Assembly: GCA_964561915.1 (NCBI GenBank)
Contig: CAZLQR010000005.1
Coordinates: 49,263 to 113,262, forward strand
Source: an uncultured Gammaproteobacteria bacterium
Lineage (GTDB): Bacteria > Patescibacteriota > Microgenomatia > UBA1406 > GWC2-37-13
Reading direction: 5' to 3'
Length of the DNA stretch: 64,000 nt
The first letter of the stretch is position 1. Each line of letters starts with the position of its first letter. Made by a program: the position numbers and the translations under genes. Of this stretch, positions 1-64,000 are shown one piece after another. The notes beneath the pieces are model-generated. The model saw only the letters and a program-made list of their open reading frames with translations. It was not told the origin of the DNA and did no database searches.

Positions 1-693
1 CCAATAAGCTCTGATCTATCTTTTTATGATGATGTTAAGGTAACCGGCCTGCTGCATATAGTCGTACTTTCGGGGACCAACATAACACTGCTTGCTGCAA
101 TGGTAGGCGCCGTAACTGTCTTTTTGCCCAAATGGTTGTCACTCATTGTGACCATGTCTGTCATAATTGCATTTGTGTGGTTTGTCGGACCTGCCCCGCC
201 TGTTATTCGTGCAGCTATTATGGGTGTTTTGGCGCATCTTGCCGTGCTATTCCGTAGATCATCAATCCCCCTTATTATGTTGATTTTAAGCGCACTGATA
301 ACTGCTTTTTTCTGGCCGACGTGGATTAGCACAGTGTCGTTCCAACTGTCATATGGTGCTACATTGGGTTTAATACTGATCAAAAGCCCCAAACGCTTTG
401 CCTCCTCTCCAATATTTTCCGAATTCTGGCCTTCCATCGCAGCATCATCGTTCACAGTGCCTATCATTTTTCTCTATTTCAGGGAAATATCACTTGTAGC
501 GCCTCTTGCCAACCTGGCGGTATCATTCCTCATCGGACCGCTCATGCTCGTGGGGTTCGCCGTTGCCATTCTCGGTAAGATTCACTTCATTCTCGGATTA
601 GTGCCGTCGTATATTGCCTATGTAATACTATCTTACATGATCTTTATGATACGTACTATATCATCTATCCCCTATATCTTTCTCCGTTTCTGA
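1..693 (+). CDS. comEC: ComEC/Rec2 competence channel domain, 5'-truncated by window edge
   Basis: Frame 1 is open from base 1 (..VTGLLHIVVLSGTNITLLAAMVG.., like the ComEC HLLAISG core). It runs into tracked ORF 100..693. Hydrophobic and polytopic throughout. TGA at 691-693. Confidence 0.75.
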   Translation, partial: PISSDLSFYDDVKVTGLLHIVVLSGTNITLLAAMVGAVTVFLPKWLSLIVTMSVIIAFVWFVGPAPPVIRAAIMGVLAHLAVLFRRSSIPLIMLILSALITAFFWPTWISTVSFQLSYGATLGLILIKSPKRFASSPIFSEFWPSIAASSFTVPIIFLYFREISLVAPLANLAVSFLIGPLMLVGFAVAILGKIHFILGLVPSYIAYVILSYMIFMIRTISSIPYIFLRF

Positions 694-694
694 C

Positions 695-1528
695 ATGAAC
701 ACCTTTTCCGTACCCCGGTACGTACTTTACCTTATTCTGGCAGCATCTATCGCAGTATTGTCCGCAGCTATATTCTCATATTTCACTACATCAACATTTG
801 TCGTATTTTGCAATGTGGGGCAAGGTGACGCGACGTATATGCGTATCAACAACCGTGTTGACGTACTTGTGGACGCGGGTCCGGATGACGCGATATTGGA
901 ATGTTTGGGCAAGTATATGCCCTTCTATGATAAAGCGATTGAATTAGCCTTCATTACGCACCCACATGTGGATCATTATGGCGGTTTCTCATCTCTCCTC
1001 GGGAAGTATTCTATCAACATGATGTTTGCCAGTGAGACTGAGTATGATTCGTCCCGCTATGACGGTCTTATTCGTAAATATCGTGAGAACGGAACACACG
1101 TCCAAACGTTTTATTCAGGTCAAATTTTACACATCTCTGATGCTCATTTTCGATCATTTTGGCCATCCAAATCCTATCTGGAGGCCTCAACACGCATCTC
1201 CGATCTCAACTCACTCTCGCACGTCATGCTTTTTACACAGAGAAATGTCTCAATAATGTTCACCGGAGACGTCACTCCGGAAATTCAGAAAAGATTGATA
1301 CAACAGCCCGTACCAAAAGTAACCATCCTCAAAATACCCCATCATGGCTCCACAGAGGGACTAATCGAAGATTTTTTGATTCTAGCAGATCCTACCTATT
1401 CAGTGATAAGCGTCGGGAAAGCAAACAGGTACGGACATCCCCATCGACAAACGCTTGAGATGCTTCGGAATCACGGGTACAAATATAAACGAACGGACGA
1501 AGACAATGATGTTATTTTTCGGTTTTGA
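695..1528 (+). CDS. comEC: ComEC C-terminal metallo-beta-lactamase-fold domain as a separate ORF
   Basis: N-terminal TM helix, then the MBL motif ITHPHVDHYGG and a later IPHHGS. Starts 1 nt after the preceding stop, in a different frame. Confidence 0.75.
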   Translation: MNTFSVPRYVLYLILAASIAVLSAAIFSYFTTSTFVVFCNVGQGDATYMRINNRVDVLVDAGPDDAILECLGKYMPFYDKAIELAFITHPHVDHYGGFSSLLGKYSINMMFASETEYDSSRYDGLIRKYRENGTHVQTFYSGQILHISDAHFRSFWPSKSYLEASTRISDLNSLSHVMLFTQRNVSIMFTGDVTPEIQKRLIQQPVPKVTILKIPHHGSTEGLIEDFLILADPTYSVISVGKANRYGHPHRQTLEMLRNHGYKYKRTDEDNDVIFRF

Positions 1529-1532
1529 TCCC

Positions 1533-2339
1533 TTACTGCGTTAGAATCTTGTAAATCTCCTTGTAAATCGAGAACGCCTCAAACCCGCTCCAGTTCTTGC
1601 CTACCAATTCCTCGGGCATGCCGGGATCCTGTTTGAGCACCGAGATATAGATTGATGTTATTTGTTTGAGTTTGTCCAATTTATTGGCTTCTTTTGACAA
1701 TATGAGATGCCAGCTTTTGAATGCATCCTGATAGCGCTTCCCGAGGGCGCTTTTTTTCCATACTTTCTCGATGAGTATCTCGCGGTCTCCTGCCACATAA
1801 TCAGCCTCAAACGCCTGGATATACTGCTCTTCTTCTTTGCCTTTCACAAGCGCGATTAACTCGTCGGTGACCGGGTGTGTCGTGATCCAAAACGACCTAT
1901 GCCACGGGCCCAATCCCCAACCAGCGACCTGACGGCGTAATTTATCTCTCATTTCGCGTTTCTTTTCTGGGATTTCGTATGATACGATCCTCCACTTGGC
2001 ATCCCACTTGTCGCGAAGGAATCTGAAATACGGGAATGTGAGGCTAAGCTCATGAAAACCCTTTTCTGTCAGACGGTATATTAATATTTCCGGATTGAAT
2101 TTATCCCCTTCCAACGCCCCTGTTGACACGTGATCGATAAATTGAGATTTGCTAAGTGTGTTGAGTGTTTGTCGCGTTTTCACATTGAGCGCTATATCGA
2201 ATATCGTCGAAAAAGTGTTATCTACTTTAACATCATCGAAGTTTTTGCCGGACGCAAGATATAATGCTACTAATATCTTGAGCCTGCGTTCTTTAATATC
2301 CATAAAGCTAAAAATAACAAACGAACTATTTGTTGTCAA
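1533..2339 (-). CDS. PaaX-like / Cas2-fold transcriptional regulator family protein
   Basis: WDAKWRIVSYEIPEKKREMRDKLRRQVAGWGLGP matches the PaaX-like core pattern common in CPR genomes. Start could instead be the internal Met at 2303. Confidence 0.55.
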   Translation of the reverse strand: MTTNSSFVIFSFMDIKERRLKILVALYLASGKNFDDVKVDNTFSTIFDIALNVKTRQTLNTLSKSQFIDHVSTGALEGDKFNPEILIYRLTEKGFHELSLTFPYFRFLRDKWDAKWRIVSYEIPEKKREMRDKLRRQVAGWGLGPWHRSFWITTHPVTDELIALVKGKEEEQYIQAFEADYVAGDREILIEKVWKKSALGKRYQDAFKSWHLILSKEANKLDKLKQITSIYISVLKQDPGMPEELVGKNWSGFEAFSIYKEIYKILTQ

Positions 2340-2942
2340 TTGGATTTTATAGAGCTCGCCATAGCCTCAATACTATGAACTACTACATAAATTAAGTTCG
2401 TCAAGTGCTTTTAATTAAAAAACAAAAATATAATATATTTATCTTAAAAAACGATATAGTATCAGCCCTGTGGAAGTATTCACTATATATTTAAATTCAC
2501 AATTGAATTTTATCCCTCCGTACAATTTTTGTCAGAAGATAAATAAATTAGCCTTAAATTAAGCTCATTAAATAATCTTTGTTTTTATCAATAATAAACT
2601 TCCTTTGCCAAGATGATCAAGGCTGCACATATAAAAATACTATAAAGTCATAAAGATAATATATTAAAGACGACTATATAAATCTCTCTTAATCAGCCTC
2701 AAAAAAAGATATTTTTATCATGATTACATTACTATCGTTCGTAATTAATAATCATTAAACACTTATATTGCAATATTTCTATACTATAAGTATATGCCTG
2801 TTTTACATGTATTTATCGTGGCTATTAATTACCGCATATATATAATTATATACGTTTATATTATTAATATGATATATGTTAGTTACAAGTATTATATTTA
2901 TTAAATGTATCATATTATATCATCATACATCATCTTATCAGG

Positions 2943-2972
2943 TTGACTCCTGTATTTAATATGGTATACAAT
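2943..2972 (+). promoter_or_regulatory. Candidate sigma70-type promoter of the 1262-aa gene
   Basis: TTGACT (2943-2948), 18-nt spacer, TACAAT (2967-2972). The ATG at 2981 is only 8 nt downstream, which implies a near-leaderless mRNA. Confidence 0.35.
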
Positions 2973-2980
2973 GTAAACGT

Positions 2981-5900
2981 ATGTCGGAAAGGTATAATCT
3001 TGATAATTTCGAGCTCGAATTCAAGAAATACATAGCTTCGGGAAATAAATCTCGAGATCCAAACACTATTAAATACTACGTTTCCGATGTCAGGATATTC
3101 ATCGATTGGCTTCTCTATGCCCAAAATCTTCAACTAACGCAAAACGATGGCATTGAATCAGTGTTACGTGCGCACCTCACTCCCACATCAGTCTTGGACT
3201 ACCGAAATTATTTACAAAACGCCGGCATACCTCAGTCGACAATTAACAGAAGACTTTCAAGTATTCGACAACTTTATGCATTTTGCACGTCAAAAAATAT
3301 TGTGATCGATAATTCACATTTACATGTGAAAAATCTGTATAAAAGAACCGTACGTAGGATTAAGGATCATTTACCAAGTCCGTCCCTATCAGATAAGCCC
3401 GGAATAGAAGAAAAAATCTTTAGCAAAGATGCAGATCATATGCCAGATATTTTACGTTTAGTCAGCGTTAAAGCGATAACCGAATATATGTCATTTTTAT
3501 TTGGAAATAATCGTAAAACGAAATCCTTCGGAAGACTTTTGGCTACCACCGTTATTGCCTCTACTACCTTCATCGCATTGATAATTGGGCTCAAAACGGT
3601 GGTATCCCGCCAGGTGACACCGTTATCCGAAACCCATGCGCAAGCAATAGGCCATGGAAGAGCTATTGCGTTTCAGGGCGTATTGACAGATAAACTTGGG
3701 AATAAAATTAATTATAAGACGAACGTACGATTTAGGATGTATTCCACTTCGTCCGGCGGCACAGCTCTCTACGATTCGGGGAGCTGTGCCGTGATTCCGG
3801 ACACTGCCGGCGCATTCAAAGTGACTTTGGGAGCGAGCGGATGCGGCAACCATATCCCGGAAAGCTTTTTTGAAGACAATGCCGCGCTGTATTTGGGCAT
3901 TAAGATAGGGAAAGACAAAGAAATCTCAACGCGGCAGCGTATCCCGAATACCGCTCTCGCTCAAAGCGCCCAATTCCTGCAGGGATTACCGGTGGGGACA
4001 TCAACATCATCGATACCGTTCATATCCGATGCGGGCATCATCAAGCTGACGAATGTATCCCCCGTCATCCGCTCCACTGCAGAAGTAGGCTCTCTTAAGC
4101 TCCAGAGTGCTTCGGAGCTCATTATGGAATCCGGAAAATCTTCGGACGTTAATATTGTGGCCGGTGAGAATGGCTCCATCCATTTCCGAACGAAAAATAA
4201 CGGTATTGACAATATGCTCATATCAAGCGATGGCAATGTGTCCGTCGGAGGGAGTACGCCCGGCTTATTCAAACTTGAAGTCGGTGGCTCACTCGGTCCA
4301 TCACTTGACAGTATTTATGATTTGGGATCATCAGCGAAAAATTGGAACACATTATATGTGAATAAAGTATGCTTCAATACCGTACTGGACTGTATTGAAG
4401 GCGGGTATTCAGATTACTGGGTTACCGGAGATGGGACGATAGCGCCGGTTGATGAAGCGAGCGATTTGCTGGTAGGATCAACTGCCACTGAATCTGCACA
4501 TATCAAATTTTCGGCATCTGCCGGCAACTCATCGTTCATCCGGAGCGGGTATTTCGGGATCGGCACCACCGCTCCGATCAGCGCCCTCCATGTGGAGGGC
4601 GCACTCACACTCACCGGCAATATTACTGATATAACAACTTCAAACAATGAGAATTTGACTTTGGCCGCACATGGCACCGGCTTCGTTGTCATCAATGACG
4701 CGGTGCGACTCGGTTCTGATTCAAAAGGTGTGTATGTAGATGGGAACGGAGTGCTTACCGACTTGGATGGGAGCCTTGTGATCGCCGATGATGTATATTT
4801 GGGGTCGGAATCCTACGGTATCAAAATATCAACGAACGGCGAAATTACCGATTCAGACGGTCTTGTCACGATTACCGACGATTTGTCGGTTGCCGGTAAT
4901 CTGACCGGAGGCACATCCGGTACGTCCGGAACCACTACGATTGATATCGGTGGCACCGGCACCGGCAATGCATTGTGTCACACGACTGCGGACGGTATTG
5001 ATAATGAAGGCATTGTGGACTGCACCTCCTCACCTACGGCGGATTTCGCGGAAATGTATCCTGTCGAAGTTGGTACCGGATACGGGGATGTTGTTGCGTT
5101 AAGTACAGAAGTGGTGACCACTTCAGACGGGCGCAATATCCGCAAACTGGTGCGCAATAACGACGCGTACAACACAAAACTCATTGGCATCGTGTCGGAC
5201 AATTACGGCGATTTCATAAGCGTGGGACACAATGTGGCGCGCAAGGACAATCCCATGCCGGTCGCACTCAAGGGTCGCGTGCCAGTCAGAGTCGATCCCG
5301 CTTCCTCCCCGTTTCACGCGGGAGATTTCCTCACCGGATCGTCTCGTCCCGGCCGCGCTATCAAAGCGGAGTTGCCTGGCATGATGATCGGACAGGCGCT
5401 TGAAGACTGGACTCCCCAATCACAGAAAGAAACAATCATGGTTTTTGTGCAGACCGCCTATGCAGATCCAAGTCCGGCCCGCACTTCATGGTTCTCATTT
5501 GCACGTGATGCGTTGAAAACCGTATCAGGCTCACTGTTTGTGGAGAATGCGATCGAATCACCCGTCGTCCGTACGGATCAGCTCATCGCGGACAATATCA
5601 CCTCGGAATACATCTATAGTCCCGTCGTTGAGTCCGATACTGTGAAACCCGGTACGATTCGTGCCCGGGTACATGAGGATATCAGTATTGCGCTTGATGA
5701 CAACAAAAAAACAGCATCGGGTGAGGGCGATCTTGCCAGACTCGTCATCAAAGGTCTGCAAGATCGCCCCGTCGCCACAATCGATGCCGAAGGAAATATT
5801 GCCGCCGCAGGCGGCATAGCGGCCAAAGACGCCACCATCTCCGGCACTTTGGCCGCAAAAGAGGTCGTCGCGGACAATATCACTGCGCTTCAGGATCGTC

Positions 5901-6769
5901 TCGAACGGACCGTACGCAAAACAGAGGACATTGACCGACTCGGGAGCGATATGAACGCAATCCAACAGTCGCTTTCCCACATCCGTGACGAACAGCTTGC
6001 CAGCGTCTCCGCACCGCTTGCCGGTGTGCCGGACTCATTCTCGAACCCTGTTATCGCCGACGGCCTGTACTCCAATCTTGTCGTGAGCGGAACCGCCAAT
6101 ATCTTCCAATTGTCCGTGTATGACACAGTATCTGCGCTTGCCGATGAGCTCAAACTCAATGCTCTCGCGTCGATCAATTTCCTGGATGGCGCAGCCGTGC
6201 TCACGAAGGATGGCACACTCACGCTCAACGGTGCACTTATTGCGAAATCAGGCATCAGAACCGGAGATATACGGCCGGCAGAAGACGGTACGGATATTCG
6301 CGCCCATCTCACCGCAAACGACTCCGGTAACAGCGCGCTCAAAATACAAAACCAGCTTGGGGCTACCGTTGCTCAGGTCGATGCAAGCGGCTCGGCGATG
6401 TTTCGGAGTATCACTCTGGGAGACACAAATATAGCGACGGAGTCGGCGATCATCGCCGCAGCCGATAATTTCGCGGAAAGCGGACAATTCACTCCTGCGA
6501 TCAACTCCAAGAAAGCGGCGGCGGGGTCGGCGATCATCCCGCCGCAGGAGAAGGAGATAATCATTTATAATGAAGCGGTCAAAGAGTCGTCGCTCATTTA
6601 CCTGACACCGGCAGGCAACGACGTTGACAGTCCCGTATCCGTCGCGGAGAAGGTGGCATGTCCGTCAACTGACGGTAATACAGTCAAACCATGCAAACCG
6701 TATTTCAAAGTCGCAACCCAAGAGGCAAATGATACACATATTGCGTTCAATTGGCTCATAATCAACTAA
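2981..6769 (+). CDS. Large membrane-anchored surface protein: N-terminal phage-integrase SAM-like domain, TM helix, tail-fibre-like extracellular region
   Basis: - aa 10-110 fit the integrase N-terminal SAM-like pattern (TIKYYVSDVRIFIDWLL ... STINRRLSSIRQLYAFC).
- One TM helix (LLATTVIASTTFIALIIGL).
- Then G/S/T-rich repeats such as GYFGIGTTAPISALHVEG and GNVSVGGSTPGLFKLEVGG, typical of tail-fibre-like proteins.
- No recombinase catalytic domain. Confidence 0.7.
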   Translation: MSERYNLDNFELEFKKYIASGNKSRDPNTIKYYVSDVRIFIDWLLYAQNLQLTQNDGIESVLRAHLTPTSVLDYRNYLQNAGIPQSTINRRLSSIRQLYAFCTSKNIVIDNSHLHVKNLYKRTVRRIKDHLPSPSLSDKPGIEEKIFSKDADHMPDILRLVSVKAITEYMSFLFGNNRKTKSFGRLLATTVIASTTFIALIIGLKTVVSRQVTPLSETHAQAIGHGRAIAFQGVLTDKLGNKINYKTNVRFRMYSTSSGGTALYDSGSCAVIPDTAGAFKVTLGASGCGNHIPESFFEDNAALYLGIKIGKDKEISTRQRIPNTALAQSAQFLQGLPVGTSTSSIPFISDAGIIKLTNVSPVIRSTAEVGSLKLQSASELIMESGKSSDVNIVAGENGSIHFRTKNNGIDNMLISSDGNVSVGGSTPGLFKLEVGGSLGPSLDSIYDLGSSAKNWNTLYVNKVCFNTVLDCIEGGYSDYWVTGDGTIAPVDEASDLLVGSTATESAHIKFSASAGNSSFIRSGYFGIGTTAPISALHVEGALTLTGNITDITTSNNENLTLAAHGTGFVVINDAVRLGSDSKGVYVDGNGVLTDLDGSLVIADDVYLGSESYGIKISTNGEITDSDGLVTITDDLSVAGNLTGGTSGTSGTTTIDIGGTGTGNALCHTTADGIDNEGIVDCTSSPTADFAEMYPVEVGTGYGDVVALSTEVVTTSDGRNIRKLVRNNDAYNTKLIGIVSDNYGDFISVGHNVARKDNPMPVALKGRVPVRVDPASSPFHAGDFLTGSSRPGRAIKAELPGMMIGQALEDWTPQSQKETIMVFVQTAYADPSPARTSWFSFARDALKTVSGSLFVENAIESPVVRTDQLIADNITSEYIYSPVVESDTVKPGTIRARVHEDISIALDDNKKTASGEGDLARLVIKGLQDRPVATIDAEGNIAAAGGIAAKDATISGTLAAKEVVADNITALQDRLERTVRKTEDIDRLGSDMNAIQQSLSHIRDEQLASVSAPLAGVPDSFSNPVIADGLYSNLVVSGTANIFQLSVYDTVSALADELKLNALASINFLDGAAVLTKDGTLTLNGALIAKSGIRTGDIRPAEDGTDIRAHLTANDSGNSALKIQNQLGATVAQVDASGSAMFRSITLGDTNIATESAIIAAADNFAESGQFTPAINSKKAAAGSAIIPPQEKEIIIYNEAVKESSLIYLTPAGNDVDSPVSVAEKVACPSTDGNTVKPCKPYFKVATQEANDTHIAFNWLIIN

Positions 6770-6770
6770 G

Positions 6771-8678
6771 ATGCATACGATGAACCAAAAAATCATAACA
6801 ATCGAATATTGGCTTGTTTCAGCGGTATTGTTCGTACTCCCGCTTTTCTTCCTTCCGAACACGTTCGAATTTTTTGCGACGAATAAGATGTATCTGGCAG
6901 CCTATTCCTCGCTGGTCATACTCATGGTGGCCACGTTCCGATTCTTCATCAACAGACAGTTTGTATGGGAAAAAAGCATCCTGGATTTTCCTGTCATCTC
7001 ATTCTTAACCGCCGGCATAGTTTCCACATATTTTGCCTCGGAAAATCGTATCCAATCGCTCCTGAATCCTCATTCCGGACTCATCATGCTTGTGTCTCTT
7101 GTTGTACTGTATTTTTATTTATCCCGCCAGGAGTGGGAAAAAAGGTCGATCAACCTGATCGGCATATTGATATACAGTTCGTGTGCTCTCGCAGCAGCTT
7201 CCGTGTTGGGATTCTTCGGCGTATTCAAAGTCGCGGGAGCACTCACAGGGCTTCAGTTCCTTCAGAATCCCTATTTCACTCCCGCGGGCACGCTCTATGA
7301 TCTGATCGCCGTTCTCGGCTATTTCCTGATATACATGATCCTCAATATCGTTTACTCCGAGAGGGCCGATGTGGCAGTCCCGAATAGCACTATCATCACG
7401 ACGCTCGTCATGAGTATCGGATTCGCATTTGCCCTCATCATGTTTTTCATGATGCTCGCCAAGCCTTCTGTCCAGACCGAATTTGCAGGGTACGCGGTTT
7501 CCCTCAAGGCTGCGGGGTATGCGCTTACCAAACCTGCGAGCTTCCTGATTGGGGTCGGCATAGACGATTTCTCGACTGCGTACACGGCAGTGAAGGACGC
7601 ACGGCTCAATCTGGGGTCGCTATGGCAGGCGGACAGCTTCAATCTCTCCCGCTCTGCCCTGCTTCAGATCATGGTGGAAACAGGTATCTTTGGAATCGTG
7701 AGCTTCCTAAGTATTTTCACGGCGCTTTTTTATCGCATCGCGCGTTCGGAATATCCGCACAAACTCGGGCCTCTGATCCTTGCGGCGTTCGTATTCATCC
7801 TATTCCTCATATTCCCGTTGTCACCGGTCTTGTATTTCCTCGCCTTTATTACGTTTGCGTTTACATCGTGCGACTTGGCTGCATATGAGAAGGCTCCGAA
7901 ACGGTTTGTGGTACGGTTTCATAAAAAGAAACACATCCCTGTGATATATGTTATCGTGTTGGCAAGTTTCAGTATTCTCATCGCTTTCGGGTTCCTCCTT
8001 GGAAGGTCATATTTCGCGGATGCGGCATTCCGCGCGTCAATTGACTCCGCAGACATAAACAACGCACACGAACTGTATGAAAACCAGAGACAATCAGTCG
8101 TCCTCAATCCGTTCATCGAACAATACCGTATACAGCTCGCCAAAACGAATGTCATGATCGCCAACGAAGTCGCTGCAGCGGTGCAGGACACAGGAAAAGA
8201 GGCGACTGCCGATCAGAAACGGCTCATCGCGGAGGCGACTCAAGCTGCCATCGCACAGGCAAAGGCAGCGGTCACACTCAATCCCTCCAAGGCTACCAAT
8301 TGGGAAATGCTCGGCACGATCTATGCTAATGTAAGCGGAATCGTTGAGCAGTCTTCCGACTGGGCGGTGACTTCATATTCCCGCGCAATCAAGCTCGATC
8401 CCACCAATGCGCGGTATCACTCCAAGCTCGGAAGTGTGTTTTACCTGGCTGGACGATATTCGGATGCGATCAACGCATTCATACGCTCGACCGAACTCAA
8501 ACCTGATTGGGCATCGGCATGGTTTAACCTGGCGTGGTCGTATCACAAGAATAAAAATACCGAGAGCGCGATAAAAGCGATGACGCGCGCGTCACAGCTG
8601 ATAGACAGGGTGGCTTCACCGGACGATTACCGACAGGCGATGGCGGACCTGGAAACATTCCGGATGCAGGAGAATTAG
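6771..8678 (+). CDS. Polytopic O-antigen-ligase (Wzy_C)-like membrane protein with C-terminal TPR repeats
   Basis: About 12 hydrophobic helices, then TPR-like repeats (AVTLNPSKATNWEMLGTIY, AIKLDPTNARYHSKLGSVF, STELKPDWASAWFNLAWSY). Starts 1 nt after the upstream stop. Confidence 0.6.
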   Translation: MHTMNQKIITIEYWLVSAVLFVLPLFFLPNTFEFFATNKMYLAAYSSLVILMVATFRFFINRQFVWEKSILDFPVISFLTAGIVSTYFASENRIQSLLNPHSGLIMLVSLVVLYFYLSRQEWEKRSINLIGILIYSSCALAAASVLGFFGVFKVAGALTGLQFLQNPYFTPAGTLYDLIAVLGYFLIYMILNIVYSERADVAVPNSTIITTLVMSIGFAFALIMFFMMLAKPSVQTEFAGYAVSLKAAGYALTKPASFLIGVGIDDFSTAYTAVKDARLNLGSLWQADSFNLSRSALLQIMVETGIFGIVSFLSIFTALFYRIARSEYPHKLGPLILAAFVFILFLIFPLSPVLYFLAFITFAFTSCDLAAYEKAPKRFVVRFHKKKHIPVIYVIVLASFSILIAFGFLLGRSYFADAAFRASIDSADINNAHELYENQRQSVVLNPFIEQYRIQLAKTNVMIANEVAAAVQDTGKEATADQKRLIAEATQAAIAQAKAAVTLNPSKATNWEMLGTIYANVSGIVEQSSDWAVTSYSRAIKLDPTNARYHSKLGSVFYLAGRYSDAINAFIRSTELKPDWASAWFNLAWSYHKNKNTESAIKAMTRASQLIDRVASPDDYRQAMADLETFRMQEN

Positions 8679-8679
8679 A

Positions 8680-8705
8680 GGGCTGTTTTGAGCTCAAAAC
8701 AGCCC
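8680..8705. terminator. Perfect 26-bp palindrome (hairpin) after the Wzy/TPR gene
   Basis: GGGCTGTTTTGAG/CTCAAAACAGCCC begins 2 nt after the stop codon. No clear U-tract follows, so terminator function is uncertain. Confidence 0.35.
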
Positions 8706-8712
8706 CTCCGAT

Positions 8713-9795
8713 GTGGTAAAATACCGTATGAATTCCGTCCGGCAGTTCCTCATGTTTTTGCAGGATTACATACGGAGCCGCGCCTACATATTCGGGAAAA
8801 AGTTCGAGAACGTCAAAGATCTCATCGTCGCCATTCTGGTGATCAAACGGGGCAAATATTCGACGTCGTTTTTGAATACTTCCTTTTTGTTCCTCGTGTT
8901 TGCCGCGATAATCGGCGGACCGATTATCGCGGAGAACAATCCATTCGCATCCGAGATTTCGCAAGAGGATCAGGCAAATCAGAATCTCGTGGTGACATAT
9001 AATCCGTATGAAAATGCCCTCGGCACCGTCATATCCGCCAAACCACGTGACAAGACCGTCGAATACCAGGTGCTCGGCGGCGACACGCTTGCCTCGATTG
9101 CGAAGAAATTCGATGTTTCGGTGGATACGATCAAGTGGGCAAACGATCTGAAAGGAGAGACTATCAAGCCGAACCAGAGCCTCAAGATACCGCCGGGAAC
9201 GGGAATCGTGCACAAAGTCGTATCCGGCGACAATATCTACACAATCGCCAAGAAGTACAAGGTAGACACACAGAATATCGTGAATTTCCCGTTCAACGAT
9301 TTTGCCGATCTCGATACATTCGCACTCACGCCGGGACAATCGCTATTCATACCAAACGGTACGATCCAGCAGGCGCGGCCTGCGGCCGCGCCCGGCGGAT
9401 ATTACACCGGCCCCATCACAGCTGGCGCCCGGGGCAGCTCCAACTTCATATGGCCGACATCCGGTTCAATCAGCCAGTACCCGATCTGGTACCACATGGC
9501 GCTCGACATCCAGAATCCAAGCGCTCCGCCGGTCATCGCATCCGACACCGGCACGGTCACGTATGCTGGTTGTATAGCCTGGGGATACGGGTGTCACGTC
9601 ATTATGGACCACGGCAATGGCTATCAGACTTTGTACGGCCATCTTCAGCGGATCGATGTGGCTCCCGGCCAGTCGGTCGGACAGGGCGGGCAATTGGGAC
9701 AAATGGGCTCGACGGGGAGATCTACCGGAACGCATCTTCATTTCGAGGTCCGCTCCGGTGGTGCGTTACTTAATCCACAAAACTTCCTGAAGTAA
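8713..9795 (+). CDS. LysM-domain peptidase M23 (peptidoglycan endopeptidase)
   Basis: N-terminal TM helix. Two LysM repeats (YQVLGGDTLASIAKKF.., HKVVSGDNIYTIAKKY..). M23 motifs HMALD and HLHFEVR. GTG start at 8713; alternative ATG at 8728. Confidence 0.85.
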   Translation: MVKYRMNSVRQFLMFLQDYIRSRAYIFGKKFENVKDLIVAILVIKRGKYSTSFLNTSFLFLVFAAIIGGPIIAENNPFASEISQEDQANQNLVVTYNPYENALGTVISAKPRDKTVEYQVLGGDTLASIAKKFDVSVDTIKWANDLKGETIKPNQSLKIPPGTGIVHKVVSGDNIYTIAKKYKVDTQNIVNFPFNDFADLDTFALTPGQSLFIPNGTIQQARPAAAPGGYYTGPITAGARGSSNFIWPTSGSISQYPIWYHMALDIQNPSAPPVIASDTGTVTYAGCIAWGYGCHVIMDHGNGYQTLYGHLQRIDVAPGQSVGQGGQLGQMGSTGRSTGTHLHFEVRSGGALLNPQNFLK

Positions 9796-9802
9796 GAAAT
9801 CG

Positions 9803-11092
9803 TTACATTTTCGAGGCCAGTCGATGGACTGCGACTTCGAATGCAGCCTGTTTGAGCGAAATATCCTTTTTCCGTGATGATGTCCAGATCGGTTCGAACG
9901 CCTTAGTCATCTGCTCCTTGAGTTTGTCATTCACCTGTTGTTCCGTCCATGTCTCCCGGTGCATATTTTGATACCATTCGAAGTACGATACGATCACACC
10001 TCCGCTGTTTGCGAGTACGTCCGGGAGGACAATGGCACCGTTTGAAGTGAGGAAATCATGTGCGGCTTTGGTTACGGGCCCATTGGCCATCTCGACGATG
10101 ATCTTCGCTTTGATATCTTCCATATTCTGCTCATGGATGACATTCTCAAGCGCTGCGACAACGAGGATGTCAACATCCATTTCCAGGAGCTGATCGTTGG
10201 ATATGACCCGACCCCCGTTGCGGTAGTCACATACGCCTCCAGCGCAGTAACAGCCTGATAACGATCCCTGTTTTTTCTTACAGTCCATGACAAGCGGGAT
10301 ATCCAATGGATTGTGATTATTATTGATGATGCCGCTCTTACTGTCTGATACTGCGAGAATTTTGAGCCCTTCCTGCGAGGCAATGTCGGCGAAGTGGTAG
10401 CCGACATTGCCGAATCCCTGCACCGCGACGGTCAGGTCGCGGGGTTTCTTGCCGAGTTTGGCAAGAAGAGCGAGAAGGGCGATTACGCCGCCACGTCCCG
10501 TGGCGGCGTCCCTCCCCAGACTGCCCCCTTTGCCGATCGGTTTGCCGGTGAATGCGGCTCTCCATGTCTCATCTGCTTTGCCTGATTTCCCTTTTTTGAT
10601 CGTGATATATTCGTCTGTCATCCAATCCATGACCTGTGCATTGGTGTTGACGTCCGGAGCAGGCGCGTCGGTATTCTCGCCAATGTGTTCGAATACCGCC
10701 CGGACATAGCCCCGGGACAGCTTCTCAAGCTCTGCCTTCGAGAGAGTTTTGGGGTCGACGATGACACCGCCCTTGCCTCCTCCGAGCGGGAGTCCCACAG
10801 CTGCACATTTGATCGACATCAGCGTAGCGAGTGCCTGTACTTCTTCATGAGACACGTGGGGGTGGAAGCGGATTCCGCCTTTATACGGTCCCAGTAGACT
10901 ATTGTGCTGTATGCGGAATCCGCGGAACAGATGCGTAATCCCGCTATCCATGACGACAGGAATATCGAATTCCCAGATATGTTCCGGTGCGACGAGCACA
11001 CGGATTTTCTTTTCGTCCAGCCCTATATCATAACCTGTCTCTACGATGAGCGACTGTGCGGTAGCAAGCATTTTGCGGCCTGATTGTGACAT
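9803..11092 (-). CDS. gdhA: Glutamate dehydrogenase (Glu/Leu/Phe/Val dehydrogenase family)
   Basis: GPYKGGIRFHP and LPLGGGKGG motifs, plus a Rossmann segment VAVQGFGNVG. Confidence 0.9.
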   Translation of the reverse strand: MSQSGRKMLATAQSLIVETGYDIGLDEKKIRVLVAPEHIWEFDIPVVMDSGITHLFRGFRIQHNSLLGPYKGGIRFHPHVSHEEVQALATLMSIKCAAVGLPLGGGKGGVIVDPKTLSKAELEKLSRGYVRAVFEHIGENTDAPAPDVNTNAQVMDWMTDEYITIKKGKSGKADETWRAAFTGKPIGKGGSLGRDAATGRGGVIALLALLAKLGKKPRDLTVAVQGFGNVGYHFADIASQEGLKILAVSDSKSGIINNNHNPLDIPLVMDCKKKQGSLSGCYCAGGVCDYRNGGRVISNDQLLEMDVDILVVAALENVIHEQNMEDIKAKIIVEMANGPVTKAAHDFLTSNGAIVLPDVLANSGGVIVSYFEWYQNMHRETWTEQQVNDKLKEQMTKAFEPIWTSSRKKDISLKQAAFEVAVHRLASKM

Positions 11093-11095
11093 ATG

Positions 11096-12121
11096 TTATT
11101 TTCCTTTGAATTCGAGATAGCGTTGAGCGTCCAGAGCGGCGGCGACACCCATACCCATCGCGGTCGCCGCCTGCCGGTATGCATAGTCTACACAGTCACC
11201 GGCCGCAAATACTCCGGCTACGGATGTGCCGGAAGCAAAATAGTGCCCCGCACTCCGCACCGATTCAAGCGTTTGACCGTCGGGAATCTTTTTGCCCCGG
11301 AGCATATCCTCGGCCATTCGCGCTGAAGATATGATATATCCTTTTTGGTCACGTTCAACGGCATCTTTAAATAAATCCGTATCGGGCTTGTGGCCTATTG
11401 CAACAAAGAGACCGCCCACTTCTAGCGTTTTTTCAGATGTGCCGCCTTTAGGATCGGTAGTTTTCACCCTTATGCCCTCTACTTTGTGTTCTCCGAGCAC
11501 TTCTTCCACGCCGGAGTTAAGAAGTATTTCGATTTTTTTGTTTTCCCTGGCACGCTGCTGCATTATGATCGATGCGCGGAAACCGGGTTTACGGTGTATC
11601 AAGTACACTTTTGAGGCAAAATTGGTGAGAGTCAACGCCTCTTCCATCGCAGTATCTCCGCCCCCGACCACCGCAACTACTTTATTCTTAAAAAAGAATC
11701 CGTCACATGTAGCACATGCGGATACGCCCTTGCCCCGCAAACGCTGCTCCGACGGAAGTTCGAGCCATAGTGCCTTGGAACCGGTCGCTATTATGACCGA
11801 TTTTGCTTTAATGGTTTTGTCCAGCAATGTGAGAGAAAAAGGAGCGTGGGAGAAGTCGACGCTTTGTACGTTTTCGTCAAGTATCCGCGTGCCGAATTCG
11901 AGCGTGTGTTCTCGCATATTTTTAATTAATTCGGGCCCGAGAATACTCTTGAATCCGAGATAATTTTCCACTTCGGTTGTAAGCATCAGCTGCCCTCCGG
12001 GAGGAGAGCCGGCCAACACAAGAGGTTTAAGATTGGCGCGGGCGGCATAGAGAGCGGCGGCCAATCCTGCCGGGCCGCCGCCTATTATCACCACATTTTC
12101 AACATTCTCTTTCCTGTTCAT
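11096..12121 (-). CDS. trxB: Thioredoxin-disulfide reductase
   Basis: GGGPAG FAD motif, redox-active CATCDG, second dinucleotide motif VVGGGDTA, C-terminal FAAGD. Confidence 0.9.
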   Translation of the reverse strand: MNRKENVENVVIIGGGPAGLAAALYAARANLKPLVLAGSPPGGQLMLTTEVENYLGFKSILGPELIKNMREHTLEFGTRILDENVQSVDFSHAPFSLTLLDKTIKAKSVIIATGSKALWLELPSEQRLRGKGVSACATCDGFFFKNKVVAVVGGGDTAMEEALTLTNFASKVYLIHRKPGFRASIIMQQRARENKKIEILLNSGVEEVLGEHKVEGIRVKTTDPKGGTSEKTLEVGGLFVAIGHKPDTDLFKDAVERDQKGYIISSARMAEDMLRGKKIPDGQTLESVRSAGHYFASGTSVAGVFAAGDCVDYAYRQAATAMGMGVAAALDAQRYLEFKGK

Positions 12122-12133
12122 AGGGACTCTATG

Positions 12134-12358
12134 TTACATGTTTATGACGCGTTCTACAATGCGTTCGATCTTCTTGGCATCTTTGGCGGGCATCCTGCTG
12201 CACATATCGGCCACTACGAGCTCTTTGGAGAGCCCGTCTATGGCCTTCTTGACGGCCGCGACCTGCTGGAGAATCTCCGCGCAGTCGCGGCCCGTCTCCA
12301 TCATCCGCTGCACACCATTCAACTGACCGATTATTCTATTCACTCTCTGGCTTGTCAT
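12134..12358 (-). CDS. CsoR/RcnR/CstR-family (DUF156) metal- or thiol-sensing repressor
   Basis: 74 aa with RIIGQLNGVQRMMETGRDCAEILQQVAAVKKAIDGL. Two Cys (RDC, DMC). No His at the position 4 residues before the second Cys. Confidence 0.8.
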   Translation of the reverse strand: MTSQRVNRIIGQLNGVQRMMETGRDCAEILQQVAAVKKAIDGLSKELVVADMCSRMPAKDAKKIERIVERVINM

Positions 12359-12373
12359 ATCAATTTATTTACT

Positions 12374-12421
12374 ATACCCCCTACTGGTATCCAGTATATG
12401 CCATTATTTCCCGCATGTCAA
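12374..12421 (-). promoter_or_regulatory. Promoter and candidate CsoR-type operator
   Basis: Minus strand: TTGACA (12421-12416), 17 nt, TATACT (12398-12393). Overlapping palindrome TACTGG-ATA-CCAGTA (12382-12396), plus ATACC-N7(G-rich)-GGTAT (12374-12390). Confidence 0.5.
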
Positions 12422-12799
12422 TGCACATAATTACGAAAGTTATCCACAAAATTCTTCATTTTATACACTTCTGTAGATCGTGAAGTCTAGTCGGACCAAA
12501 CGAAGGCTAATCCAGCAAAGATAATGGAGAAAAACTGATCTTACATTAGCTTTACTTCGGCTTTGCAGATTGTGTAGGAGGTATCGGGGGCTTATGCTTC
12601 CCCTCATGAATTCTCGTCAACACCTCCGTCGCAGCTGCGACAGTCCCCTTAGGCGGTGTTGCTCCTCTTGCTTCAATTAACATATACACTCCTTCTACTC
12701 CTCCCAACGGCCCAAAGCAGTAATTTCAGTCACACTAATGATATGACTGATATTTTTTGATGTCTAAAGCACTATTTTGAGGGGGTATTAAATTCGTAT

Positions 12800-14218
12800 T
12801 TATGCGACGTTGAGCGTTGCGAGGAAATCCTCGTTGCTCTTAGTTTTGGAGAGCTTGTCGATCATGACAGTGAGCCGCTCCTCGGGATTGAGGAGGCCAA
12901 GCATGCGGTGAAGCGTGGTGATTCTCTTGATTTTCGCCTCGTCGAAGAGAAGCTCCTCATGGCGTGTGCCCGACTTCTCGATGTCTATGGCCGGATAGAT
13001 ACGGCGTTCGGCAAACCGGCGGTCCAGATGCACTTCCATGTTGCCGGTGCCTTTGAACTCTTCGTAAATGAGGTTGTCCATACGGGATTCGGTGTCTATA
13101 AGTGTGGTGCCGATGATGGTGAGGCTGCCGCCCTCTTCACAATTGCGGGCGGCACCGAGGAATTTCTTGGCGGGGAAGAGAGCTGAAGGATCGATTCCCC
13201 CGCTCATGCTGCGGCCCGTGCCGGAGACCGACAGGTTGAAGGCACGGGCAAGCCTGGTGATCGAGTCCAAAAGGACTATCACATCTCTGCCCATCTCGAC
13301 AAGTCGTTTGGCACGTTCCAAAGCCAGATTCGCTACCTTGACCTGCTGTCGCGGCGATTCATCAAAATTAGACGCCGCGACCTCTCCCTTGATGAACCGC
13401 TTGATCTCCGTCACTTCTTCCGGACGCTCTCCGATGAGGATTGCCATCAGGTAGGCGTCGGGATGATTGACGGTGATCGCCTGTGCGATCTCTTTGAGGA
13501 ATGTTGTCTTGCCTGCCTTGGGCTGCGAAACGATCAAAGAACGCTGGCCGAACCCGATCGGGGAGACGAGGTCCATGATCCTCATCGAGAGGACATCGGG
13601 AGTCGTCTCGAGCTTGATCTGGCGGTTGGGGTGAAGAGACGTGAGCTTGTCGAATGACTTGCGTTCACGGCTCTGCTCTTCGTTCATCTCGACACCGTTC
13701 ACCTTCTTGATGAGGAGCAGACTATGGAAGCGTTCGCCCTCCTTAGGCGGCCGTGCCAGACCCTCTACGAGGTCGCCCCGGCGGAGCCAGAAGCGGCGAA
13801 TCTGAGACGTTGAAACATAAATATCCTCGTTGGGATTGATCGTGTAGTCCTGACGGAGGAAGCCGTACCCGCCGATCGTAACGTCGAGTACTCCGGTGGC
13901 GGTGTAACTCATCTTGAGATCCTCTTTGAGCCGATCCTCAAGGGAACGGCCTCCTTCCTGACGACCACCTTCCTGACGGCCTCCTTCTTCCCGCGCACCG
14001 CTATCATGCTGTGGAGGGCGGGACGGACCGGTGCTTCGACCATATCGGCGGGGCGCTGACGGATATCTTCGCGGCGCCCTGTCTCTATAGCCACGTTGCG
14101 GCGCCGGCTGCGCCGGCGCCTCCCCGCCCTCTATATCTATATTCGTATCGATCGGCTGAGCCTCGTACGACTCCAGAAGCTGAGACACGTCAAGATCGTC
14201 TGTTTTTTTATCTATCAT
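12800..14218 (-). CDS. rho: Transcription termination factor Rho with R/G-rich N-terminal insertion
   Basis: RNA-binding domain, Walker A SQPKAGKTT, conserved C-terminal ATPase core. N-terminus carries GGRQEGGRQEGGR repeats. Confidence 0.92.
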   Translation of the reverse strand: MIDKKTDDLDVSQLLESYEAQPIDTNIDIEGGEAPAQPAPQRGYRDRAPRRYPSAPRRYGRSTGPSRPPQHDSGAREEGGRQEGGRQEGGRSLEDRLKEDLKMSYTATGVLDVTIGGYGFLRQDYTINPNEDIYVSTSQIRRFWLRRGDLVEGLARPPKEGERFHSLLLIKKVNGVEMNEEQSRERKSFDKLTSLHPNRQIKLETTPDVLSMRIMDLVSPIGFGQRSLIVSQPKAGKTTFLKEIAQAITVNHPDAYLMAILIGERPEEVTEIKRFIKGEVAASNFDESPRQQVKVANLALERAKRLVEMGRDVIVLLDSITRLARAFNLSVSGTGRSMSGGIDPSALFPAKKFLGAARNCEEGGSLTIIGTTLIDTESRMDNLIYEEFKGTGNMEVHLDRRFAERRIYPAIDIEKSGTRHEELLFDEAKIKRITTLHRMLGLLNPEERLTVMIDKLSKTKSNEDFLATLNVA

Positions 14219-14473
14219 ACAAAGAAGCTGATATTAGGTCCATTCACTTGTTACTCCAGGCTGACAAAATTCGGATAAAGGTATAAAAAGATCCCCGCCG
14301 GACAGACTGGAAAAAAAACTTTTCCTCTGCAAATGTACGGGAGAGTACGGATCCGCGGTCGAAACCGTGAATCACGATGCTCCATTGCTCGTTTTCACGT
14401 GCTTACCCTTGATTTTGATAGCGTAAAGAAAAAGTTTTCAATTTGCTGTAACTGTCCAGGAGGATCGAAATCA

Positions 14474-14502
14474 AGTATACAATCGGCTTTTTTGTTTGTC
14501 AA
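14474..14502 (-). promoter_or_regulatory. Candidate rho promoter with long leader
   Basis: Minus strand: TTGACA (14502-14497), 17 nt, TATACT (14479-14474). This implies a leader of roughly 250 nt before the rho ATG. Confidence 0.5.
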
Positions 14503-14529
14503 CAAGACTTAGCTTATTGTCGCAACGGG

Positions 14530-15663
14530 CTAATATCCTGCGGCTGCTTTCTCTATTTCCTCCACAAGATGAGTATTGAAGGTATTGTTTCGTGATATGA
14601 CCTGCATTTCTGCCGTTCCAAAGGCCACGATCGGATAAAAAAGATTGTGTGTGCCAAATGACGCCTCAACTACACGATTACCCGTCTGGATAGTCAGAGC
14701 CTTGATATGCATCAGATCTTCCGGAAGTCGATGCACATTGAATGTATCCAGAGTGCGGGCCGCACGGTTCACAGCTTTATTGAGAGCGCGCATATGATGA
14801 GGTGAGTTCATATGGTGCATATCGGCCGTCGTATAGAAATCTATTCGCGAACCGTTCCGGGCATGACGTGCCAGCTTCCGGAGCATGTACGGATCGGGTG
14901 GGAATTGAGATGCAAAGATGATCCGGTCGGGATTCCTGTCCTCCAACATATCTATGCTCCGCTTGTAAATACTTGATTGGAGTGGTCTCCCTACATCGAC
15001 AATGAGATCCATATCGTCTCCGAAATCTATCACGAAGTCACGACTTCGCATCCTGATTCGAGAACCGTCCGGAGAGACGGAATGAGTAAGACCGGCTACA
15101 TCGAACAATTTCCTTACCTGATCCTTTTTGGTGAATTCTCCCGCAAGGTTCCGGTCGACAATAATACTCGCATCGTCGAGATTGTGCGTCGGCAGGTATC
15201 CCACACTTCCCCCTTCATGAAGCAGTACGCCATACCCCTTGATATGATTCCTGCCCACCGGAAAAGTGGGCGGTACGATAATCGGCGGTTTGAGTGTTGT
15301 GATATGAATATTTGGGTGTATCAGTTCATCTGAAATTATTTTCTCCTCCCGTCTACGCACCTCTTTATAAATACCGCTGTCACGACCGCTTACCGGGCGT
15401 TGTCTGCCGTCGTACGAAACCTGAATCGAGATAGCGTCTCGTGTGAGATGAACGACAGCACCGCGCTCGGCAGCCTCCCGCCAGGCCGGCACCAACGGAG
15501 CCATTGACACCGATCCGAAGTGAAAAATCATAGCCTGTGCCCACACGATATCGCCTTCGCCGGCACTATCCACTGCCTTTCTATATTGCTCGAGAGCGAC
15601 GGCTGGAGTAACAATACGCGAGTCCCTGTCCGGCACTACCAGACTTTCCCTGGCTTCTGTCAT
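14530..15663 (-). CDS. Phospholipase D superfamily-like protein (two degenerate HxK lobes)
   Basis: Two copies of HIK...(G/P)THNL (NHIKGYGVLLHEGGSVGYLPTHNL and MHIKALTIQTGNRVVEASFGTHNL). No signal peptide or TM helix. Confidence 0.45.
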   Translation of the reverse strand: MTEARESLVVPDRDSRIVTPAVALEQYRKAVDSAGEGDIVWAQAMIFHFGSVSMAPLVPAWREAAERGAVVHLTRDAISIQVSYDGRQRPVSGRDSGIYKEVRRREEKIISDELIHPNIHITTLKPPIIVPPTFPVGRNHIKGYGVLLHEGGSVGYLPTHNLDDASIIVDRNLAGEFTKKDQVRKLFDVAGLTHSVSPDGSRIRMRSRDFVIDFGDDMDLIVDVGRPLQSSIYKRSIDMLEDRNPDRIIFASQFPPDPYMLRKLARHARNGSRIDFYTTADMHHMNSPHHMRALNKAVNRAARTLDTFNVHRLPEDLMHIKALTIQTGNRVVEASFGTHNLFYPIVAFGTAEMQVISRNNTFNTHLVEEIEKAAAGY

Positions 15664-15691
15664 AATCGGATATTATAATAGACTATTCATT

Positions 15692-16162
15692 ATGGGCAAC
15701 CGGAGCAAACCGTTTTTTTTCATCGCCACGCTTATCGTGGTACTGATGTTTCTTGTGGGATTCCGGTCGGGACAGCAGGTGGAGAAGAGGAACAAGGAGA
15801 TTGATTTCATCATCAGTCTTACACCTCCCGCAACGGCTACGCCGACGGTGACTCCGACTATGCCGCCGCTTACCTTCAAGACATATTTGCATAAAGGATG
15901 CGGCTCCCAGTTCCTCATCCCCAACACACTCACAAAAACGGAAGAGACGAGTAATTCCGCCCGTTTCGAAGAATACGACGAAGTCAAACTGGCGCTTTCG
16001 TGTGCGAAGGCCAATCCCTTCACGAAAGCGCTCCAGGAACACAAAGAAGCAACGGGCGTCGCCCGGTTGAGTCCCTCAACCGGCCGTCGCACGTACTTTT
16101 ACGTTGCGAATGAATTATTAGAATTGATTGAAGCTTCATCAAAGTTTGTCAATGCTCCATAA
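15692..16162 (+). CDS. Small membrane-anchored/secreted hypothetical protein
   Basis: N-terminal TM helix/signal anchor (FFFIATLIVVLMFLVGF), then a Pro/Thr linker. Confidence 0.5.
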   Translation: MGNRSKPFFFIATLIVVLMFLVGFRSGQQVEKRNKEIDFIISLTPPATATPTVTPTMPPLTFKTYLHKGCGSQFLIPNTLTKTEETSNSARFEEYDEVKLALSCAKANPFTKALQEHKEATGVARLSPSTGRRTYFYVANELLELIEASSKFVNAP

Positions 16163-16210
16163 ATTATATTCATGCACGATCACCATTCTACGAAGCCCTT
16201 GATTTCCATT

Positions 16211-17386
16211 TCAGGAGGTTGTTTTCACTCGTGACTTAAATTCTTTGATTATTCCCGAAGTGAATATATCTGAAAAAAAGGGATTTTTGAATAGCGTATC
16301 AAGGTCATTAAAAGTATAGACGCTATGAGCACCCGTTTCATCAGTATATGTTATCGCTGAATATTCTTTTGCCGATTCGGGTCCCCTTGTTGCGCCCGGT
16401 TTACCGTACTCAACTTTCCACTTTTTAACTGGGACTTTCGTCGTTAATGGTTTATCTTTCTCTATAACGGGTGTAACTCCATCAAGTTCTAATACTTTTG
16501 CCTGCATGAGAACTTCACTGGGCTTAATCTTAATGTTTGGATGAATAGACACACCATAAGTGATCCTTTTACCACCCTTGATCACATTCCAAGTTACTCT
16601 CAACGAATGAGAAGTTTTCGCTAGCACATGAAGGGCTTCTTCTTCTGTTTCTCCATATTGATTAAAAGAATCGTTAAGTGGGCCATGCACATATTCATGA
16701 GTCCCGATGACGCCAACTTTATGACCGTTTAACAGCCTATAAAGCTCTGATCTATCAGCAGCGAGTTTATCTCTTATTTCCTTAGCATCTTCCCCGCGAT
16801 ATTCTGCTGGGAGATCGAAAGTTGGGTGTGCTCCAATATATCCCTTGAAAATAAGTGGAATATATGCAAATAAGGGAAAATCAAATCCCAGTCGTTTCAT
16901 TGCTCTGGACATTTCGTCTGAATCGTGGTTCCACTCCGCAACTAGTTGACTAATTTCCTTCCTTTTAACAAGATCTATATTGGGTATTATTTGAGTTGCT
17001 TCAATTGTCATCATTTTGCCATTAACAAAACGTTTGAAAGACGCAATGCGAAAACCAAATTTCTGTCGGGAAAGATCAATTCCGGATTTTTCATGATGTG
17101 CTCCGTAAGTGCCAGACAATAAGGTATCTAGCAATATATGAGAAGCTTCAGAGATAGCAAAAGGATTATGTGGATCAAAATTGGGTCGCATATCCCGATT
17201 GGCAATTCCACGCTCGATACTATTACCAATGACAAGATGCTCAATGGGAGGTGGGTAAGGACCAGTAGTATAATCGGTATGGGGAGCAGGACTCAATATC
17301 CGTTTACTGACGCGTTCGTCGGATGGAAGTAGTCCTTCTCCCACCCCCGGAGGAATATCTATTGCTTCAGGTGCTTCGACTAACAT
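16211..17386 (-). CDS. Hypothetical protein with single HExxH motif
   Basis: 391-aa uninterrupted ORF, visibly AT-richer than its neighbours. Only recognisable motif is GTHEYVHG. No TM helix or signal peptide. Confidence 0.4.
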   Translation of the reverse strand: MLVEAPEAIDIPPGVGEGLLPSDERVSKRILSPAPHTDYTTGPYPPPIEHLVIGNSIERGIANRDMRPNFDPHNPFAISEASHILLDTLLSGTYGAHHEKSGIDLSRQKFGFRIASFKRFVNGKMMTIEATQIIPNIDLVKRKEISQLVAEWNHDSDEMSRAMKRLGFDFPLFAYIPLIFKGYIGAHPTFDLPAEYRGEDAKEIRDKLAADRSELYRLLNGHKVGVIGTHEYVHGPLNDSFNQYGETEEEALHVLAKTSHSLRVTWNVIKGGKRITYGVSIHPNIKIKPSEVLMQAKVLELDGVTPVIEKDKPLTTKVPVKKWKVEYGKPGATRGPESAKEYSAITYTDETGAHSVYTFNDLDTLFKNPFFSDIFTSGIIKEFKSRVKTTS

Positions 17387-17463
17387 GGCTCATTGTAACA
17401 AAAATGAACAAACTTAAATTGTGATCTTTATCACTTTTTGTCTTATAGTATGTTTTTTTGAGG

Positions 17464-17961
17464 CTATTCTCTCTCCAATGTGACATATTCATATGTAATT
17501 TCGCCGAATTTTATCTGCGGGCTTTTTTCTACGACTCTTGTGAATTCGTGGTAGTCGGGGAAAAAAGCGTCGGCGGGCGGCTCGTCATGCACAACCGTCA
17601 GGTAGAGCCGCCGTGTGTAGGGGAGCGTCAGTGTATAGATCTGCGCTCCCCCGAAGATGAAAATTTCATCGTTTCCCTCGCAGTTTTTCGCCTTCCCGAT
17701 CGCGTCTTCGACGGAGGAGGCAAAGACAAATCCGTTGACCGATAGTGCGGGATTGCGCGTAATGACAATATTTGTACGACCAGGCAGAGGTTTGGCGCCG
17801 ATATGCTCCATAGTCTTGCGCCCCATGATGATTGGGTGCCCCATCGTTAATTCCCGCACGCGTTTGAGATCGCCCGGTATCCGCCACAGCAATTCATTGT
17901 CTTTTCCCATTGCCCGCTTCATAGAAGACACAGCTGCAATTGCATTAATTCTGCTATTCAT
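17464..17961 (-). CDS. folA: Dihydrofolate reductase
   Basis: IAAV...GKDNELLWRIPGDLKRVRELTMGHPIIMGRKT and IFIFGGAQIY motifs. Confidence 0.9.
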   Translation of the reverse strand: MNSRINAIAAVSSMKRAMGKDNELLWRIPGDLKRVRELTMGHPIIMGRKTMEHIGAKPLPGRTNIVITRNPALSVNGFVFASSVEDAIGKAKNCEGNDEIFIFGGAQIYTLTLPYTRRLYLTVVHDEPPADAFFPDYHEFTRVVEKSPQIKFGEITYEYVTLERE

Positions 17962-18380
17962 TTTGTTTGTTTCAAAACATCTAATACTGCTTTTTCTACA
18001 TTTGGCAAGAGATTGTACTGGGAGAGTCTATCAATCGCGATCCATTCAGGTGTCGTTTCTACTGATCCTTTTAGCGTTCCGACAAATATCGTCGCATAAA
18101 AAATTCGCATTGTGTATCGTTTCATTTCACCCGACTTTCGAGCAATATCTGCAGTGTACCTATTACCTTCGAATTCACGTAAAACAGCGATTTTGACTGT
18201 TAATCTGGTTTCTTCTTTGAGCTCTCTAACAACTGTCTGCTGCATTTCTTCGCCTTCTGAAGGCTTACCACCGGGCAAACCGTACACACCTGTTAGATGA
18301 CCGGCTGCTACGCCATGTTTAACCAGTAATACTGTGCCATTCGTTATGAGGACGATTTGGGTAGTTTGAATAGGATTCAT
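17958..18380 (-). CDS. NUDIX hydrolase
   Basis: Nudix box GGKPSEGEEMQQTVVRELKEETRL. 4-nt overlaps with both thyA and folA. Confidence 0.85.
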   Translation of the reverse strand: MNPIQTTQIVLITNGTVLLVKHGVAAGHLTGVYGLPGGKPSEGEEMQQTVVRELKEETRLTVKIAVLREFEGNRYTADIARKSGEMKRYTMRIFYATIFVGTLKGSVETTPEWIAIDRLSQYNLLPNVEKAVLDVLKQTK

Positions 18381-19378
18381 TTCTTTTTGGCTGGCTTCTT
18401 TTTTTCATAATATCCGCCCGCCACGGTTAATTCTGCCTTGATTGGTGGATGTGCTTCATAATTTTCAAGATTGACATGCTCCGGACGGAAGTCCTCTATC
18501 TCCTTCACCGAGGGATCGATCGTGAGCGTGGGGAAGGGCAGCGGCTTCCGTCTGATTTGTTCTTTGACCTGATCGATATGATTCTCATAGATGTGCACAT
18601 CACCGAATGTATGAACGAAATCTCCCACTTCGCGTCCGAGAATCCGTGCGATCACATGGGTAAGAAGCGCGTAAGACGCAATGTTGAAGGGGACACCGAG
18701 GAAGCTATCGGCACTTCGCTGATAGAGCTGGAGGCAAACTCTGCCTTTGATGATATTGACCTGATACATGTTGTGGCAGATAGGGAAGCGGCTCGCATCA
18801 CCTTTGGTCGCCATCGTATAGAGATATTCGGGATTCCACGAGTTCACGATGGCGTTGTGGGCGTTGGGGTCATCCCTAAGCTCCTGAATCACCCAGGCGA
18901 GCTGATCGACCGTCCTCCCCTTGCGCCGGGTCGGCCACCTCCTCCACAGCTCTCCGTAAATTTTGGGGAGTCTCCCCCACCGGTCAGCAAATTTTTTTTC
19001 GGTGGAAATTCTGGAAATAAATTCTTCTTTTGATAATAATTGTGATTTTTTCCCGTTTTTTTTGGAATTTTTTTCCAGATAGATTTTGTACGGATAATCG
19101 TCCCAAATATGCACATTTTGGTCCACTAAGTACTTAATATTGTTGTTGCCGGAGAAAAACCAATAGAGTTCGTGCAAGACTCCTTTCCAATATACTTTTT
19201 TTGTGGTCAGCAGGGGAAAGCCTTGTGACAGGTCAAATCGCATCTGCCGGCCGAATATACTGTATGACGCGACACCCGTACCACGGTCCACTTTGCGGTC
19301 CCCCACTGCCAAAATTTCGCGGAGGAGACCTAAATATTGTTCCTCCGGATGAATTTTCGAAGATTTCACGGATTTCAC
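18377..19378 (-). CDS. thyA: Thymidylate synthase (ThyA type) with insertion and Lys-rich tail
   Basis: GFPLLTTKKVYWKGVLHELYWFFSG, RSADSFLGVPFNIASYALL and DVHIYENH motifs. Confidence 0.9.
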   Translation of the reverse strand: MKSVKSSKIHPEEQYLGLLREILAVGDRKVDRGTGVASYSIFGRQMRFDLSQGFPLLTTKKVYWKGVLHELYWFFSGNNNIKYLVDQNVHIWDDYPYKIYLEKNSKKNGKKSQLLSKEEFISRISTEKKFADRWGRLPKIYGELWRRWPTRRKGRTVDQLAWVIQELRDDPNAHNAIVNSWNPEYLYTMATKGDASRFPICHNMYQVNIIKGRVCLQLYQRSADSFLGVPFNIASYALLTHVIARILGREVGDFVHTFGDVHIYENHIDQVKEQIRRKPLPFPTLTIDPSVKEIEDFRPEHVNLENYEAHPPIKAELTVAGGYYEKKKPAKKK

Positions 19379-19500
19379 ACAAAAATAGTAGTCGTCTCTC
19401 CCCTTTTTTACAACCGGTCAAAGCGGATCATCAAGGTTGTATACCAATTAAAATAATGAATTTGATGTTGACATATTGAGAGAGAGAGTACATTTAGCGT

Positions 19501-19824
19501 ATGTCAGAAACTGGCGAATATCCAAGCGTTAAAAGAGTCCGGGAGTATGCTAAGGGTATAAGTGACGGTAAACCACGAGTGCTTAATCCGGATTACAGTC
19601 GAGTTGTCAGTGATGAAGATAAACCGGGCGGTACTGGAAAAGCGCGTCCCAAAGAAGGAATACCTCCCCCTCCGGGCAGCGGTGTTGGATTTACCGGTAG
19701 TCCTTCTAGCAGGTTTGAAAAGCCTGAAGATCAGGGAGTTCCAGGCGTTAGAGGAGATGTTCATTTTGATGATCCCGCACAGGCTATGGACGATCTGGGC
19801 AAACCCGGAGGAAGAAAAGCTTAA
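19501..19824 (+). CDS. Possible small Pro/Gly-rich disordered protein (uncertain)
   Basis: Only ORF in a 600-bp gap. Two other overlapping ORFs in other frames/strands show that low stop-codon density here is compositional. Confidence 0.25.
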   Translation: MSETGEYPSVKRVREYAKGISDGKPRVLNPDYSRVVSDEDKPGGTGKARPKEGIPPPPGSGVGFTGSPSSRFEKPEDQGVPGVRGDVHFDDPAQAMDDLGKPGGRKA

Positions 19825-19983
19825 TCATTGCACATACTGACACTCACCTCTCTTGTTCAAAAGCTAGTACTTCGTGCTTCATATTTCGAAATGTAGTTAT
19901 CTAATAAGTAATCTCTTGTGGAAACTTAATAATGAAAGCAATTTTATTTGCATATAATCATATTGTATGATAATATTACTTAT

Positions 19984-20220
19984 ATGAAGCTTGTGCGAAC
20001 GTCAATAACAATACCGGAGGATCTTATGGACAGTGCTCGCGTTGAGGCTGCCCGAGAGAGGAAGTCCTTGAGCAGATACATCTCCGACAAACTCAAAAAT
20101 GAAGTGCCTGCAAAGACACGGAGTATCGACTTGGATGAAGTGTGCGGAGTATTTCACTCGGGCAAACCCAATTTTAAAGTTCCGTCCCGACACGTACTGT
20201 ATGGCAGAGAAGGTAGATAA
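19984..20220 (+). CDS. vapB: Ribbon-helix-helix (CopG/VapB-like) antitoxin
   Basis: MKLVRTSITIPEDLMDSARVEAARERKSLSRYISDKL is an RHH signature. Overlaps the PIN gene by 20 nt. Confidence 0.7.
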   Translation: MKLVRTSITIPEDLMDSARVEAARERKSLSRYISDKLKNEVPAKTRSIDLDEVCGVFHSGKPNFKVPSRHVLYGREGR

Positions 20221-20659
20221 AATCGCAATCGATACAAATTGTCTCGTATATTTACTGGACGCGGACTCTCAACATAATAGTAGCCTCAAGTCACTCTTCA
20301 GGGCATGTTTCAGTAAAAAAATAGAGCTATGCGCTGCAATGCAGATAATTCCCGAAGCTGTAAATACACTGGTTCGCGATTTTCATTTGGAGGCGGCTCA
20401 TGCGACGGCAATTGTTGAGAATTTCATCGATAGACTGAATGTCACGATTCTCTACCCTCGTACGGGAACTGTATCGTTGTTTTATGAGTATTCCACACAA
20501 ATATCCTTGAAAAACCGTACCTATGACATTTTGCTTGCCGCAACAATCGTAGATCGCGGCGTGAATATGCTCTGTACGTTAAATGTCAAAGATTTCAAAA
20601 ATCTACCGTATTTGACGGTGGGCACTCCCGTAGACATTATAAGAAGTATCTCGAATTAA
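20201..20659 (+). CDS. vapC: PIN-domain toxin (VapC-like)
   Basis: Starts MAEKVDKIAIDTNCLVYLLD (first PIN acidic residue), later ILLAATIV. The tracked ORF 20099.. is an upstream extension. Confidence 0.7.
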   Translation: MAEKVDKIAIDTNCLVYLLDADSQHNSSLKSLFRACFSKKIELCAAMQIIPEAVNTLVRDFHLEAAHATAIVENFIDRLNVTILYPRTGTVSLFYEYSTQISLKNRTYDILLAATIVDRGVNMLCTLNVKDFKNLPYLTVGTPVDIIRSISN

Positions 20660-20664
20660 ATTCG

Positions 20665-21204
20665 TCACACCTGCTTCTCTTTTTTGGTGGCGGTGACGCG
20701 GCCGCCCTGCCACTGGCCGCGGTACTTGTTGCCCCCTCCGGCTACTTCGTGGAACTGGATGTGGACGAAACGGGCGCCCATCTCGATGGTGACGGGGATG
20801 GCGCCCGCATTGAACATGCCGAAGGTGAGGCCGCCGGCGTAGCCCGGCGGCACGTTGCCTGTCCGGACCATAAGACCGCTTCTATATGTAGTAGACCTCG
20901 GCGTAATCGAAGCGGTAAGATTGGCGGGCATGTTGACTGTCTCAATGGTTTTCGTAAGAACGAATTGGCCCGGTTTGATGATTACCTTGCCGGGTTTGCG
21001 GGCGTCATACTGCTTCAGGAGTTTGATATCGGCAGTATGACGCTCCGTCACACCGAGGAATGCTTTGCCTGAGATTTTATATACCTCTCCCAGCCGGAGG
21101 TCGAATCCCGCTCCTTCCGGATTCGTCAGCTCGCGCTCGCTCAGATGCTCAACAAGTTTAATTTTTTTCACAAGTGCCAGTAATTTCTTTGGTCCCAGTA
21201 CCAT
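20665..21204 (-). CDS. dcd: dCTP deaminase / dUTPase-fold protein
   Basis: GAGFDLRLG, IIKPGQFVL, and PRSTTYRSGL...GNVPPGYAGGLTFGMFN pattern. Confidence 0.75.
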   Translation of the reverse strand: MVLGPKKLLALVKKIKLVEHLSERELTNPEGAGFDLRLGEVYKISGKAFLGVTERHTADIKLLKQYDARKPGKVIIKPGQFVLTKTIETVNMPANLTASITPRSTTYRSGLMVRTGNVPPGYAGGLTFGMFNAGAIPVTIEMGARFVHIQFHEVAGGGNKYRGQWQGGRVTATKKEKQV

Positions 21205-21224
21205 AGGTAATAGTATATATAACT

Positions 21225-21866
21225 TTATTGCCGTTTTTTCGTACGGACGCGGCGCGCGGGACTCCGGTCCAACTCCGCCCAGTCCCCCGCTACGAATCTG
21301 TTCCTACCCGAACGGTGCCAGTCGTGCGGATTAGCCCGCTGTATCTGCTTCCACAGCCGTTTCGCGGTCTTCGTATAGAGCGCGTTGTACACTGCTCGCG
21401 ACCGCATCGGCTGCCAGCTGTCTTTAAGTTTCTGATCTACAAGCGGCAGCTCCCGCAGCTCCATATCGACGTCGAGATTGTCCGCATCCTTGACGATCTT
21501 CGCCTCGATACTCTCCCGCATTTCGTATTCGTGCCACAGGGGAAGGAACTCTTCCTTGAGCACCGTCTTATCGAGCATGTCTTCGATCGCCAGATCTTCC
21601 TTGCGATCATTGTACTGGCGCGAGATATAGTGGACATCCCCCGTGCGGCTCTCGGTGATATCGTGCACGAGGGCCATCTTGATGATTGTGGAGATATCCC
21701 CTTTCTTCTCACTTTTGGCTATTACGAGCGCAATCCATATGACGCGGAATATATGCTCGGCAATGCTCCCCACTCCAACACGGAGAAACTGGATCCACGA
21801 CCGGTCGATATAGCGAAGCGTGCCCACTTCAAATAAAAACTCAAGATCCCTGTTTCTTTTTTTCAT
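21225..21866 (-). CDS. HD-domain phosphohydrolase (YfbR-like 5'-deoxynucleotidase family)
   Basis: SIAEHIFRV ... MALVHDITESRTGDV ... KDADNLD. The start at 21866 forms an ATGA overlap with the upstream stop. The tracked 21929 start looks like an over-extension. Confidence 0.7.
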   Translation of the reverse strand: MKKRNRDLEFLFEVGTLRYIDRSWIQFLRVGVGSIAEHIFRVIWIALVIAKSEKKGDISTIIKMALVHDITESRTGDVHYISRQYNDRKEDLAIEDMLDKTVLKEEFLPLWHEYEMRESIEAKIVKDADNLDVDMELRELPLVDQKLKDSWQPMRSRAVYNALYTKTAKRLWKQIQRANPHDWHRSGRNRFVAGDWAELDRSPARRVRTKKRQ

Positions 21867-22717
21867 GATCGAGATGCGATAAATTTTTTCCACCCGGCTC
21901 TTGCATCTTTGAATGCGGTCCGGACCCAATCTTTTTGGGAAGGATCCACATGATGTTCATGCATGTCCTGCGGCATTGTATCACAAACGTGGGAGATGAT
22001 CATATGGGCTTTGCCGGTAAGATGATTGTGAATTACCCTGGATTGTCCGGCAGCATCAAGCACGTGGCGGAAGTGAAAGGCAAATACGCTGTGCACGAGG
22101 CTCGACACATTCTTGAGCAATTCCCTGTCCCGGATACTATGAGCCGTGCGCCATGCCCGGAGCGCGGTTCGCAAATATCCCCACTTCTCGATCGCGTCAA
22201 AATGTGCGCCAAGCAGAGTCCTGCCCTTCTCAAACACTATTACGGGTATCATGTCGGCTGTCGCTTGGTCGATCGACCAGCGAAGTTCCTGCATCAGCAT
22301 GCTCCGTAGTATCTCTTTCTCCCTCACGGTGTGTTCTCTGGTCTTAAGCGGAAGGAGAATATCGCCCGTCACCGCCTCCCCCCAGTCGTGAGTGATCGCG
22401 GCCAGCAGCAGCAATCGTTTCTCGTCAAACGTGACTGACGGATGCAGAGCCAGATACTCGCGGGTAAGTAAGTAGGTGGTATACAAATGGTGAAGGTTGT
22501 TTGCATCCGGACCAAGGTGTGCGCACCATTCTTCGTTTGTCATATTCCCGGGCTTGTAAAGTCCGAAACGGATACTTTTGAGGAGCGTTTTTCCGCCGGT
22601 TGTGGCGGAATAACGCTGGTGGATAGCGCAAAAAGAAAGTCTTCCTTTTTTCGTTTCGAGTCCCCGGGGCAGCATGCGGCGATTGTATGCAGAAACGGGA
22701 ATGTTTTCAACCCCCAA
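21863..22717 (-). CDS. Second HD-domain hydrolase-like protein
   Basis: LLLAAITHDWGEAVTGDILLP metal-binding-like motif. The start is uncertain, with several in-frame Met. Confidence 0.55.
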   Translation of the reverse strand: MGVENIPVSAYNRRMLPRGLETKKGRLSFCAIHQRYSATTGGKTLLKSIRFGLYKPGNMTNEEWCAHLGPDANNLHHLYTTYLLTREYLALHPSVTFDEKRLLLLAAITHDWGEAVTGDILLPLKTREHTVREKEILRSMLMQELRWSIDQATADMIPVIVFEKGRTLLGAHFDAIEKWGYLRTALRAWRTAHSIRDRELLKNVSSLVHSVFAFHFRHVLDAAGQSRVIHNHLTGKAHMIISHVCDTMPQDMHEHHVDPSQKDWVRTAFKDARAGWKKFIASRS

Positions 22718-22734
22718 ACTGCTACAATGAATTT

Positions 22735-23751
22735 ATGGCCCGGGAGGTAATAATTTATGATCCGACGGCAGGCGATTTGTTGAGCAAAGTACGCGGGATC
22801 GGGCGATACATGCAGATCCTTCGTGAGAGCTTCGAGGGACACTATCGGTTCACCAGCGAACTCGAGGATGTGGCGGCGGACTCCGTATTCGTCAATCCGT
22901 TCCTCAATCCGATACGGAATCCGCTCATCACGAGGCGCGTCGCGCGCAAGCAGATCGCTGTCATCCACGATGTCATACCGCTAAAATATCCTACATATTT
23001 CCCGCTCGGTATCAGGGGGAAATTCACCGTGTTTCGCAACCGCCGCACGCTCCGGCTCTACGACCTGTTCCTGACCGATTCGGAGAAAAGCAAGAAGGAT
23101 ATCGTGAAAATCCTCGGTATACCTGCGAAAAAAATCGTCGTTGTCCATCCCTGCCTCCCGGAGGACTTCGAATCGTACATAGAAGTTCCGCTCCCCCACA
23201 ACGTTCCCGCGAACTATTTCCTGTACGTCGGCGATATCACATGGAACAAAAATATCGCAATGATTGCGCGCGCCGTGCGGCGCGCGGATACGTCGTGCGT
23301 ATTCGTGGGGAAAGCGTTCGCCACGATGGAAGCAGTTAGCAGTAATCCATGGCTTGACGAATTCCGGCATTTCGTGAAGGAAGTGCAGGACGATCCCCGC
23401 TTCATCTTCCCCGGGTATATAGACAACGAAACACTGAAATCGCTCTATACCCATGCCGTGGCGAACATCCTGATATCGCATGATGAGGGATTCGGTTTCT
23501 CCTACATAGAAGCCGCAAGCCAGAAAACTCCGTCAATCCTCTCAGACATACCGGTGTTCCGCGAGATTGCCGGAGAGCATGCCGTGTTCGTGAACCACAC
23601 CGATGAAGAATCGGTGGCGCAGGCGATCCGGATGCTTGCCGGATCGCCCAAAGAACGCAGGAAAATCGGTGTGGATGCATACCGTGCAGTCGATAGATAC
23701 CGAAAGCCGGTGTTCCGTGAAACATTCCAAAGCATTGTCGGTTCGCTATGA
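22735..23751 (+). CDS. Glycosyltransferase family 4 (GT-B, Glycos_transf_1)
   Basis: HDEGFGFSYIEAASQKTPSILSDIPVFREIAG motif. Start taken at MAREVIIYD to avoid overlapping the divergent HD gene. Confidence 0.8.
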   Translation: MAREVIIYDPTAGDLLSKVRGIGRYMQILRESFEGHYRFTSELEDVAADSVFVNPFLNPIRNPLITRRVARKQIAVIHDVIPLKYPTYFPLGIRGKFTVFRNRRTLRLYDLFLTDSEKSKKDIVKILGIPAKKIVVVHPCLPEDFESYIEVPLPHNVPANYFLYVGDITWNKNIAMIARAVRRADTSCVFVGKAFATMEAVSSNPWLDEFRHFVKEVQDDPRFIFPGYIDNETLKSLYTHAVANILISHDEGFGFSYIEAASQKTPSILSDIPVFREIAGEHAVFVNHTDEESVAQAIRMLAGSPKERRKIGVDAYRAVDRYRKPVFRETFQSIVGSL

Positions 23752-25295
23752 AAAAATTTGCTCTCATGCTCGGATTGTCCCTCTTTGCGATCGTGTTCAT
23801 GTGTATCGCGCCGGCGCCGGCGGAGGCTCAATACCACATCACTCCGCAGGGCGCCGGCAACCGCTCCGGCACCAGCTTCGAGAATGCGACCACGCTGGAC
23901 GATCTTCAGAGACTGACCGGCCTGCTGAACGGGAGGGGCGGCGGGATCACGATCTATCCCGGCATTTACCGGAATGCGCAGGCTGTCGTAGCCGGCAGCG
24001 GTACCGCGCTGAGTCCGATCATCATCCACGGCCAAAGCTCTAATAATCCCGATTTCATGGCACGGTTCACGGGATCGCAATTCGTGATATTTGGCGGCAT
24101 CGCAAATGTGGAGATCACGGACGTCATGTTTGACGACTGCACTACTTGCGTATTTGTGCAGGGTGGTATCACAAACATCGCCCTGCAGGATATGCTCGCG
24201 CAAAATGTAGATACTTTCTTCGACGGCGGCAATCCCGGTGCGCCGATCACGAATGATACGCTGTCGTTCAGCAACATCAAAATCGAAGGGTATACCCTGT
24301 CCGGTTTCCGGCTCGTGGGCACTTCAAACAACGTACTTTTCAATAATATCTATATCCAGCAAAATCAGGCGGACTACAACCCCGCAACGCCGACCCATGC
24401 GGCGATCGAACTCCATGATACGGCCAACAATGTCACTATTAACCGCACATCGGTGATAAGCAGGAACGACAATGTGGGCGGCGGAGACCCTCCCAATACG
24501 GACGGGATTTGGGCAGGTGCAGAGACAAATAACGTGACGATCACCGATACGTTTGCCGCAAGCTATACCGACGCAGGGATCGAGCTCGAATCACAAGTCG
24601 CGACGTTGAATCGTGTCACTGTCGTTGGGAACCGGTCGAATCTCATCCTGACCCAGAATGTGCCGGCTCCTGCACCCAATGCATTTACTATTACGAACCT
24701 GAATAGTACCAATCCGTTCGATGCGCATATTGAAGCGACGGACAGCGATGTGGACACCCTCGTCGCGGTCGTGACCGATGGATTGTTCGAGACCGGGCCG
24801 ACGATGACCAATCCCAACGTCATGACGGGAGAATGGATCGTGGATTCTTATCGGTGTGCGCTCGTACAGATTAACGGCGGGATCGTCAATCACGGGACGG
24901 ACTATGCGACACGGGTGCGGGAAGACGGTTCCTGTCCCGGCACACCGAAAGTGACATTCACTGACGTGGAGCTTGGTCCCAACCCAAATATTGTCGCCCT
25001 CCCCGTCGTACCGGACAACACCACTGTCGGACGAGGTATCATCGGCGAGAATGAAGCCGGTTTCGCACTGACAAGCGGTAATAAACGCAGAGGACTCGAA
25101 TTCGACTTCACCTGGTATGCGATCGCTTCCCTTCTCTACATCATGATCATCCATTTCGCGTTTTCGATCAATAAGCACTTCGAGCTTCAGCTGATTGTTG
25201 CGATATTTATTTTCGGTGCAATTGTGGGGTGGTACTTCCACCGTTTCGACATCGGGTTTATCATGGCAGTGGTCATGTCACTTCTGTTCTGGTAA
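23748..25295 (+). CDS. Secreted right-handed beta-helix repeat protein with C-terminal TM anchor
   Basis: Signal peptide ending APAEA|Q. Repeated NVxIxxT-type beta-helix rungs. Three hydrophobic helices at the C-terminus. 4-nt overlap with the GT4 gene. Confidence 0.6.
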   Translation: MKKFALMLGLSLFAIVFMCIAPAPAEAQYHITPQGAGNRSGTSFENATTLDDLQRLTGLLNGRGGGITIYPGIYRNAQAVVAGSGTALSPIIIHGQSSNNPDFMARFTGSQFVIFGGIANVEITDVMFDDCTTCVFVQGGITNIALQDMLAQNVDTFFDGGNPGAPITNDTLSFSNIKIEGYTLSGFRLVGTSNNVLFNNIYIQQNQADYNPATPTHAAIELHDTANNVTINRTSVISRNDNVGGGDPPNTDGIWAGAETNNVTITDTFAASYTDAGIELESQVATLNRVTVVGNRSNLILTQNVPAPAPNAFTITNLNSTNPFDAHIEATDSDVDTLVAVVTDGLFETGPTMTNPNVMTGEWIVDSYRCALVQINGGIVNHGTDYATRVREDGSCPGTPKVTFTDVELGPNPNIVALPVVPDNTTVGRGIIGENEAGFALTSGNKRRGLEFDFTWYAIASLLYIMIIHFAFSINKHFELQLIVAIFIFGAIVGWYFHRFDIGFIMAVVMSLLFW

Positions 25296-26114
25296 GCGAA
25301 AGAGGCGGACAGCATTTGCGGTCGTATGGCGGATTACGTCTTGCATAGACATCGCCTTCAGTGTTGCGACGTGCTCCGCGATATACGGGAGGTATGCGGG
25401 TTCGTTCTTCGGCCTCTTCCTGGCCGAAGAACGAACAGGCTCCGGCGTGAGAAACGGCGAATCAGTCTCAAGTACAAGTCGCCCTATTGGAACGCTCCGT
25501 ATGAACTCCTGTTTCGCCGCATCAAACGTCACGTCCCCGTCGACACCGATATAGCAGTCGTGGGAGTCGGCAAAGTGGATGAATTCCGGATCCGGCTCGC
25601 AGCAGTGGAGTACGGTACGGCCGGCGAGCCGGCCGTCCCAGCTCTTCTTCAGTACCGACAAGAAATCATTCTTTGCCTCTCTGTTGTGCAGGATGAGGCT
25701 TTTGTCATAAGTAAGAGCGAGCGAAATCTGTACACGGAGAGCATTCTTTTGTCTCTCTATGAACGAGTCGTCTATCGCATATTCGCGATATTTCGTCATC
25801 TGATAATAATGGCGGTCCATGCCGACTTCCCCTACCGCTACGACTTCCGGATGCGACCGCAGAAGATCTTCAAGATCCCGCAGATGTTGGGCTAGGACTG
25901 CAGGATCTGCTTCAAAAACGTGGTGGGGATGGATGCCGACCGCTGCAAATACGGAAGGATGTTCGGCGGCAATCGCGATTGCCGCCCTCGACGTATCAAT
26001 ATCAGTTCCCGGGACTATGAACGTATCCACGCCCGCTGTCCGAGCTGACCGGATGACATCATCAACACGGCCTTCAAAAGCCCCGAACTGTAGATGACAA
26101 TGGGTGTCTATCAT
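25278..26114 (-). CDS. tatD: TatD-family metal-dependent hydrolase
   Basis: Starts MIDTHCHLQ, with later conserved H/E/D positions. The 121 codons upstream in the tracked ORF overlap the divergent membrane gene and are Ala-rich junk. Confidence 0.85.
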   Translation of the reverse strand: MIDTHCHLQFGAFEGRVDDVIRSARTAGVDTFIVPGTDIDTSRAAIAIAAEHPSVFAAVGIHPHHVFEADPAVLAQHLRDLEDLLRSHPEVVAVGEVGMDRHYYQMTKYREYAIDDSFIERQKNALRVQISLALTYDKSLILHNREAKNDFLSVLKKSWDGRLAGRTVLHCCEPDPEFIHFADSHDCYIGVDGDVTFDAAKQEFIRSVPIGRLVLETDSPFLTPEPVRSSARKRPKNEPAYLPYIAEHVATLKAMSMQDVIRHTTANAVRLFRLPEQK

Positions 26115-26154
26115 TGCATATTTGCTGTTGACAACGGCATTATTGTATCTTACC

Positions 26155-26637
26155 ATGTTCGTAATGGCTTCACAGAGTTCCGATGCAACCAAGTCGCTCT
26201 CCAAGCTCGAAGATTCTCTCAACGATATATTTGTCAAGAAAGCGCCGTTCCAGCTCCCGGACAACGTCAAGGAAATCATCGTCACGTTCGCGCCCTGGCT
26301 GTCGCTCATCTTCGCTTTATTGGCAATCCCGTTGCTGATTGCGGCACTTGGGTTCAGCGCGTTGCTCAGTCCGTTTGCCGCGCTTGGAGGAGCACGGAGC
26401 GCAGCTGCGGCGGCGGCTGGTCTGATTGCGGGGATCCCGCTTCTTGGTGCAGTTATCCTCGAACTTTTGTCAGTCAAAGGTCTTCTGGCACGGAAAAAAT
26501 CCGGCTGGAATCTGGCGTTTTACGCAACGCTTGCCTCGCTGCTTTCGAACATACTGTCATACGACTTGTTCAATGCCGTCATTGGCACGGTCATCTCGTG
26601 GTACATCCTCTTCCAAGTTCGAAGCTACTACAAGTAA
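26155..26637 (+). CDS. Conserved small membrane protein (3-4 TM)
   Basis: Soluble N-terminus (KAPFQLPDNVKEIIVTFAPWLSLI), then hydrophobic helices. Start is uncertain: 26104, 26155 or 26164. Confidence 0.55.
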   Translation: MFVMASQSSDATKSLSKLEDSLNDIFVKKAPFQLPDNVKEIIVTFAPWLSLIFALLAIPLLIAALGFSALLSPFAALGGARSAAAAAAGLIAGIPLLGAVILELLSVKGLLARKKSGWNLAFYATLASLLSNILSYDLFNAVIGTVISWYILFQVRSYYK

Positions 26638-26698
26638 CACTCCGTCTGCTGCAAGCGTTGATCCGTGATCCTGTTTTTGGTATCATTGTCATGTTAGT

Positions 26699-27874
26699 AT
26701 GACTTTGTTTGAGGCCTTACATCGCTCCAAGAAATCACGCGCGCGTACTGGCGTCCTGAAGACAGCGCACGGTACGGTTCATACGCCGACGTTCGTACCG
26801 TGCGCCACGAAGGGTACGCTCAAGGGATTGATGCCCGATCTCATCCCCGAAGTGCATGTGCAGCTCGCGTTCGTCAACACATACCATTTGGTGACGCATC
26901 CCGGACCGGAGGTATTGGATGCGGCAGGAGGAATACACACATATAGCCGACTGCCGATACCGCTTATGTCCGATTCCGGAGGTTTCCAGGTATTCTCGCT
27001 CGGACGCAATGAACGCCGTACCGCGAAGCTCCGCGCAGACAGCAGCGAGGAGCCGCTTCTCATCAAAATATCGGAAGACGGTGTGAAATTCCGCTCGACT
27101 CACGATGGTGCAGTGCTTGAGTTCACGCCGGAAAAATCCATACAATATCAGCGTTCTATCGGTGCGGACCTGGTCATGGCGTTTGACGAATGTACGTACC
27201 ACCCCGCAACCCACAAGTATGCGGAAAAATCAATGAACAGGACACACGAATGGCTTGCGCGGTGCATCGCGGAAATGGGCAAAAAACGCACCGATCGACC
27301 GCCCCAACATCTCTATGGGATCATTCAGGGCGGACAATATGAAGATCTGCGCACGTTGTCCGCCCGCCACACGACGAAACAACCGACAGAGGGCACCGCG
27401 ATCGGCGGCGTCTCCGTCGGTGAGACCAAGGATGAAATGCGCGCACAAGTGCAGTGGTGCGCACCCTTCCTCCCCGATGAGAAGCCGGTACACCTTCTCG
27501 GCATCGGCCAGTTTGACGATATCATCGATCTCATCGGTTATGGTATCGACACCTTTGACTGTGTAGAGCCGACCCGGCTCGCCCGTATGGGTGTACTCTT
27601 CCAGTGGGGATTCGTCGCACAGCTTTTAGATGGGTCAGCAAGACCGCACCGGTACTCGATCGATATTCACAAGTCGCCCTACAGATCGGATATGTCCGCG
27701 CCGGATGAGCTCTGTCCCTGCCGCGTATGCACTTCCTTCAGCAAATCCTATCTCCATCATGTTTTCAAACAGCGAGAGCTCCTCGGCTACACGCTTGCGA
27801 CGTACCATAATCTCTTCACGATGGAGCGCTTGATGCAGGAGCTCGCGTATCGGATAGAACACGATCGTCTGTAA
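26699..27874 (+). CDS. tgt: tRNA-guanine transglycosylase (queuine tRNA-ribosyltransferase)
   Basis: RTGVLKTAHGTVHTPTFVP, MSDSGGFQVFSL, and the Zn site CPCRVC...H. Confidence 0.92.
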   Translation: MTLFEALHRSKKSRARTGVLKTAHGTVHTPTFVPCATKGTLKGLMPDLIPEVHVQLAFVNTYHLVTHPGPEVLDAAGGIHTYSRLPIPLMSDSGGFQVFSLGRNERRTAKLRADSSEEPLLIKISEDGVKFRSTHDGAVLEFTPEKSIQYQRSIGADLVMAFDECTYHPATHKYAEKSMNRTHEWLARCIAEMGKKRTDRPPQHLYGIIQGGQYEDLRTLSARHTTKQPTEGTAIGGVSVGETKDEMRAQVQWCAPFLPDEKPVHLLGIGQFDDIIDLIGYGIDTFDCVEPTRLARMGVLFQWGFVAQLLDGSARPHRYSIDIHKSPYRSDMSAPDELCPCRVCTSFSKSYLHHVFKQRELLGYTLATYHNLFTMERLMQELAYRIEHDRL

Positions 27875-27889
27875 GGGTATAATAGCGAT

Positions 27890-28633
27890 ATGACATACAC
27901 GAAGGAAACACTCGAATCACATCTGGCGGAGGAGCACAAGATCACTCCGTTTTCGGAGTATCTCAAAGAGATCGTGTATGGGGGCAACGACGGCATCGTC
28001 ACCACGTTTGCCGTCGTTGCGGGGTTCGCCGGTGCCCAGGGCACCGGCTCCATCTCCACGCTCCCTTTCCTGACCGTGCTCCTGTTCGGTCTTGCCAACC
28101 TTTTTGCCGATGGTGCATCCATGGGGCTTGGCAACTTCCTGTCTTTGCGGTCCGAGCAGGATGTCTTCAAAAGTTCGGAAAAAAAAGAACTGTATGAAAT
28201 AACACACAACCCGGAAATGGAAAAAGCGGAAACGATCGAGATCCTCATGCAGAGAGGATATACCAAGCCGGATGCGGTGAAGATGACCGAACTCTATATG
28301 AAAAATCCCAAGTACTGGCTCGAGTTCATGATGAACCAGGAGCTGGAGATGATCAATCCGGAAGGCAGGAATGCCCTTTTCAACGGTCTTGCGACATTCA
28401 GTTCGTTCCTCGTATTCGGTTTCATTCCGCTTATCCCCTATATTTTCTTCCGGGGATACGACAATATATTCCAGATTTCGGCGGTATTCACCGGTATCGC
28501 TCTGGTACTGCTTGGTCTGCTCCGCTGGAGGGTGACGCGCGAGAATATCCTCCGCTCGGTGGGAGAGATAGTTCTTATCGGCGGAGTCTCTGCGGTGATC
28601 GCGTATCTGGTGGGATCATTTTTTCGAATATGA
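27890..28633 (+). CDS. VIT1/CCC1-family iron/manganese transporter
   Basis: VYGGNDGIVTTFAVVAGFAGA signature, central soluble helix bundle, C-terminal TM helices. Confidence 0.8.
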   Translation: MTYTKETLESHLAEEHKITPFSEYLKEIVYGGNDGIVTTFAVVAGFAGAQGTGSISTLPFLTVLLFGLANLFADGASMGLGNFLSLRSEQDVFKSSEKKELYEITHNPEMEKAETIEILMQRGYTKPDAVKMTELYMKNPKYWLEFMMNQELEMINPEGRNALFNGLATFSSFLVFGFIPLIPYIFFRGYDNIFQISAVFTGIALVLLGLLRWRVTRENILRSVGEIVLIGGVSAVIAYLVGSFFRI

Positions 28634-29473
28634 ACGGATTGGCCCGTACGCATGCTCGAATGTGTGACGGTCGACAGGATTCTTCCCTTCCAGCTGTACT
28701 CCGGTGATTTCTTTTTGATCGTTCATACCTACGATTTTCAGTCTTTTTTTGACCCCGTCAATCGTGATAAATGTCCAGATCCCCGGCCAGGGATGGTACG
28801 CGCGGAATTTACGATACATCGCATCGGTGTCAGTGAGATCGTGTAAGTAACCGTCGTCTTTCTTCATGAGTTTCGTGTATGTGGGGTTCGCATGGTCCTG
28901 CCGTATCGAAGATATTTCCCGAATATTTCCCGAGTGAGAGATGATCGTATTCTTGAAAAGTGCATATCCGAGCGCGGCCAGATCCGTTTCAAGCTGGCCG
29001 CGCATCTCCCCGTCGTGTATCGCGTATTCCGCCTGAGCGATGATTGGTCCGTGATCCATCTGATCGTCCATGAGTATGAGGGTGACGCCGGTCACGGCGT
29101 CACCCGAGAGGAGTGGGCCGGCCATCGGGGCCGGCCCCCGATACTTCGGCAACAGTGACGGATGGATATTCCAGAATCCGTATTTCGGCTCTCCGAGAAC
29201 TTCCTTCGGTATCATACGGCCGTATGCGAATAAGAGTGCGATATCCGTATTCTCCGGAATATCGCCGATATCGTAGGACACGGGGATCCCGCGACCTACA
29301 GCCGTGCGCTCTACGGGAGATGTGGTGATCTCCTGCCGGCGCCCGGCTTTCTTGGGAGATTGCGTGATCACACGGGTCACGGTGACAGGAATTTCTGCAT
29401 CTTCCAACAGCTGTTTCAGGAATTGGGCCGAAAAATCTGGAGTGCCATAATACACAACGCGAAGCTTGTCCAT
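28616..29473 (-). CDS. fmt: Methionyl-tRNA formyltransferase
   Basis: VVYYGTPDFS, NIHPSLLPKYRGPAPM, C-terminal Fmt domain. Confidence 0.88.
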   Translation of the reverse strand: MDKLRVVYYGTPDFSAQFLKQLLEDAEIPVTVTRVITQSPKKAGRRQEITTSPVERTAVGRGIPVSYDIGDIPENTDIALLFAYGRMIPKEVLGEPKYGFWNIHPSLLPKYRGPAPMAGPLLSGDAVTGVTLILMDDQMDHGPIIAQAEYAIHDGEMRGQLETDLAALGYALFKNTIISHSGNIREISSIRQDHANPTYTKLMKKDDGYLHDLTDTDAMYRKFRAYHPWPGIWTFITIDGVKKRLKIVGMNDQKEITGVQLEGKNPVDRHTFEHAYGPIRSYSKK

Positions 29474-29492
29474 ACTGGTTTATTGTAGCAGG

Positions 29493-29744
29493 TCATTCGC
29501 CATCACCAGCTTGTGACTGCTGCTGGAAGTAGTTGGTGAGTTCCTGTTTCTGTTCCTCGGTAAGCGTTGGCTCAACAGTGCGGAAATATTCTTCGAAGTA
29601 CTCCCGGCTTGCGTCCATCATCTTTGCCGCCATCATCTTGTCATATGCCTCCGCAAGCTCCTCCGCATGGGCCTCCCGATCACCCTCGTACCCGACGATA
29701 TTGAGTATCCCGAGCATGAATTGAATTAGTGCTTCGTTTTTCAT
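29493..29744 (-). CDS. Small acidic hypothetical protein
   Basis: 83-aa ORF that directly abuts the upstream small gene (no gap). No recognisable motif. Confidence 0.4.
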   Translation of the reverse strand: MKNEALIQFMLGILNIVGYEGDREAHAEELAEAYDKMMAAKMMDASREYFEEYFRTVEPTLTEEQKQELTNYFQQQSQAGDGE

Positions 29745-30011
29745 TTATTTTTTTTGTTTATACAGCCTTTGCTCTCTGCAAGAGATGAATCCTGCTAAAG
29801 CAGTGAGTCCGATTGCTGATCCTTGTCCCAATAGACCCGCAGGCGTGAAAGTGATCGAATCTGAACTGATAAGTGTCGCCACTGTTGCAGTAAATGTTGC
29901 GGCAATAGGCACAATGTTAGACGCTAACTCACGCAATCTTGCGAGTGCACTTCGAGACGCCACGGTGGTTGGCTCGTTTTCTTTAATTTCTCCAACAGCA
30001 GTTTCACTCAT
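29745..30011 (-). CDS. Small membrane hypothetical protein
   Basis: 88 aa with two hydrophobic segments (IVPIAATFTATVATLI, AIGLTALAGFI). Confidence 0.4.
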   Translation of the reverse strand: MSETAVGEIKENEPTTVASRSALARLRELASNIVPIAATFTATVATLISSDSITFTPAGLLGQGSAIGLTALAGFISCREQRLYKQKK

Positions 30012-30045
30012 GGGTTAATTATACACAACATGGTATACTCATGTC

Positions 30046-30504
30046 ATGGTTACCGTCTTCGTGGGAGCCGATCACCGGGGGTTCGAGTACAAGAATGAGA
30101 TCATCGAATACCTTCATGAAAAAGACATCCGGGTGGAAGACCTGGGAGCGTACGAGCTCAATCCAGATGATGATTTCCCTGATTTTGCATTCAAAGTGGC
30201 GCAGGCGGTGCAGCAAAATCCTGCGGAGTTCCTTGGCGTACTCATATGCGGAGGCGGCGGGATGGAGATCACGGCAAACAGACTCAAAAAAGTCCGGTGC
30301 GCGCTCGGATTCAATTCAGAACAGGTCAAGCATGTCAAAGAGAACGACCATGTAAATGTACTTGCTATACCGTCCGATTATATCGACATCGAAACGGCCA
30401 AACAGTTCGTCGATATCTTCATCGAGACTCCGCTGAAAAAAGAGGAAAAATATCTTCGCCGCGTCAAGAAGCACGACGAGGTCCCGTCCGAACCCATTTC
30501 TTGA
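30046..30504 (+). CDS. rpiB: Ribose-5-phosphate isomerase B (RpiB/LacAB family)
   Basis: VFVGADHRGFEYKNEII and VLICGGGGMEITANR motifs. Confidence 0.88.
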   Translation: MVTVFVGADHRGFEYKNEIIEYLHEKDIRVEDLGAYELNPDDDFPDFAFKVAQAVQQNPAEFLGVLICGGGGMEITANRLKKVRCALGFNSEQVKHVKENDHVNVLAIPSDYIDIETAKQFVDIFIETPLKKEEKYLRRVKKHDEVPSEPIS

Positions 30505-32986
30505 ACTCGTCTCCCTTCTCCTCGAAGTTTTTCCAGATACTGTGGCTGGGCGAAGCCGTTGATAGCAAACAAACCGCGCCTTTTGAAGTGTTCTGATATG
30601 CGAATGCGACTGCATCTTCCATCCGCGACGTGTCAAGGAAGCGGATGTGCGGCGGCCGGGATCGGAAGATCCGGCCGCCGCTCGTGGGGAACAGCACGAC
30701 ATTCTGGATTCTTGATGTCAGGATAGCTTGCTCCAGGGCGGTAAAGTCGTACCCTCTGTCTTTACCGCCCAGGAAAATCGTCTCAGTGTCCGGAAGCGCC
30801 CGAAGCGCTGCAATCGTCGATTCGGGCGTTGTCGAGATCGCATCGTCATAAAATCTAATTCCCTGGTATTCCCCCACAAACTCCAGCCTGTGCGGTAGAG
30901 GTCTGAATGTCGTGACGGACTGTCTGATGATATCGTCTGTGATACCCAACAGGCGCGCCGCAGCGGTGGCGGCGCGCACGTTATCCTCGTTATGTACACC
31001 TAAGAGCGGCAGCTTCAGTCCGGTCAAAATATCCGCATCCGCAAACGGGATGCGCTTCGCGGCCGCGGTGCGGATATGGTCTGCGACACGCGGGGAATCA
31101 TTGTTATACACAAGCATGTCGGACGGACGCTGATACCGGAACAACGATTCCTTAGCCGCATAATACTGATCCACACTTCCGTGGTAATCCATGTGTTCGG
31201 GGTACAGATTGAGGAAAACGGCAATCCGCGGCGAATACGCCAGATCTTCCAGCTGATAGCTGGATAGCTCTATGACAAAAAGAGCCTCGTCATCGTAAGG
31301 CTCCAGGAGCGCGCCGAGCATCGGCGCGCCGATATTCCCTACGAGCCGCACGTCTTTCCCTGCCGATTCCAGGATATGAGCAATGAGCGCCGCAGTCGTA
31401 CTCTTCCCTTTCGTACCGGTGATGCCGATCGTCATATTTTTCTCAACGGCGGCGAAGAACAAATTTGATGCGGTCGTATATTGAATATGGACGTTGCGCT
31501 TCGGGATTCCGGGTGTCTTGAGGGCAATATCATATGAGTCCTGGACGGCGAGATATGCATCTCCTTCCGTCTGGTCCGACACGCCAAGGGGTAAATCCGG
31601 TTTCGTCTGTTTGAGGAATTTCTCCGTCACTTTCCCTTCCGTACCATACCCGAGTACGAGCGCATTCTTCATGCCGGAGAAAACGAACTCGGAAGGAATC
31701 AGACGGGAAATATGTGTATTCCGGATTTCCTTGAGTGCTTCCGGATTGATTGTCTCATGCTTTGACAACGCGCTTACGACGGCGCTGCCGGCCCAGCGGG
31801 GTGCGGCGGCGGCGAATGCCGCCGCCGCCTCATCAAACGTACCGACACAGTCAAACGGTTTCATCTCTCCAAGGCCAAGCACGTCCCGGAAAACCGGCAC
31901 GAGAGCCGGGTCATCGAACATATCGGTCCCGAAAATGGCGGTTACCTTATCTCTGGGCAGATGTGTCGCCAGCATGAGGAACATGAACGCGCATTTGGCG
32001 CACCTGCAGCACCACCTGCGCTGATCCGTCCCCTTCTCAACCGTGAAATTCCTGTTACAGCTGGAGAAAACGGGGAAATATTGTTCATACCGGGCAAACA
32101 GTTCCGATATCCGGTATTCATAAAACGGCCGGAGCAATGAGAAATACCGAATGTCCGTGGTGATGAATGACCGGAGATAATCCGCAAGGAGCCCCTCGAA
32201 TTCCTGCGACTTGCTCCACTGGTGGTTGACAGTCATTCCCCGGTACTCAACATTGCCGAAGTTACTGCTGTACTCGTTGCCGACGATGACCGACCGGAAA
32301 CCGTACAATGCTGCAGCCGCAATACCGAGAAATGCAAAGATGCCGGATGCGGGGACGTGCCCGTTGAATGACTCGGGTAACTTCTCGAGAAGCTGCGGAT
32401 CAAGCTCTCTGACAATCCGGAGATGATTGAGTCCCGACACATCAACGACATCATCGATGACCGCCGGACTCAACTTCTGGTATTGTATATAAAATGTGGA
32501 CGGCGTATAGCCGACTTCCCTGATGAGTTCGCACACGACCGCAGAATCCTTACCGCCCCCCAACCCGATCAGTACCGAATCGTGGGGAACATCGGCTTCG
32601 AGAGGTTTGACTTCCAGGTCAGATGACGGGAACTCCGCGACTATCTCCGGATCGAGATTGTTGCGGTACAGGAACTCTCCCAAACCATTCCTATAGACCG
32701 TGTTCCAAAACACCGCTTGCTCATGATTGAGCTTGTATGGAAGCTCCAGATGAGGAGGACAATACGTTTTGTAGTAGCTGATCCCGAGCATGAGATGGAC
32801 GTTCTGGAAAATACGGTCAAGAAGAGGTTTTGATACATTTCTTTGTACATTCTGCTGAGGGAATCGCACCGTTTCGGTGAAGGAGATCTGATCCGCATCA
32901 TCGAACGTTACGGCATACGTCAACGATAATTCCGAAGAAGTCGTATTGAACGTATATGAAGTAAACTCAAACGACTGAGCTTTCAT
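30464..32986 (-). CDS. murD: Fusion protein: N-terminal PP-loop (GGGKDS) + Cys-cluster domain, C-terminal MurD-type UDP-MurNAc-L-Ala:Glu ligase
   Basis: - C-terminal half matches MurD end to end (VLGYGTEGK.., GITGTKGKSTT, ELSSYQLE, LNLYPEHMDYH, GVHNEDN, PHRLEF, DDAISTTPEST, LGGKDRGYDF).
- N-terminal ~400 aa carry LIGLGGGKDSAV and CNRN..WCCRCAKCAF. Confidence 0.75.
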   Translation of the reverse strand: MKAQSFEFTSYTFNTTSSELSLTYAVTFDDADQISFTETVRFPQQNVQRNVSKPLLDRIFQNVHLMLGISYYKTYCPPHLELPYKLNHEQAVFWNTVYRNGLGEFLYRNNLDPEIVAEFPSSDLEVKPLEADVPHDSVLIGLGGGKDSAVVCELIREVGYTPSTFYIQYQKLSPAVIDDVVDVSGLNHLRIVRELDPQLLEKLPESFNGHVPASGIFAFLGIAAAALYGFRSVIVGNEYSSNFGNVEYRGMTVNHQWSKSQEFEGLLADYLRSFITTDIRYFSLLRPFYEYRISELFARYEQYFPVFSSCNRNFTVEKGTDQRRWCCRCAKCAFMFLMLATHLPRDKVTAIFGTDMFDDPALVPVFRDVLGLGEMKPFDCVGTFDEAAAAFAAAAPRWAGSAVVSALSKHETINPEALKEIRNTHISRLIPSEFVFSGMKNALVLGYGTEGKVTEKFLKQTKPDLPLGVSDQTEGDAYLAVQDSYDIALKTPGIPKRNVHIQYTTASNLFFAAVEKNMTIGITGTKGKSTTAALIAHILESAGKDVRLVGNIGAPMLGALLEPYDDEALFVIELSSYQLEDLAYSPRIAVFLNLYPEHMDYHGSVDQYYAAKESLFRYQRPSDMLVYNNDSPRVADHIRTAAAKRIPFADADILTGLKLPLLGVHNEDNVRAATAAARLLGITDDIIRQSVTTFRPLPHRLEFVGEYQGIRFYDDAISTTPESTIAALRALPDTETIFLGGKDRGYDFTALEQAILTSRIQNVVLFPTSGGRIFRSRPPHIRFLDTSRMEDAVAFAYQNTSKGAVCLLSTASPSHSIWKNFEEKGDEFKKWVRTGPRRAS

Positions 32987-33390
32987 ACGGGTTTATTATT
33001 AACAAGTGCGTCCGCGATGGTGTTCTCTTCCCGGTATATATGCGTGTACGTGACCGGAATATTGAGATCCGATTCGAGCATCCGGATCTTCATGATGAAA
33101 TCCCTGATGAAAGCGTTTTTCACCTTGAACGATCCGTTCAGCTGACTGACGACCAGAAGTGAATCTACTTTGAATTCAATTTTGTCAAAATGCGTTCCTT
33201 CTGTTTGATACTTCTGCGCTTTCTCAAGCGCCCGCACTACCGCCGTATATTCTGCCGCGTTATTGGTCGCGATCCCCAGATCTTCTCGGTAATACTCCAA
33301 TTTTTTCCCGTCCAGATACATAGCAATCCCGATGGCTGCCGGACCGGGATTGCCCTTGGACCCTCCGTCCGTATTGATCGTAAGCGTCAT
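32983..33390 (-). CDS. rnhA: Ribonuclease HI-family protein
   Basis: TINTDGGSKGNPGPAAIG, AEYTAVVRALE, DSLLVVSQLNG, N..ADALV. ATGA overlap with the downstream fusion gene. Confidence 0.8.
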   Translation of the reverse strand: MTLTINTDGGSKGNPGPAAIGIAMYLDGKKLEYYREDLGIATNNAAEYTAVVRALEKAQKYQTEGTHFDKIEFKVDSLLVVSQLNGSFKVKNAFIRDFIMKIRMLESDLNIPVTYTHIYREENTIADALVNNKPV

Positions 33391-33420
33391 ACTCCTCTTA
33401 TTGTAGCACGGGAAATACCG

Positions 33421-34524
33421 TTACGACGCCAGACTCAAAGCGCAGTATTCCGCCCCGTCGCCTGCCCCGACAAACCCCTTGATCTCCAGTGTTGACAGTG
33501 CAGTGAGAACGAGGGAGACAGGGAGACCCGACTCCGTGACAATGTCGTCGATGAGCATGGACTGTCGCAGGAGGAGCTGATATACGGCTCGCTCCTCCTG
33601 CGACAAATCCGGTGGTATCTCCATGCTGACTTTCGGGAGCGGTTTGAGGTTGAACTCCTCTAGGATATCGTTTGCGGAAGTGGCGAGGCGGGCGCCCGCA
33701 TTGATGAGCATATGGGGCGCCCGGGAGAGATCGCTCGTGATGAGACCCGGCACTGCGAATACTTCCCTCCCTCCGTCGAGTGCACAATGAGCGCTTATGA
33801 GAGCGCCGGACCGTTCGGCACCTTCGACGACAAGCAGGCCGCGAGAGATACCCGCAATGATCCTGTTGCGCGATACGAATAATCCTTTGTCTGCGCGCAT
33901 ACCGGGAGGAAACTCGGAGATGATGAGTCCTCCGCCGTCTGCAACTTCGTGATACAGACGGCGGTTGAGTGCGGGGTAGACGATGTCTACCCCGCTCCCC
34001 AGCACGATGACGGTACGGCCGCCCCGCGCAAGGCACGCCTTGTGGGCGGCCGTATCTATACCTTGTGCCATACCGGATACGATCACCATGCCGGCGCGGG
34101 TCAGATCACCAGCAAGCCGCGCCGCCGCTCCCCTCCCGTACGAGCTCGGTCTTCGCGTCCCGACGACGGCGAACAGGAAGTCTTTCTCGAGATCTATCCG
34201 CTTCGGGTCGCCGATGCAGTAGAGACAGATGGGAGGATCGGCGATCGTTAGGAGTCGCGCCGGATACGAGGGATCCGAACGGGAGATCACATAAATGCCG
34301 CGCCTGCAAATTGAGTCGTACAATTCATACGGGTCATTGGCGGCGCGAAACGCAAGCACGAGATCCGACTTATGAAGTCCTATCACATCCCTTAGTTCAC
34401 TCCGGCCGGCGCGATACGCCGCCTGTGCAGTACCGAAATGCCTGGTGAGAGCAGTATATGCGAGTGGTCCAACTCCCGTCATGTGCGAAAACGCCGTACT
34501 ATACGGCTTTTCGTCTCCGTTCAT
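33421..34524 (-). CDS. dprA: DNA-processing protein DprA/Smf
   Basis: AVVGTRRPSSYG...VIVSGMAQGIDTAAHKACL Rossmann core, plus a C-terminal winged-helix-like tail. Confidence 0.9.
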   Translation of the reverse strand: MNGDEKPYSTAFSHMTGVGPLAYTALTRHFGTAQAAYRAGRSELRDVIGLHKSDLVLAFRAANDPYELYDSICRRGIYVISRSDPSYPARLLTIADPPICLYCIGDPKRIDLEKDFLFAVVGTRRPSSYGRGAAARLAGDLTRAGMVIVSGMAQGIDTAAHKACLARGGRTVIVLGSGVDIVYPALNRRLYHEVADGGGLIISEFPPGMRADKGLFVSRNRIIAGISRGLLVVEGAERSGALISAHCALDGGREVFAVPGLITSDLSRAPHMLINAGARLATSANDILEEFNLKPLPKVSMEIPPDLSQEERAVYQLLLRQSMLIDDIVTESGLPVSLVLTALSTLEIKGFVGAGDGAEYCALSLAS

Positions 34525-34558
34525 GCCGCGTTATTGTACCATATAGTACAATAAGTCA

Positions 34559-35242
34559 ATGGACATTTTCCCCTCGTGCCTGGCTCCGACCGGCGAACAA
34601 TTTGAGAATGATCTGAACAAACTGCTTCCTCATTTCCCTACGATGCAGGTCGATATCGCAGATAATATACTCGTCACCGGACAGACACTCACTACCTTTG
34701 AGGCTCTGCAAAAGCTTGCCTCCAATCCTCACAGTGCTGATCACACATTTGATTTTCATCTCATGGTCAGGGACTTCATGCCCGACCTCAGGCTCATTCA
34801 GGATGCCGATTCTAGGCTACATATACGTTTCGCGCTTCTTCATCACGCAGCGGATCCTGCGCCGGATCTTTTCACGAAACAATCACACCGTTTCGGACTC
34901 GGATTGGTCATCAATCCCGATGAAACAGTAGATACTATAATCCAACGCTATCCGATTAATAGTATACCGATAATTCAATTGATGACCGTTGTTCCTGGTG
35001 CTCAAGGGAGGGCTTTCATACCTGATGTGCTTAATAAAATTGAACAGTTAAAAACTCATAACTATAGGGGTCTTATCATGCTGGACGGCGGTATCAACGA
35101 CCAGTCATTGCCGATCATACTCAAACAACGCTTCCGTCCGGATGCAGTCTGTCCGGGAAGCTACTTCACCGGTGTCGCGGATGTCCTACGAAACAAACAG
35201 CGGCTTCTTGATATGCTCGAATCCGTATCACGGAAGGAATAG
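34559..35242 (+). CDS. Divergent ribulose-phosphate 3-epimerase-like TIM-barrel protein
   Basis: Rpe-like order of motifs: QVDIADN (canonical HVDVMDG), FDFHLMV, INPDE, MTVVPGAQG, LDGGIN. Confidence 0.5.
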   Translation: MDIFPSCLAPTGEQFENDLNKLLPHFPTMQVDIADNILVTGQTLTTFEALQKLASNPHSADHTFDFHLMVRDFMPDLRLIQDADSRLHIRFALLHHAADPAPDLFTKQSHRFGLGLVINPDETVDTIIQRYPINSIPIIQLMTVVPGAQGRAFIPDVLNKIEQLKTHNYRGLIMLDGGINDQSLPIILKQRFRPDAVCPGSYFTGVADVLRNKQRLLDMLESVSRKE

Positions 35243-36952
35243 TCCCAAAAGAAGCGGATTTTTGAATGTCTCAACGACATCTCTCCAGTCCCACATGCCA
35301 TCGGTGTTGAAATCAAGCGGAAGTAGTGGCTTGAACTGTACGGTATTGACGCCTTTCTGAATCGTCACATATTCCTGTCGCGGCAGATAATATTTCGTGA
35401 GAATCACCATCCGGTACGTACCTCCGATATATACATTCTTCACCTTCGATACGAAACCCTCCCCCTGGAGACGCTTCAGCCCTTTTTTTCGGAAAACGAG
35501 CCGTTCATCGTCGTCAAACAGCTGGATTTCATAATCCCGGTCCTTCTTGGCACGGATACGGGGGAACAGCTGTGCCTTGAACCGGATGTCCGGAAGCGGA
35601 TAGATGCGAAAATCAAACGGTTTGCCTTTGATGATTGATGTTTCGTCCTGATAGAGCGCAATTGATACTTTGCGGGCGGGAATATTGGAAGACGTATCGA
35701 GCGTGAATGTGACATTTTGTGTCTCTCCCGGCTTCAATACATTCAGGTCCGAAAACGAATAGTCGCCGACCGGTGTATCCGCATCGATCCGGTATCCGTC
35801 GCTCTTGCTCCAGATTGCCTGGCCGTCATTCTTCACTGCAACGGTGAACTCATACCGCGAATCCGTGAGGAGCTCCTCCGGGATTGTGTAACGGAGCGAT
35901 CCGGCCTGTATCTGCTCCGGCTTGCCCGATACCTTGCGGGTGTTCTGAATCATATAGTAATGGGGGTAAAAATCTGCGGCATTCTGCTTTTGCCACGAGA
36001 AAGAGAGGAATGGCTGCGACTGGTAATTGAGGATGAATGGCGTCGCAGCCCTCACCCGGTCGTCCGACTCCCACGACTGAAAAGCCGTCTGTGTATACGC
36101 TCCGATCGTACCGGAAGAATATGTATCGTTTTTCCATCCCGTTTCCGTGATGAAAACGGGGAGTTCTTTGTCTATCCCCAAACCGCGCAGGAGCTGGAGC
36201 TCCCATTCATAGTTCCGGATTGAGTTGCGCCCCGTCGCATAGGGACTCCCCGCGAATCCGGGATTCGGGTACGAGTGAGATGCGAGGCCGTCTATGTATC
36301 GGTATGTCTTACGCAATTGATCCTGTATATCAGTAAAGTACCGTTCCTGGTCATAGTAACGGGGCGGCTCCATAGGAGCCGCCGAATCGAAGCCCGCCAG
36401 CATCACGAAGAAGTCCGGGGACGTCTCCTTGAGCCGACGGGCAAACTGTGCGGAAATATCTATGAAACTCGTCGGGTCGGCTTCGCCTCCCCACTCCTGT
36501 CCGTGATTCGGTTCGTTGAAGAGCACAATATATCGCTCCTTCACGACCCAGCGGAGCGAATCCAGGAATCGTACCCACTCAGCGATGTCGTCATCATCGG
36601 GCCGCTGCCAGGAATCACCAACGGGCTGCGTGGCGATTCGGACGATCGGAATCAGTTTGAGTTCCCGCATTGTGTCAAACGTTTCCTGCCATTTCTGGAC
36701 ATTCCTGTCATTTTGCTGGATGACAACAGTAGTGTATCCCCATGCGCCGCCGCCGCTGTTGACCAGTCCCTGTGCAGACTTCAGATCTTCTTTGCTTACG
36801 GTCGCAAGATGAATACCGTATATATTGTTTTCTTCTGCAAAAATGCGCTGCGGGAACACGAAAAGAAGGAGTGTTCCGCATAGCATGAAACATTTCGCGC
36901 GGCGGATGATTTTTGGATATAATGCTAGGATGCGTAATCGATACTTCCTCAT
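35228..36952 (-). CDS. Secreted clan GH-A (GH5-like) glycoside hydrolase with C-terminal beta-sandwich region
   Basis: Signal-like N-terminus. LFNEPNH (acid/base) and FITETGW (nucleophile) motifs. The start may instead be the Met at 36886, because 36952 overlaps the divergent gene. Confidence 0.6.
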   Translation of the reverse strand: MRKYRLRILALYPKIIRRAKCFMLCGTLLLFVFPQRIFAEENNIYGIHLATVSKEDLKSAQGLVNSGGGAWGYTTVVIQQNDRNVQKWQETFDTMRELKLIPIVRIATQPVGDSWQRPDDDDIAEWVRFLDSLRWVVKERYIVLFNEPNHGQEWGGEADPTSFIDISAQFARRLKETSPDFFVMLAGFDSAAPMEPPRYYDQERYFTDIQDQLRKTYRYIDGLASHSYPNPGFAGSPYATGRNSIRNYEWELQLLRGLGIDKELPVFITETGWKNDTYSSGTIGAYTQTAFQSWESDDRVRAATPFILNYQSQPFLSFSWQKQNAADFYPHYYMIQNTRKVSGKPEQIQAGSLRYTIPEELLTDSRYEFTVAVKNDGQAIWSKSDGYRIDADTPVGDYSFSDLNVLKPGETQNVTFTLDTSSNIPARKVSIALYQDETSIIKGKPFDFRIYPLPDIRFKAQLFPRIRAKKDRDYEIQLFDDDERLVFRKKGLKRLQGEGFVSKVKNVYIGGTYRMVILTKYYLPRQEYVTIQKGVNTVQFKPLLPLDFNTDGMWDWRDVVETFKNPLLLGLFLP

Positions 36953-38924
36953 ATTTTTGATTTCAGTCGGTCTTATTTATATTCATAATGTAACCCGCGA
37001 TATCTATAGCGGGGATGTTGGTGACATCGTCACGTCGGCGTGCACCTGGGGCGTGCCTCACCCGACCGGATACCCGCTGATTACATTTCTTGGCAACATT
37101 CTGTGCCATACGATCACATTCATTCCCCCGGTCACGCGCGTAGCCCTGATCAGCGTCTTCGCATCGCTTGCAACAGTCGCACTCATCGCCCATTTCGCGT
37201 ATCGGGAGACAAAAAACATATTCATCGCGCTTGTTACCGCTTCCGTACTGGCGTTTTCTCATCTGTTTTGGTTTCACGCGGAGATTCCGGAGGTGTTCGG
37301 TCTCCATCACCTGTTCGTTGTTTCAACGCTCTATACGTATTACCTATTTTATCAGACGAAAACGGTCCGGTCGCTCGCCGTGTTCGCCTTCGTGTTTGGA
37401 CTTTCCCTCACCCATCATCACACCATACTACTGTTGGGACCCGCGTGCGCAATATTGTTCATTCCGCGGATCAAGACCGTCTGGAAACTGCGTACCAATT
37501 GGGTACCTGTCGCCGCTACATTCGTCGCAGGATTGCTCCCATACCTCTATGTGCCCTTTGCGGCTTCGTTCCAGCCCGTCATCAACTGGGGGAACGGATA
37601 TACTCTGCAAAATTTTATGGGAATACTGCAGCGCAAAGCCTATGGAGGCTTTGCGCCCGGCGTGGACAACGGCATTCCCGTCGCAGTGAAAATGGCGGTC
37701 ATGAGCGATTATTTTGATACACTCGTCACGAATTTTTCCTGGCAGATCATTTTCGTCGCAGCTGTCGGACTTTTTTATATGGTCCGCAATAAGAAGAGGA
37801 CGCTCGCGGCGAGTTTGGCAACCGCCTGGCTCGTGTCCGGGCCGCTCTTTGTCTCGTATGCGAGTACGTTTTACACGACGACGACATCGATCGGCATCAT
37901 CGAACGGTTTTATACCATGTCATACATCCCATTTGTCATGACGCTCCCGTTCGGATTCTTATCCATCTTCAAAATCCTGAGAAAAATGTTCTCCCGAAAA
38001 CTCTATGCGTATATTCTCCTCTCCTATTTCCTCATCGTGCCTGCGATGCAGCTGTACTACAATTTCCCCAAGACCGATCTTTCCCGGACACAGCGGGGTA
38101 ATGACCTTGCCCGGGATATTCTCAACAATCTGCCGCCAAACACGGTGCTGTTCGTATCCGGTGACACGGTGAGTTTTAACGTGTGGTATGCCCGATTCGT
38201 ACTCGGGATGCGACCGGATGTCGACATCGTCAATCCTCCCAGTGTCGGCGGCAACACATTCATCGATGCAGCGGTGAATGAATATCGAACCGCCAACCCT
38301 GCAGTACCGCTCGAGAAGGTATTCGTGAAAACAATGCAGAATATCCACGAAAAACGCCCCATATACGCCACTTATGTTGCGCCGATCGGACTACCCGGTG
38401 TGACATTCATCCCTATGGGATTGACGTATAAAGTTGTCAAAAATGACAAGATTCCTGACAAGCAACAGTATATTGACGATGTGGAGCGCCTATTGCAAGC
38501 GCTGAAGCGTCCGCGACGCGAAACGGCAACGCTCGCGGAGCGGAATATGGTCGCAGGCGAAATCCCCCTCATTTACTCCAATGGCCTCGTCCATATCGGC
38601 GACTTCGTGGATAGTCACTATAAAAGCGCGGCGGAAGCGGAGTGGTACTACCGCCGCGCCCTCTGGATGGATCCGGAGAATCCGTCCGCATATGCGGGAT
38701 TGTCGCTCGTGCTGTTCAAGGCGTATAAAGACTGTAATCAGTCGCCTGCAATGATGAAAGAAGCTATCGGGATATATCCTGTCTGGCATACGTATTATGA
38801 CCAGCTGTATATCATCAATGCGAAGTGCGGCATATCAAACGATGATCTCGTCGATCAGTTCCGCCGGATGTTCCGGGACGACCTTGCAAAACGTGTCAAA
38901 AAACAGTACCCTAAGGCCTTGTGA
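36930..38924 (+). CDS. DUF2723 (TMEM260-like, GT-C fold) membrane glycosyltransferase with C-terminal TPR
   Basis: GDVGDIVTSACTWGVPHPTGYPL hallmark, about 10 TM helices, TPR-like tail (AEWYYRRALWMDPENPSAYAGLSLV). Confidence 0.65.
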   Translation: MRNRYFLIFLISVGLIYIHNVTRDIYSGDVGDIVTSACTWGVPHPTGYPLITFLGNILCHTITFIPPVTRVALISVFASLATVALIAHFAYRETKNIFIALVTASVLAFSHLFWFHAEIPEVFGLHHLFVVSTLYTYYLFYQTKTVRSLAVFAFVFGLSLTHHHTILLLGPACAILFIPRIKTVWKLRTNWVPVAATFVAGLLPYLYVPFAASFQPVINWGNGYTLQNFMGILQRKAYGGFAPGVDNGIPVAVKMAVMSDYFDTLVTNFSWQIIFVAAVGLFYMVRNKKRTLAASLATAWLVSGPLFVSYASTFYTTTTSIGIIERFYTMSYIPFVMTLPFGFLSIFKILRKMFSRKLYAYILLSYFLIVPAMQLYYNFPKTDLSRTQRGNDLARDILNNLPPNTVLFVSGDTVSFNVWYARFVLGMRPDVDIVNPPSVGGNTFIDAAVNEYRTANPAVPLEKVFVKTMQNIHEKRPIYATYVAPIGLPGVTFIPMGLTYKVVKNDKIPDKQQYIDDVERLLQALKRPRRETATLAERNMVAGEIPLIYSNGLVHIGDFVDSHYKSAAEAEWYYRRALWMDPENPSAYAGLSLVLFKAYKDCNQSPAMMKEAIGIYPVWHTYYDQLYIINAKCGISNDDLVDQFRRMFRDDLAKRVKKQYPKAL

Positions 38925-40075
38925 AAAAGGTACGGATCGCGCTCTTTACATATCTCCCTCTTGAGCAGGGGGGCGGACTGGCAATGTTTTATCAGACAAT
39001 TGCCACGCTCCTCTCCCGCCGGTATCCGAACCTATCGTTTACCGTCGTGACGCTCAGTCCCCGTTTCGCAGACAAAATCACCCGAATATATTCCGTCTAC
39101 TACCTGCGGCGCGAAAAACAACCATCAATCCGTCATACCGGGAGTCGTACATATCGCTATGTGCAAGCCAAAAATTTCCCCCACCTCACGAGAACGCTTG
39201 CGTCTTTTGACATCGTGTACGGCAAGAATGATATCATGGATCTCCTCCTGCTAGCGGCCGCCGGATACTCGCATATCAAGAAACTGATCATCGGTTTCCA
39301 TACACCGGTCCAATACCACCTCACACCCACGATCCAAAGCAAGATGCACAATGTGATATACGATTCGCAGCTCTACAGAAAACTTCTCTCCAATGCCGAC
39401 GCGTTCCATGTCCTCAACTCGTACCACGAACAGGCGGTGCGCAAAATGGTAAGCAATACACCGGTGTACCACATCGCGAATCCGGTCAAATCGGAAACTG
39501 TTGGAAAAAAAGGAAACATCGTGCGGCTGTCGTCCGGCCCTATTCGAATCCTCTGGATCGGCAGACTGACTCAGGACAAAGGGGCGGACGATCTCATCTG
39601 GCTCATTCGTAATCTCCATACAGCGTCTCACCGCAAATTCGAATGGACTGTCGTAGGCGATGGAGCGCTGTATGATGAGCTGGAGAAGGTGCGCGCGGAA
39701 CTGCCCGGTATCACGACGTTCCGCGCGCTCCCTCATCATCAAGTCTTACCGCGATATTCTTCACATGATGCACTTCTCATGACGTCCAAGTGGGAGTGTT
39801 TCCCGTACGTCGTACTTGAGGCGCAGCGGGCCGGATTGCCCGTGATTGCGTATGACATACCGGGCTGTAGCGATATCGTACAGGACGGAACAACCGGTAC
39901 GCTTGCAACATCTCGGTCGCATATGAAACAGATCCTCAATTCGTTCCGGCGCTACCACCCGAAACGGAAACTGCTCATACGCCAATCCACAGCCCGGAGG
40001 TTTCGGAACGCTGCGATAGTGAGACAGTTGTATAATCTCTTTACCTCCACCCATGAAAAAAAACCACTACGGTAA
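38921..40075 (+). CDS. Glycosyltransferase family 4 (GT-B)
   Basis: LWIGRLTQDKGADDLI and SKWECFPYVVLEAQRAGLPVIAYDIPGCSDIV motifs. 4-nt overlap upstream. Confidence 0.8.
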   Translation: MKKVRIALFTYLPLEQGGGLAMFYQTIATLLSRRYPNLSFTVVTLSPRFADKITRIYSVYYLRREKQPSIRHTGSRTYRYVQAKNFPHLTRTLASFDIVYGKNDIMDLLLLAAAGYSHIKKLIIGFHTPVQYHLTPTIQSKMHNVIYDSQLYRKLLSNADAFHVLNSYHEQAVRKMVSNTPVYHIANPVKSETVGKKGNIVRLSSGPIRILWIGRLTQDKGADDLIWLIRNLHTASHRKFEWTVVGDGALYDELEKVRAELPGITTFRALPHHQVLPRYSSHDALLMTSKWECFPYVVLEAQRAGLPVIAYDIPGCSDIVQDGTTGTLATSRSHMKQILNSFRRYHPKRKLLIRQSTARRFRNAAIVRQLYNLFTSTHEKKPLR

Positions 40076-40697
40076 ATCATATTACCAATGGCAGAAGAAG
40101 TCCGGAGAGCTTGGAGCGCTCATCGACCTGTGGAAATTCAAGGAATTCATCAGAACGAACGACACGGTGCTTGACTTCGGATGTGGAGGCGGATACATCC
40201 TTGCCGCACTGCCGGGAAAGCGTAAGTACGGAGTTGATGTGAACGATACCGCACTCCGGAACGCGCGGGAGTATGGAATCAGGACATATCAGTCGATCGC
40301 AGAGCTCCCGCGCGGCACGAAATACGACGTTGTTCTCAGTCACCACACGCTTGAACATGTCACGAATCCCGCCGAAATTCTGCAACTGCTGCACGCGAAA
40401 ACCAGAAAGGGCGGATACTCCGTCCATGTCGTCCCGATAAACGACTGGCGAAATGACAAAAAATACGATCCCAATGATATCAACAAGCATTTATATACCT
40501 GGACACCACTCTTGATTGGGAATCTGTTTGCCCGGTGTGGGTATACGATCGTTTCGATCGACATCCTCACTCATGCGTGGCTTCCGCTCAGCAAATACAC
40601 ATACCGGTTGCTGCCCCGGCACGTCTACCATGTTCTGTGCAGGATTTGGAGCTTCATGACAAGGAATAGACAAATTCGGATCGTAGCACGGGCATGA
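40053..40697 (+). CDS. Class I SAM-dependent methyltransferase
   Basis: Motif I VLDFGCGGGYIL, later acidic loop, and SHHTLEHV. Confidence 0.75.
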   Translation: MKKNHYGKSYYQWQKKSGELGALIDLWKFKEFIRTNDTVLDFGCGGGYILAALPGKRKYGVDVNDTALRNAREYGIRTYQSIAELPRGTKYDVVLSHHTLEHVTNPAEILQLLHAKTRKGGYSVHVVPINDWRNDKKYDPNDINKHLYTWTPLLIGNLFARCGYTIVSIDILTHAWLPLSKYTYRLLPRHVYHVLCRIWSFMTRNRQIRIVARA

Positions 40698-41605
40698 AAA
40701 AATGGCGGATTAGGTGCACAGTCGGCGTTTGTGTGTTCAATGAAGAGCAGAATATCGCACGTCTCCTGACATCTCTCGCAGCACAGCGTCTGAACCATGT
40801 TGCTGTCGGTGAGATCATCGTCGTCGCTTCGGGATCCCGCGACAAAACGGTGGATATTGTGAAACAATTCATGAAGCGTAATAAAAAAATCCGTCTCATC
40901 ACAGAATCCCGGAGGAGGGGGAAAGCGTCTGCGGTGAATATCGTCCTGAGTCAGGCTCAATACGACATCATCGTCCTTACCGGAGGGGATCTGATCTTGA
41001 GCGAATATGTATTGGAGCGGTTGGTGAGCCCGATGCATGATAGTGAGACAGGTATGACAGGCGCGAGGCCGGTGCCGGTCAACGATGCGTCACAAGGCCT
41101 CGCCCACTTTGCCGCATTTTTCCTCTGGGATCTCCACCACAGATTATCGCTTCACAGACCCAAGATGGGCGAAGTCGTGGCGTTCAGGAAGATATTCCGG
41201 CGCATACCCGCCATCTCCAGCGTCGATGAAGCGAATATTGAACCGCTCATCCGCGGCCAGGGATACCGTATCAAATACGTCCCGCGGGCGCTCGTCTACA
41301 ACAAAGCGCCCGCAACAATCGCCGAATTCATAAGACAGCGAAGGAGGATATACAGCGGACACCTGGCAGTGAAGCACGAACAAAGTTACGAAGTCTCAAC
41401 GATGAATGCATTCCTCGTTGCACAAGCGATTACAGAGTTCATGAGGGCAAACAGACGTACACATGCCGCATACCTCCTTTATATCCCGCTCGTGATGCTG
41501 CTTGAAGCATATAGCCGCTTGCTCGGATGGTATGACTACCGCATCCTCCGCAAGCGGCACACCGTGTGGGACGTTGCCCATACAACAAAAAACCTCGGCC
41601 GTTAA
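40694..41605 (+). CDS. Glycosyltransferase family 2
   Basis: VGVCVFNEEQNIARLLTSL, VVASGSRDKT, GKASAVN, LTGGDL. Confidence 0.75.
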   Translation: MKKWRIRCTVGVCVFNEEQNIARLLTSLAAQRLNHVAVGEIIVVASGSRDKTVDIVKQFMKRNKKIRLITESRRRGKASAVNIVLSQAQYDIIVLTGGDLILSEYVLERLVSPMHDSETGMTGARPVPVNDASQGLAHFAAFFLWDLHHRLSLHRPKMGEVVAFRKIFRRIPAISSVDEANIEPLIRGQGYRIKYVPRALVYNKAPATIAEFIRQRRRIYSGHLAVKHEQSYEVSTMNAFLVAQAITEFMRANRRTHAAYLLYIPLVMLLEAYSRLLGWYDYRILRKRHTVWDVAHTTKNLGR

Positions 41606-41618
41606 GCCGAGGTTTTTA
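41586..41618. terminator. Bidirectional intrinsic terminator between GT2 and the pilin gene
   Basis: A-tract, CCTCGGC (41593-41599), 6-nt loop, GCCGAGG (41606-41612), TTTTT. Lies between two convergent genes. Confidence 0.7.
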
Positions 41619-41633
41619 GATTGTAACGAGAAT

Positions 41634-42107
41634 TTACCGTGTTACTTCGATCGTCTGGCTCAACTCTGCCGACGGTGCTGCAACGGTGATCCGGTTGTTA
41701 CCCGAAATCTGCTGGACGGTGTATGTGGTCGTCCATGTGGTGCCCGTGCAGTCATCAGCCTCGATCGGTGTGCCGTTGTTCGTCAACGGATCGACCGGGA
41801 GAGCGGCGATATACGTCGGGACGAGCTGCGTACAGAATGTATTGAACGTCGTGGCTGCAATCGTCTGTGCAGTGGTGTTAATACCAGTCGGCAGCGTTCC
41901 TCTATTGTCCGCCGCAAACTGGCCAATCGCATTCAGGATCGCGCTTACATCGCTTGATCTCTTCGTATTATTCGATTGTGAGAACTGTCGCTGAGGATTG
42001 ATGGCGATCAGCGTGATTGCCAAGAGGACCGCAAGTATACCGATAACGACGAGAAGCTCTATGAGCGTGAAACCCTTTTTGTTAGCGTTTGAGACACTTT
42101 TAATCAT
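41634..42107 (-). CDS. pilA: Type IV (major) pilin with prepilin N-terminal methylation motif
   Basis: KKGFTLIELLVVIGILAVL (G/FTLIE with Glu+5), two Cys near the C-terminus, last gene of the pilin operon. Confidence 0.8.
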   Translation of the reverse strand: MIKSVSNANKKGFTLIELLVVIGILAVLLAITLIAINPQRQFSQSNNTKRSSDVSAILNAIGQFAADNRGTLPTGINTTAQTIAATTFNTFCTQLVPTYIAALPVDPLTNNGTPIEADDCTGTTWTTTYTVQQISGNNRITVAAPSAELSQTIEVTR

Positions 42108-42115
42108 ATGAACTC

Positions 42116-42144
42116 ATTAAAGATGAAATTGAGATACTTGTCAA
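42116..42144 (-). promoter_or_regulatory. Candidate dedicated promoter for the major pilin gene
   Basis: Minus strand: TTGACA (42144-42139), 17 nt, TTTAAT (42121-42116). ATG is 8 nt downstream. No SD sequence. Confidence 0.4.
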
Positions 42145-42152
42145 GAGGATAT

Positions 42153-43205
42153 TTAGTTGCCGATAGTGAGTATCGTTTGGAAGGCGGACCCCGCGTGGGA
42201 GAGAACAGTAAAATCGGGTATCAGCGGCCTCAAAATCGTCAGAATTTCATTTTTATAGGTTTCGTCCATAGTATCAGCGAACGATACCGAGGTCGTTGCG
42301 CTTGAGGTTGATTCGTTCTCGATGGCGGTGAATCCCGACTGCTCAAGTGCGGATTTGACTTTCCCGGCATTGTCCTCCGCCGCCTGTGAGTTGACGATCT
42401 TGATTGCGATGAATGACTTGGCGTCCGCAACGCCTGTGGGAGAGAGAGCGGCTGCAAGTGTAGGTGCGGCAGTCTGTACCGTAGTTTCTTCGTCCGGTGA
42501 TGCTTGAGTGCTCGTGGGAGCGGTGGAACTGCCACTTGCAAGAAATACAACCATCAACACGACAAGGAGTCCCGCGAATACTCCGCCAAGTACTTTTTCC
42601 CGCTTCGTCCGCTTTTTCGGTACCGCTTTCCCTTTCTTAGCCGCCTTGATCGCGGATTCGCGTTCGACATTGATGAAATTGAATTGCCGCACCGTTTCGA
42701 GGCTTGCCAGTATGAATGAAGCGATCTGCACGGTCACAAGAGAGCCGGGGGGGACGTTGGCGTTTGCTATGAGTGCGACGGGGATTACGGCGTCAACGCT
42801 AAATCCGAGCTTCTCGAACCCCCGTCGCACCGTTGTGAACAATTCCTCATTCGTCGCAAGGACATACGTCGTATCGGCGGTTTCATATTTGATATGGGCC
42901 ACATTGTCAAATGGGACATTCGTAAGGAATTCTTCGATCATATCCCCTTTTTGTTCCTGTTGAGTTTTCCGTATCACTTTTTGGAAAACCACTTCGTTAC
43001 CTAAGACGACGGTGACTTCGCACGGAGACAATTTGTTGGATACCGCGAATGTCTGGATCTGATTGTATACGAGTTCCTTGTCCAGGACTTCCATGAATGA
43101 TATTCCCGCTGTCGGGAACGCCATTGTGACGGGATGCTCCATGCCGGGTATGAAATAGGTGAGTTTGTTGTTTTCTACATAGATGAGTGCTTTGATGTCT
43201 GTCAT
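42153..43205 (-). CDS. Bitopic pilus-operon protein (PilM/N position) with C-terminal LytR_C-like domain
   Basis: Start at MTDIKALIYV (43205). One TM helix (VLGGVFAGLLVVLMVVFLA). C-terminus IKIVNSQAAEDNAGKVKSALEQSGFTAIE resembles LytR_C. The function is inferred from gene context. Confidence 0.45.
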   Translation of the reverse strand: MTDIKALIYVENNKLTYFIPGMEHPVTMAFPTAGISFMEVLDKELVYNQIQTFAVSNKLSPCEVTVVLGNEVVFQKVIRKTQQEQKGDMIEEFLTNVPFDNVAHIKYETADTTYVLATNEELFTTVRRGFEKLGFSVDAVIPVALIANANVPPGSLVTVQIASFILASLETVRQFNFINVERESAIKAAKKGKAVPKKRTKREKVLGGVFAGLLVVLMVVFLASGSSTAPTSTQASPDEETTVQTAAPTLAAALSPTGVADAKSFIAIKIVNSQAAEDNAGKVKSALEQSGFTAIENESTSSATTSVSFADTMDETYKNEILTILRPLIPDFTVLSHAGSAFQTILTIGN

Positions 43206-43215
43206 AGTGATTGCA

Positions 43216-43605
43216 TTACTGTTCCGACCATGAGGTGATTTCCAGCACCCCGGCATTCTCCGTCGCCGTGACGGTAATGGTGCGTTTGTACGCACCCACC
43301 GTACCGGTCGATACGATCGTTTTCGGATTCGTTCCCGTCACCGTGATTGTTGCCGTATCGGACCCAATCGCCAATGTCTCGCCGGTGTAACTTGAATCCC
43401 GCAACAGCCGCAACATGGCGTTCTCGATACCGCTTTCGGCAACATTAAGTGCAACCTCGCCCTCCTGGGACCTCGTCGTGGAGACACTGTTGATGACATT
43501 CGTCGTCACCGCACTCGATATCACTGTCATGGCCATGGCTACGAACACAATCAATATCACCAGCCCCTGTCCGCGCCTTGTTTCATTATATACTTTTTTC
43601 ATCAC
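43216..43605 (-). CDS. PilX-like minor pilin/pseudopilin
   Basis: RRGQGLVILIVFVAMAMTVI hydrophobic N-terminus without Glu+5. 4-nt overlap with the upstream gene. Confidence 0.5.
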   Translation of the reverse strand: MMKKVYNETRRGQGLVILIVFVAMAMTVISSAVTTNVINSVSTTRSQEGEVALNVAESGIENAMLRLLRDSSYTGETLAIGSDTATITVTGTNPKTIVSTGTVGAYKRTITVTATENAGVLEITSWSEQ

Positions 43606-44084
43606 CGTAAACCAATTGCCGTCGTCACTGTCCGGGATTCCGTACCGCTCCCTTTCACAGTCCGTCCCGTGACTGTAAACGTAATGCGCAATACATGCTG
43701 CCCGTCCGCGTTGCCAAGTCGAAGGAAACTGATATCACTAATCGCCGTGTTGTACCCATTCAACTGCACGCTGTTGACTACAAGATTGCCGTCCGATGGC
43801 GAATATGTGTAGTTCTCCGCGTCGATCACCAGGGTCAATGTGGAGCTTTGGCTCCCGAGTGTTGCGGGCGTAGAGATACTCTGTGCCCGCTTGATATCGT
43901 ATTCGAATTTGTTGAGGAGGTAGCGCGAATCCTGGGCTACGGCAGAATAAGCCTCGGATTCGCGCCGCAGCTCAAACGTGGACGAGAACAATTGCGACAG
44001 CATGACGATGAGGATGCTGAACATCCCCATATAGACAAGCAATTCGACGAGCGACACTCCGGAACGGCGTACATTAATCCTCAT
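43602..44084 (-). CDS. Minor pilin (prepilin-type N-terminus)
   Basis: RRSGVSLVELLVYMGMFSILIV: Gly followed by Glu at +5. Confidence 0.65.
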   Translation of the reverse strand: MRINVRRSGVSLVELLVYMGMFSILIVMLSQLFSSTFELRRESEAYSAVAQDSRYLLNKFEYDIKRAQSISTPATLGSQSSTLTLVIDAENYTYSPSDGNLVVNSVQLNGYNTAISDISFLRLGNADGQHVLRITFTVTGRTVKGSGTESRTVTTAIGLR

Positions 44085-46129
44085 GGCGAATAATTGACGG
44101 TAATATCACTTAGTACAGCAGTTGCGTTGGGATTGAGGGACGTGAAATATGCTTTGTAGCGGAAACATTGGGCGGGATTCTCGTAGGTTGCACCGTCGTT
44201 GTTGATGATGATCGTGTCCTCATCCGGTGTGTAATAGGTGTTGGCGGTGCCGTCGGGACCGACATAATCGTACGTCGAATTGCTGCAGCTGCCGGCGACC
44301 GGATCAGCCACTGCAATTTGAAGCTGCAATGATGTCTGTGCAGGTACTGTTGCAGTCGCCGTGAAACGGTTGAACGTCGCGGAATACCCCGGGTCAAAAA
44401 TGGCAGACTCATATGTTCCTTCTTCGTTGTACGCGCCGTCAGGTCCACCCTGGACGATCTTGAGGTCATTGCTTGAGTCCCCCGTGATGAGGTAAGCGTA
44501 GGCGTCGCCGTCACCTTCTTTCACCGCGGCGACGCCATAGACACCCTGATTGATCTGGAGGCCACCGCACTTGGACGGCGACCCTTCGTTGCTCATATCA
44601 AGCACCTGATATTCTTCCGAATCGGCACCGCCCGCCGCATCGATCCCTACGAGTATCGCTCTGTTTTCGGCGAGCGATACCACGACGGATTGCTCCGGAT
44701 CCATACCGCCCGAATCATATCCTCCGCCATTCGTGCACGGTGGGTTGGATGCAATGCCACCGACAAGGCTCGGGCTCGACTTATTGCTCGTATCGAGCAC
44801 AAAAAATTCTTTGAAGCTTGCGTCGTTCGAAGAGCCGAGGTATGCACGGGTGCCGTCCGGTTTGATATACACCGACTTTCCTGATTCCAAGGAACTGCAG
44901 TTATTCGGTTCAATGTTGATGGACCCCACAACGCCCCATTGGCTTGAGCCGCCGCTGTGGTTCGTAACATTGATTATCTTCAATTCTTCCACAGTTGATC
45001 CCTCGATTCCCACGAAAATATATTTGCTCGTCCCGATCTCAACGCCATAAATTTCTCCTGCCGTGTCTCCGGAATTGGCGAAATTGATCCGTGACCCGAT
45101 TTGAGCCCGTGATCCCGACTTACTGCTCAGATTGAAAACATAAAGATAATTGTTTGTGGTTACATATCCCCGATCCTGAAGCACGAACAAACTTTGGGCG
45201 TTCGTACTGCTTGACGGAGTGTTGAAATAGCCAACTTCTGCATATTTCTTATTGACCGGATCCGCATACGAATTGAGGTCGATGATCACCACTTCTTTGG
45301 AGTCATGAGTAGTCGCAACGAACCCGTAATTCGTATCCGCCCACACATCATTTGCAATATACCCGTTGAAACTCCCGTGTATCGTGCCGCTTGGCGGATC
45401 CGTATCCGCGATGTCCACCCGGGTGAATGAAACCGTCGAAGCCTGCTGGCTCGTACCGGAGGCGACATACGCATGACCCGGCTCCGCCCATACAGCTTTG
45501 GGAGTGGCGGGCAGATCGATCGTCGCACTGGACAATGTCGGATCGCACCACTGTCCCTTGGTATTACTCGCCATTTGAATCTCTCCTCCGCTGACATTGG
45601 TGACGCTCACGTTGAGTCGCGATCCTGTGTTAAAGTCTGACTCCGTCGTCTGGATATATGCCGCATTGTCCAAAAACCGGGTGAAAAAAGAGGTTGCCGA
45701 AATAGACGAGCTGAACGGTTGAGTCCATGATACGGTTGATACCGCTTTTTTAGTGGATGGGTCAAGAGTGCCGCCGGATGTGACAATCGCGCCATTCGCA
45801 TCTCTATACACATCGCTAATGACGACGCTTCTGGTGAGACCGTTCACCGTCTCATTACCCGCGGCAAGCGTCCACGTTGAACCCGAAAGTACAGGATGGT
45901 ATTCGTTGCCCATTACGATATCGGTAGATATGTTTGCCCAATCCGATTCGCGGACTACCCGCACTGCTTCTTTCGTTTCCTTGAGGAATGCGACCGCAGC
46001 CAGACGCTGTGTCTGCTGCGGTCGCCCCTCCCTCGATACGACGAATCCCGTCAACAGGGCAGGGAGTGTGATGGCGGACAGACCAATCACCATCAAGAGT
46101 TCCACGATCATTTGTCCGCTTCGTTTCAT
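44081..46129 (-). CDS. Large minor pilin fused to LVIVD-like beta-propeller (candidate tip adhesin)
   Basis: N-terminus KRSGQMIVELLMVIGL (Gly, Glu+5). Six periodic blade-end motifs: VVIIDLNSYADP, LYVFNLSSKSGS, LKIINVTNHSGG, FFVLDTSNKSSPS, YQVLDMSNEGSPS, LKIVQGGPDG. Confidence 0.6.
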   Translation of the reverse strand: MKRSGQMIVELLMVIGLSAITLPALLTGFVVSREGRPQQTQRLAAVAFLKETKEAVRVVRESDWANISTDIVMGNEYHPVLSGSTWTLAAGNETVNGLTRSVVISDVYRDANGAIVTSGGTLDPSTKKAVSTVSWTQPFSSSISATSFFTRFLDNAAYIQTTESDFNTGSRLNVSVTNVSGGEIQMASNTKGQWCDPTLSSATIDLPATPKAVWAEPGHAYVASGTSQQASTVSFTRVDIADTDPPSGTIHGSFNGYIANDVWADTNYGFVATTHDSKEVVIIDLNSYADPVNKKYAEVGYFNTPSSSTNAQSLFVLQDRGYVTTNNYLYVFNLSSKSGSRAQIGSRINFANSGDTAGEIYGVEIGTSKYIFVGIEGSTVEELKIINVTNHSGGSSQWGVVGSINIEPNNCSSLESGKSVYIKPDGTRAYLGSSNDASFKEFFVLDTSNKSSPSLVGGIASNPPCTNGGGYDSGGMDPEQSVVVSLAENRAILVGIDAAGGADSEEYQVLDMSNEGSPSKCGGLQINQGVYGVAAVKEGDGDAYAYLITGDSSNDLKIVQGGPDGAYNEEGTYESAIFDPGYSATFNRFTATATVPAQTSLQLQIAVADPVAGSCSNSTYDYVGPDGTANTYYTPDEDTIIINNDGATYENPAQCFRYKAYFTSLNPNATAVLSDITVNYSP

Positions 46130-46133
46130 ATCA

Positions 46134-46613
46134 TCAGTTCACGCTGTCGATGACGCCATAATTATTAACATGAATCGTCCGTGTTACACCCTCACCTGCA
46201 TCTTCCAACACCACGGTATCCTGGCCGCTGACGTACCCCGCCGCCTCACCGCTTGATTGTGCATAGACCAACGTGTCGTTGGGGAAATTGATCGAACTGA
46301 ACCGGACATTGGGCCCGAGCGTGACGGTGAAATTGTTGGCATCTCCGGCGCTATATGAAACACCCTTGAAGAGGGTATATCTGTCCTGCTGGAAGTAGAC
46401 ACCGTATGAAGAATTCGTGCCGGTTGAAGCAGTATCTCCTGTCATTGCACGCGCCTGTTGGGACGTCATATCGGAAATCAGCGTGTCTTCTGTGGTCCGC
46501 AATTCATTCGTTCGTTGGGGAGAGAACAAATTACTGGTCCCCAACAAGTAAAGAGAGATCATGATCGCCATGACAATGGAGAGTTCGGGAATACTGAATC
46601 CGCTCCTTCTCAT
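46134..46613 (-). CDS. Minor pilin (GspH/FimT-like)
   Basis: RRSGFSIPELSIVMAIMISL prepilin motif. ATGA overlap with the kinase gene upstream. Confidence 0.65.
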   Translation of the reverse strand: MRRSGFSIPELSIVMAIMISLYLLGTSNLFSPQRTNELRTTEDTLISDMTSQQARAMTGDTASTGTNSSYGVYFQQDRYTLFKGVSYSAGDANNFTVTLGPNVRFSSINFPNDTLVYAQSSGEAAGYVSGQDTVVLEDAGEGVTRTIHVNNYGVIDSVN

Positions 46614-48037
46614 GTGACTGCGCTATGAATAACGTCTAATCCCTGCTTGTTCCCGAATTCCTTCTGGAATTGTGTATAGGTATCTTCGGAATAGATTTTC
46701 AGATTGAATGTGAACGTACTTCCTTTGTTCACTCCCTCCGAATACATGCTTACGGTCCCCTTGTGCAGCTCGATGATCGATTTGCAGATGAATAATCCCA
46801 GCCCCGTTCCCTGCATTCCTGTTTTATTCACTTTGTACGATGACCCGATCATGCTGAACTTCTGGAACAACTTATCCTGCTCCGCAGGAGAGATGCCTAT
46901 CCCGGTGTCTTTGACTTGAATATACACGGAATCACCTTTTGTTTCAAAATTGACGGTGATTGAACCCCCGCGTGGCGTGAATTTGAACGAGTTGCCGATA
47001 AAATTGAGGAGTACTTCCTTGATTTTATCGGCATCGGCCAGGACGGGCGGAAGCTCCGCTTCCGCCACACTCAGTGCGAGCCCAAGTTCCTGGGCTCGCA
47101 CTCTCAGCTCGAAGCATACTTCTTTCACAAGCGCAAGCAGGTCAATTTTCTGGATATTCATGCTCATCCGGCCGCTCTCGATACGAGATATATTGAGCAT
47201 TTCATTCACAAGATTGATGAGCCGCACCGTCGAAGAGTACGCACGATCCAAATAAAATTTCTGCTTTGGATTCAGCTCTCCCGCTTTCCCCTGAATAGCC
47301 ATATAGAGATATGAGCGGATCACCGTCATCGGCGTACGTAGTTCATGCGATGCGAGGGAAACGAAATCGTCCTTGAGTTTGTCCAGCTGTTTCAACTTCT
47401 CGTTTGCTTCCTGTGTTTCTTTGAAAAGAAGCGCATTGTCCAGCGCTATGCCGATGATATTCGGGAGCTGTTCGAGGAAATCTTTCTTGAATTCCGAAAT
47501 ATCCGACTCCGTTTGTCCGAGGAAGAGGATCATCAGACCGCGCAGTTCATCTCGGGATACGAGAGGATAGAGCAGGGTCTGTTTCACAAGATCGGAAAAT
47601 TTAGCCAGCACTTCCGCCGATGCCGGATTCAGCCCGGCAGCAACTTGTTCGAACTGTCCGGTGCTGAACCGCCTTCTCCCAACCGCTGTCTGGACGAGGA
47701 TATTCTCCTGACCTGAGAGCGGTAGGCTGATGTGGCGGAATATGTCATAAATGTTAATCCCTGCGGCATCCATCTCTCCGCTCTGAGAGACTGCGAGCGT
47801 GTCGAGCGACTTCGTGGTTTTATTGACCAGCATGATCGCGACGCCCCGAAGCTCCGCCTGGGCAGTCGTCACAGACGTCACCTTCCGGACAACTTCCCGC
47901 AGATCGAGCATACTCGATAATGTTATTTCGTCGATCGTGTGCAGGAGTGAGAGTACCTTATTCCGCTCGAGTAGCTCAGCGCTTTTTTTATAGATTTCTT
48001 GATTGATTCGTGTCAGATCGGAACTGGCGTCATCCAT
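46610..48037 (-). CDS. Soluble GAF-domain sensor histidine kinase
   Basis: No TM helix. GAF-like N-terminal half. H-box LASHELRTPMT. N/G boxes FIGNSFKFTPRGG, DTGIGI, GTGLGL. Confidence 0.85.
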   Translation of the reverse strand: MDDASSDLTRINQEIYKKSAELLERNKVLSLLHTIDEITLSSMLDLREVVRKVTSVTTAQAELRGVAIMLVNKTTKSLDTLAVSQSGEMDAAGINIYDIFRHISLPLSGQENILVQTAVGRRRFSTGQFEQVAAGLNPASAEVLAKFSDLVKQTLLYPLVSRDELRGLMILFLGQTESDISEFKKDFLEQLPNIIGIALDNALLFKETQEANEKLKQLDKLKDDFVSLASHELRTPMTVIRSYLYMAIQGKAGELNPKQKFYLDRAYSSTVRLINLVNEMLNISRIESGRMSMNIQKIDLLALVKEVCFELRVRAQELGLALSVAEAELPPVLADADKIKEVLLNFIGNSFKFTPRGGSITVNFETKGDSVYIQVKDTGIGISPAEQDKLFQKFSMIGSSYKVNKTGMQGTGLGLFICKSIIELHKGTVSMYSEGVNKGSTFTFNLKIYSEDTYTQFQKEFGNKQGLDVIHSAVT

Positions 48038-48108
48038 TCATTCATTATACGCATATAGCTGGTGCAAGATGACTATGAAAAGCGGCCGATAAGCAGACCG
48101 ATGAAGAA

Positions 48109-48387
48109 TTATTGAAGTGCCTCCGGCCGCTTATCGGCCGGCAAGTCGGCGAGCATCTCCTTCACTGCCTCCCGGCAGACCTCCACCGACGCTCGCCCGA
48201 ACAGATGTTCATATTGTGACACAAGATGATTTACTACTTCTTTCTCATCCCCCGACAACTCCACTTCGCGTTCATTCCAATTCACAGACAGCCCATCGAC
48301 CTTCTTGGCCTGCTCAAGCGCAATCGGGCCAATGATGCCCTCCTGCTGCTCTATGATTTTTACAACAATCTTGGCAAAGATGTCCAT
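48109..48387 (-). CDS. Small conserved hypothetical protein
   Basis: 92-aa ORF between the membrane module gene and the kinase, same strand, with 6-nt and 71-nt gaps. Confidence 0.45.
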   Translation of the reverse strand: MDIFAKIVVKIIEQQEGIIGPIALEQAKKVDGLSVNWNEREVELSGDEKEVVNHLVSQYEHLFGRASVEVCREAVKEMLADLPADKRPEALQ

Positions 48388-48393
48388 TCGTTA

Positions 48394-49254
48394 TTATGAG
48401 TTTTTTAAACTTGCAAGCGCATTTCCCAAATGTATTAAGCCTATGGCCATTGTAGTATAAGCTATAAAGTAAAGTAGATCGCCGTAGCCTCCGTTATACC
48501 AGGTACCCCTACTATTTTGAAATAGAAAATTATAATCTGCAATGTATTGACATATAAAAGCAAATATTATTAGCATAATTCTTTTCTTCATTATTCCGCC
48601 AAGTAAATTTTTGGATAGGCTGTATACTAGTAGGCCCACTGATAGATAGACAGCTTGACCTAAAGGATATCCAAAATCCAGAAAAGTTTTTAACGGTTGG
48701 GATGAGTCTAAGTCATATCCATTAAGAAATACAAAATATGAGAACAATAATAGTATGAGAGGGAGAATGATAATTTGCAGCTTGTGAGTTAATTTTTTTA
48801 TCGTAAATTGAACACCAGAGACCTTTCCCAAATAAAACATACCTAACGAATACAAAGGTATATTGCCAAAAAAACCCAAATCTGCTACAGAGGGATAAGG
48901 AATCTCTACATGCAAAATTACATTGTAAAAACTGAATGCTAATTGACCAAATTCTGCAGCAAGAAGTCCAAGCGATAAGTACATAATCGCTTTACCCATG
49001 ACACTTCTGAATCCACCCCATTTAAATGAGGTTTGTACCCCCCATAATCCTCCTAACAAAGCTACAGTCCCATACGTTGCTGCAAAAAAGTAGTTTTGAA
49101 AGTTGCCCTTAATCCCAAAGGAAAAAAGAATCAGCCACCACGTGGTAAATACTAGAAATATATAGACCACTAATTGAATTTTATTTACATGAAAAAGTCC
49201 GAATCTCATACTTGCTAATGTAAACAAAATATAAGATAAACTCACGTACGTCAA
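48394..49254 (-). CDS. Polytopic membrane protein, sensor-like module (paralog of the C-terminal part of 52349..53686)
   Basis: About 8 TM helices. Shares YLSLGLL..F..YN......PYPSVADLG(F/Y)F, FAF.C....DY.F and NGGY.D.LY......M.I. blocks with the other copy. Confidence 0.6.
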   Translation of the reverse strand: MTYVSLSYILFTLASMRFGLFHVNKIQLVVYIFLVFTTWWLILFSFGIKGNFQNYFFAATYGTVALLGGLWGVQTSFKWGGFRSVMGKAIMYLSLGLLAAEFGQLAFSFYNVILHVEIPYPSVADLGFFGNIPLYSLGMFYLGKVSGVQFTIKKLTHKLQIIILPLILLLFSYFVFLNGYDLDSSQPLKTFLDFGYPLGQAVYLSVGLLVYSLSKNLLGGIMKKRIMLIIFAFICQYIADYNFLFQNSRGTWYNGGYGDLLYFIAYTTMAIGLIHLGNALASLKNS

Positions 49255-49340
49255 GTTGAAATACTATATACATGTTATAATCAAAATCTGTTTACGTAAT
49301 TTATATCATGTTAATTTATATACTATCATCTGCATAAACG

Positions 49341-50243
49341 ATGGCTATTCCCAATTATCCACAATTTAAAAAGCTCGATATTGGCGACAAAATATATATT
49401 GAAAGGTATACATCTAATTATGACCCATATTCCGATTTTAATTTTACTAGTCTATGGAGCTATGATACTCTTTCTGGAATTGAGATATCTTACCTCTATG
49501 ATAATCTCGTTGTTAAGTTTACAGATTATTTAACCAGTCAGCATTTTTATTCATTTATTGGAACAAATAGGGTTGAAAACACTATTATTGATCTACTCTC
49601 CCGACAACCCCAGGTATTAAAGCTCGTTCCTCAAATTGTAATTGACAGCGCCAACACTGATTTACACACAAATCTTTTAATTAAAGAAGATGATGATAAT
49701 CACGACTATATTCTCTCTACAAAAGATCTTTCTTTACTTAGTGGAAATAAACTCAGAGGCAAGAGGAACTTTTTAAAACGATTTAAAAACTTGTATCCCA
49801 ATCATTATTGGAAATTGATAAATATTTCAGATTTAAAAGTGCAAGATAGGATCTTAAAATTATTCTATATTTGGGAAGTAAAACAAAATCGAACCAGAGA
49901 GGAAACTCAGATTGAGTTGACTGCGTTAACAAGATTGTTAAAAATCGCAAGTGTGTCTGAATTGGTACCAATTGGCATATATGTCGACGATGAACTTATA
50001 GCCTTCTCAATAAATGAAGTAATTGGTAATTATGCAATAATCCATTTCGAAAAAGCAAATATTGACTTTATTGGATCATTTCAATATCTTAAACATAGAA
50101 CAGGCCATCATTTTTATAACTTGAAAATACCCTACATTAACTATGAACAAGATCTTGGCATTGATGGTCTTCGGAAAGCTAAGAAATCCTGGAAACCAAT
50201 AAAATATCTGAAAAAATATATAATATCTCATAAACAAAAATGA
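49341..50243 (+). CDS. DUF2156 (MprF C-terminal / aminoacyl-tRNA-dependent transferase-like, GNAT fold) protein
   Basis: The N-terminus FKKLDIGDKIYIERYTSNYDPYSDFNFTSLWSYD matches the standalone ~300-aa DUF2156 pattern as I recall it. Confidence 0.5.
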   Translation: MAIPNYPQFKKLDIGDKIYIERYTSNYDPYSDFNFTSLWSYDTLSGIEISYLYDNLVVKFTDYLTSQHFYSFIGTNRVENTIIDLLSRQPQVLKLVPQIVIDSANTDLHTNLLIKEDDDNHDYILSTKDLSLLSGNKLRGKRNFLKRFKNLYPNHYWKLINISDLKVQDRILKLFYIWEVKQNRTREETQIELTALTRLLKIASVSELVPIGIYVDDELIAFSINEVIGNYAIIHFEKANIDFIGSFQYLKHRTGHHFYNLKIPYINYEQDLGIDGLRKAKKSWKPIKYLKKYIISHKQK

Positions 50244-51139
50244 ACTGGGTAGTTGTTGCACTCTTAGCACCTTTGACATATTCCGCAGTCACATTCGTTG
50301 ATAAATATTTGTTGTCAGAGCGAATCAAAGACTACAATGCGATGCCTATCTACACATCGATTACGGCGTTTATCGCGGGTACGATATTTTGGATTTTTAA
50401 CGGGTTTCCACTATTACCACTCCGAGATGCGATAATTGTCACTATCACCGGATTATTGACCGGCTTCTCTCTCATAGTATATTTCAAAGCCCTATCAAAA
50501 GAAGATACCAGCAATATCACTATCTTATTCCAAATGTTCCCAATAATGACGCTTTTGCTTTCATATATTTTTTTAAGCGAAAGAATAAGCGTAATACAAA
50601 TGATAGGATTTCTCCTCATCCTAATCTCTGGGGTAATCATATCGATGCATAAAACGAGACAAAAAAGCAGATTGAATGAGGTTTTTTGGTTGATACTCAC
50701 GTATGACCTGTTATGGGCTTCAGCAGGTATCCTCATGAAATTTGCAATTAATGCAAATTCTTTTGCAAAAGTGATTAACTATGAGAGCTGGGGCATTGGT
50801 CTGGGGGGAATATTTATTTATTATCTCTTTCCGGAAATTAGGAAGGCATTTCATAAATCTATTAAAAAAGTAAAGATTGACACTTTGAGTGTGATTGGAT
50901 TGAATGAAGGTGTATTCGTCTTGGCGAAGACTCTTACATTTTACGCTTTCTCTCTTGGACCCGCAGCGTTGGTTTCGGTTCTTGAGACTACCCAAGTATT
51001 CTTCGCCATGATAATCGGATTTATTCTCACATACTTCTTCCCTCAGTATATCAAAGAAGATATATCCTCGAAGCAGATTAAGAAAAAATTATTTTGCGGC
51101 GTTCTTGTAATTGCCGGAATAATTCTTATAACAATGTGA
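50240..51139 (+). CDS. EamA/DMT-family transporter
   Basis: Ten hydrophobic helices in two similar halves. 4-nt overlap with the DUF2156 gene. Confidence 0.7.
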   Translation: MNWVVVALLAPLTYSAVTFVDKYLLSERIKDYNAMPIYTSITAFIAGTIFWIFNGFPLLPLRDAIIVTITGLLTGFSLIVYFKALSKEDTSNITILFQMFPIMTLLLSYIFLSERISVIQMIGFLLILISGVIISMHKTRQKSRLNEVFWLILTYDLLWASAGILMKFAINANSFAKVINYESWGIGLGGIFIYYLFPEIRKAFHKSIKKVKIDTLSVIGLNEGVFVLAKTLTFYAFSLGPAALVSVLETTQVFFAMIIGFILTYFFPQYIKEDISSKQIKKKLFCGVLVIAGIILITM

Positions 51140-51147
51140 GAACAATT

Positions 51148-51768
51148 TCATAATTGCATTATGAATCGGACTTCGTTTCCATAACCATCAAACCCCTTAT
51201 GAGTAAATCGTTGAATAATTTGTGTACCGGATCCAATGTTGTTTGTATTCACTCTTCCAGCATAAGATTTGGGATCATCAAGTGATCCTCTGCAATCTCT
51301 AATAACAAATTGGTATTCCTGCTTTCTTAATTCGTTAAGTAGACTTTCTGTAAGATTACCTACCAGATGCTTTTCTCGCTCTTTCTCATCGATAGCCGTC
51401 CAATAAAGATATGCGGTTTTCTCTAAGGGCAAATTGTTTGGAATTTTTCGTAAATCTTCTTCCCCATTATCTGCAATTTCAAAATCCATCAGTGAAGCTG
51501 GTAATGCTATTGAAAGTCCAACCAAATTGGCAACTTAGTCTTCACCTTTAAAAAGTCCCATCACAACCACATCTTCTCAGCCTACAAAATCATCTATAGA
51601 CGCGGCAATTTTCAAATCGTCAGGCGCTCCAAGTACCGGATCACCCCGTTTTAATTATGGAAAACTTGAAGTGATGATCCGAGCAATGACGTCAATATCG
51701 CTAGTTTCTAGATTTATAATTCGACAAGTCGGATAATCCGGTATATCCCCTTCTTTGAGTTCTACCAT
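51148..51768 (-). pseudogene. GNAT-like acetyltransferase reading frame with three in-frame stop codons
   Basis: A single minus-strand frame from ATG 51768 reads MVELKEGDIPDY..IINLETSDIDVIARIITSSFP*LKRGDPVLGAPDDLKIAASIDDFVG*EDVVVMGLFKGED*VANLVGLSIAL.. and joins tracked ORF 51148..51525 (TTG start). Stops: TAA 51655-57, TGA 51577-79, TAA 51535-37. No frameshift. Confidence 0.6.
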
Positions 51769-52253
51769 TCCTGGGCTTTATATATTGCAATCGAAAGAGC
51801 ACATGCAGGATGGCGCAATATGGAGGTGGTTGATATGGCGCTATTTAGCTTCTTTTCATCAAATGTAACTTTTCTAAATTTGCACATATCGCGTAATGTA
51901 TTGTCGATTCGCTGTTTGAGCACATAACGCACTTCTTCTTCGCTATCGCTTTCCGTTTCATGCTCGACGAAGAATCCTCTTCCGTCGTCCAGTTGATACC
52001 ATCCGATACCCGCTCCAATCGTCCGGCCTATCTTATCGCTTCTTTGTTCTGCTTTCACCACATAGAGTCTGTGCCCAAAATCCTCAGAAGGAGTTTTGTA
52101 TTTATCAATTCGGGAAAGCTGAGACCCGGGCGGGATAATTGATGAGAGGGTAATTATGTTGTAGTTGGAGACACCGGCGTTTTGCAATGCGTGATCAAAT
52201 GCTGAGAGTAAGGTGCTCCCCTCACCCTTTGAGGTAATGATTTGTATTTGCAT
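51762..52253 (-). CDS. pdaD: Pyruvoyl-dependent arginine decarboxylase
   Basis: TSKGEGSTLLSAFDHALQNAGVSNYNIITLSSIIPP, including the self-cleavage Ser-Ser site. About 160 aa, as expected. Confidence 0.85.
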   Translation of the reverse strand: MQIQIITSKGEGSTLLSAFDHALQNAGVSNYNIITLSSIIPPGSQLSRIDKYKTPSEDFGHRLYVVKAEQRSDKIGRTIGAGIGWYQLDDGRGFFVEHETESDSEEEVRYVLKQRIDNTLRDMCKFRKVTFDEKKLNSAISTTSILRHPACALSIAIYKAQEW

Positions 52254-52348
52254 CGTTTTCTGATTAGAAAATCTGTTTTCATTATATCACAACAAATTTC
52301 AATCTTCATTTGTGCAGAGGGGTTTAATGTAAAAATTGATAAATGGAA

Positions 52349-53686
52349 TTAATAAAGTCTTAATAAAAGAAAAAATTTATATACTAAATATTTTAGCAGT
52401 GGGGCTAACGTATTAAACAAATTAGTGTGTTTTCTATTCATATAAATTGAAGAATTAACGACAGATAATTTGGACGTTATCAAGGGCCTGATTGATATTA
52501 CAGCAATGGTCATTACGACATGTGAAATTAAATATAGAAAATCATTATATCCCCCATTTGAATACGTGCTATTTCTCACAGAAATTACAAATATATAGTC
52601 AGTAAAAAAATGACATGCAAATGCAAACAAAAATAATACGTTACGTCGCTTTATGTTATTAGAAAGAAATTGTGAAAATACAAGAGTGCTAATTGAAATA
52701 AATAAAGTAGTAATCTCAATAAAAGGATATAAAAAATCAAAAATTAATTTTATTTGTTGATCAAATGTATATTTAGATAAATGAATATAATTAACCGAAA
52801 TTATAAATAAGAGAACTAGTGGGGATAAAAGTAATAAGTTCTTTTTCCTAGTAAATATATTACCGAGAAATGGAATATTCGCGATCAACAAATACCATGA
52901 TGCGATGAAATAGCATATTGTAGTCGAAAAATATCCCAAATCTGCAACAGATGGATAAGGTACTTGAATTCCTATTAAATTATAAAAAGTCCATATTTGT
53001 ATTCCAAACCATTGAAATAATAAACCTAAGGATAGATACTTCATTATCTTCAGCCATACTATACTCCGCGGATATCTATTTTTTGACGTATTGAATTTAC
53101 AATATAAATAATATAAAAAGCTTGAGAAAGAGATTACGCTGAACGAAACCCCCCAAATATATGCCTCAACGGAATTATAGAGGTTCAAGGATTGAATTCT
53201 AAAATTCCAAATTACATGAAAAATAAATATCAAAATTATCGATATTAAATATCTTGATTGAAATATTTTGATTGGTGCTAGCTCCGATTCGGTATAAGAT
53301 TTATTAAAATTGATTAGATTAACAGAATTTACGCTCCTTCTTTTCGCATAAATATTTTTTTTGTTCAAATCTAAGAGAGTAGTACCCAAGTTATTAATTT
53401 CCTGCGCGTTCAGATCGCACAAACCCACTGACTCGAGAAGACCGTTTGCTTCTTCGAGACTGACAATACCTTTGCGTTTCACGAAGAGTCTGATCAATGC
53501 GAGCAATGTGCGGCGGTCACGGGGGATGCGCTGGCCGTTTTGCCAGCGCGTAAACAGACTATTCTCATAGATCATACCCTCCTCCGCAAAGAGGTCTCCA
53601 AACCGAGATAAGGTATCGATCTGTGATCTCAATCGATACCTTTTGAAAAGTCCGGCAAAGTTCAGAGTGTCCTGATGCTCTGTCAT
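52349..53686 (-). CDS. Membrane-bound regulator: N-terminal HTH-like cytoplasmic domain fused to the same polytopic module as 48394..49254
   Basis: aa 1-110 are soluble and helix-rich (LFKRYRLRSQIDTLSRFGDLFAEEG..). aa 140-445 are paralogous to the 286-aa membrane protein (PYPSVADLGYF, NGGYNDFLY). Confidence 0.55.
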   Translation of the reverse strand: MTEHQDTLNFAGLFKRYRLRSQIDTLSRFGDLFAEEGMIYENSLFTRWQNGQRIPRDRRTLLALIRLFVKRKGIVSLEEANGLLESVGLCDLNAQEINNLGTTLLDLNKKNIYAKRRSVNSVNLINFNKSYTESELAPIKIFQSRYLISIILIFIFHVIWNFRIQSLNLYNSVEAYIWGVSFSVISFSSFLYYLYCKFNTSKNRYPRSIVWLKIMKYLSLGLLFQWFGIQIWTFYNLIGIQVPYPSVADLGYFSTTICYFIASWYLLIANIPFLGNIFTRKKNLLLLSPLVLLFIISVNYIHLSKYTFDQQIKLIFDFLYPFIEITTLFISISTLVFSQFLSNNIKRRNVLFLFAFACHFFTDYIFVISVRNSTYSNGGYNDFLYLISHVVMTIAVISIRPLITSKLSVVNSSIYMNRKHTNLFNTLAPLLKYLVYKFFLLLRLY

Positions 53687-53712
53687 ACTTCAGGGCCATT
53701 ATACTACCTAAC

Positions 53713-53731
53713 CTGTCAATTTTCTTGACAG
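53713..53731. promoter_or_regulatory. Palindromic operator candidate CTGTCAA-N5-TTGACAG
   Basis: Perfect 7-bp inverted repeat, 10 nt upstream of a perfect minus-strand TATAAT (53703-53698) that precedes the HTH-membrane gene. Confidence 0.45.
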
Positions 53732-53959
53732 AATATATTGAACCATCAAATCCTATACCGACTGTTCCTGCCCCTTCGTTTCCTGCCAATGTGGAATACA
53801 CTCCTCCCCGACAACAGGAGCCGGTATGAGAGCCTGTCTGTTTTCCGATCGTATCGGACGGTAATTTTCATAATCAGGGCCATACTATAATCCGCAATAT
53901 GAAAATTTGACATGACACCGCTGTCAACTTTCCTGCCTTTTTTGTCAACTCTAGCCATG

Positions 53960-53988
53960 TTGACTTTTCAGCTTCCTTTGATTAGAGT
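53960..53988 (+). promoter_or_regulatory. Candidate promoter of the receiver gene
   Basis: TTGACT (53960-65), 17 nt, TAGAGT (53983-88). ATG is 6 nt downstream. Its -35 sits inside the GTCAAC-N9-GTTGAC repeat. Confidence 0.35.
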
Positions 53989-53994
53989 ATTTGC

Positions 53995-54366
53995 ATGCAA
54001 AAAAAGATCCTCATTGTCGACGATGAGCTGTATCTGCGGGAGCTCTACCAGGAGATACTCGCGGGAGCGGGGTACAGCGTCGATGTTGCCGTGGACGGCG
54101 AGGACGGGCTGAAAAAAATCGTGGACACTCAATATGATCTCGTCCTACTTGATGTGATGATGCCCAAACTGGACGGCATAGGCGTCCTCACGAAACTTGC
54201 AGAGCAACAGCTTGCTCATCCCAAACCCATCATCATACTCTGGACGAATCTCTCACACGATCCCGTCATCAAGGATGCGCTGGCAAAAGGGGCCAAGACA
54301 TTCCTCGTGAAGGCTGATCTCACTCCAGACCAGATCGTTGCGGAAGTCAAGAAATATCTTCCGTAA
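53995..54366 (+). CDS. Stand-alone CheY-like response-regulator receiver
   Basis: KILIVDDE..., YDLVLLDVMMPKLDG (phospho-acceptor Asp), conserved T and K positions. No output domain. Confidence 0.88.
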   Translation: MQKKILIVDDELYLRELYQEILAGAGYSVDVAVDGEDGLKKIVDTQYDLVLLDVMMPKLDGIGVLTKLAEQQLAHPKPIIILWTNLSHDPVIKDALAKGAKTFLVKADLTPDQIVAEVKKYLP

Positions 54367-54372
54367 TCCCGC

Positions 54373-55425
54373 TCAGCGTACGCCTACCGATCCGATCATC
54401 CCGTAAATGGGAGCGATAATTGCGAGCATCATGCCCCCGACCAGCACTCCGACGACGACGAGCATGAGAGGCTCAAGGAGGGTGGTCGTCGTCGTCAGTG
54501 TTTTTGATACCTCATAATCCAGATATTCGGATACGTCAAGGAGCGCTTTGTCCAGCGATCCGCTTTTCTCACCTGCTTCGGTGATCTTGATCATCATGCG
54601 GGGGATTGTCTTCTTCCCTTGTTTGAGGCCTTCAGAGAGGGGGCGGCCGGCGAGTACCATCTCGGCGGACGCCTCAATCACTTTGCGCACTTCGCGCTTT
54701 TTCACGATATCTTTCGCCAACTCCAGTGCGCTCACGATCGGAATACCGGAGGAGAGAAGCAAATACAGACTGCGCGAAAATCTCGTGATGTCGATTTCCC
54801 TCCGCAGCTTGGATATGAGCGGGAGGGAAAACAGGATGTCAAGCAACAGCTGCCGTTTGATTTTATAGAAAAAATAGAGGCCGGCGATCGCGCCGCCGAC
54901 AATGCTGAGGAGGAGGACCGGCTGATTGATGAGGAGGTCCGAAAGACTGATCAGGACCTTCGTCGGGAGCGGTAACTGGGTGTTGAGTCGTGAGAATACC
55001 TGTGAGATTTTCGGCACCACCACAATGAGAATCACGAGAAGCACACCGATAAAAACACCCATGATCACAAGCGGATAAATCATGGCGCCGCGCACTTTGT
55101 CGGTGAATTCCTGCTCTTTCTTGATATTCCTCCTCAAGTCCTGAAGTGTCTGATCGAGCGTGCCCGCCTCCTCCGCCGCTTTGACGATATTCACCGTCAC
55201 TTTGTCGAATATCTTGGGGAATTTCTCGAATGACTGCGCCATCCGCTTCCCCTGATTAATGTCTTCTTTGAGCGTGAGCAATACCAGTTTTTGCGTCCCT
55301 TTGGAATCTTCCAGGAGCGAATCCACCACTTCAAGGAGCGAAATACCCGCACCAAGCATCGTCGCCATGTTGCTGATAAGGCTTACTTTATCGTTTGTCG
55401 AGAGCGATGCATGTGCAAGTTTCAT
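54373..55425 (-). CDS. pilC: Type IV pilus platform protein PilC (GspF family)
   Basis: Two T2SSF repeats and three TM helices. Located directly downstream of pilB. Confidence 0.88.
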   Translation of the reverse strand: MKLAHASLSTNDKVSLISNMATMLGAGISLLEVVDSLLEDSKGTQKLVLLTLKEDINQGKRMAQSFEKFPKIFDKVTVNIVKAAEEAGTLDQTLQDLRRNIKKEQEFTDKVRGAMIYPLVIMGVFIGVLLVILIVVVPKISQVFSRLNTQLPLPTKVLISLSDLLINQPVLLLSIVGGAIAGLYFFYKIKRQLLLDILFSLPLISKLRREIDITRFSRSLYLLLSSGIPIVSALELAKDIVKKREVRKVIEASAEMVLAGRPLSEGLKQGKKTIPRMMIKITEAGEKSGSLDKALLDVSEYLDYEVSKTLTTTTTLLEPLMLVVVGVLVGGMMLAIIAPIYGMIGSVGVR

Positions 55426-55430
55426 ACGTA

Positions 55431-57131
55431 TTAGAGCGCTTCCACTTTGGTGACGCGCATGACCTCTTCAAGGGTCGTGATGCCTTTGGCGACTTTTTGG
55501 AGTCCGTCATCGAGCATGGTCGTCATGCCGTTCTCGATCGCTTTCTTGCGGATGACGTCGGAATCGTTTTTCTCACCGATCAATTTGCGGACTTCATTGT
55601 CCACCTGCAGTACTTCGTAAATACCGATGCGGCCCGAGTACCCCGTACTATGACAGACCTTACAGCCCTTGCCTTTGTAAATGCGGACTTCGTGTTTCTC
55701 TCCGGTGAAAACGTAATGTTTGGCGATAATGTCTGCGGGGATATTGCTGTCTATCAATTCTTGTTCCGTTATCGTGTACGATACGCGGCAGTTTTCGCAG
55801 ATCTTGCGGACGAGACGCTGTGCGATGATGACGTTGACGGTGGACGCCACGAGGAACGGCTCGATTTTCATGTCGATGAGGCGCGGCAACGCAGTTGCCG
55901 CGTCATTGGTATGAAGCGTGGACACCACAAGATGGCCGGTAAGAGCAGCATTCACCGCGATCGCCGCCGTCTCTCCGTCGCGGATCTCTCCCACGAATAC
56001 GATATTGGGGTCCTGCCGGAGGATCGAGCGCAGTCCGTTTGCGAACGTGAGGTTCGTTTTCGGATTCACCTGGATCTGGTTGACCCCTTTGATGCGGTAC
56101 TCGACCGGATCTTCGATGGTGGTGATGTTTTTTTCCCGGACATTCAACACTCTCAGGATGGAATAAATCGTGCTCGTCTTACCCGATCCCGTCGGACCGG
56201 TTGAGAGTATCATGCCAAACGATCGGGAATATGCCGCGCTGACTTTCTTAAGATCTGTCTCACTCATGCCGAGATCGGCAAGCGTGATTTTCCCCAGATG
56301 TGAGGAAAGAAGTCTCATAACGACTTTCTCACCACCCGATATCGGCAGTACCGAAACACGGATGTCCAGATCGTCATCGCCGACTTTCGTCCGTATCTTA
56401 CCGTCCTGAGGAGCGAGGTGTTCGTCGGTGCGCATCTTGGAGAGCACTTTGATGCGCGCGACGATGCGTTCATGGAGCGCGCTCGGGATGACGAGCACAT
56501 CATGGAGGATTCCGTCGATACGGAACCGGACTAACGCCGTCTTCTCCGCCGGTTCGATATGGACATCTGACGCTTTGTCCTGATACGCATAGTCAAAAAG
56601 AAGATCGACGATCTTGCTGATGGGCGCCTCGCTCTGTGCCTCGGCGCCCTCCGACGCTTCCATCTCGTCTTTCAGGAGTTTCTCAAACGATTTCTGGAGA
56701 TCTTTGCGGTATATGTGGAGCGTGTCAAAAATTTCCTTGTCCGTAGCAAGATACGGAACCACTTTTTGACCGGTTTTCTGCGTAAGGAGCTTGAGGATCT
56801 CAGCGTTGTACGGATTGGATGTTGCGACTTTGATCTCGCTGACGGTCTTCTCAAACGGGATGATCCTGAGGCGTTTGGCCACCTTCTCGGGAACAATAGC
56901 GACGACATCGTCGGGAATGGAGAGTTTGGAGAGTCTCACGTACGGCATGTGGAGATAATTGGCGATCATCATACCGAGCGTCTCGTCGGTCACTACGTTT
57001 TTCTCGACAAGGACACTGTCGAGCGGCGATCCGGAGCTTTTAGCATACGCCAAAAGCTCCGCCAACTGGACATCCTTCACCAGACCGCTCTGCACAACGA
57101 GAGCCTGTAGCTGATCTTGCGGAATAATCAT
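55431..57131 (-). CDS. pilB: Type IV pilus assembly ATPase PilB (GspE family)
   Basis: N-terminal T2SSE_N domain, Walker A GPTGSGKTST, Asp and His boxes, tetracysteine CENC...CKVC. Confidence 0.92.
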   Translation of the reverse strand: MIIPQDQLQALVVQSGLVKDVQLAELLAYAKSSGSPLDSVLVEKNVVTDETLGMMIANYLHMPYVRLSKLSIPDDVVAIVPEKVAKRLRIIPFEKTVSEIKVATSNPYNAEILKLLTQKTGQKVVPYLATDKEIFDTLHIYRKDLQKSFEKLLKDEMEASEGAEAQSEAPISKIVDLLFDYAYQDKASDVHIEPAEKTALVRFRIDGILHDVLVIPSALHERIVARIKVLSKMRTDEHLAPQDGKIRTKVGDDDLDIRVSVLPISGGEKVVMRLLSSHLGKITLADLGMSETDLKKVSAAYSRSFGMILSTGPTGSGKTSTIYSILRVLNVREKNITTIEDPVEYRIKGVNQIQVNPKTNLTFANGLRSILRQDPNIVFVGEIRDGETAAIAVNAALTGHLVVSTLHTNDAATALPRLIDMKIEPFLVASTVNVIIAQRLVRKICENCRVSYTITEQELIDSNIPADIIAKHYVFTGEKHEVRIYKGKGCKVCHSTGYSGRIGIYEVLQVDNEVRKLIGEKNDSDVIRKKAIENGMTTMLDDGLQKVAKGITTLEEVMRVTKVEAL

Positions 57132-57165
57132 CCTAAATTCATATTAAAGAAAACGGAGATGTTTA

Positions 57166-57915
57166 TCAAGAAAGCTTTTTACCTTTTTGCCAATCAACGC
57201 ATGATAAAAACGGTTCGAATAAATCCTCTTCCGGAGAGATAATTACTTCCTGTATCTCTTGCTGAGTGGGATTTTTATCACTGAAGTCGACAAACGACAC
57301 TTCTGAGATAATACAGATCGGAGTGCTCTCCGAACCTTCGCCCATGGTAACAACTGCGGCAGCTGCAAGACCACCTGCAATATTTGCCTGTGTAACATTC
57401 AGATGCCTATCGAATAAATCTTTTGTACCCACATAATCTTTGAGTGGAGAAAACCCGCTGTATGCGAGAAATATACCGCTTGTTCCTCTTCGTAGCGGCT
57501 GACAGGTGCTGTCAGTAATAATGACGCCAACGTGTTTACACTTATAATTCTTACACAAGAACTCACGTATTTGATTCGCTGTCTTTTGAGCGTCGCAAGG
57601 CCACAAAATATAATAACCGTTTCCGTTTGATTCGTCGATTCCTGCAACTGGAATAAGTGTGTTATTGGTGATAGTAAAACTGAATCCATATTTGCTGATT
57701 TCTTTTGGAAGAAATAAATCGGCTTCTTTTCGAATAAGAGATTTTTTGTCTATCGAGTCAATTGGCACCACACTACCTTCGCAAATAGAAACTACCTTTG
57801 AGGTTATTACCACAATCGATTTTTCTGCAAGCTTTAGAATTGCTTTATCGAGAAGTTCGTAAATAGACGTAGTGTTAGGAGTAATCGCATGTGTTTTTAC
57901 CGGTGTGACTTTCAT
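57166..57915 (-). CDS. F420-0:gamma-glutamyl ligase (CofE)-like family protein
   Basis: VVITSKVVSICEG, AGIDESN, VGVIITDSTCQPLRRGTSGIFLAYSG, GGLAAAAVVTMGEGSE follow the PF01996 pattern. Confidence 0.65.
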   Translation of the reverse strand: MKVTPVKTHAITPNTTSIYELLDKAILKLAEKSIVVITSKVVSICEGSVVPIDSIDKKSLIRKEADLFLPKEISKYGFSFTITNNTLIPVAGIDESNGNGYYILWPCDAQKTANQIREFLCKNYKCKHVGVIITDSTCQPLRRGTSGIFLAYSGFSPLKDYVGTKDLFDRHLNVTQANIAGGLAAAAVVTMGEGSESTPICIISEVSFVDFSDKNPTQQEIQEVIISPEEDLFEPFLSCVDWQKGKKLS

Positions 57916-57929
57916 GGTAATGAACCGTG

Positions 57930-58003
57930 TCGGGGAGGCGGGACTTGAACCCGCGACCTCACGACCCCCAGCCGTGCATTCTAGCCAACTGAACTACTCC
58001 CCG
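57930..58003 (-). tRNA. tRNA-Pro (anticodon GGG)
   Basis: Manual cloverleaf: acceptor CGGGGAG/CTCCCCG, anticodon arm CACGG-CTGGGGG-TCGTG, T-loop TTCAAGT, discriminator A. CCA is not encoded. Confidence 0.9.
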
Positions 58004-58076
58004 TGAGATAGCTGTATTGTAGCATAACCATCTGTTATTGACCGCCCGATTGGTGTATAGTAGGTAACACTTCTTT

Positions 58077-59681
58077 ATGAATAAGTTGCCCCTGATTGAG
58101 AAAGCCGGATCGCAGGATATGTTCCGCCGCGCGCGGTGGAGCCATCATTCTATCGCCGTGTTCGCTCTTCTCATCTTGTTTCTTGTATTCTTCGTCACTG
58201 CACTGGTACGGCTGTTCCAGATCACAATCGTCAAAGGAGAATATTATTATCGATTGTCGGATGAGAATAGGATACGAGAGATTGTCATAGAGCCCCGGAG
58301 AGGTGATATCCTTGACCGAAACGGTGCCATAATCGCGACGTCCGAAGAGCCGATAGAGGTGAAAGAAAAGAAGCGGATTGCGTCGCGGCGTGTATACGCC
58401 GCGCCGGAAGCGACTGCCCATCTGGTCGGGTACCGCCAGACGGCAGACGCCCACGACCTGGACAATGATGCATGCCTTGACAAGCTCGTACTCGGAGACA
58501 AGACCGGCAAGAAAGGTGTGGAGAAAATTGCCGAATGCACATTGCGCGGTACGAAGGGGAAGAAGCTCATAGAGCTTGATGCCCACGGCAATGAATTGGA
58601 GACGCTCACCGTGATGCCGCCGGTAGACGGGCGTGCGGTGCAATTGAGCACGGATCTGGCAGTCCAGAAGAAGGCATTCGAATTGCTCAAGGACCAAAAG
58701 GGTGCGATTATCGCCTCCGTACCACAAACGGGGGAGATAATCGCACTGGCAAGCAATCCCGCTTTCGATCCGCAGGTTTTCGAGGACGGTGACAATAAAT
58801 CCACGCAAGAATATTTGACGCGGGATGACCATCCGCTCTTCAACCGTTCCAGCGAAGGGACGTATCCACCCGGATCATTGTTCAAACTCATTATTGCGAC
58901 CGGAGCGCTGGAAGACAAAACGATGGACGAGGAGACCGAGATCGAAGACACGGGCGAGATACAGGCTGGCCCCGTCACGTTCGGCAACTGGTATTACATT
59001 CAGTACGGCAGGAAAGACGAAGATGTAAACATCGTACAGGCGCTCCGTCGTTCAAACGATATCTATTTTTACAAAACCGGGGAAAAAATGGGCGTGGATG
59101 CGATCCGCCGGTGGGCGGATCGCTTCGGACTGGGCAGACCAAACGGATCGGATTTGGAACAAGCTGCCGGGACGATCCCTTCTCCATACTGGAAAGAGGA
59201 CCGTCTCGGCGAGAAGTGGTATCTCGGAGATACCTACAATCTCTCAATCGGTCAGGGGTATCTGCTTACGACGCCGCTGCAGATGCATCTGGCAGCAGCG
59301 GCGGTGACCAACGGCGGTGCGCTCTGCGCACCGCAACTTTTCAAAGACGGCAAAGCCCGATGTGCTTCGTTGCAGATATCCGCCGACACGATCGCCATCA
59401 TCAAAAAGGGTATGAAAGCCGCCTGCGAAACAGGCGGCACCGCCTGGCCGTTTTTTGATTTCACTGCGAAGGGCAAACGGATGGCCGTGGGATGCAAGAC
59501 GGGAACAGCCGAATCCCACGGCCCCACCCACGTCGCTCCTCACGCCTGGTTCACGGTGTTTGCACCGTTTGACAACCCGCAAATACAGATCACGGTCCTT
59601 GTCGAGAACGGCGGCCAGGGCAGCGATGTCGCCTCTCCCCTGGCCAAAGAACTCCTTGCCAGCTACTTGGGCGGCAAATGA
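58077..59681 (+). CDS. Class B penicillin-binding protein (PBP2/FtsI-type transpeptidase)
   Basis: N-terminal TM helix, PBP dimerisation domain, SxxK (SLFK), SxN (SND), KTG (KTGTA). Confidence 0.9.
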   Translation: MNKLPLIEKAGSQDMFRRARWSHHSIAVFALLILFLVFFVTALVRLFQITIVKGEYYYRLSDENRIREIVIEPRRGDILDRNGAIIATSEEPIEVKEKKRIASRRVYAAPEATAHLVGYRQTADAHDLDNDACLDKLVLGDKTGKKGVEKIAECTLRGTKGKKLIELDAHGNELETLTVMPPVDGRAVQLSTDLAVQKKAFELLKDQKGAIIASVPQTGEIIALASNPAFDPQVFEDGDNKSTQEYLTRDDHPLFNRSSEGTYPPGSLFKLIIATGALEDKTMDEETEIEDTGEIQAGPVTFGNWYYIQYGRKDEDVNIVQALRRSNDIYFYKTGEKMGVDAIRRWADRFGLGRPNGSDLEQAAGTIPSPYWKEDRLGEKWYLGDTYNLSIGQGYLLTTPLQMHLAAAAVTNGGALCAPQLFKDGKARCASLQISADTIAIIKKGMKAACETGGTAWPFFDFTAKGKRMAVGCKTGTAESHGPTHVAPHAWFTVFAPFDNPQIQITVLVENGGQGSDVASPLAKELLASYLGGK

Positions 59682-59721
59682 CATGCCTTTGCGGTAAAAT
59701 ATACTCTTGACCCGCTGACCC

Positions 59722-59779
59722 GCCCGAATAGTTCAGTGGTAAAACACCCCGCCGGTGGCGGGGAGGCACGGGTTCGATT
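59722..59779 (+). pseudogene. 5' portion (positions 1 to T-loop) of a tRNA-like gene, truncated
   Basis: GCCCGAA-TA-GTTCAGTGGTAAAAC-A-CCCCG-CCGGTGG-CGGGG-AGGC-ACGGG-TTCGATT, then unrelated sequence. It lacks the 3' T-stem and acceptor strand. Confidence 0.7.
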
Positions 59780-59787
59780 ATCAGAAT

Positions 59788-60039
59788 ATGCATTACGTAT
59801 ACATTATCCGGTCTGTATTAAACGGACATTTTTACACCGGATCAACTTCTGAGATTAACCGCAGAATGGTCGAACACAACAGCAATAACACTAAGTCGCT
59901 CAAAAACAAAGGCCCATTTGTGCTTGTCTATTCCGAATCGTACGAAAATAAACTGCAAGCGCATCGAAGAGAACAGACGATTAAATCATATAAAGGGGGG
60001 AATGCGTTCAAGCGACTTATCGGATTACAAATAAACTAA
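59788..60039 (+). CDS. Small GIY-YIG nuclease-domain protein (UPF0213/YhbQ-like)
   Basis: MHYVYIIRS..GHFYTGSTSEINRRMVEHN ... RREQTIKSYKGGNAFKRL carries the GIY..YIG, Arg and Glu core. The ATG is 8 nt after the tRNA break point. Confidence 0.8.
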   Translation: MHYVYIIRSVLNGHFYTGSTSEINRRMVEHNSNNTKSLKNKGPFVLVYSESYENKLQAHRREQTIKSYKGGNAFKRLIGLQIN

Positions 60040-60075
60040 AATAGAACGTATTTGTCAAAATAGTAGCGACAGAAT

Positions 60076-60146
60076 GCCCGGATAGTTCAGTGGTAAAACA
60101 AGCCCTTGGTAAGGGCTAGGCACGGGTTCGATTCCCGTTCCGGGCT
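60076..60146 (+). tRNA. tRNA-Thr (anticodon GGU)
   Basis: Manual cloverleaf: acceptor GCCCGGA/TCCGGGC, anticodon arm AGCCC-TTGGTAA-GGGCT, 4-nt variable loop, T-arm ACGGG-TTCGATT-CCCGT, discriminator T. Confidence 0.85.
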
Positions 60147-60168
60147 CACCGTCAGAAGTCACGTTACA

Positions 60169-60224
60169 TGGTAAAACACCCCGCCGGTGGCGGGGAGGCA
60201 CGGGTTCGATTCCCGTTCCGGGCT
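60169..60224 (+). pseudogene. 3' portion (D-loop to 3' end) of the same tRNA-like gene
   Basis: 60169-60211 is identical over 43 nt to 59737-59779. It continues with CCCGT-TCCGGGC-T (T-stem and acceptor 3' strand). No 5' acceptor strand lies upstream. Confidence 0.7.
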
Positions 60225-60236
60225 CATATCAACTGC

Positions 60237-60283
60237 TTGACTTTCTCCCCCGGGATGCTATACTGATGTTCGGATATCCGAAC
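60237..60283 (+). promoter_or_regulatory. mntR-mntH promoter with palindromic operator candidate
   Basis: TTGACT (60237-42), 16 nt, TATACT (60259-64). A perfect 16-bp palindrome GTTCGGAT/ATCCGAAC (60268-60283) lies between the -10 and the ATG at 60288. Confidence 0.55.
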
Positions 60284-60287
60284 CTTT

Positions 60288-60701
60288 ATGTCACCTCCCG
60301 ACTCGCTTACTCATACGCAGGAAGATTATCTCCGCGCAATTTACGTTTTGTATGAAAAGTCCGGAGGAGGAGTCAAATCGATCGACATCGCGAAGTATCT
60401 TAATTTGAACAGATCGTCGGTATCGGAACTCCTCCTCGAACTTCAAAATCGCACACTGATCAGTCATCAACGGTACGGAGGCGTTCAATTGACCCGCAGT
60501 GGTAAATCGCATGCGAAACGGCTCGTATTCAAGCACCGGCTCATCGAGGTCTTCCTCCACCAAACTCTCGGAAGACCAATTTCAAAAATTCACGAAGAAG
60601 CCCACAGGCTTGAACACGCATTCAGCGACGAGTCGATACGAGCATTATTTGTATATCTTGGCAAACCCCGGCTTGATCCCCACGGCAAACCGCTCAAATA
60701 A
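60288..60701 (+). CDS. mntR: DtxR/MntR-family metal-dependent repressor
   Basis: QEDYLRAIYVL, wHTH IAKYLNLNRSSVSELLLEL, metal-site helix HRLIEVFL ... EAHRLEH. Confidence 0.85.
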   Translation: MSPPDSLTHTQEDYLRAIYVLYEKSGGGVKSIDIAKYLNLNRSSVSELLLELQNRTLISHQRYGGVQLTRSGKSHAKRLVFKHRLIEVFLHQTLGRPISKIHEEAHRLEHAFSDESIRALFVYLGKPRLDPHGKPLK

Positions 60702-60706
60702 TCCTT

Positions 60707-62047
60707 ATGACACACGAACATTTTTTCGAATCCCTCGGTTGGAAACAGGAGAAGAAAGGCAAAAGCCTCGAAGAGGTGCACCGCTCGATACCGATTCCGA
60801 AAACTTTCTCATTCTGGCGCAAACTCCTGGCATTCGCCGGACCGGGTTTTCTTGTCGCTGTCGGATATATGGATCCGGGGAACTGGGCGACAGACCTGGC
60901 CGGCGGATCCCGATTCGGATATACACTTCTCTCAGTGATATTCCTGTCGAATCTCATGGCGATGCTCCTGCAGCATCTCTCGCTCAAGCTGGGGATCGTG
61001 ACGGGACGCGACTTGGCACAGGCGTGCCGAGACAACTACCACAAACCTGTCGCATTCATACTCTGGGTATTTGCGGAGATTGCGATTGCGGCATGCGACC
61101 TCGCAGAGGTCATCGGATCCGCAATCGCCCTCAATCTCCTGTTCGGGATTCCGCTCATCGTCGGTATTCTGATCACGGTACTTGATGTACTGCTCCTGCT
61201 CCTGCTGCAACACAAGGGATTCCGGTACCTGGAGGCGCTTGTCGTCACGCTTATTGTGACCATCATCGGGTGCTTCGGTTTGGAGATCTGGCTCTCACAG
61301 CCGGAGATCGTAGCACTCCTGAAGGGCCTCATCCCGTCTCCGGAGCTGGTCACTAACGGCGATATGCTCTACATCGCCGCAGGTATCCTCGGAGCGACGG
61401 TCATGCCGCACAATCTTTACCTGCATTCCGCCATCATCCAGACACGGGACTATGAAGAGACCGTGCCGGGCAAACGCGAAGCGATCAAGTTCGCGACCAT
61501 TGACTCGACATTCGCACTCTTCCTCGCATTCTTCGTCAATGCTGCTATCCTCGTCACCGCCGCTGCCGTATTTCACTTCAACGGCGTCGGCGAAGTCGCG
61601 GAGATCGAAGATGCATACAAGCTCCTCTCACCGCTTCTGGGTACGACGTTGGCAAGCACCGTATTTGCTCTGGCTCTACTCGCGTCCGGCCAAAACTCCA
61701 CCATTACTGGGACGCTCGCCGGACAAATCATCATGGAAGGGTTCATCAATATCCGACTCCGCCCATGGCTGCGCAGACTCATCACGCGCCTTATCGCGAT
61801 CGTGCCCGCCGTCATAGTCGTATACCTGTTTGGCAATTCCGGACTCAATCAGCTTCTCATCCTGAGCCAGGTCATCTTGAGTATGCAGCTCTCATTTGCC
61901 GTATTCCCGCTCGTGAACTTCACGAGCGATACGAAGAAGATGGGGCCGTTCATCAATCCTCCCTGGATGAAAATGACAGCTTATGGCATCGCGTTCATCA
62001 TCGCCGCCCTCAATGTCTGGCTCGTCGTGAACACATTCCTCGGGTGA
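60707..62047 (+). CDS. mntH: NRAMP-family divalent metal (Mn2+/Fe2+) transporter
   Basis: GPGFLVAVGYMDPGNWATDL and ATVMPHNLYLHS signatures, 11 TM helices. Confidence 0.92.
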   Translation: MTHEHFFESLGWKQEKKGKSLEEVHRSIPIPKTFSFWRKLLAFAGPGFLVAVGYMDPGNWATDLAGGSRFGYTLLSVIFLSNLMAMLLQHLSLKLGIVTGRDLAQACRDNYHKPVAFILWVFAEIAIAACDLAEVIGSAIALNLLFGIPLIVGILITVLDVLLLLLLQHKGFRYLEALVVTLIVTIIGCFGLEIWLSQPEIVALLKGLIPSPELVTNGDMLYIAAGILGATVMPHNLYLHSAIIQTRDYEETVPGKREAIKFATIDSTFALFLAFFVNAAILVTAAAVFHFNGVGEVAEIEDAYKLLSPLLGTTLASTVFALALLASGQNSTITGTLAGQIIMEGFINIRLRPWLRRLITRLIAIVPAVIVVYLFGNSGLNQLLILSQVILSMQLSFAVFPLVNFTSDTKKMGPFINPPWMKMTAYGIAFIIAALNVWLVVNTFLG

Positions 62048-62070
62048 CTTCTTTCGGGTACAATACCGGT

Positions 62071-63204
62071 ATGGTTCCGGTCGCATTCGCTGTAGTATTC
62101 TGGAAAGTCGCGGGTACATTTGCCGCCGCGTTGGCGCCACGTGTCCTGCCCTATCTCGGACACTTCTCGCACCCCAAAACTCTCACGCAATTTTCGTTCC
62201 CTCAGTGGATCGAGTCCTTCGCCAACTTCGACGGGATTTTTTACCTCCGCATTGCACACGACGGATATTCGCAGTATGAACAAGCTTTTTTCCCGCTCGT
62301 TCCGCTTCTCATCCGGGCGGCCGCACCGGTCTTCGGCGGCAATCTCCTCATTGCGGGACTCACACTCTCGTTTGTGTCATTCCTCACCGGAGCATATTAC
62401 TTGGTCCAACTGCTCCGTCTGCACGGCGTCAGGAATCCGATGACGATACTTGCGCTTTTACTGGTGTTCCCGACATCGTTTTTCTTCCACTCGCTCTATA
62501 CCGAGAGTCTGTTTTTCCTGCTTGCCGTCTTGACGTTTTATTTTCATCACAAAGGGTGGAAGAAGTATGCTGCTCTCACTGCCTCACTTGCCTCCGCAAC
62601 GCGGCTCGTGGGTGTATTCCTCGCAATCCCTTTTGTGGTAGATGCATTCAGGGCATTGAAGATGGAAAAAAGGGAAGTCAAATCCGCGATCCAAGCCCTC
62701 TTTGGGGCTTTGTTGAGCTCTGGCGGACTCATGATATATATGGTGTACCTCTGGCATACGACAGGCAATCCGCTCGCATTCGCGGATGCCCAGACGGCAT
62801 TCGGAGCGGGACGGTCCACATCGTTCGTCCCGCTCCCTCAGGTGTATTACCGGTACGGGAAAATCCTCCTGTCAAACGGAGCGAATTTCGCAACCGCGAT
62901 TTCTCTTCTTGAAGTGACGATTTTCTCGCTGGTATTCTTCACGATTCTGTACGACCTGTGGAAGAAGAGAAGTCAAGCCAACCCGTTCCTATCGCTCCAC
63001 CTATTTTCGCTCGCAAATATCCTGTTTCCGACTATCAGCGGCACGTTCCTGTCAATTCCACGATTCGCGCTCCTATCACTCTCGTTTTTCGTCATCCTGG
63101 GGAGTGTGAGGCGGCGGGTGCTATTGTGGGCACCCGCCGCCCTCTTCGCCATCCTCCACATTACCCTGCTCATGTATTTCGTCCAGGGTTACTTCGTCGC
63201 ATGA
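62071..63204 (+). CDS. PIG-V-like (GT-C) membrane mannosyltransferase-family protein
   Basis: Start at MVPVAFAVVF. The tracked ORF's upstream 102 codons overlap mntH out of frame. FANFDGIFYLRIAHDGYSQYEQAFFPLVPLLIR motif. Polytopic. Confidence 0.55.
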   Translation: MVPVAFAVVFWKVAGTFAAALAPRVLPYLGHFSHPKTLTQFSFPQWIESFANFDGIFYLRIAHDGYSQYEQAFFPLVPLLIRAAAPVFGGNLLIAGLTLSFVSFLTGAYYLVQLLRLHGVRNPMTILALLLVFPTSFFFHSLYTESLFFLLAVLTFYFHHKGWKKYAALTASLASATRLVGVFLAIPFVVDAFRALKMEKREVKSAIQALFGALLSSGGLMIYMVYLWHTTGNPLAFADAQTAFGAGRSTSFVPLPQVYYRYGKILLSNGANFATAISLLEVTIFSLVFFTILYDLWKKRSQANPFLSLHLFSLANILFPTISGTFLSIPRFALLSLSFFVILGSVRRRVLLWAPAALFAILHITLLMYFVQGYFVA

Positions 63205-63205
63205 A

Positions 63206-63739
63206 TTAACGCGTCGGGTCAATCAGTATCCAATTGTGAGATACATCTGATTCCGAACAGATATTGCGGTTGAAGCAGCAGGGTCTTCTCGTCCCTTTCT
63301 TGAGCTTATCGAGGGCGACTTCGATTCTTCGTTTGCGTGTTTCGGCATTCTTCGTGGATCTGATCCATCGGATCCAGTCCCATCGTGCATTCGGAGTCAC
63401 GTTTCTCCACATCGTGAACGCCTGCGGAGTTTGTCTCAGTTTTTCTCTCAAGTCAGCCGGCACTTCGGGCTCAATCCAATCATCCGTCGGCTCAATGACG
63501 ACCGTAACACTGTTTCCGGCATTCGCGCCTGTATTTTTCTGCATCGCACTGTCAATCCTGAACCAGTGGCTCCCTTTGCCGTCCGGCTCCAGTGTCGTCC
63601 TGAATCGGTGTCCATTGAGAGTACCCGTGACCATCGTCAATCCCCGTGAAGGCAGCTTCGCGCTTGCATCCTTGGGAATCCTCAAAACAAACCATGAACC
63701 GATCTTGGACGGTGTACCTTCGAATGTGATTTGCGCCAT
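63206..63739 (-). CDS. DUF1905 + YdeI/OmpD-associated family protein
   Basis: The N-terminus FVLRIPKDASAKLPSRGLTMVTGTLNGHRFRTTLEPDGKGSHW is DUF1905-like. The C-terminal part resembles YdeI (TPNARWDWIRWI). Confidence 0.7.
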   Translation of the reverse strand: MAQITFEGTPSKIGSWFVLRIPKDASAKLPSRGLTMVTGTLNGHRFRTTLEPDGKGSHWFRIDSAMQKNTGANAGNSVTVVIEPTDDWIEPEVPADLREKLRQTPQAFTMWRNVTPNARWDWIRWIRSTKNAETRKRRIEVALDKLKKGTRRPCCFNRNICSESDVSHNWILIDPTR

Positions 63740-63761
63740 GACTTGATGAGAAAAAATCGGG

Positions 63762-63834
63762 GGTGACTGACGGGATTTGAACCCGCAACATTCGCCTCCA
63801 CAGGGCGACGCTCTACCGTTGAGCTACAGTCACC
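63762..63834 (-). tRNA. tRNA-His (anticodon GUG) with encoded G-1
   Basis: Manual cloverleaf: G-1 + GTGACTG/CAGTCAC + discriminator C, anticodon arm TCGCC-CTGTGGA-GGCGA, T-loop TTCAAAT. Confidence 0.9.
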
Positions 63835-63865
63835 AGTTGTGCTATATTTTATCACACATACGACT

Positions 63866-64000
63866 ATGAAGCTCTTCAGGAAACTGTTCGTCCCGGTCCT
63901 CATCGTTGTCGGATTGTATTACGCCTATACGGAGTTCGGGTCGTCGATCCTCAACGATTTCTCTCCCCAGGCGCGCAAGTCCACGGACAATGTCCTGGGA
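63866..64000 (+). CDS. 5' end of a membrane-anchored protein, truncated by window end
   Basis: ATG at 63866. MKLFRKLFVPVLIVVGLYYAYTEF.. is open to the last base. Not in the ORF track because no stop lies within the window. Confidence 0.4.
   Translation, partial: MKLFRKLFVPVLIVVGLYYAYTEFGSSILNDFSPQARKSTDNVLG

Follow-up and report, generated by a model that had tools for sequence, protein, structure and literature searches.

The gene at 2981 to 6769 on the forward strand of the window (the whole 64,000-nucleotide stretch of DNA analysed, from an ultra-small, Roizmanbacteria-like CPR bacterium) encodes a protein of 1262 aa, P0001, which joins the core-binding domain of a tyrosine recombinase to a fibre-like ectodomain through one membrane helix. 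The open reading frame (ORF) is present as the preliminary description had claimed it. Its architecture, the homology of its parts, their conservation either fused or as two adjacent ORFs, and the geometry of the promoter are direct results of the computation. As the best explanation, we take P0001 to be a type-II (N-in, C-out) single-pass membrane protein with an ectodomain made of phage tail-fibre parts and an Xer-type inner end. We hold this to be somewhat better than an even chance. A literature search found no published description of a SAM-domain membrane fibre. The parts of the protein are as follows.

2981 to 6769, forward strand: fibre ORF P0001, in the order SAM-like domain, transmembrane (TM) helix, fibre ectodomain
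2981 to 3325, forward strand: tyrosine-recombinase core-binding (SAM-like) domain, aa 1-115, inferred to be cytoplasmic (PF02899, AF2, Foldseek)
3446 to 3505, forward strand: juxtamembrane helix, aa 156-175 (DILRLVSVKAITEYMSFLFG; AF2 helix 156-174, pLDDT 62-81)
3536 to 3592, forward strand: single transmembrane helix, aa 186-204, the sole hydrophobic window
3623 to 4015, forward strand: conserved membrane-proximal ectodomain module (AIAFQGVLTD...), aa 215-345, from the family search
4016 to 4870, forward strand: variable fibre shaft, aa 346-630, with tail-fibre motifs DLGSSAKNWNTLYV at 447-460 and GIGTTAP at 526-532
5039 to 5470, forward strand: Peptidase_G2/phage-cement-like beta domain, aa 687-830 (D688 at 5042-5044, E691 at 5051-5053)
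5873 to 5986, forward strand: long helix, probable coiled coil, aa 965-1002 (AF2, helix 335-372 of the 631-1262 model)
6458 to 6766, forward strand: conserved C-terminal beta-sandwich ending FNWLIIN, aa 1160-1262 (AF2 pLDDT mostly about 90)

Three structural claims had been made from the letters alone, namely a SAM-like N-terminus without a catalytic domain, a TM helix followed by a fibre ectodomain, and a Peptidase_G2-type segment, and all three hold. Nor did we meet any of the outcomes that would have refuted them: the N-terminus is SAM-like by profile and by fold, the fused frame recurs in other genomes and so is no sequencing-error chimera, and nothing places the N-terminus outside the cell, although its topology is inferred only.

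Phage_int_SAM_1 matches residues 21-104 at 30.6 bits (Pfam cut-off 22.3), and when the N-terminus is searched alone the match rises to 38.9 bits (E 1e-9). PF02899 is matched by 25 of 25 family members (best E 1.6e-16). The AF2 model of the domain has pLDDT of at least 90 for 88 residues, and in Foldseek it best matches the stand-alone domain 3nrw and the N-terminal regions of Cre, XerD and lambda Int, with probabilities of 0.96-1.0 but E values of merely 0.03-0.3. By sequence and predicted fold, then, residues 1-115 are a bona fide PF02899 member as in XerC, XerD and XerS. Unlike those enzymes, P0001 has no catalytic domain of any kind, and its core-binding domain is tethered to a membrane helix; a Pfam scan gives no further family at E<=0.1, and the NCBIfam XerS, XerD and XerC models align only via their N-terminal ~100 positions. 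Because the catalytic domain is absent, P0001 cannot recombine DNA. The residues Y5, N6, Y33, S35, D36, R38, F40, W43, T87, R90 and R91 are invariant in the family, and the invariant or nearly invariant Arg38, Arg90/Arg91 and Arg96 lie in two helices equivalent to DNA-contacting ones. The positions concerned coincide with the general consensus of the Pfam family and could have a structural role instead. The juxtamembrane helix is similar to the tail, 'EEYRxFL', with which the separate SAM ORFs of relatives end; as a relic of a second SAM domain it is not significant (half-SAM reading, E 0.07).

Residues 186-204 are the only hydrophobic segment of P0001 (Kyte-Doolittle 2.19), as expected from the single TM helix first described, and family members have theirs at aa 144-207. 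The N-in, C-out orientation is inferred from the lack of an N-terminal signal peptide, the folded 185-aa domain ahead of the sole TM helix, the charge bias (4 K/R among the 15 residues that precede the helix, 1 behind it), and the Cys pairs and fibre modules beyond the helix, where the 8 Cys of the ectodomain lie as 4 close pairs; such pairs occur only on this side. Around the helix of many family members the charge bias is weak.

The ectodomain (1055 aa) is rich in G, S and T as had been noted, with G+S+T+A at 38% against 22% in the cytoplasmic part. Its roughly 1050 extracellular residues may be read as a fibre assembled from phage tail-fibre parts: the membrane-proximal domain, which is conserved, would be followed by a variable shaft, a putatively trimerising auto-chaperone domain, a coiled coil and a C-terminal beta-sandwich. 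That the fibre forms trimers and acts at the surface or in host contact is inferred. Tail-fibre-type motifs such as GIGTTAP do recur, in the database hits P0002, P0004 and P0005; the shaft has the lowest conservation of P0001 among relatives and matches the Bdellovibrio fibre chain 8ojn_C only marginally (E 0.98, not significant). The probable coiled coil has moderate-to-low AF2 confidence (pLDDT block means ~44-70). For aa 855-1262 identity across genera is 37-46%; a PDB fold search with the C-terminal beta-sandwich gave no convincing match. The FNWLIIN ending is also found in P0003.

The Peptidase_G2 suspicion is backed by both profile and fold evidence. P0001's own segment is below the Pfam threshold, and the case for homology comes from other members of the family and from a profile: PF11962 matches 4 of 24 family segments (best 4.2e-7) and XM1_gp53 matches 8 of 24, and a profile of the family matches phi29 gp12 (6qz9_A, E 0.0099) as well as the released fragment 3gqh, which starts DFAEYFES. 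The domain is modelled with pLDDT >90. The Foldseek matches are phage cement proteins and gp12 in its pre-mature form (3suc, E 1.8e-3), and against BFVD a 'preneck appendage protein' (E 2e-9); the fold is common to gp12 and the trimeric phage cement proteins. In gp12 (PF11962; 3suc, 3gqh, 6qz9), the pre-neck appendage or tailspike of a Bacillus phage, the C-terminal auto-chaperone domain corresponds to aa 687-830 of P0001. Mature gp12 ends at residue 691, and D692-F-A-E, whose D692 is the first residue past the self-cleavage site (PMC6542822), aligns with D688-x-x-E691 of P0001. Both positions are invariant in 24 of 24 family segments, and the invariant Asp688 stands at the position of the gp12 autocleavage site. 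Self-cleavage at Ala687/Asp688 is possible, as an inference. Unlike in gp12, the domain lies inside the chain, 430 further residues coming after it, which leaves cleavage and release uncertain, and P0001 is cellular and membrane-anchored, not a virion part.

A close cellular parallel is the mosaic adhesive trimer (MAT) fibres of Bdellovibrio bacteriovorus (PDB 8ojn etc.), which are likewise cell-encoded, phage-like fibres of a bacterium living on other bacteria (PMC10769870). In both, a conserved ~130-aa beta-rich domain directly follows the membrane-targeting segment (homology unproven), the shaft or tip is variable, some family members carry an autoproteolytic chaperone domain, and a G-I/V-G-T-T-x-P motif is shared by a weak match. 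MATs differ in having a cleaved signal peptide and no cytoplasmic domain, and their chaperone is of the S74 type where that of P0001 is of the G2 type; Peptidase_S74 is carried by 2 of 25 P0001 family members. In the eukaryotic MyRF trimer, too, a DNA-binding domain occurs together with a TM helix and a chaperone/self-cleavage domain of the phage-tailspike kind (PMC8326128), but in P0001 the chaperone-type domain lies across the membrane, on the far side.

Does the architecture exist in other CPR genomes? It does, fused or as adjacent ORFs. Matches to P0001 occur in 38 of 41 relatives; by phmmer, SAM plus the membrane-proximal domain is present in 87 of the 150 representative clusters listed, hence in at least 87, and the remaining clusters listed start SAM-like or half-SAM-like as judged by eye. 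One peptide pattern gives 151 species hits, mostly in Roizmanbacteria/Microgenomates. Among 75 species loci, 36 have the fused form and 39 a separate SAM ORF directly upstream of the fibre ORF; in these split loci no separate promoter was seen ahead of the fibre ORF, and some of the two ORFs overlap by 8-14 nt. A query with aa 1-345 retrieves 3458 representative proteins at E<=0.001, many of the matches listed covering the membrane-proximal module alone. This module is present in 45 of 301 genomes drawn evenly from the phylum; among the other sampled classes it comes, for the most part, after a plain signal anchor, and no SAM domain precedes it. Since the fibre family works without it in other Patescibacteria classes, the SAM tail is an accessory.

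We turn to the DNA upstream of the gene, with these features.

2340 to 2980, no strand assigned: AT-rich, non-coding spacer of 641 bp separating the fibre gene from the divergent PaaX-like gene (GC 0.242)
2828 to 2836, reverse strand: GCGGTAA-type upstream box, inverted (ATTACCGCA on the forward strand), at -152
2916 to 2922, forward strand: TATATCA box, 27 nt upstream of the -35 element
2943 to 2972, forward strand: sigma-70-type promoter TTGACT-18-TACAAT from the promoter scan, its -10 element ending 8 nt before the ATG

The spacer had been singled out as exceptionally AT-rich, and it sits in the lowest-GC 640-bp window of the 1.77-Mb genome (minimum 0.2375, mean 0.522, sd 0.064). It is also free of ORFs and regular repeats as described (longest stop-free stretch 50 aa, no convincing repeats), and Rfam and tRNA scans of it gave no match. 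Such a spacer is not confined to this genome. In 84 of 84 measurable related loci the gene is preceded by a long AT-rich gap of 268-1127 bp (median 561), in which GC falls by 14 points on average; the gap is a conserved attribute of the gene family and comes with a conserved promoter. In 55 of 81 related loci, the window included, the first base of TTGAC stands exactly 38 nt ahead of the ATG, a spacing which suggests a leaderless mRNA. With this promoter at the end of the long non-coding stretch, the fibre mRNA is probably leaderless; its start is inferred, not mapped, and no RNA run contains the locus. The -35 context AATACCTCTTGACA is generic and also stands ahead of pilin, protease and LexA-like genes, and the TATATCA box, of high information content in the positional consensus, is absent from those promoters. 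TATCA-N20-TTGAC occurs at the SAM-gene promoter in 57 of 90 loci (60 with start-codon correction) and elsewhere once in 810 kb. In 45 of 86 loci the strand of the gene carries GCGGTAA, for the most part between roughly -126 and -149 relative to the ATG.

What does the cytoplasmic tail do? Its most likely role, though we rate it a little short of an even chance, is to bind double-stranded DNA from the membrane, by analogy with FliZ of E. coli; DNA binding is untested. FliZ too has an integrase-type core-binding domain without a catalytic domain, and that domain alone acts as a sequence-specific regulator binding promoter DNA, a precedent for a regulatory role (PMC3367168). It is soluble and unrelated to fibres; the likeness is one of use only. 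ToxR/TcpP/CadC-type regulators share with P0001 the order of an N-terminal cytoplasmic DNA-binding domain, one TM helix and an extracytoplasmic domain, but they bind DNA through winged helices of the OmpR type, and their sensor domains are small. The probable target of the tail would be the TATATCA/AT-rich region of its own promoter, and such binding would couple the production or state of the fibre to transcription. Alternatively, the TATATCA box could be bound by the PaaX-like regulator encoded next to it, or could act as an UP-like element.

A doubtful but serious alternative is that the domain no longer binds DNA and is a protein-protein or assembly module, which might cluster the inner end of the fibre, dock it to a partner in the cytoplasm or membrane, or aid membrane insertion of the very long ectodomain. 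There are no DNA-binding data to contradict it, the SAM domain evolves fast (merely 30-36% identity within the genus), and other classes' fibres with the same membrane-proximal domain function on a plain signal anchor. In the split loci (39 of 75), moreover, the tail of the small SAM protein and the head of the fibre ORF resemble two complementary halves of one further SAM-like domain, which would be a protein-protein contact; that half-SAM interpretation, however, is statistically weak (E 0.07). Against this reading, the basic residues in the two helices with which recombinases contact DNA (R38, R90, R91, R96) are the invariant ones, the clear PF02899 match is kept in 25 of 25 members, and FliZ, the sole characterised catalytic-domain-free relative found, binds DNA (PMC3367168).

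The gene neighbourhood bears on a further possibility.

695 to 1528, forward strand: ComEC metallo-beta-lactamase part (TIGR00361 ComEC_Rec2, 6.4e-29, positions 433-661 of 663)
1533 to 2339, reverse strand: divergent PaaX-like regulator gene (PaaX_M 2.4e-20, PaaX_C)
6771 to 8678, forward strand: membrane/TPR gene starting 1 nt past the fibre stop (C-terminal TPR repeats by Pfam)
8713 to 9795, forward strand: LysM + Peptidase_M23 cell-wall hydrolase (Pfam 5.1e-29 and 1.1e-18)

Of the neighbours first named, the ComEC part, the adjoining membrane/TPR gene and the LysM-M23 gene are confirmed, but 'Wzy' is weakly supported: Wzy_C matches one ortholog of the downstream gene at E 0.008, below cut-off, and the long N-terminal part of the 6771 to 8678 product has no family match. 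Wherever the end of the fibre gene is visible, this gene comes next, and the two are probably co-transcribed. The LysM-M23 gene is syntenic in several relatives. The PaaX-like product matches TIGR02277 at 9.3e-16, below cut-off; its gene is upstream of the SAM gene in most loci, adjoining or ~4.6 kb off, and ComEC-MBL adjoins it in relatives too. Synteny of these two with the fibre and membrane/TPR genes is conserved.

CPR bacteria are believed to rely on nucleic acids that they import, and with the ComEC part two genes upstream in a neighbourhood kept in most loci, the fibre might belong to a DNA-uptake apparatus whose tail handles or tethers DNA where the fibre meets the host cell or its DNA. 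We find this improbable: comEC lies beyond a divergent regulator gene and in many relatives ~5-6 kb off, with three more genes for secreted proteins in between, the part of the window examined shows neither pilus genes nor other com genes next to it, and core-binding domains recognise duplex DNA, not the single strands that ComEC delivers. More improbable still is that the spacer is an invertible or recombining phase-variation switch to which the SAM domain guides the cell's Xer-type recombinases. The genome does have two complete candidates of SAM-plus-catalytic length (frames of 290 and 325 aa), and the GCGGTAA box is inverted here and in 3 of 86 loci relative to 45 others, but the promoter has no long or well-matched flanking inverted repeats (best 71-93%, in low-complexity AT sequence) and keeps its orientation and 38-nt spacing in 55 of 81 loci.

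Hardly credible at all is an artefact in which mis-assembly or a frameshift fused a truncated integrase gene to a fibre gene, or a prophage relic whose tail-fibre gene is decaying, as the separate ORFs of 39 of 75 loci, some with a frameshift-like 8-14 nt overlap, and a homologue's integrase name might suggest: the fused frame recurs in at least 36 loci of different species and in same-genus genomes (SAM-region and fibre matches in one open frame of 972-1004 aa), the split form has identical geometry in the independent genomes G025 and G029, Pfam and NCBIfam find no catalytic-domain remnant, the promoter and the comEC/PaaX-like/TPR chromosomal synteny are conserved, and there are no nearby phage genes. 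Such an origin is already contradicted by the recurrent frame, the synteny and the promoter.

In at least one database record, a SAM-fibre homologue is named 'site-specific integrase' by NCBI; the label is wrong, since there is no catalytic domain and the core-binding domain is tethered to a membrane helix.

We begin by considering the N-terminal part of the fibre protein, the product of a 1262-residue frame that had been proposed as a fusion of a SAM-like domain, a membrane helix and a fibre, and that both the ORF listing and the translation confirm to be open. The features of the locus are:

1533..2339, - strand: PaaX-like gene, divergent to the fibre gene
2340-2980: AT-rich non-coding spacer
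2916-2922: TATATCA box, 27 nt upstream of TTGAC
2943 (start): TTGACT of the fibre-gene promoter
2967-2972: TACAAT of the fibre-gene promoter
2981..6769, + strand: fibre gene, with its ATG at 2981
6771: start of the next gene (the TPR gene), 1 nt past the stop of the fibre frame
8680-8705: perfect 26-nt palindrome GGGCTGTTTTGAGCTCAAAACAGCCC

Pfam places the core-binding domain Phage_int_SAM_1 (PF02899) on residues 21-104 with a score of 30.6 bits, the cut-off being 22.3 (38.9 bits with the isolated N-terminus), which qualifies this part as the N-domain of a tyrosine recombinase, and the same match is present in 25 of 25 aligned family members. The catalytic domain with the R-H-R-Y active site (PF00589) has no Pfam match at E<=0.1 in the whole protein, so that the protein does not qualify as a recombinase. 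The NCBIfam models XerS, XerD and XerC match it at 26-32 bits versus cut-offs of 267-335, about a tenth, and these matches cover N-terminal parts only, ending by model position ~167 and, for XerD and XerC, by ~97. The only PHROGs match, "integrase", comes through the same residues 21-104, and one homologue is labelled "site-specific integrase" at NCBI; at least one database record thus mislabels a member, and relabelling the "integrase" records takes away false "mobile element" calls. The normal recombinases of the genome are separate genes, because it contains two further SAM-bearing frames of ordinary length (290 and 325 residues).

For residues 1-220, the AlphaFold2 model built on 24 homologues reaches a pLDDT of at least 90 at 88 residues, all of them in a helical bundle at residues 5-104. 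Its top Foldseek matches are all N-domains of tyrosine recombinases, namely Cre, XerD, an archaeal Xer, the core-binding domain of lambda Int and the stand-alone domain 3nrw (TM 0.70 on the target), with probabilities of 0.96-1.0 and weak E-values (0.03-0.3). The residues invariant across the family (Y5, N6, Y33, S35, D36, R38, F40, W43, T87, R90 and R91) concentrate in two helices that we take, from general knowledge of Cre and XerD, to be equivalent to the DNA-contacting helices of recombinases. A second SAM-like domain was also sought in residues 116-220, where no match was found.

The 185-residue part that contains the SAM-like domain is followed by the single hydrophobic window of the protein (residues 186-204), and there is no N-terminal signal peptide. 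Four Lys/Arg lie in the 15 residues before this helix and one after it, and there is one cysteine on the cytoplasmic side versus eight in the ectodomain, as four close pairs (269/288, 464/471, 666/681 and 1227/1238). We infer an N-in/C-out orientation without having run a topology predictor, and in many family members the charge bias is weak. With this inferred topology, the domain order fits a ToxR-like layout of an N-terminal DNA-binding-type domain, one membrane helix and an extracytoplasmic domain. ToxR-like regulators, however, carry an OmpR-type winged helix with demonstrated promoter binding, while the fibre protein has a SAM-like domain, not a winged helix, in that place.

Outside the membrane, a conserved membrane-proximal module (residues 215-345) comes first and was found in 45 of 301 genomes drawn evenly from the phylum. 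With residues 1-345 as query, 3458 representative proteins come up at E<=0.001, many of which match in this module alone. The shaft (residues 346-630) contains the tail-fibre motifs DLGSSxxxWxxLY and GIGTTAP, which occur in many copies in other matched proteins. For the remainder (residues 631-1262), an AlphaFold2 model built on 32 sequences gives pLDDT above 90 for residues 687-830, a long helix of moderate to low confidence at residues 965-1002, and a C-terminal beta-sandwich at residues 1160-1262 with pLDDT mostly ~90. In one of our alignments, one member has an Intein_splicing match (1.8e-7) and two have Peptidase_S74, replacing the domain described next or in addition to it.

The preliminary description had seen in the ectodomain a resemblance to Peptidase_G2-type chaperone domains, and this idea is supported by matches of family segments, of their profile and of the predicted fold to gp12 and cement proteins. 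With residues 631-840 we gathered 81 homologous segments and aligned 24, in all of which Asp688 and Glu691 are invariant. Pfam Peptidase_G2 (PF11962) is matched by 4 of the 24 (best 4.2e-7) and the XM1 gp53 minor capsid (cement) family by 8; the segment of the fibre protein alone has no Pfam match. Against the PDB, the family profile finds phi29 gp12 (6qz9_A, E 0.0099), the closest known system for this chaperone domain, and also 3gqh, a 163-residue chain starting DFAEYFES, with Asp688 aligned to the first residue of this released gp12 fragment. In the cryo-EM paper, mature gp12 is modelled only to residue 691 (PMC6542822). Because of this end point and the start of 3gqh, Asp688 aligns with the first residue after the gp12 self-cleavage. 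Foldseek returns trimeric phage cement/decoration proteins and pre-mature gp12 (3suc, E 1.8e-3, probability 1.0), and in BFVD numerous fibre proteins of phages, one of them a "preneck appendage protein" (E 2e-9). The domain is internal, with 430 residues after it (about 310-560 in relatives), and is thus not a C-terminal, released one. The fibre protein may be processed at Ala687/Asp688, which is inferred, the cleavage itself being untested.

We turn our attention to the distribution of this architecture. A word-indexed homologue search with the fibre protein gave only 4 matches and a single-protein search for related loci none; matches to the protein are present in 38 of 41 related genomes, and in those of the same genus the SAM-region and fibre matches fall within a single frame of 972-1004 residues. 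Among the best 150 representative clusters, 87 have, by phmmer, the SAM domain together with the membrane-proximal module, and the rest, judged by eye, have a SAM-like or half-SAM-like start followed by a membrane helix. One conserved peptide pattern leads to 151 species-level loci, and the 80 retained belong mostly to MAGs of Candidatus Roizmanbacteria and other Microgenomates. The family is abundant in Microgenomates, and in a genome of ~1 Mb its gene is often the largest. Outside the class, the membrane-proximal "FQGRLTD" module comes straight after a short N-terminal signal anchor, without a SAM domain, in most sampled genomes (loci L114, L116, L117 and L121-L125, from other Patescibacteria classes). 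Since most of the sampled fibres elsewhere start with this plain anchor, the SAM tail is an addition specific to, and within, one lineage.

The two parts need not be on one chain. Out of 75 loci, 36 are fused and 39 have the SAM module as a separate ORF of 143-218 residues, presumably soluble, directly upstream of the TM-fibre ORF, at gaps of -142 to 902 bp; no promoter of its own was seen for the TM-fibre ORF in these split loci. Two examples are L015 (2773-3387 / 3587-19231) and L017 (5786-6232 / 2485-5799). The small ORF closes with an "EEYRxFL..." helix pair and the fibre ORF opens with a "KRRxSSVDKFLxWA" helix pair before the membrane helix; the two resemble halves of a second SAM-like domain across two polypeptides, with weak Pfam support (E 0.07).

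Upstream of the gene, the distance from the start of TTGAC to the ATG is exactly 38 nt in 55 of 81 loci, and a 12-mer, ATACCTCTTGAC, is common to 46 of 86 species (background maximum 7). The promoter ranks among the best-conserved in these genomes. Because the -10 element ends 8 nt before the start codon, the mRNA is likely leaderless, an inference with the start unmapped (the public sequencing runs include no RNA run and only three DNA runs, with 5-7% of the sampled words); the exact spacing makes leaderless translation in the lineage directly testable. The TATATCA box goes specifically with the SAM gene: TATCA-N20-TTGAC occurs at 57-60 of 90 SAM promoters and at one other site in 810 kb. Of 86 loci, 45 have a GCGGTAA box, which usually lies near -126 to -149; in the window it is inverted. 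As a SAM-gene-specific operator, AATACCTCTTGAC was rejected: the -35 context is generic, 63 of 121 genomes having 1-3 copies of it, also ahead of pilin, subtilisin-like and LexA-like genes. Its extended form AATACCTCTTGACA lies upstream of type IV pilin (L103 = G012:C3; L112 = G101:C9), subtilisin-like (L102) and LexA-like (L105) genes at 39-61 nt from the ATG, and two of these (39 and 42 nt) suggest leaderless or near-leaderless mRNAs elsewhere in the order.

The spacer is 641 bp long with a GC of 0.242. It had been judged by eye the most AT-rich part of the window, and this holds more widely, as the lowest-GC (0.2375) of 87,085 overlapping 640-bp windows over the whole 1.77-Mb assembly (GC 0.522, sd 0.064) falls here. 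That it contains no ORF also stands, all stop-free stretches being at most 50 residues. Every one of the 84 measurable loci has a divergent ORF as its nearest upstream neighbour, at a distance of 268-1127 bp (median 561), and the GC of the gap falls by 14 points on average. A hidden RNA gene in the spacer was not supported (no Rfam match at E<=1, no tRNA), nor was a curved-DNA signature, since the peak of AA/TT periodicity (11.0 bp, z 3.8) is within the 95th percentile of shuffle maxima. The other AT-rich islands of the genome appear to be mostly coding rather than comparable spacers. Two more of its five lowest-GC 640-bp windows lie at about 49,259-49,900 (C5:98521) and 52,239-52,880 (C5:101501), with GC 0.29 and 0.25; they are largely coding (ORFs at contig coordinates 98603-99505, +; 101024-101515, -; 101611-102948, -), and these genes may have been acquired.

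What the computation establishes is the architecture and its conservation, together with the homology of the parts and the geometry of the promoter. For the ectodomain we infer a trimeric surface fibre, possibly processed at the site named, because G2/cement-type modules are trimeric in phages. For the tail, we favor DNA binding from the membrane, with the conserved region upstream of its own gene as the probable site, for which there are no binding data; the tail could instead serve in protein docking. A link of the fibre to ComEC-mediated uptake is a second alternative. A phase switch is a third; repeats, whether regular or inverted, and an invertible switch were sought in the spacer, where only low-complexity AT matches came up, in agreement with the earlier remark that it has no regular repeats. 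An artefact can be dismissed, as the SAM-fibre gene is a family.

Returning to membrane-tethered DNA binding, a core-binding domain alone is a sequence-specific regulator in FliZ (PMC3367168). Both proteins lack the catalytic domain, FliZ being soluble and the fibre protein membrane-tethered; for the domain donor of the tail, the closest known system is the Xer recombinases. FliZ, the ToxR-type regulators and the two systems that follow also count among the nearest known ones. The Bdellovibrio MAT fibres (PMC10769870) are likewise cell-encoded and phage-like, but have a cleavable signal peptide, then a conserved ~130-residue beta-rich domain and no cytoplasmic domain, and the fibre protein, with 185 cytoplasmic residues before its helix, is not of that type; its conserved ~130-residue module follows the helix, and homology to the MAT domain is untested. 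The eukaryotic MyRF (PMC8326128) would, if the tail binds DNA, be comparable in parts, not in layout. Full-text searches found no paper describing a fibre-SAM design. In its fullest form, which we consider improbable as a whole, the family would be a transmembrane coupling device, in one polypeptide or two pieces, of episymbiotic Microgenomates: a trimeric, phage-derived, possibly self-processing host-contact fibre would connect by one helix per chain to Xer-derived domains that read the TATATCA/AT-rich region ahead of their own leaderless operon, and fibre assembly, load or host contact would feed back on transcription or pin the locus to the contact site. If true, this would be a signalling principle undescribed in bacteria; if the tail does bind DNA, the protein would show, in bacteria, a surface fibre directly coupled to the chromosome and would join FliZ as a core-binding domain put to use without the enzyme part.

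CPR/Patescibacteria account for a large part of bacterial diversity, and those that have been cultivated live attached to other microbes. To our knowledge their host-contact molecules are hardly known, and the family is a concrete candidate for a host-contact fibre. The genome studied (G000, where the window is C5:49263-113262) is 1.77 Mb with 52% GC versus 0.7-0.9 Mb for five genomes of the same genus, whose loci have 40-48% GC; by CheckM-type figures it is 96.7% complete with 1.07% contamination. Either this member is unusually large, or its binning or genus placement merits checking.

As for the neighboring genes, the "Wzy" label given to the downstream TPR gene in the preliminary description could not be upheld, its protein having no Pfam match and one ortholog a sub-threshold match only. 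In relatives, the PaaX-like and SAM genes stand 4.6 kb apart, which suggested an rRNA operon, but Rfam found none; the stretch holds three secreted-protein genes and a small membrane ORF. In many relatives these are three genes of about 490, 340 and 300 residues with hydrophobic signal-like N-termini and a divergent ORF of about 137-167 residues, its N-terminus hydrophobic where read (L025 1595-5005; L044 1519-5067; L091 1427-4832; other related loci too); the window lacks all four. The palindrome GGGCTGTTTTGAGCTCAAAACAGCCC lies right after the TPR-gene stop, ahead of the GTG of the LysM-M23 gene, and is not followed by a T-run; it could be an attenuator or a processing hairpin inside the operon.

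Follow-up and report, generated by a model that had tools for sequence, protein, structure and literature searches.

An uninterrupted open reading frame on the minus strand of the window (the whole stretch of 64,000 nucleotides that was analysed), which comes from an ultra-small member of the Patescibacteria, very probably encodes, judging from its sequence and structural models, a bifunctional enzyme that catalyses both steps of the MurD2/MurL route to the second residue of the peptidoglycan stem peptide. As described for Xanthomonas, L-Glu is added first, then flipped to D-Glu in an ATP-dependent reaction (2017 work, reviewed in PMC8788868 and PMC5808125). The gene runs from 32986 to 30464, with 840 codons plus a stop, and all of the features described below lie on the same strand. 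It comprises a MurL domain (aa 1-425; 31712-32986), a short, ordered linker (aa 426-437; 31676-31711) and a MurD2-type ligase consisting of three Mur-ligase domains (aa 438-840; 30467-31675). The first-pass annotation had guessed at a MurL-like epimerase fused to a MurD2-type ligase, and the profiles, specificity residues, genome content and predicted fold support that guess. It was also right that the C-terminal part is a MurD-type ligase, which is complete, and that the N-terminal part carries GLGGGKDS and WCCRCAKCAF, but it named no strand, and its lengths need adjusting, to about 400 rather than 440 aa for the former, and about 425 rather than about 400 aa for the latter.

The fusion is no assembly accident, because the same architecture occurs in at least 120 database clusters, 811-885 aa in length and from independent assemblies, and a genome of the same genus contains an 834-aa frame of the same kind. 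The profile matches of the fused protein (E 1.7e-95 and 1.1e-76) rule out chance, the fused proteins form their own clade in the tree (22 rows, support 99-100), and the linker was modelled with high confidence (pLDDT 84-94 in the AF2 whole-protein model). Although about three quarters of MurL-positive Patescibacteria have two adjoining genes, mostly murL then murD, it is scarcely credible, with a junction common to so many clusters, that this single frame is a frameshift or mis-assembly artefact of two neighbours encoding separate MurL and MurD2 proteins in the organism, and separate genes would in any case leave the function unchanged. The ATG of the fused gene shares bases with the stop of an upstream RNase HI-like gene (ATGA), and at the 3' end the gene runs 41 nt into the convergent rpiB. 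Most of the fused homologues are labelled by NCBI as "D-glutamate ligase".

Residues 3-409 match positions 7-410 of the 447 in the NCBIfam MurL model NF041275 (E 1.7e-95), such that the profile search of aa 1-400 proposed in the first-pass annotation found MurL, with no other PP-loop family scoring. This half is a distant member of the family, because its 320 bits fall short of the equivalog cut-off of 700, which is specific to Xanthomonadales, and it is 35% identical to the annotated X. sacchari MurL over 386 aa; the X. sacchari protein itself scores 836 bits. No NCBIfam family other than MurL, PP-loop families included, matches aa 1-430. An identity as QueC or a WbpG-type amidotransferase was consequently rejected, QueC being a remote structural relative. 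The Pfam set searched, which lacked the newer PF26298 and PF26299, returned Mur-ligase domains only, and nothing in aa 1-430; homologues carry these two newer families as precomputed annotations. A sequence search of the PDB found no relative of the MurL half.

The motifs of this half were compared across alignments of 120 fused homologues and approximately 100 stand-alone MurL homologues. Firstly, within the PP-loop GLGGGKDS (aa 141-148; 32543-32566), a motif binding the ATP alpha-phosphate and pyrophosphate that reads AIGGGKDS in X. sacchari MurL, residues G144, G145, D147 and S148 do not vary across the 120 fused homologues. Secondly, NHQWSK (aa 254-259; 32210-32227), a candidate active-site element, is invariant. 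Thirdly, the four cysteines of the QueC-like cluster C310...C326-x2-C329-x2-C332 (SSCNRN ... WCCRCAKC; 31991-32059), most of which belong to the WCCRCAKCAF segment (aa 325-334; 31985-32014), are invariant in both alignments and kept in X. sacchari MurL; as the C...CxxCxxC cluster is the Zn site in QueC, this is probably a Zn site too. Fourthly, FDCVGT (aa 378-383; 31838-31855), the counterpart of KPFECVGE in X. sacchari MurL, contains C380, a candidate for the general base that exchanges the C-alpha proton, which is invariant in the fused homologues and at least 90% conserved in the stand-alone ones. In total, GGGKDS, NGH-P, NHQWSK, FSSCNRNF, WC-x2-C-x-KC and KPF(D/E)CVG are common to this half and X. 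sacchari MurL and, the figure for C380 in the stand-alone set aside, do not vary in either alignment. Such invariance of motifs at approximately 50% overall identity among the fused homologues points to purifying selection on the active site. It is therefore very improbable that the MurL half has decayed, or persists for structural or regulatory purposes only, next to a ligase that alone is active: the sole support for decay is the modest 320 bits, against a cut-off of 700, on the Xanthomonas model, whereas the PP-loop, NHQWSK, four cysteines and C380 are fixed in 120 fused homologues, the fold is modelled confidently (pLDDT 92.5), and the search of the genome found no other source of D-Glu.

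Because the 50 best Foldseek matches of the whole-protein model were all Mur ligases, the MurL domain was modelled separately. The AF2 model (pLDDT 92.5) has a PP-loop ATP pyrophosphatase fold, and its best PDB fold matches, which are Cap9, QatC, QueC, carbapenam synthetase, TtuA, MnmA, argininosuccinate synthetase and LarE, are all PP-loop adenylating enzymes. Hence the domain is predicted to be a QueC-like PP-loop ATP pyrophosphatase, and the structure prediction that the first-pass annotation had recommended yielded an adenylating fold. This predicted fold agrees with the AMP-forming chemistry published for MurL, for which the stoichiometry shows ATP is converted to AMP (PMC8788868).

The ligase half scores 258.8 bits on TIGR01087 (cut-off 211.95) and matches Pfam Mur_ligase_M with E 3e-26, and MurD 3LK7 is both its best PDB sequence match (E 8e-52) and a Foldseek match (E 7e-30), with TMt at most 0.77 across MurD structures. 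It starts GMKNALVLGYG, retaining the Met of stand-alone MurD starts, and is 32% identical to X. sacchari MurD2. The catalytic framework is conserved, with equivalents of K115, N138, E157, H183 and K198, the first of these being invariant within the ATP P-loop GTKGKST (aa 524-530; 31397-31417). TIGR01087 is nevertheless blind to the distinction between MurD and MurD2, as X. sacchari MurD2 (298 bits) also exceeds its cut-off, and NCBIfam has no model that separates the two.

That distinction can instead be read from individual residues, using the correspondence in PMC8788868; a check of the numbering against X. sacchari MurD2 gave E206 and R367, each offset by +9. Both L-Glu specificity switches are in place: E597 (YPEHMD; 31196-31198) is equivalent to E. 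coli D182 and Xoo MurD2 E197, and R744 (GGKDRGYDF; 30755-30757) to E. coli K348 and Xoo R358. The Xoo MurD2 E197D/R358K double mutant switched to D-Glu, and the P433A and F435L mutants were unchanged in specificity (PMC8788868). I717 (DDAISTT; 30836-30838) replaces E. coli K319, with Ile also found in X. sacchari MurD2 (DSISTT), and P813-S-H815 (STASPSHS; 30542-30550) aligns with E. coli A414/L416 and Xoo P433/F435. Hence the signature is E, I, R, P and H here, E, I, R, P and F in X. sacchari MurD2, and D, K, K, A and L in E. coli MurD; at the fifth site this protein has His, 22 of 24 fused relatives have Tyr, and Xanthomonas has Phe. The suggestion that the ligase is of the MurD2 type is thus supported by E, R and P in place of the canonical D, K and A.

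The genome, which is 97% complete, encodes MurC, MurE and a MurF-like ligase, and searches of it found neither murI (TIGR00067, PF01177) nor a second murD, the combination that the first-pass annotation had regarded as incompatible with the fusion's proposed role. Yet in Patescibacteria a missing murI says little by itself, as 87 of the 237 MurD-positive genomes have neither murI nor murL. This figure, about 37%, is also consistent with the ligase being an ordinary D-Glu-adding MurD, supplied with D-Glu by a class-IV aminotransferase or a host, while the MurL half performs some other adenylation, whether of another carboxylate, in salvage or in proof-reading. Two class-IV aminotransferases are present, one being IlvE, and the other an ambiguous 279-aa fold-type IV PLP enzyme that scores equally as IlvE and D-amino-acid transaminase (D_amino_aminoT 131.6 bits), and has D-amino-acid transaminases among its PDB matches. 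However, this enzyme lacks the R98/H100 carboxylate trap of the Bacillus DAAT. Similarly, the assignment of the ligase domain to murD by TIGR01087 is countered by the same model passing Xanthomonas MurD2, and the ligase possesses the experimentally defined E and R switches for L-Glu, as well as the P and I found in X. sacchari MurD2. Furthermore, K348 is kept in 20 of 20, and A414 in 19 of 20, sampled MurDs from genomes with neither murI nor murL, and across the phylum MurL is fused or adjacent to murD and excludes murI. An ordinary MurD is consequently unlikely, and the L-Glu-adding ligase is preferred.

The wider distribution of these genes was surveyed in 301 Patescibacteria genomes, of which 41 (~14%) encode MurL; in nearly all of these, murL is fused to murD or lies next to it. 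A real murI was found in none of these 41 genomes, compared with 115 of the 260 others (Fisher p = 7.5e-10, although such p-values overstate independence, since MurL-linked MurDs are essentially one clade, bringing the correlation between residues and MurL near to a single evolutionary event). At the 348 site, R is present in 72 of 76 MurL-linked MurDs and 1 of the 58 MurDs whose genomes lack MurL; at the 414 site, P is present in 60 of 76 and 0 of 58, respectively. The association is imperfect, with K348/A414 retained in four MurL-linked MurDs, and E at site 182 also occurring in 10 of 38 MurDs from murI genomes. The MurL/MurD2 route is already known, and its fused form and wide spread in Patescibacteria are absent from the literature searched, which consisted mostly of open papers.

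The proposed mechanism has three stages. In the first, the MurD2-type ligase would attach L-Glu, rather than D-Glu, onto UDP-MurNAc-L-Ala, converting ATP to ADP and Pi via an acyl-phosphate, as suggested by homology and the specificity residues. In the second, judging by the predicted fold and by homology to the Xanthomonas enzyme, which has been assayed, the MurL domain would adenylate the alpha-carboxylate of the terminal L-Glu, converting ATP to AMP. Such adenylation would render the C-alpha proton acidic, enabling inversion by a conserved base, for which C380, H210 and the NHQWSK motif are candidates. In the third, the genome's MurE and MurF-like ligases would carry the pathway on. With L-Glu addition followed by epimerisation, the organism would need neither glutamate racemase nor free D-Glu. 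The fusion would set both activities at 1:1, and we speculate that the L-Glu intermediate might be handed directly between the fused sites through channelling.

This arrangement would explain how D-Glu enters peptidoglycan without a glutamate racemase in the reduced genome studied here, and in around one seventh of the sampled Patescibacteria. Among the database proteins called "UDP-MurNAc-L-Ala--D-glutamate ligase", many are probably fusions of an L-Glu ligase with an epimerase, and the R348/P414 signature offers a simple annotation rule to separate MurD2 from MurD. The natural fusion also provides independent "Rosetta-stone" support for the partnership of MurL and MurD2, and a single-chain construct for work on the structure and mechanism of MurL, for which no solved structure was found among the PDB entries searched, and the mechanism of which is described as unclear in reviews (PMC8788868, PMC5808125). 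The route is a suggested target for narrow-spectrum antibiotics, and its true distribution appears to be far broader than stated.

Three known systems resemble parts of this protein. The best structural matches of the MurL domain are QueC (B. subtilis 3BL5), Cap9 of CBASS (9NTO) and QatC (9Y02), which likewise combine a PP-loop with C...CxxCxxC and activate a carboxylate by adenylation, although the resemblance is weak (E about 1e-4 to 1e-5, 14-20% identity). Relative to these enzymes, MurL has an extra beta/alpha module at its N-terminus (aa 1-110) and a helical one at its C-terminus, and the outcome of its reaction is epimerisation rather than amidation or conjugation. The ligase half shares its three-domain fold, and the K115, H183 and K198 equivalents, with canonical MurD (E. 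coli b0088, PDB 1UAG/2UAG; S. agalactiae 3LK7), but D182, K319, K348, A414 and L416 are changed to E, I, R, P and H. Whereas canonical MurD is fed by the glutamate racemase MurI, the fused protein has no MurI partner, and an N-terminal MurL domain instead.

The third system is that of Xanthomonas, which uses the same two enzyme families, sharing the PP-loop, four cysteines and NHQWSK of MurL, and the E, I, R and P of MurD2 associated with L-Glu, and with which the host of the fusion has the lack of murI as a common genomic signature. In X. sacchari, for which the MurL/MurD2 reference is a plasmid-collection record, murL precedes murD2 with a 20-nt ORF overlap, the same order as in the fusion. 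The published distribution of the route, limited to a fairly small number of genera, encompasses some Gamma- and Alphaproteobacteria and rare actinobacteria, with low-similarity matches in cyanobacteria, a fungus and an amoeba (reviews PMC8788868, PMC5808125), and the Patescibacteria/CPR host lies outside this range. X. oryzae lacks a D-amino-acid aminotransferase; the genome studied here has one ambiguous class-IV enzyme. In the tree, X. sacchari MurD2 falls inside a clade of 75 MurL-linked Patescibacteria MurDs (SH-aLRT 94), a placement that is only suggestive, its branch being very long (1.79) and it being the sole proteobacterial MurD2 in the tree. It is a tentative, and on balance doubtful, proposal that the route is the standard means of obtaining D-Glu in a monophyletic section of Patescibacteria (~14% of sampled species), and that horizontal transfer out of this pool perhaps gave Xanthomonadales their murL-murD2. 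The two systems differ in that Xanthomonas has two enzymes, and the Patescibacteria host a single 840-aa polypeptide, at 32-35% identity; the MurL half is without the ~35 C-terminal residues of Xanthomonas MurL (the match ending at 410 of 447), and at the F435 site of Xanthomonas this protein has H and the fused family Y.

The fused gene is real: the minus strand has a single open frame (30464-32986) that runs for 840 codons and contains the motifs quoted in the first-pass annotation, at aa 141-148 (GLGGGKDS) and aa 325-334 (WCCRCAKCAF). Its start ATG overlaps the stop of the upstream RNase HI-like gene (ATGA), and its 3' end has a 41-nt overlap with the convergent rpiB; the neighbouring genes include DprA and Fmt, with no dcw cluster around it. 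The NCBIfam murD profile TIGR01087 matches aa 479-833 of the product with 258.8 bits, above the model cut-off, and the ligase is complete, as its N-domain begins at aa 438 (GMKNALVLGYG). The methionine in this motif (aa 438-448, window 31643-31675) lies exactly at the start position of stand-alone MurDs, as does one in the consensus of 120 fused homologues (LGMKNVLILGYG); judged from sequence, it may be a relic of an ancestral start codon. Mur_ligase_M and Mur_ligase_C were the only domains matched in the Pfam version searched, and the N-terminal half of homologues in a large protein collection is assigned to the newer families PF26298 and PF26299.

This N-terminal half is related to MurL: aa 3-409 match the NCBIfam MurL model, NF041275, with E 1.7e-95 (320 bits, below the model's equivalog cut-off of 700), and no other PP-loop family scored. 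The named references were taken from a Xanthomonas sacchari record in a plasmid collection, in which the annotated murL (451 aa; 836 bits on NF041275) overlaps the next gene, annotated "murD" (478 aa), by 20 nt. Over 386 aa the window protein shares 35% identity with X. sacchari MurL (E 6e-68), along with the motifs GGGKDS, NGH-P, NHQWSK, FSSCNRNF, WC-x2-C-x-KC and KPF(D/E)CVG; its identity to X. sacchari MurD2 is 32% (E 7e-38). The X. sacchari R1 locus (L139; NZ_CP010410.1, 228431-237561) encodes murL, murD2 and a fused aspartate kinase/diaminopimelate decarboxylase, on a 508-kb record labelled plasmid that resembles a chromid or a mislabelled chromosome piece. MurL homologues of ~32% identity, annotated as hypothetical, are also found on three Pseudonocardia plasmids (NZ_CP010991.1, NZ_CP052772.1 and NZ_CP011869.1).

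The ligase half carries four of the five residues expected of MurD2. E. coli MurD D182, K348, A414 and L416 correspond to X. oryzae MurD2 E197, R358, P433 and F435; the E197D/R358K substitutions turn the latter into a D-Glu ligase, and E. coli MurD with K319T accepts L-Glu (PMC8788868). With the E. coli numbering confirmed on the b0088 sequence, the X. sacchari MurD2 residues are E206, I340, R367, P443 and F445, consistently offset by +9 or +10, and a MAFFT alignment places E597, I717, R744, P813 and H815 of the window protein at these sites. Its pattern is therefore E-I-R-P-H; the corresponding residues of Xanthomonas MurD2 are E-I-R-P-F, and those of E. coli MurD are D-K-K-A-L. X. sacchari MurD2 itself scores 298 bits on TIGR01087, meaning this model is unable to separate MurD2 from MurD; hence the public annotation "D-glutamate ligase", by which NCBI still names the MurD2 of NZ_CP010410.1.

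The same residues track MurL among 134 extracted MurD sequences, comprising 76 that are MurL-linked and 58 from MurL-less genomes (38 with murI, and 20 with neither murI nor murL). Arg348 occurs in 72/76 MurL-linked sequences, including 24/24 fused ones, and 1/58 MurL-less sequences; Pro414 in 60/76 and 0/58. Site 319 is I, L or F in 72/76 MurL-linked sequences and, counting murI genomes only, 9/38; Glu182, at the least discriminating of the surveyed sites, is found in 56/76 and 10/38 on the same basis. MurDs from genomes with neither gene have Lys348 (20/20) and Ala414 (19/20). Four murL-adjacent MurDs depart from the MurD2 signature and keep the canonical K348/A414: L066 (genome G010), L081 (G134), L092 (G218) and L098 (G291), all from genomes without murI, in which murD precedes murL or the two are convergent.

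In FastTree and IQ-TREE phylogenies, 75 of the 76 MurL-linked MurDs group in a single clade (FastTree support 97) that lies within the MurDs from murI genomes, so the association between these residues and MurL is largely one evolutionary event. Independent weight for the MurD2 reading comes from the match to residues defined by Xanthomonas mutagenesis. The window protein belongs to a subclade of 22 fused proteins (support 99-100), and a separate fused pair outside it suggests, on tree position, that fusion occurred twice or that a fission took place. X. sacchari MurD2 falls inside the MurL-linked clade (SH-aLRT 94) on a very long branch, making a common origin with the MurL-linked Patescibacteria MurDs likely rather than certain.

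Across 301 species-level genomes sampled from this phylum (Patescibacteria/CPR, the named relatives being Uhr-, Moran-, Nomura-, Staskawicz-, Kaiser-, Roizman-, Woese- and Levybacteria, and Saccharimonas), MurL was present in 41 and a convincing murI in 115, with no overlap (Fisher p = 7.5e-10, a value not drawn from independent trials, given the largely single origin of the residue association). Apparent "murI" matches in five MurL-positive genomes were rejected as weak and partial, representing some other Asp/Glu racemase-like protein. Where present, murL is either fused to murD (~10 frames, 812-939 aa) or lies next to it, usually with murL first; in many murI genomes it is murI that adjoins murD, occupying this same slot (e.g. 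G230:C29:37745-40032, G215:C15:31544-33713 and G106:C2:164613-166683), which suggests in-place replacement of one solution for D-Glu by the other. Neither gene was found in 87 of the 237 MurD-positive Patescibacteria genomes (sample G001-G300), where aminotransferases, host uptake, divergent racemases or gaps in the MAGs could account for D-Glu. Long MurD frames at G104:C20:8836-10110 (1341 aa), G254:C2:29594-30982 (657 aa), G127:C1:182199-183383 (638 aa) and G134:C3:26558-27889 (604 aa) could reflect further fusions of MurD, or extensions at its N-terminus.

The window's own genome comprises 1.77 Mb over 42 contigs. Profile searches of this 96.7%-complete assembly gave no glutamate racemase match to TIGR00067 or PF01177, with controls matching in 10-11 reference genomes, and the fused gene is the sole murD above cut-off; the combination of murI and a second stand-alone murD, which the first-pass annotation had named as counting against its reading, was thus not found. 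The precursor pathway for peptidoglycan exists, as MurC (349 bits), MurE (336 bits) and a MurF-like protein (182 bits) were identified. The assembly is about twice the size of a same-genus relative (G183, ~0.8 Mb) and large for the phylum, with estimated contamination of only 1%. The main caveat of this genomic context is the second of two fold-type-IV aminotransferases, the other being IlvE. This 279-aa PLP enzyme (G000:C6:106398-107039; L059, 1399-2238, minus strand) scores equally on ilvE_I and D_amino_aminoT, far below both NCBIfam cut-offs, and its PDB matches comprise BCATs as well as D-amino-acid transaminases; it keeps the catalytic Lys and Glu, and is without the R98/H100 pair of Bacillus DAAT.

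An AlphaFold2 model of the whole protein, using 120 fused homologues as input (pLDDT 93, pTM 0.91), supplied the structure prediction the first-pass annotation had called for: the ligase half matches MurD structures. For the MurL half, modelled alone (pLDDT 92.5), no solved structure is closely related; it best matches PP-loop ATP pyrophosphatases (E 1e-5 to 1e-2), namely the QueC-like Cap9 and QatC, QueC, carbapenam/beta-lactam synthetase, TtuA, MnmA, argininosuccinate synthetase and LarE, in agreement with the original PP-loop call. C310, C326, C329 and C332 are invariant, and resemble the Zn site of QueC; candidates for a catalytic role are C380, H210 and NHQWSK, and channelling between the fused active sites may plausibly occur. 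The authors describing MurL hypothesised that the Glu alpha-carboxylate is adenylated before inversion (PMC8788868), which the predicted fold supports.

The MurL/MurD2 pathway itself is already known. Reviews (PMC8788868 among them) place it in some Gamma- and Alphaproteobacteria and rare actinobacteria, with low-similarity matches elsewhere, and mention no fusion; a literature search, poor in subscription journals, found no publication linking CPR/Patescibacteria with either MurL or MurD2. Fused proteins already make up at least 120 database clusters, mostly named as D-glutamate ligase (NCBI) and occasionally as the epimerase (JGI). The proposal of a MurL-like/MurD2-type fusion is supported by the MurL homology, the E-I-R-P residues and the lack of a murI match in the genome. 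The window gene is very probably a fused variant of the known system, predicted to encode a bifunctional MurL-MurD2 enzyme, with its domains in the same order as the murL and murD2 genes of X. sacchari.

Follow-up and report, generated by a model that had tools for sequence, protein, structure and literature searches.

The tRNA-Thr locus described here belongs to a large family of cassettes, roughly 350-430 bp long, that lie inside or against bacterial tRNA genes, each comprising an ~80-aa GIY-YIG nuclease, one or two partial tRNA copies carrying a hairpin in place of an arm, and a single intact and functional gene for that tRNA. The family is apparently widespread and undescribed, and in the literature searched we found no account of a GIY-YIG gene coupled to a hairpin-substituted tRNA copy. 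With moderate confidence, we favor the view that it is a homing-like selfish cassette riding on tRNA homology and tRNA transcription, with a mobility mechanism that we infer. An earlier note on this DNA had proposed a small cassette splitting a tRNA-like gene, with the GIY-YIG nuclease as its enzyme, and this much is supported.

In the window (the whole 64,000-nt stretch of DNA that was analyzed, from a metagenome-assembled CPR genome), the locus has PBP2, MntR, and Nramp as neighbors, and its order is copy A (with a hairpin), nuclease, copy B (intact tRNA-Thr), and copy C (with a hairpin) (Table 1). Copy A comprises tRNA-Thr positions 1-25, the hairpin, the variable loop, the 5' strand of the T stem, and the T loop, breaking off after TTCGATT, 8 nt (ATCAGAAT) before the ATG of the ORF. 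Copy B, the sole complete tRNA copy at the locus, follows the ORF on the same strand after 36 nt; its upstream flank is homologous to native tRNA-Thr upstream flanks in related genomes, and the promoter scan made no call there. Copy C consists of a D-loop remnant (TGGTAAAACA), the hairpin, the full T arm, and the 3' acceptor strand TCCGGGC + TCA, and lacks both the 5' acceptor strand and the 5' strand of the D stem. Neither A nor C was called by ARAGORN. The identical 43-nt repeats correspond to gene positions 16-58 (D loop through T loop) and enclose a foreign hairpin; when they were collapsed in silico, 432 bp were lost and ARAGORN called a tRNA-Thr(ggt) with one a.c acceptor mismatch. On all these points (the exact repeats, the extent of the left and right copies, the intact tRNA-Thr between two incomplete fragments, and the product of collapse) the earlier note had been accurate. 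Copy A occupies the original gene position, downstream of the native promoter; B, with an upstream flank of its own, is a whole gene, and C joins the downstream flank. Judging by its sequence and place, the promoter-like site before A is probably the native tRNA-Thr promoter, now reading into A, the ORF, B, and C; the motif CGGTAAAATA occurs at the same place after PBP2 in the relative L103.

Table 1. Features of the cassette locus, in window coordinates.
Feature	Position	Strand	Basis or remark
Promoter-like site, ATGACA-16-TATACT	59678..59705	+	Consensus scan; in the 40-nt spacer from PBP2 to copy A
Copy A, truncated tRNA-Thr copy	59722..59779	+	Sequence comparison
Left 43-nt direct repeat	59737..59779	+	Identical to 60169-60211
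Family hairpin 1, CCCCGCC-GGT-GGCGGGG	59747..59763	+	7 bp, 3-nt loop
GIY-YIG nuclease ORF, 83 aa	59788..60039	+	Pfam PF01541, E 1.9e-16
Copy B upstream flank, AAAATA box 13 nt before gene	60047..60075	+	Alignment A2 vs L103
Copy B, intact tRNA-Thr(GGU)	60076..60147	+	ARAGORN; Rfam 67.8 bits
Copy C, partial tRNA	60169..60226	+	Rfam model positions 10-63, 30.8 bits
Right 43-nt direct repeat	60169..60211	+	Identical to 59737-59779
Family hairpin 2	60179..60195	+	Identical to hairpin 1

The hairpin stands in for precisely the 17-nt anticodon arm of copy A. Indeed, all 10 differences between A/C and the intact tRNA fall within these 17 nt, while 26 of 26 flanking positions are identical, a distribution with a chance probability of 1e-5. 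The earlier note had taken the arm for an odd anticodon loop with C33 that could also fold into a 7-bp stem with a 3-nt loop; the fold was confirmed, but the structure is really a hairpin that the family maintains whatever the tRNA type, and, going by the free loop sequence in the family, the GGT in the loop is coincidental. The A6:C67 mismatch of the collapsed gene is probably not a sign of decay, since the native tRNA-Thr of the closest relative, L103, has A6:U67: copy A carries an acceptor strand (GCCCGAA, with A6) equal to that of the L103 gene, whereas copies B and C are of the G6:C67 type.

A search for further associations of GIY-YIG ORFs with tRNA fragments, a check that the earlier note had itself proposed, found many, and the family was surveyed at the best 80 loci of 250 relatives, on one-genome-per-species contigs from many phyla. 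Among these 80 loci, a same-strand tRNA gene lay no more than 70 nt from the ORF in 72, at least 10 isoacceptor types were involved, and a strict-motif hairpin was present within 150 nt in 55. A partial copy of the adjoining tRNA is usual on the other side of the ORF, with exactly one arm swapped for the conserved hairpin (CCCGCC-N2-3-GGCGGG). Such copies were seen with Thr, Gly, Ala, His, Glu, Pro, Ser, and Tyr tRNAs, and the replacement is exact, covering gene positions 26-42 in Thr and Gly and about 10-26 in Pro. The window has all three elements, namely the C-terminal motif of the nuclease, a tRNA within 70 nt, and a hairpin-substituted copy, of which it holds two. In ARAGORN output, hairpin copies wrongly appear as tRNA-Pro, tRNA-Lys, or undetermined.

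The hairpin is closely associated with the nuclease gene, its density being 1.70 per kb up to 150 nt from the ORFs vs. 0.016 per kb beyond 600 nt (about 105-fold enrichment), and the only two copies in the 64-kb window are those of the locus. Its inner stem is invariant, its loops are 2-3 nt and free in sequence, and stem pair 7 covaries (C:G, n = 62; T:A, n = 56; Fisher p 6e-29). Moreover, the hairpin sequence is kept although the nuclease has diverged to 45-60% identity. These data bear on whether the locus is an inert one-off (a leftover of tRNA-gene decay or of sloppy repair) or an artefact of assembling repeated tRNA sequence. Repeats from a metagenome-assembled CPR source can misassemble, and neither A nor C is a functional tRNA; however, the same architecture recurs across many independent assemblies, assemblers, and phyla, and both the persistence of the hairpin alongside a diverged nuclease and the confinement of all differences from B to one arm speak against such an origin. 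We regard it as extremely unlikely for this locus and as essentially refuted at the family level, and with it the one-off sloppy repair entertained by the earlier note.

The ORF has a hairpin on either side in 19 of the 80 loci, and this bracket encloses tRNA plus ORF, giving direct repeats of 31-58 nt (about 14 inspected loci); in about three quarters of loci the hairpin copy is one-sided. In most loci, a tRNA end marks where a duplication begins or stops. L081 and L026/L038/L073 carry hairpin-tRNAs of full length, and tandem arrays with 99-100% identical copies as well as truncated ORF remnants were also present. In one alternative model, the 432-bp unit (nuclease, tRNA, and one repeat) would excise as a circle between the 43-nt repeats and re-enter a full-length hairpin-tRNA, like an integron cassette at attC. 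The succession of A, cargo, and C with a direct repeat has the topology of Campbell-type integration, full-length hairpin-tRNAs would offer the target, the arrays resemble cassette arrays, and in L098 copies A and C pair mutually (GCCCGGA/TCCGGGC; T stem GCGAG/CTCGC), as halves of one self-consistent hairpin-tRNA, both unlike B. Nevertheless, no tyrosine or serine recombinase was found in or next to the element, whose 432-bp unit holds only the GIY-YIG ORF and the tRNA, as the earlier note had said in describing it as devoid of an integrase. GIY-YIG enzymes hydrolyze DNA, and strand rejoining is, to our knowledge, not known for them. The varying repeat lengths and the predominance of one-sided hairpin copies also count against excision, by which, furthermore, the sole intact tRNA would be lost. 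We consider this model improbable, and the att-type scars suggested by the earlier note are not borne out.

The 83-aa protein reached 60.5 bits against Pfam PF01541 (cutoff 22.6). Residues Y5, Y16, G18, R26, H30, and E62, together with K66, K69, and G70, are invariant in the family alignment (A1), and the window protein has 9/9 of them; the C-terminal motif of the family, KSYKGGNAFKK, reads IKSYKGGNAFKRLI in the window. In a profile search against the PDB, the best matches were 1zg2 (E 1.3e-13), 1ywl (7.8e-10), and Slx1 (7.8e-5), and a Foldseek search with the AF2 model of the window protein (pLDDT 89) ranked 1zg2, 1ywl, At-HIGLE, and Slx1 above I-TevI. All 83 aa lie within the catalytic fold, with no DNA-binding domain of the Seg/Mob type, and the window protein is thus a minimal Slx1/UPF0213-type GIY-YIG domain without a DNA-binding domain. 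The NCBIfam model grpIintron_endo aligned with residues 3-40 only (25.6 bits, below its cutoff of 56), PADLOC reported nothing for the protein, and PHROGs gave only generic N-terminal homing-endonuclease matches. The stand-alone UPF0213/COG2827 proteins (BH0048, 1zg2; EF2693, 1ywl; Escherichia coli YhbQ; PMC1564403) are the best sequence and fold matches and share the single-domain architecture, but they are regarded as housekeeping or repair proteins, and an association with tRNA is unmentioned in the literature examined; the cassette subfamily is set apart by its own C-terminal motif (IKSYKGGNAFKKLI) and an almost obligatory tRNA-plus-hairpin context.

Among relatives of the host, the only clean empty PBP2-tRNA-Thr site was found in L107, a distant relative whose PBP2 is 55% identical, while L105 has no tRNA whatever after PBP2. 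A metagenome scan with MntR yielded only relatives of 36-44% identity with no usable flank, and no empty site in a close relative; exact look-ups of the GIY-YIG protein, MntR, PBP2 (P0058), and P0001 of the window matched no record. In the Roizmanbacteria relatives (L098-L101), the same type of element sits at the tRNA-Thr after PBP2, inverted and with another internal order, and L100 is a population variant. In the window, L081, and L098, moreover, A and B have unlike acceptor sequences, indicative of a chimeric origin. For the nearest nuclease relative, the tRNA type was the same in 53 of 79 cases vs. 21% expected. These observations, the mutual pairing of A and C in L098, the duplications that begin or stop at tRNA ends, the empty site, the inverted copies, the L100 variant, the tandem arrays, and the ORF remnants are taken together as signs of a selfish element. 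By contrast, copies at different tRNAs within one genome are just 41-54% identical, which gives no sign of recent intragenomic jumps and, as far as sequence identity can tell, weighs against the selfish reading.

In this context, the cassette could instead be a domesticated, vertically inherited module with a host role at tRNA loci (e.g., transcript processing or tRNA-gene maintenance); the partial copies would then be ancient duplications of local origin, held similar through gene conversion. The ORF is intact and conserved, and the element is found at the tRNA-Thr next to PBP2 in two Microgenomates lineages; the PBP2 proteins of these two lineages are 56% identical and the nucleases have, judged by eye, diverged roughly alike, with which long vertical inheritance is also compatible. 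ORF and tRNA abut or overlap in 34 of the 77 loci having a same-strand tRNA, suggesting co-transcription and processing by RNase P/Z. The divergent copies at different tRNAs would be old lineages, phage or plasmid vectors were not found in the collections searched, and Dunin-Horkawicz et al. (2006; PMC1564403) noted a TrmH fusion from which a role of bacterial Slx1 homologues on RNA might be suspected. On the other hand, the distribution is patchy, as seen in L107 and L105, related genomes carry the element in opposite orientation and internal order, some ORFs are truncated, local amplifications occur, and the acceptor differences between A and B point to chimerism. On balance, we judge domestication to be rather unlikely.

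Under the homing-like interpretation, the cassette would move between genomes or alleles through homologous recombination or double-strand-break repair, with conserved tRNA sequence acting as homology arms, which would explain why the duplications usually start or end exactly at tRNA boundaries. The nuclease probably acts structure-specifically on DNA stem-loops, which could be the arms of tRNA genes, the hairpin of the element, or both. The hairpin would be the cis element that delimits the non-homologous block, and may serve as recognition site, as uncleavable arm substitute, or as both. Expression of the nuclease would be coupled to transcription of an essential tRNA. Moreover, recombination between the flanking repeats would delete the working copy and leave a dead hairpin-tRNA, a loss that would stabilize the element, and the tandem arrays would be accounted for if B were cut again and then repaired from a sister copy. 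Against this interpretation, copy B keeps its natural arm, so a nuclease that cuts natural tRNA genes would cut its own locus too, while classical homing endonucleases avoid cutting their own locus. Likewise, we know of no 80-aa domain without a DNA-binding module that confers site specificity.

No relatives were detected in a scan of 2.9 million viral contigs with the family alignment. The plasmid collection held no match to the family and the phage collection only four weak ones (about 41% identity, without the C-terminal motif), so that no vector is evident. Several other origins were considered and rejected. Rfam at E<=1 returned only tRNA matches over 57500-64000 and no ribozyme core, and copy A breaks in the T loop, which does not fit a group I intron, expected in the anticodon loop. 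An integrase-type tRNA island does not agree with a repeat that spans the D loop to the T loop and leaves neither flanking copy intact. A staggered-cut target-site duplication was dismissed because both repeats bear the foreign hairpin and hence are not copies of a natural target. The hairpin is no plus-strand intrinsic terminator, as no T run follows it and only the minus strand scores, via the D-loop complement; nor is it a REP-like dispersed repeat, being confined to the cassette. Finally, recent intragenomic transposition between tRNA types is at odds with the low identity among copies.

Several known systems resemble the cassette in part. SegB of the T4 tRNA gene cluster (PMC2330249), to which the earlier note had likened the nuclease, is also a GIY-YIG protein encoded by a free-standing gene among tRNA genes, with no intron or intein, and for both a spread by break repair with co-conversion of flanks is presumed. 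The analogy does not extend to domain architecture, SegB-type enzymes having a C-terminal DNA-binding region and the cassette protein being a bare 83-aa catalytic domain of the Slx1/UPF0213 branch. Seg genes lie between genes in phage genomes, whereas the cassette family is chromosomal and absent from the viral contigs scanned; Seg loci also lack the conserved hairpin, the arm-substituted tRNA copy, and the target duplication of the cassette. Attachment sites of phages and ICEs in tRNA genes likewise have tRNA-derived direct repeats flanking the insert and a functional tRNA that is kept, but the cassette has no integrase, its repeat comes from within the tRNA instead of the 3' end and includes a foreign hairpin, and the insert contains the functional tRNA as a complete gene of its own, where phages and ICEs rebuild theirs at attL. 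In REP/RAYT and IS200/IS605 systems a small nuclease gene is also flanked by GC-rich palindromic hairpins, probably its cis site, but the enzyme is an HUH Y1 rather than a GIY-YIG nuclease; REPs are dispersed in hundreds of copies, and the cassette hairpin, unlike those of both systems, is always embedded in a tRNA copy.

Another partial parallel is offered by the GIY-YIG ORFs reported in CPR rRNA genes, within insertions that belong to neither the group I nor the group II introns and that lie at the top or base of stem-loops (PMC11270868). They share with the cassette a CPR host, a non-intron GIY-YIG gene, and a stable-RNA gene as site; the gene is rRNA rather than tRNA, a hairpin or duplication is not reported, and the likeness is by description only. 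More tentatively, we raise the possibility of a new class of minimal mobile elements acting as a structure-guided gene drive of stable-RNA genes, in which an 80-aa Slx1-like nuclease recognizing a stem-loop of DNA or RNA and not a sequence, hairpin-marked ends, and replacement of an arm of the resident essential tRNA together with a working tRNA copy would create host dependence in a natural "cleave-and-rescue" manner. These rRNA insertions may belong to the same class.

The profile search collected 6,787 clusters at 50% identity (E<=1e-10). If the selfish-cassette interpretation is true, thousands of genes annotated as "GIY-YIG nuclease family / hypothetical" would form one coherent selfish-element family, recognizable by a simple DNA signature, and many tRNA fragments, odd tRNA calls, and tandem tRNA arrays in CPR, Bacteroidota, Ignavibacteria, and others would be explained. 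In practice, annotation pipelines could flag the hairpin, and the nuclease-hairpin pair is a possible very small structure-specific tool. Furthermore, the bacterial Slx1/UPF0213 branch would gain a candidate function, and it would become testable how a nuclease without a DNA-binding domain gets tied to one class of targets.

Chromosomal tRNA genes of many phyla contain a recurrent three-part cassette, made up of a minimal GIY-YIG gene, an intact tRNA and tRNA copies with a hairpin substitution, which varies in its presence or absence, internal order, local amplification and decay. In the window it is built on three tRNA-Thr copies (A, B and C), whose layout is given in the table. The 43-mer direct repeats described in the earlier note are identical in the window sequence, and neither A nor C is a complete tRNA, as that note had held, only B being called by ARAGORN at the locus. 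With Rfam, B scores 67.8 bits and C is a partial tRNA (model positions 10-63, 30.8 bits). The prediction that collapse of the repeats would rebuild a cloverleaf was borne out in silico, where removal of 59780-60211 left a tRNA-Thr(ggt) called by ARAGORN, with a single a.c acceptor mismatch.

Layout of the tRNA-Thr cassette in the window
Feature	Position	Length	Composition
Copy A	59722-59779		GCCCGAATAGTTCAGTGGTAAAACA then CCCCGCCGGTGGCGGGG then AGGCACGGGTTCGATT
Link between copy A end and ORF ATG		8 bases	ATCAGAAT
GIY-YIG ORF	59788-60039	83 codons	ATG start
Spacer, ORF to copy B		36 nt	
Copy B	60076-60147		intact tRNA-Thr(GGU)
Spacer, copy B to copy C		21 nt	
Copy C	60169-60226		TGGTAAAACA then CCCCGCCGGTGGCGGGG then AGGCACGGGTTCGATTCCCGTTCCGGGCTCA

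Folding also predicts the 7-bp stem and 3-nt loop previously suggested for the arm of A and C. Across the 43 nt, these copies differ from B at 10 positions, 10/10 within the 17-nt arm, and the 26 positions that flank it all agree (p = 1e-5); the arm has thus been replaced as a block instead of drifting. In the 64-kb window, two sites only, both at the locus, have the perfect CCCGCC…GGCGGG stem, and the strict motif CC[CG]GCC-N1-8-GGC[GC]GG reaches 1.70 per kb at <=150 nt from the ORFs vs 0.016 per kb at >600 nt. Among 131 hairpin instances the inner stem is invariant, pair 7 is C:G in 62 and T:A in 56 (Fisher p 6e-29), and the loop measures 2-3 nt in 118, without sequence preference, so that the GGT of the window hairpin matches the Thr anticodon by coincidence. 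The C33 that the earlier note had regarded as an oddity of the anticodon loop is hence no anticodon-loop property; the segment is the family hairpin, with a free loop sequence. It exactly replaces gene positions 26-42 (anticodon arm) in copies of Thr, Gly, Ala and His tRNAs, the D arm (positions about 10-26) in Pro copies and positions 22-34 in Ser(GCT) copies, and is an insertion within the anticodon in Ser(GGA) copies. On the minus strand (59747-59763 and 60179-60195), the hairpin followed by TGTTTTACC, the D-loop complement, scores as an intrinsic terminator, with a potential to stop antisense transcription; B, through its natural anticodon arm, scores likewise. Copy C of another tRNA-Thr element (L016:1742-1825) carries a second, degenerate hairpin, GGATCCCGCTATAGGCGGGA, in the T loop directly after TTCGATT, at the tRNA position where window copy A breaks (59779|59780); a preference for the T loop as a second site is possible.

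Two early homologues (L001 and L011) consist of a tRNA-Thr(GGU), an ORF running from the tRNA 3' end and a partial tRNA-Thr whose arm reads CCCCGCCATGGCGGGG, and a third (L013) is a tRNA-Ser(GGA) version. A scan of one genome per species found 250 relatives, and the best 80 loci were analyzed; they derive from Patescibacteria/CPR, Bacteroidota, Ignavibacteria, Omnitrophota, Planctomycetes, Endomicrobia and others. Further associations of GIY-YIG ORFs with tRNA fragments, sought since the earlier note, proved common: in 72 of these best 80 loci a same-strand tRNA lies <=70 nt from the ORF (22 upstream, 50 downstream), abutting or overlapping it in 34, and a partial, GC-hairpin-containing copy of the same tRNA usually stands across the ORF from the intact one. 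The tRNA types are Thr, Ser (four anticodons), Gly (three), Pro (three), Tyr, His, Glu, Ala, Cys and Phe. At this family level, a one-off repair scar, considered in the earlier note, and an assembly artefact are both excluded. The closest nuclease relative sits at a tRNA of the same amino-acid type in 53/79 cases (21 % expected), and cassette copies at different tRNAs within one genome are old, at only 41-54 % identity; both fit lineages tied to their target by homology.

The window ORF matches Pfam GIY-YIG (E 1.9e-16). In a search with a profile built from 43 homologues, the leading matches are two UPF0213 proteins with NMR structures, BH0048 (1zg2, E 1.3e-13) and EF2693 (1ywl), followed by Slx1, with I-TevI matched only weakly, and Foldseek with the confident AlphaFold model (pLDDT 89) returned the same proteins plus At-HIGLE. 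The window protein belongs to the minimal "bacterial Slx1-like" branch (Dunin-Horkawicz et al., 2006; PMC1564403); its 83 aa contain no DNA-binding domain. The subfamily has a specific C-terminal motif, IKSYKGGNAFKKLI, and nine invariant residues, 9/9 present in the window protein, and a whole-library profile search recovered 6,787 clusters (50 % identity) at E<=1e-10. Its top two matches, proteins P0178 and P0179 (205-214 aa), have two tandem domains of the cassette nuclease family and may be fused array copies.

A hairpin flanks the ORF on both sides in 19/80 of the best loci. Where inspected, double hairpins enclose tRNA and ORF in either order, at 250-432-nt spacing, within 31-58-nt direct repeats made of the hairpin and its D-/T-arm flanks, as in the window. 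Excision and insertion as a circle between att-type repeats agrees with this topology, but no enzyme for it is present and the one-sided loci, the majority, do not fit it. In most loci the duplicated segment begins at tRNA position 1 or ends at the tRNA 3' end, with a common flank of only 0-5 nt, an outcome expected when a donor cassette recombines with a recipient tRNA gene and not after a local staggered cut. Tandem arrays also occur; two loci (L038:1136-2490; L073:1380-2330), for instance, are arrays of three units, 99-100 % identical, of nuclease ORF and full-length hairpin-tRNA-Pro with substituted D arm, called tRNA-Pro by ARAGORN; elsewhere, hairpin copies were miscalled as tRNA-Lys (L090) or undetermined (L081). 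In two others (L053:1080-1380; L077:1095-1395), three tandem ~100-nt units, each a tRNA upstream flank and 5' half with hairpin, precede an intact tRNA-Ser and nuclease gene, and truncated ORF remnants were also found. The repeated tRNA/hairpin region is interrupted by N runs (masking or scaffold gaps) at L081:1820-1940 and L077:1080-1094, such loci being evidently difficult to assemble.

The window PBP2, directly upstream, is <=59 % identical to any other, the closest belonging to Microgenomates/Roizmanbacteria CPR bacteria. An empty site, of the kind that the earlier note suggested looking for, occurs in the relative L107 (PBP2 55 %), where PBP2, a same-strand intact tRNA-Thr(GGU) and an unrelated gene follow one another, GIY-YIG ORF and hairpin both being absent from this locus. 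The closest contigs, L103/L104 (59 %), carry tRNA-Pro(GGG)(-) and PBP2, and 34 nt separate the latter from an intact tRNA-Thr(GGU) with acceptor 6:67 = A:U; this spacer has the CGGTAAAATA box found in the window, and no hairpin copy precedes the tRNA. These two independent assemblies both stop 13 nt past tRNA-Thr (L103:2307-2319; L104:2011-2023), at CAGTATGCATAA, which resembles window 59782-59795, CAGAATATGCATTA, a segment that contains the ATG of the nuclease ORF. This point may mark the start of a repeat or polymorphism, conceivably of an element. The order tRNA-Pro(GGG)(-), PBP2(+) is conserved in the window (57929-58003 / 58077-59681), L098, L103 and L102, and mntR-mntH, downstream of the window locus, lies upstream of PBP2 in L102.

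Four samples with identical PBP2 (L098-L101; 56 %) share the tRNA-Pro(GGG)(-)/PBP2 synteny of other Microgenomates and carry A(hairpin), B(tRNA-Thr), ORF and C(hairpin) right after PBP2, on the opposite strand. Their A and C have a common, mutually pairing acceptor (GCCCGGA/TCCGGGC) and T stem (GCGAG/CTCGC), the corresponding strands of B being GCCTGGA/TCCAGGC and GGGGG/CCCCC; one hairpin-tRNA is thus divided between A and C, and B is a separate copy of the gene. Compared with the other three, L100 (4490-4560) is a population variant: 39 nt differ as an indel where A meets B, and its B has the 5' acceptor strand GCCCGGA, giving a C4.A69 mismatch. It is a recombinant allele segregating in a population. 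In the window, A occupies the native place behind a native-looking promoter and carries A6 like the native gene of L103, B and C are of the G6:C67 type, as L107, and the upstream flank of B aligns with native tRNA-Thr upstream flanks at equal spacing. The A6:C67 mismatch noted earlier, present in the collapsed product, is therefore best read, on a single-nucleotide basis, as a seam between sequences of different origin. A domesticated host module is disfavored by such chimeric acceptor stems, together with patchiness, inversions, arrays and remnants.

We propose that the cassette is a selfish element, moved or maintained through homologous recombination with tRNA sequence as arms. The nuclease would nick or cut DNA stem-loops, since it belongs to the structure-specific Slx1 type and the replacement and insertion sites are all cloverleaf stem-loops. 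The hairpin, which always borders the non-homologous block and is conserved in sequence although the nuclease diverged to 45-60 %, would be a cis element, as recognition site, uncleavable arm substitute or both. The ORF lies tightly against the tRNA and, in the window, downstream of the tRNA promoter; nuclease expression is probably linked to transcription of the tRNA and to processing by RNase P/Z. Deletion between the repeats would eliminate B, with only a dead hairpin-tRNA remaining, and this would stabilize the element. A weak point is that B keeps the natural arm, and a nuclease aimed at natural arms would cut its own locus; the arrays may, as a conjecture, be the footprint of such cutting.

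No Rfam family, PADLOC system or open-access paper combining GIY-YIG with hairpin-substituted tRNA was found, the nearest published hints being SegB in the T4 tRNA cluster (PMC2330249), the bacterial Slx1/UPF0213 family (PMC1564403) and non-intron insertions with GIY-YIG ORFs at stem-loops in the rRNA genes of CPR bacteria (PMC11270868). We file the cassette as a variant of the free-standing nuclease-driven selfish elements, a known kind, with a real chance that it represents a new class.
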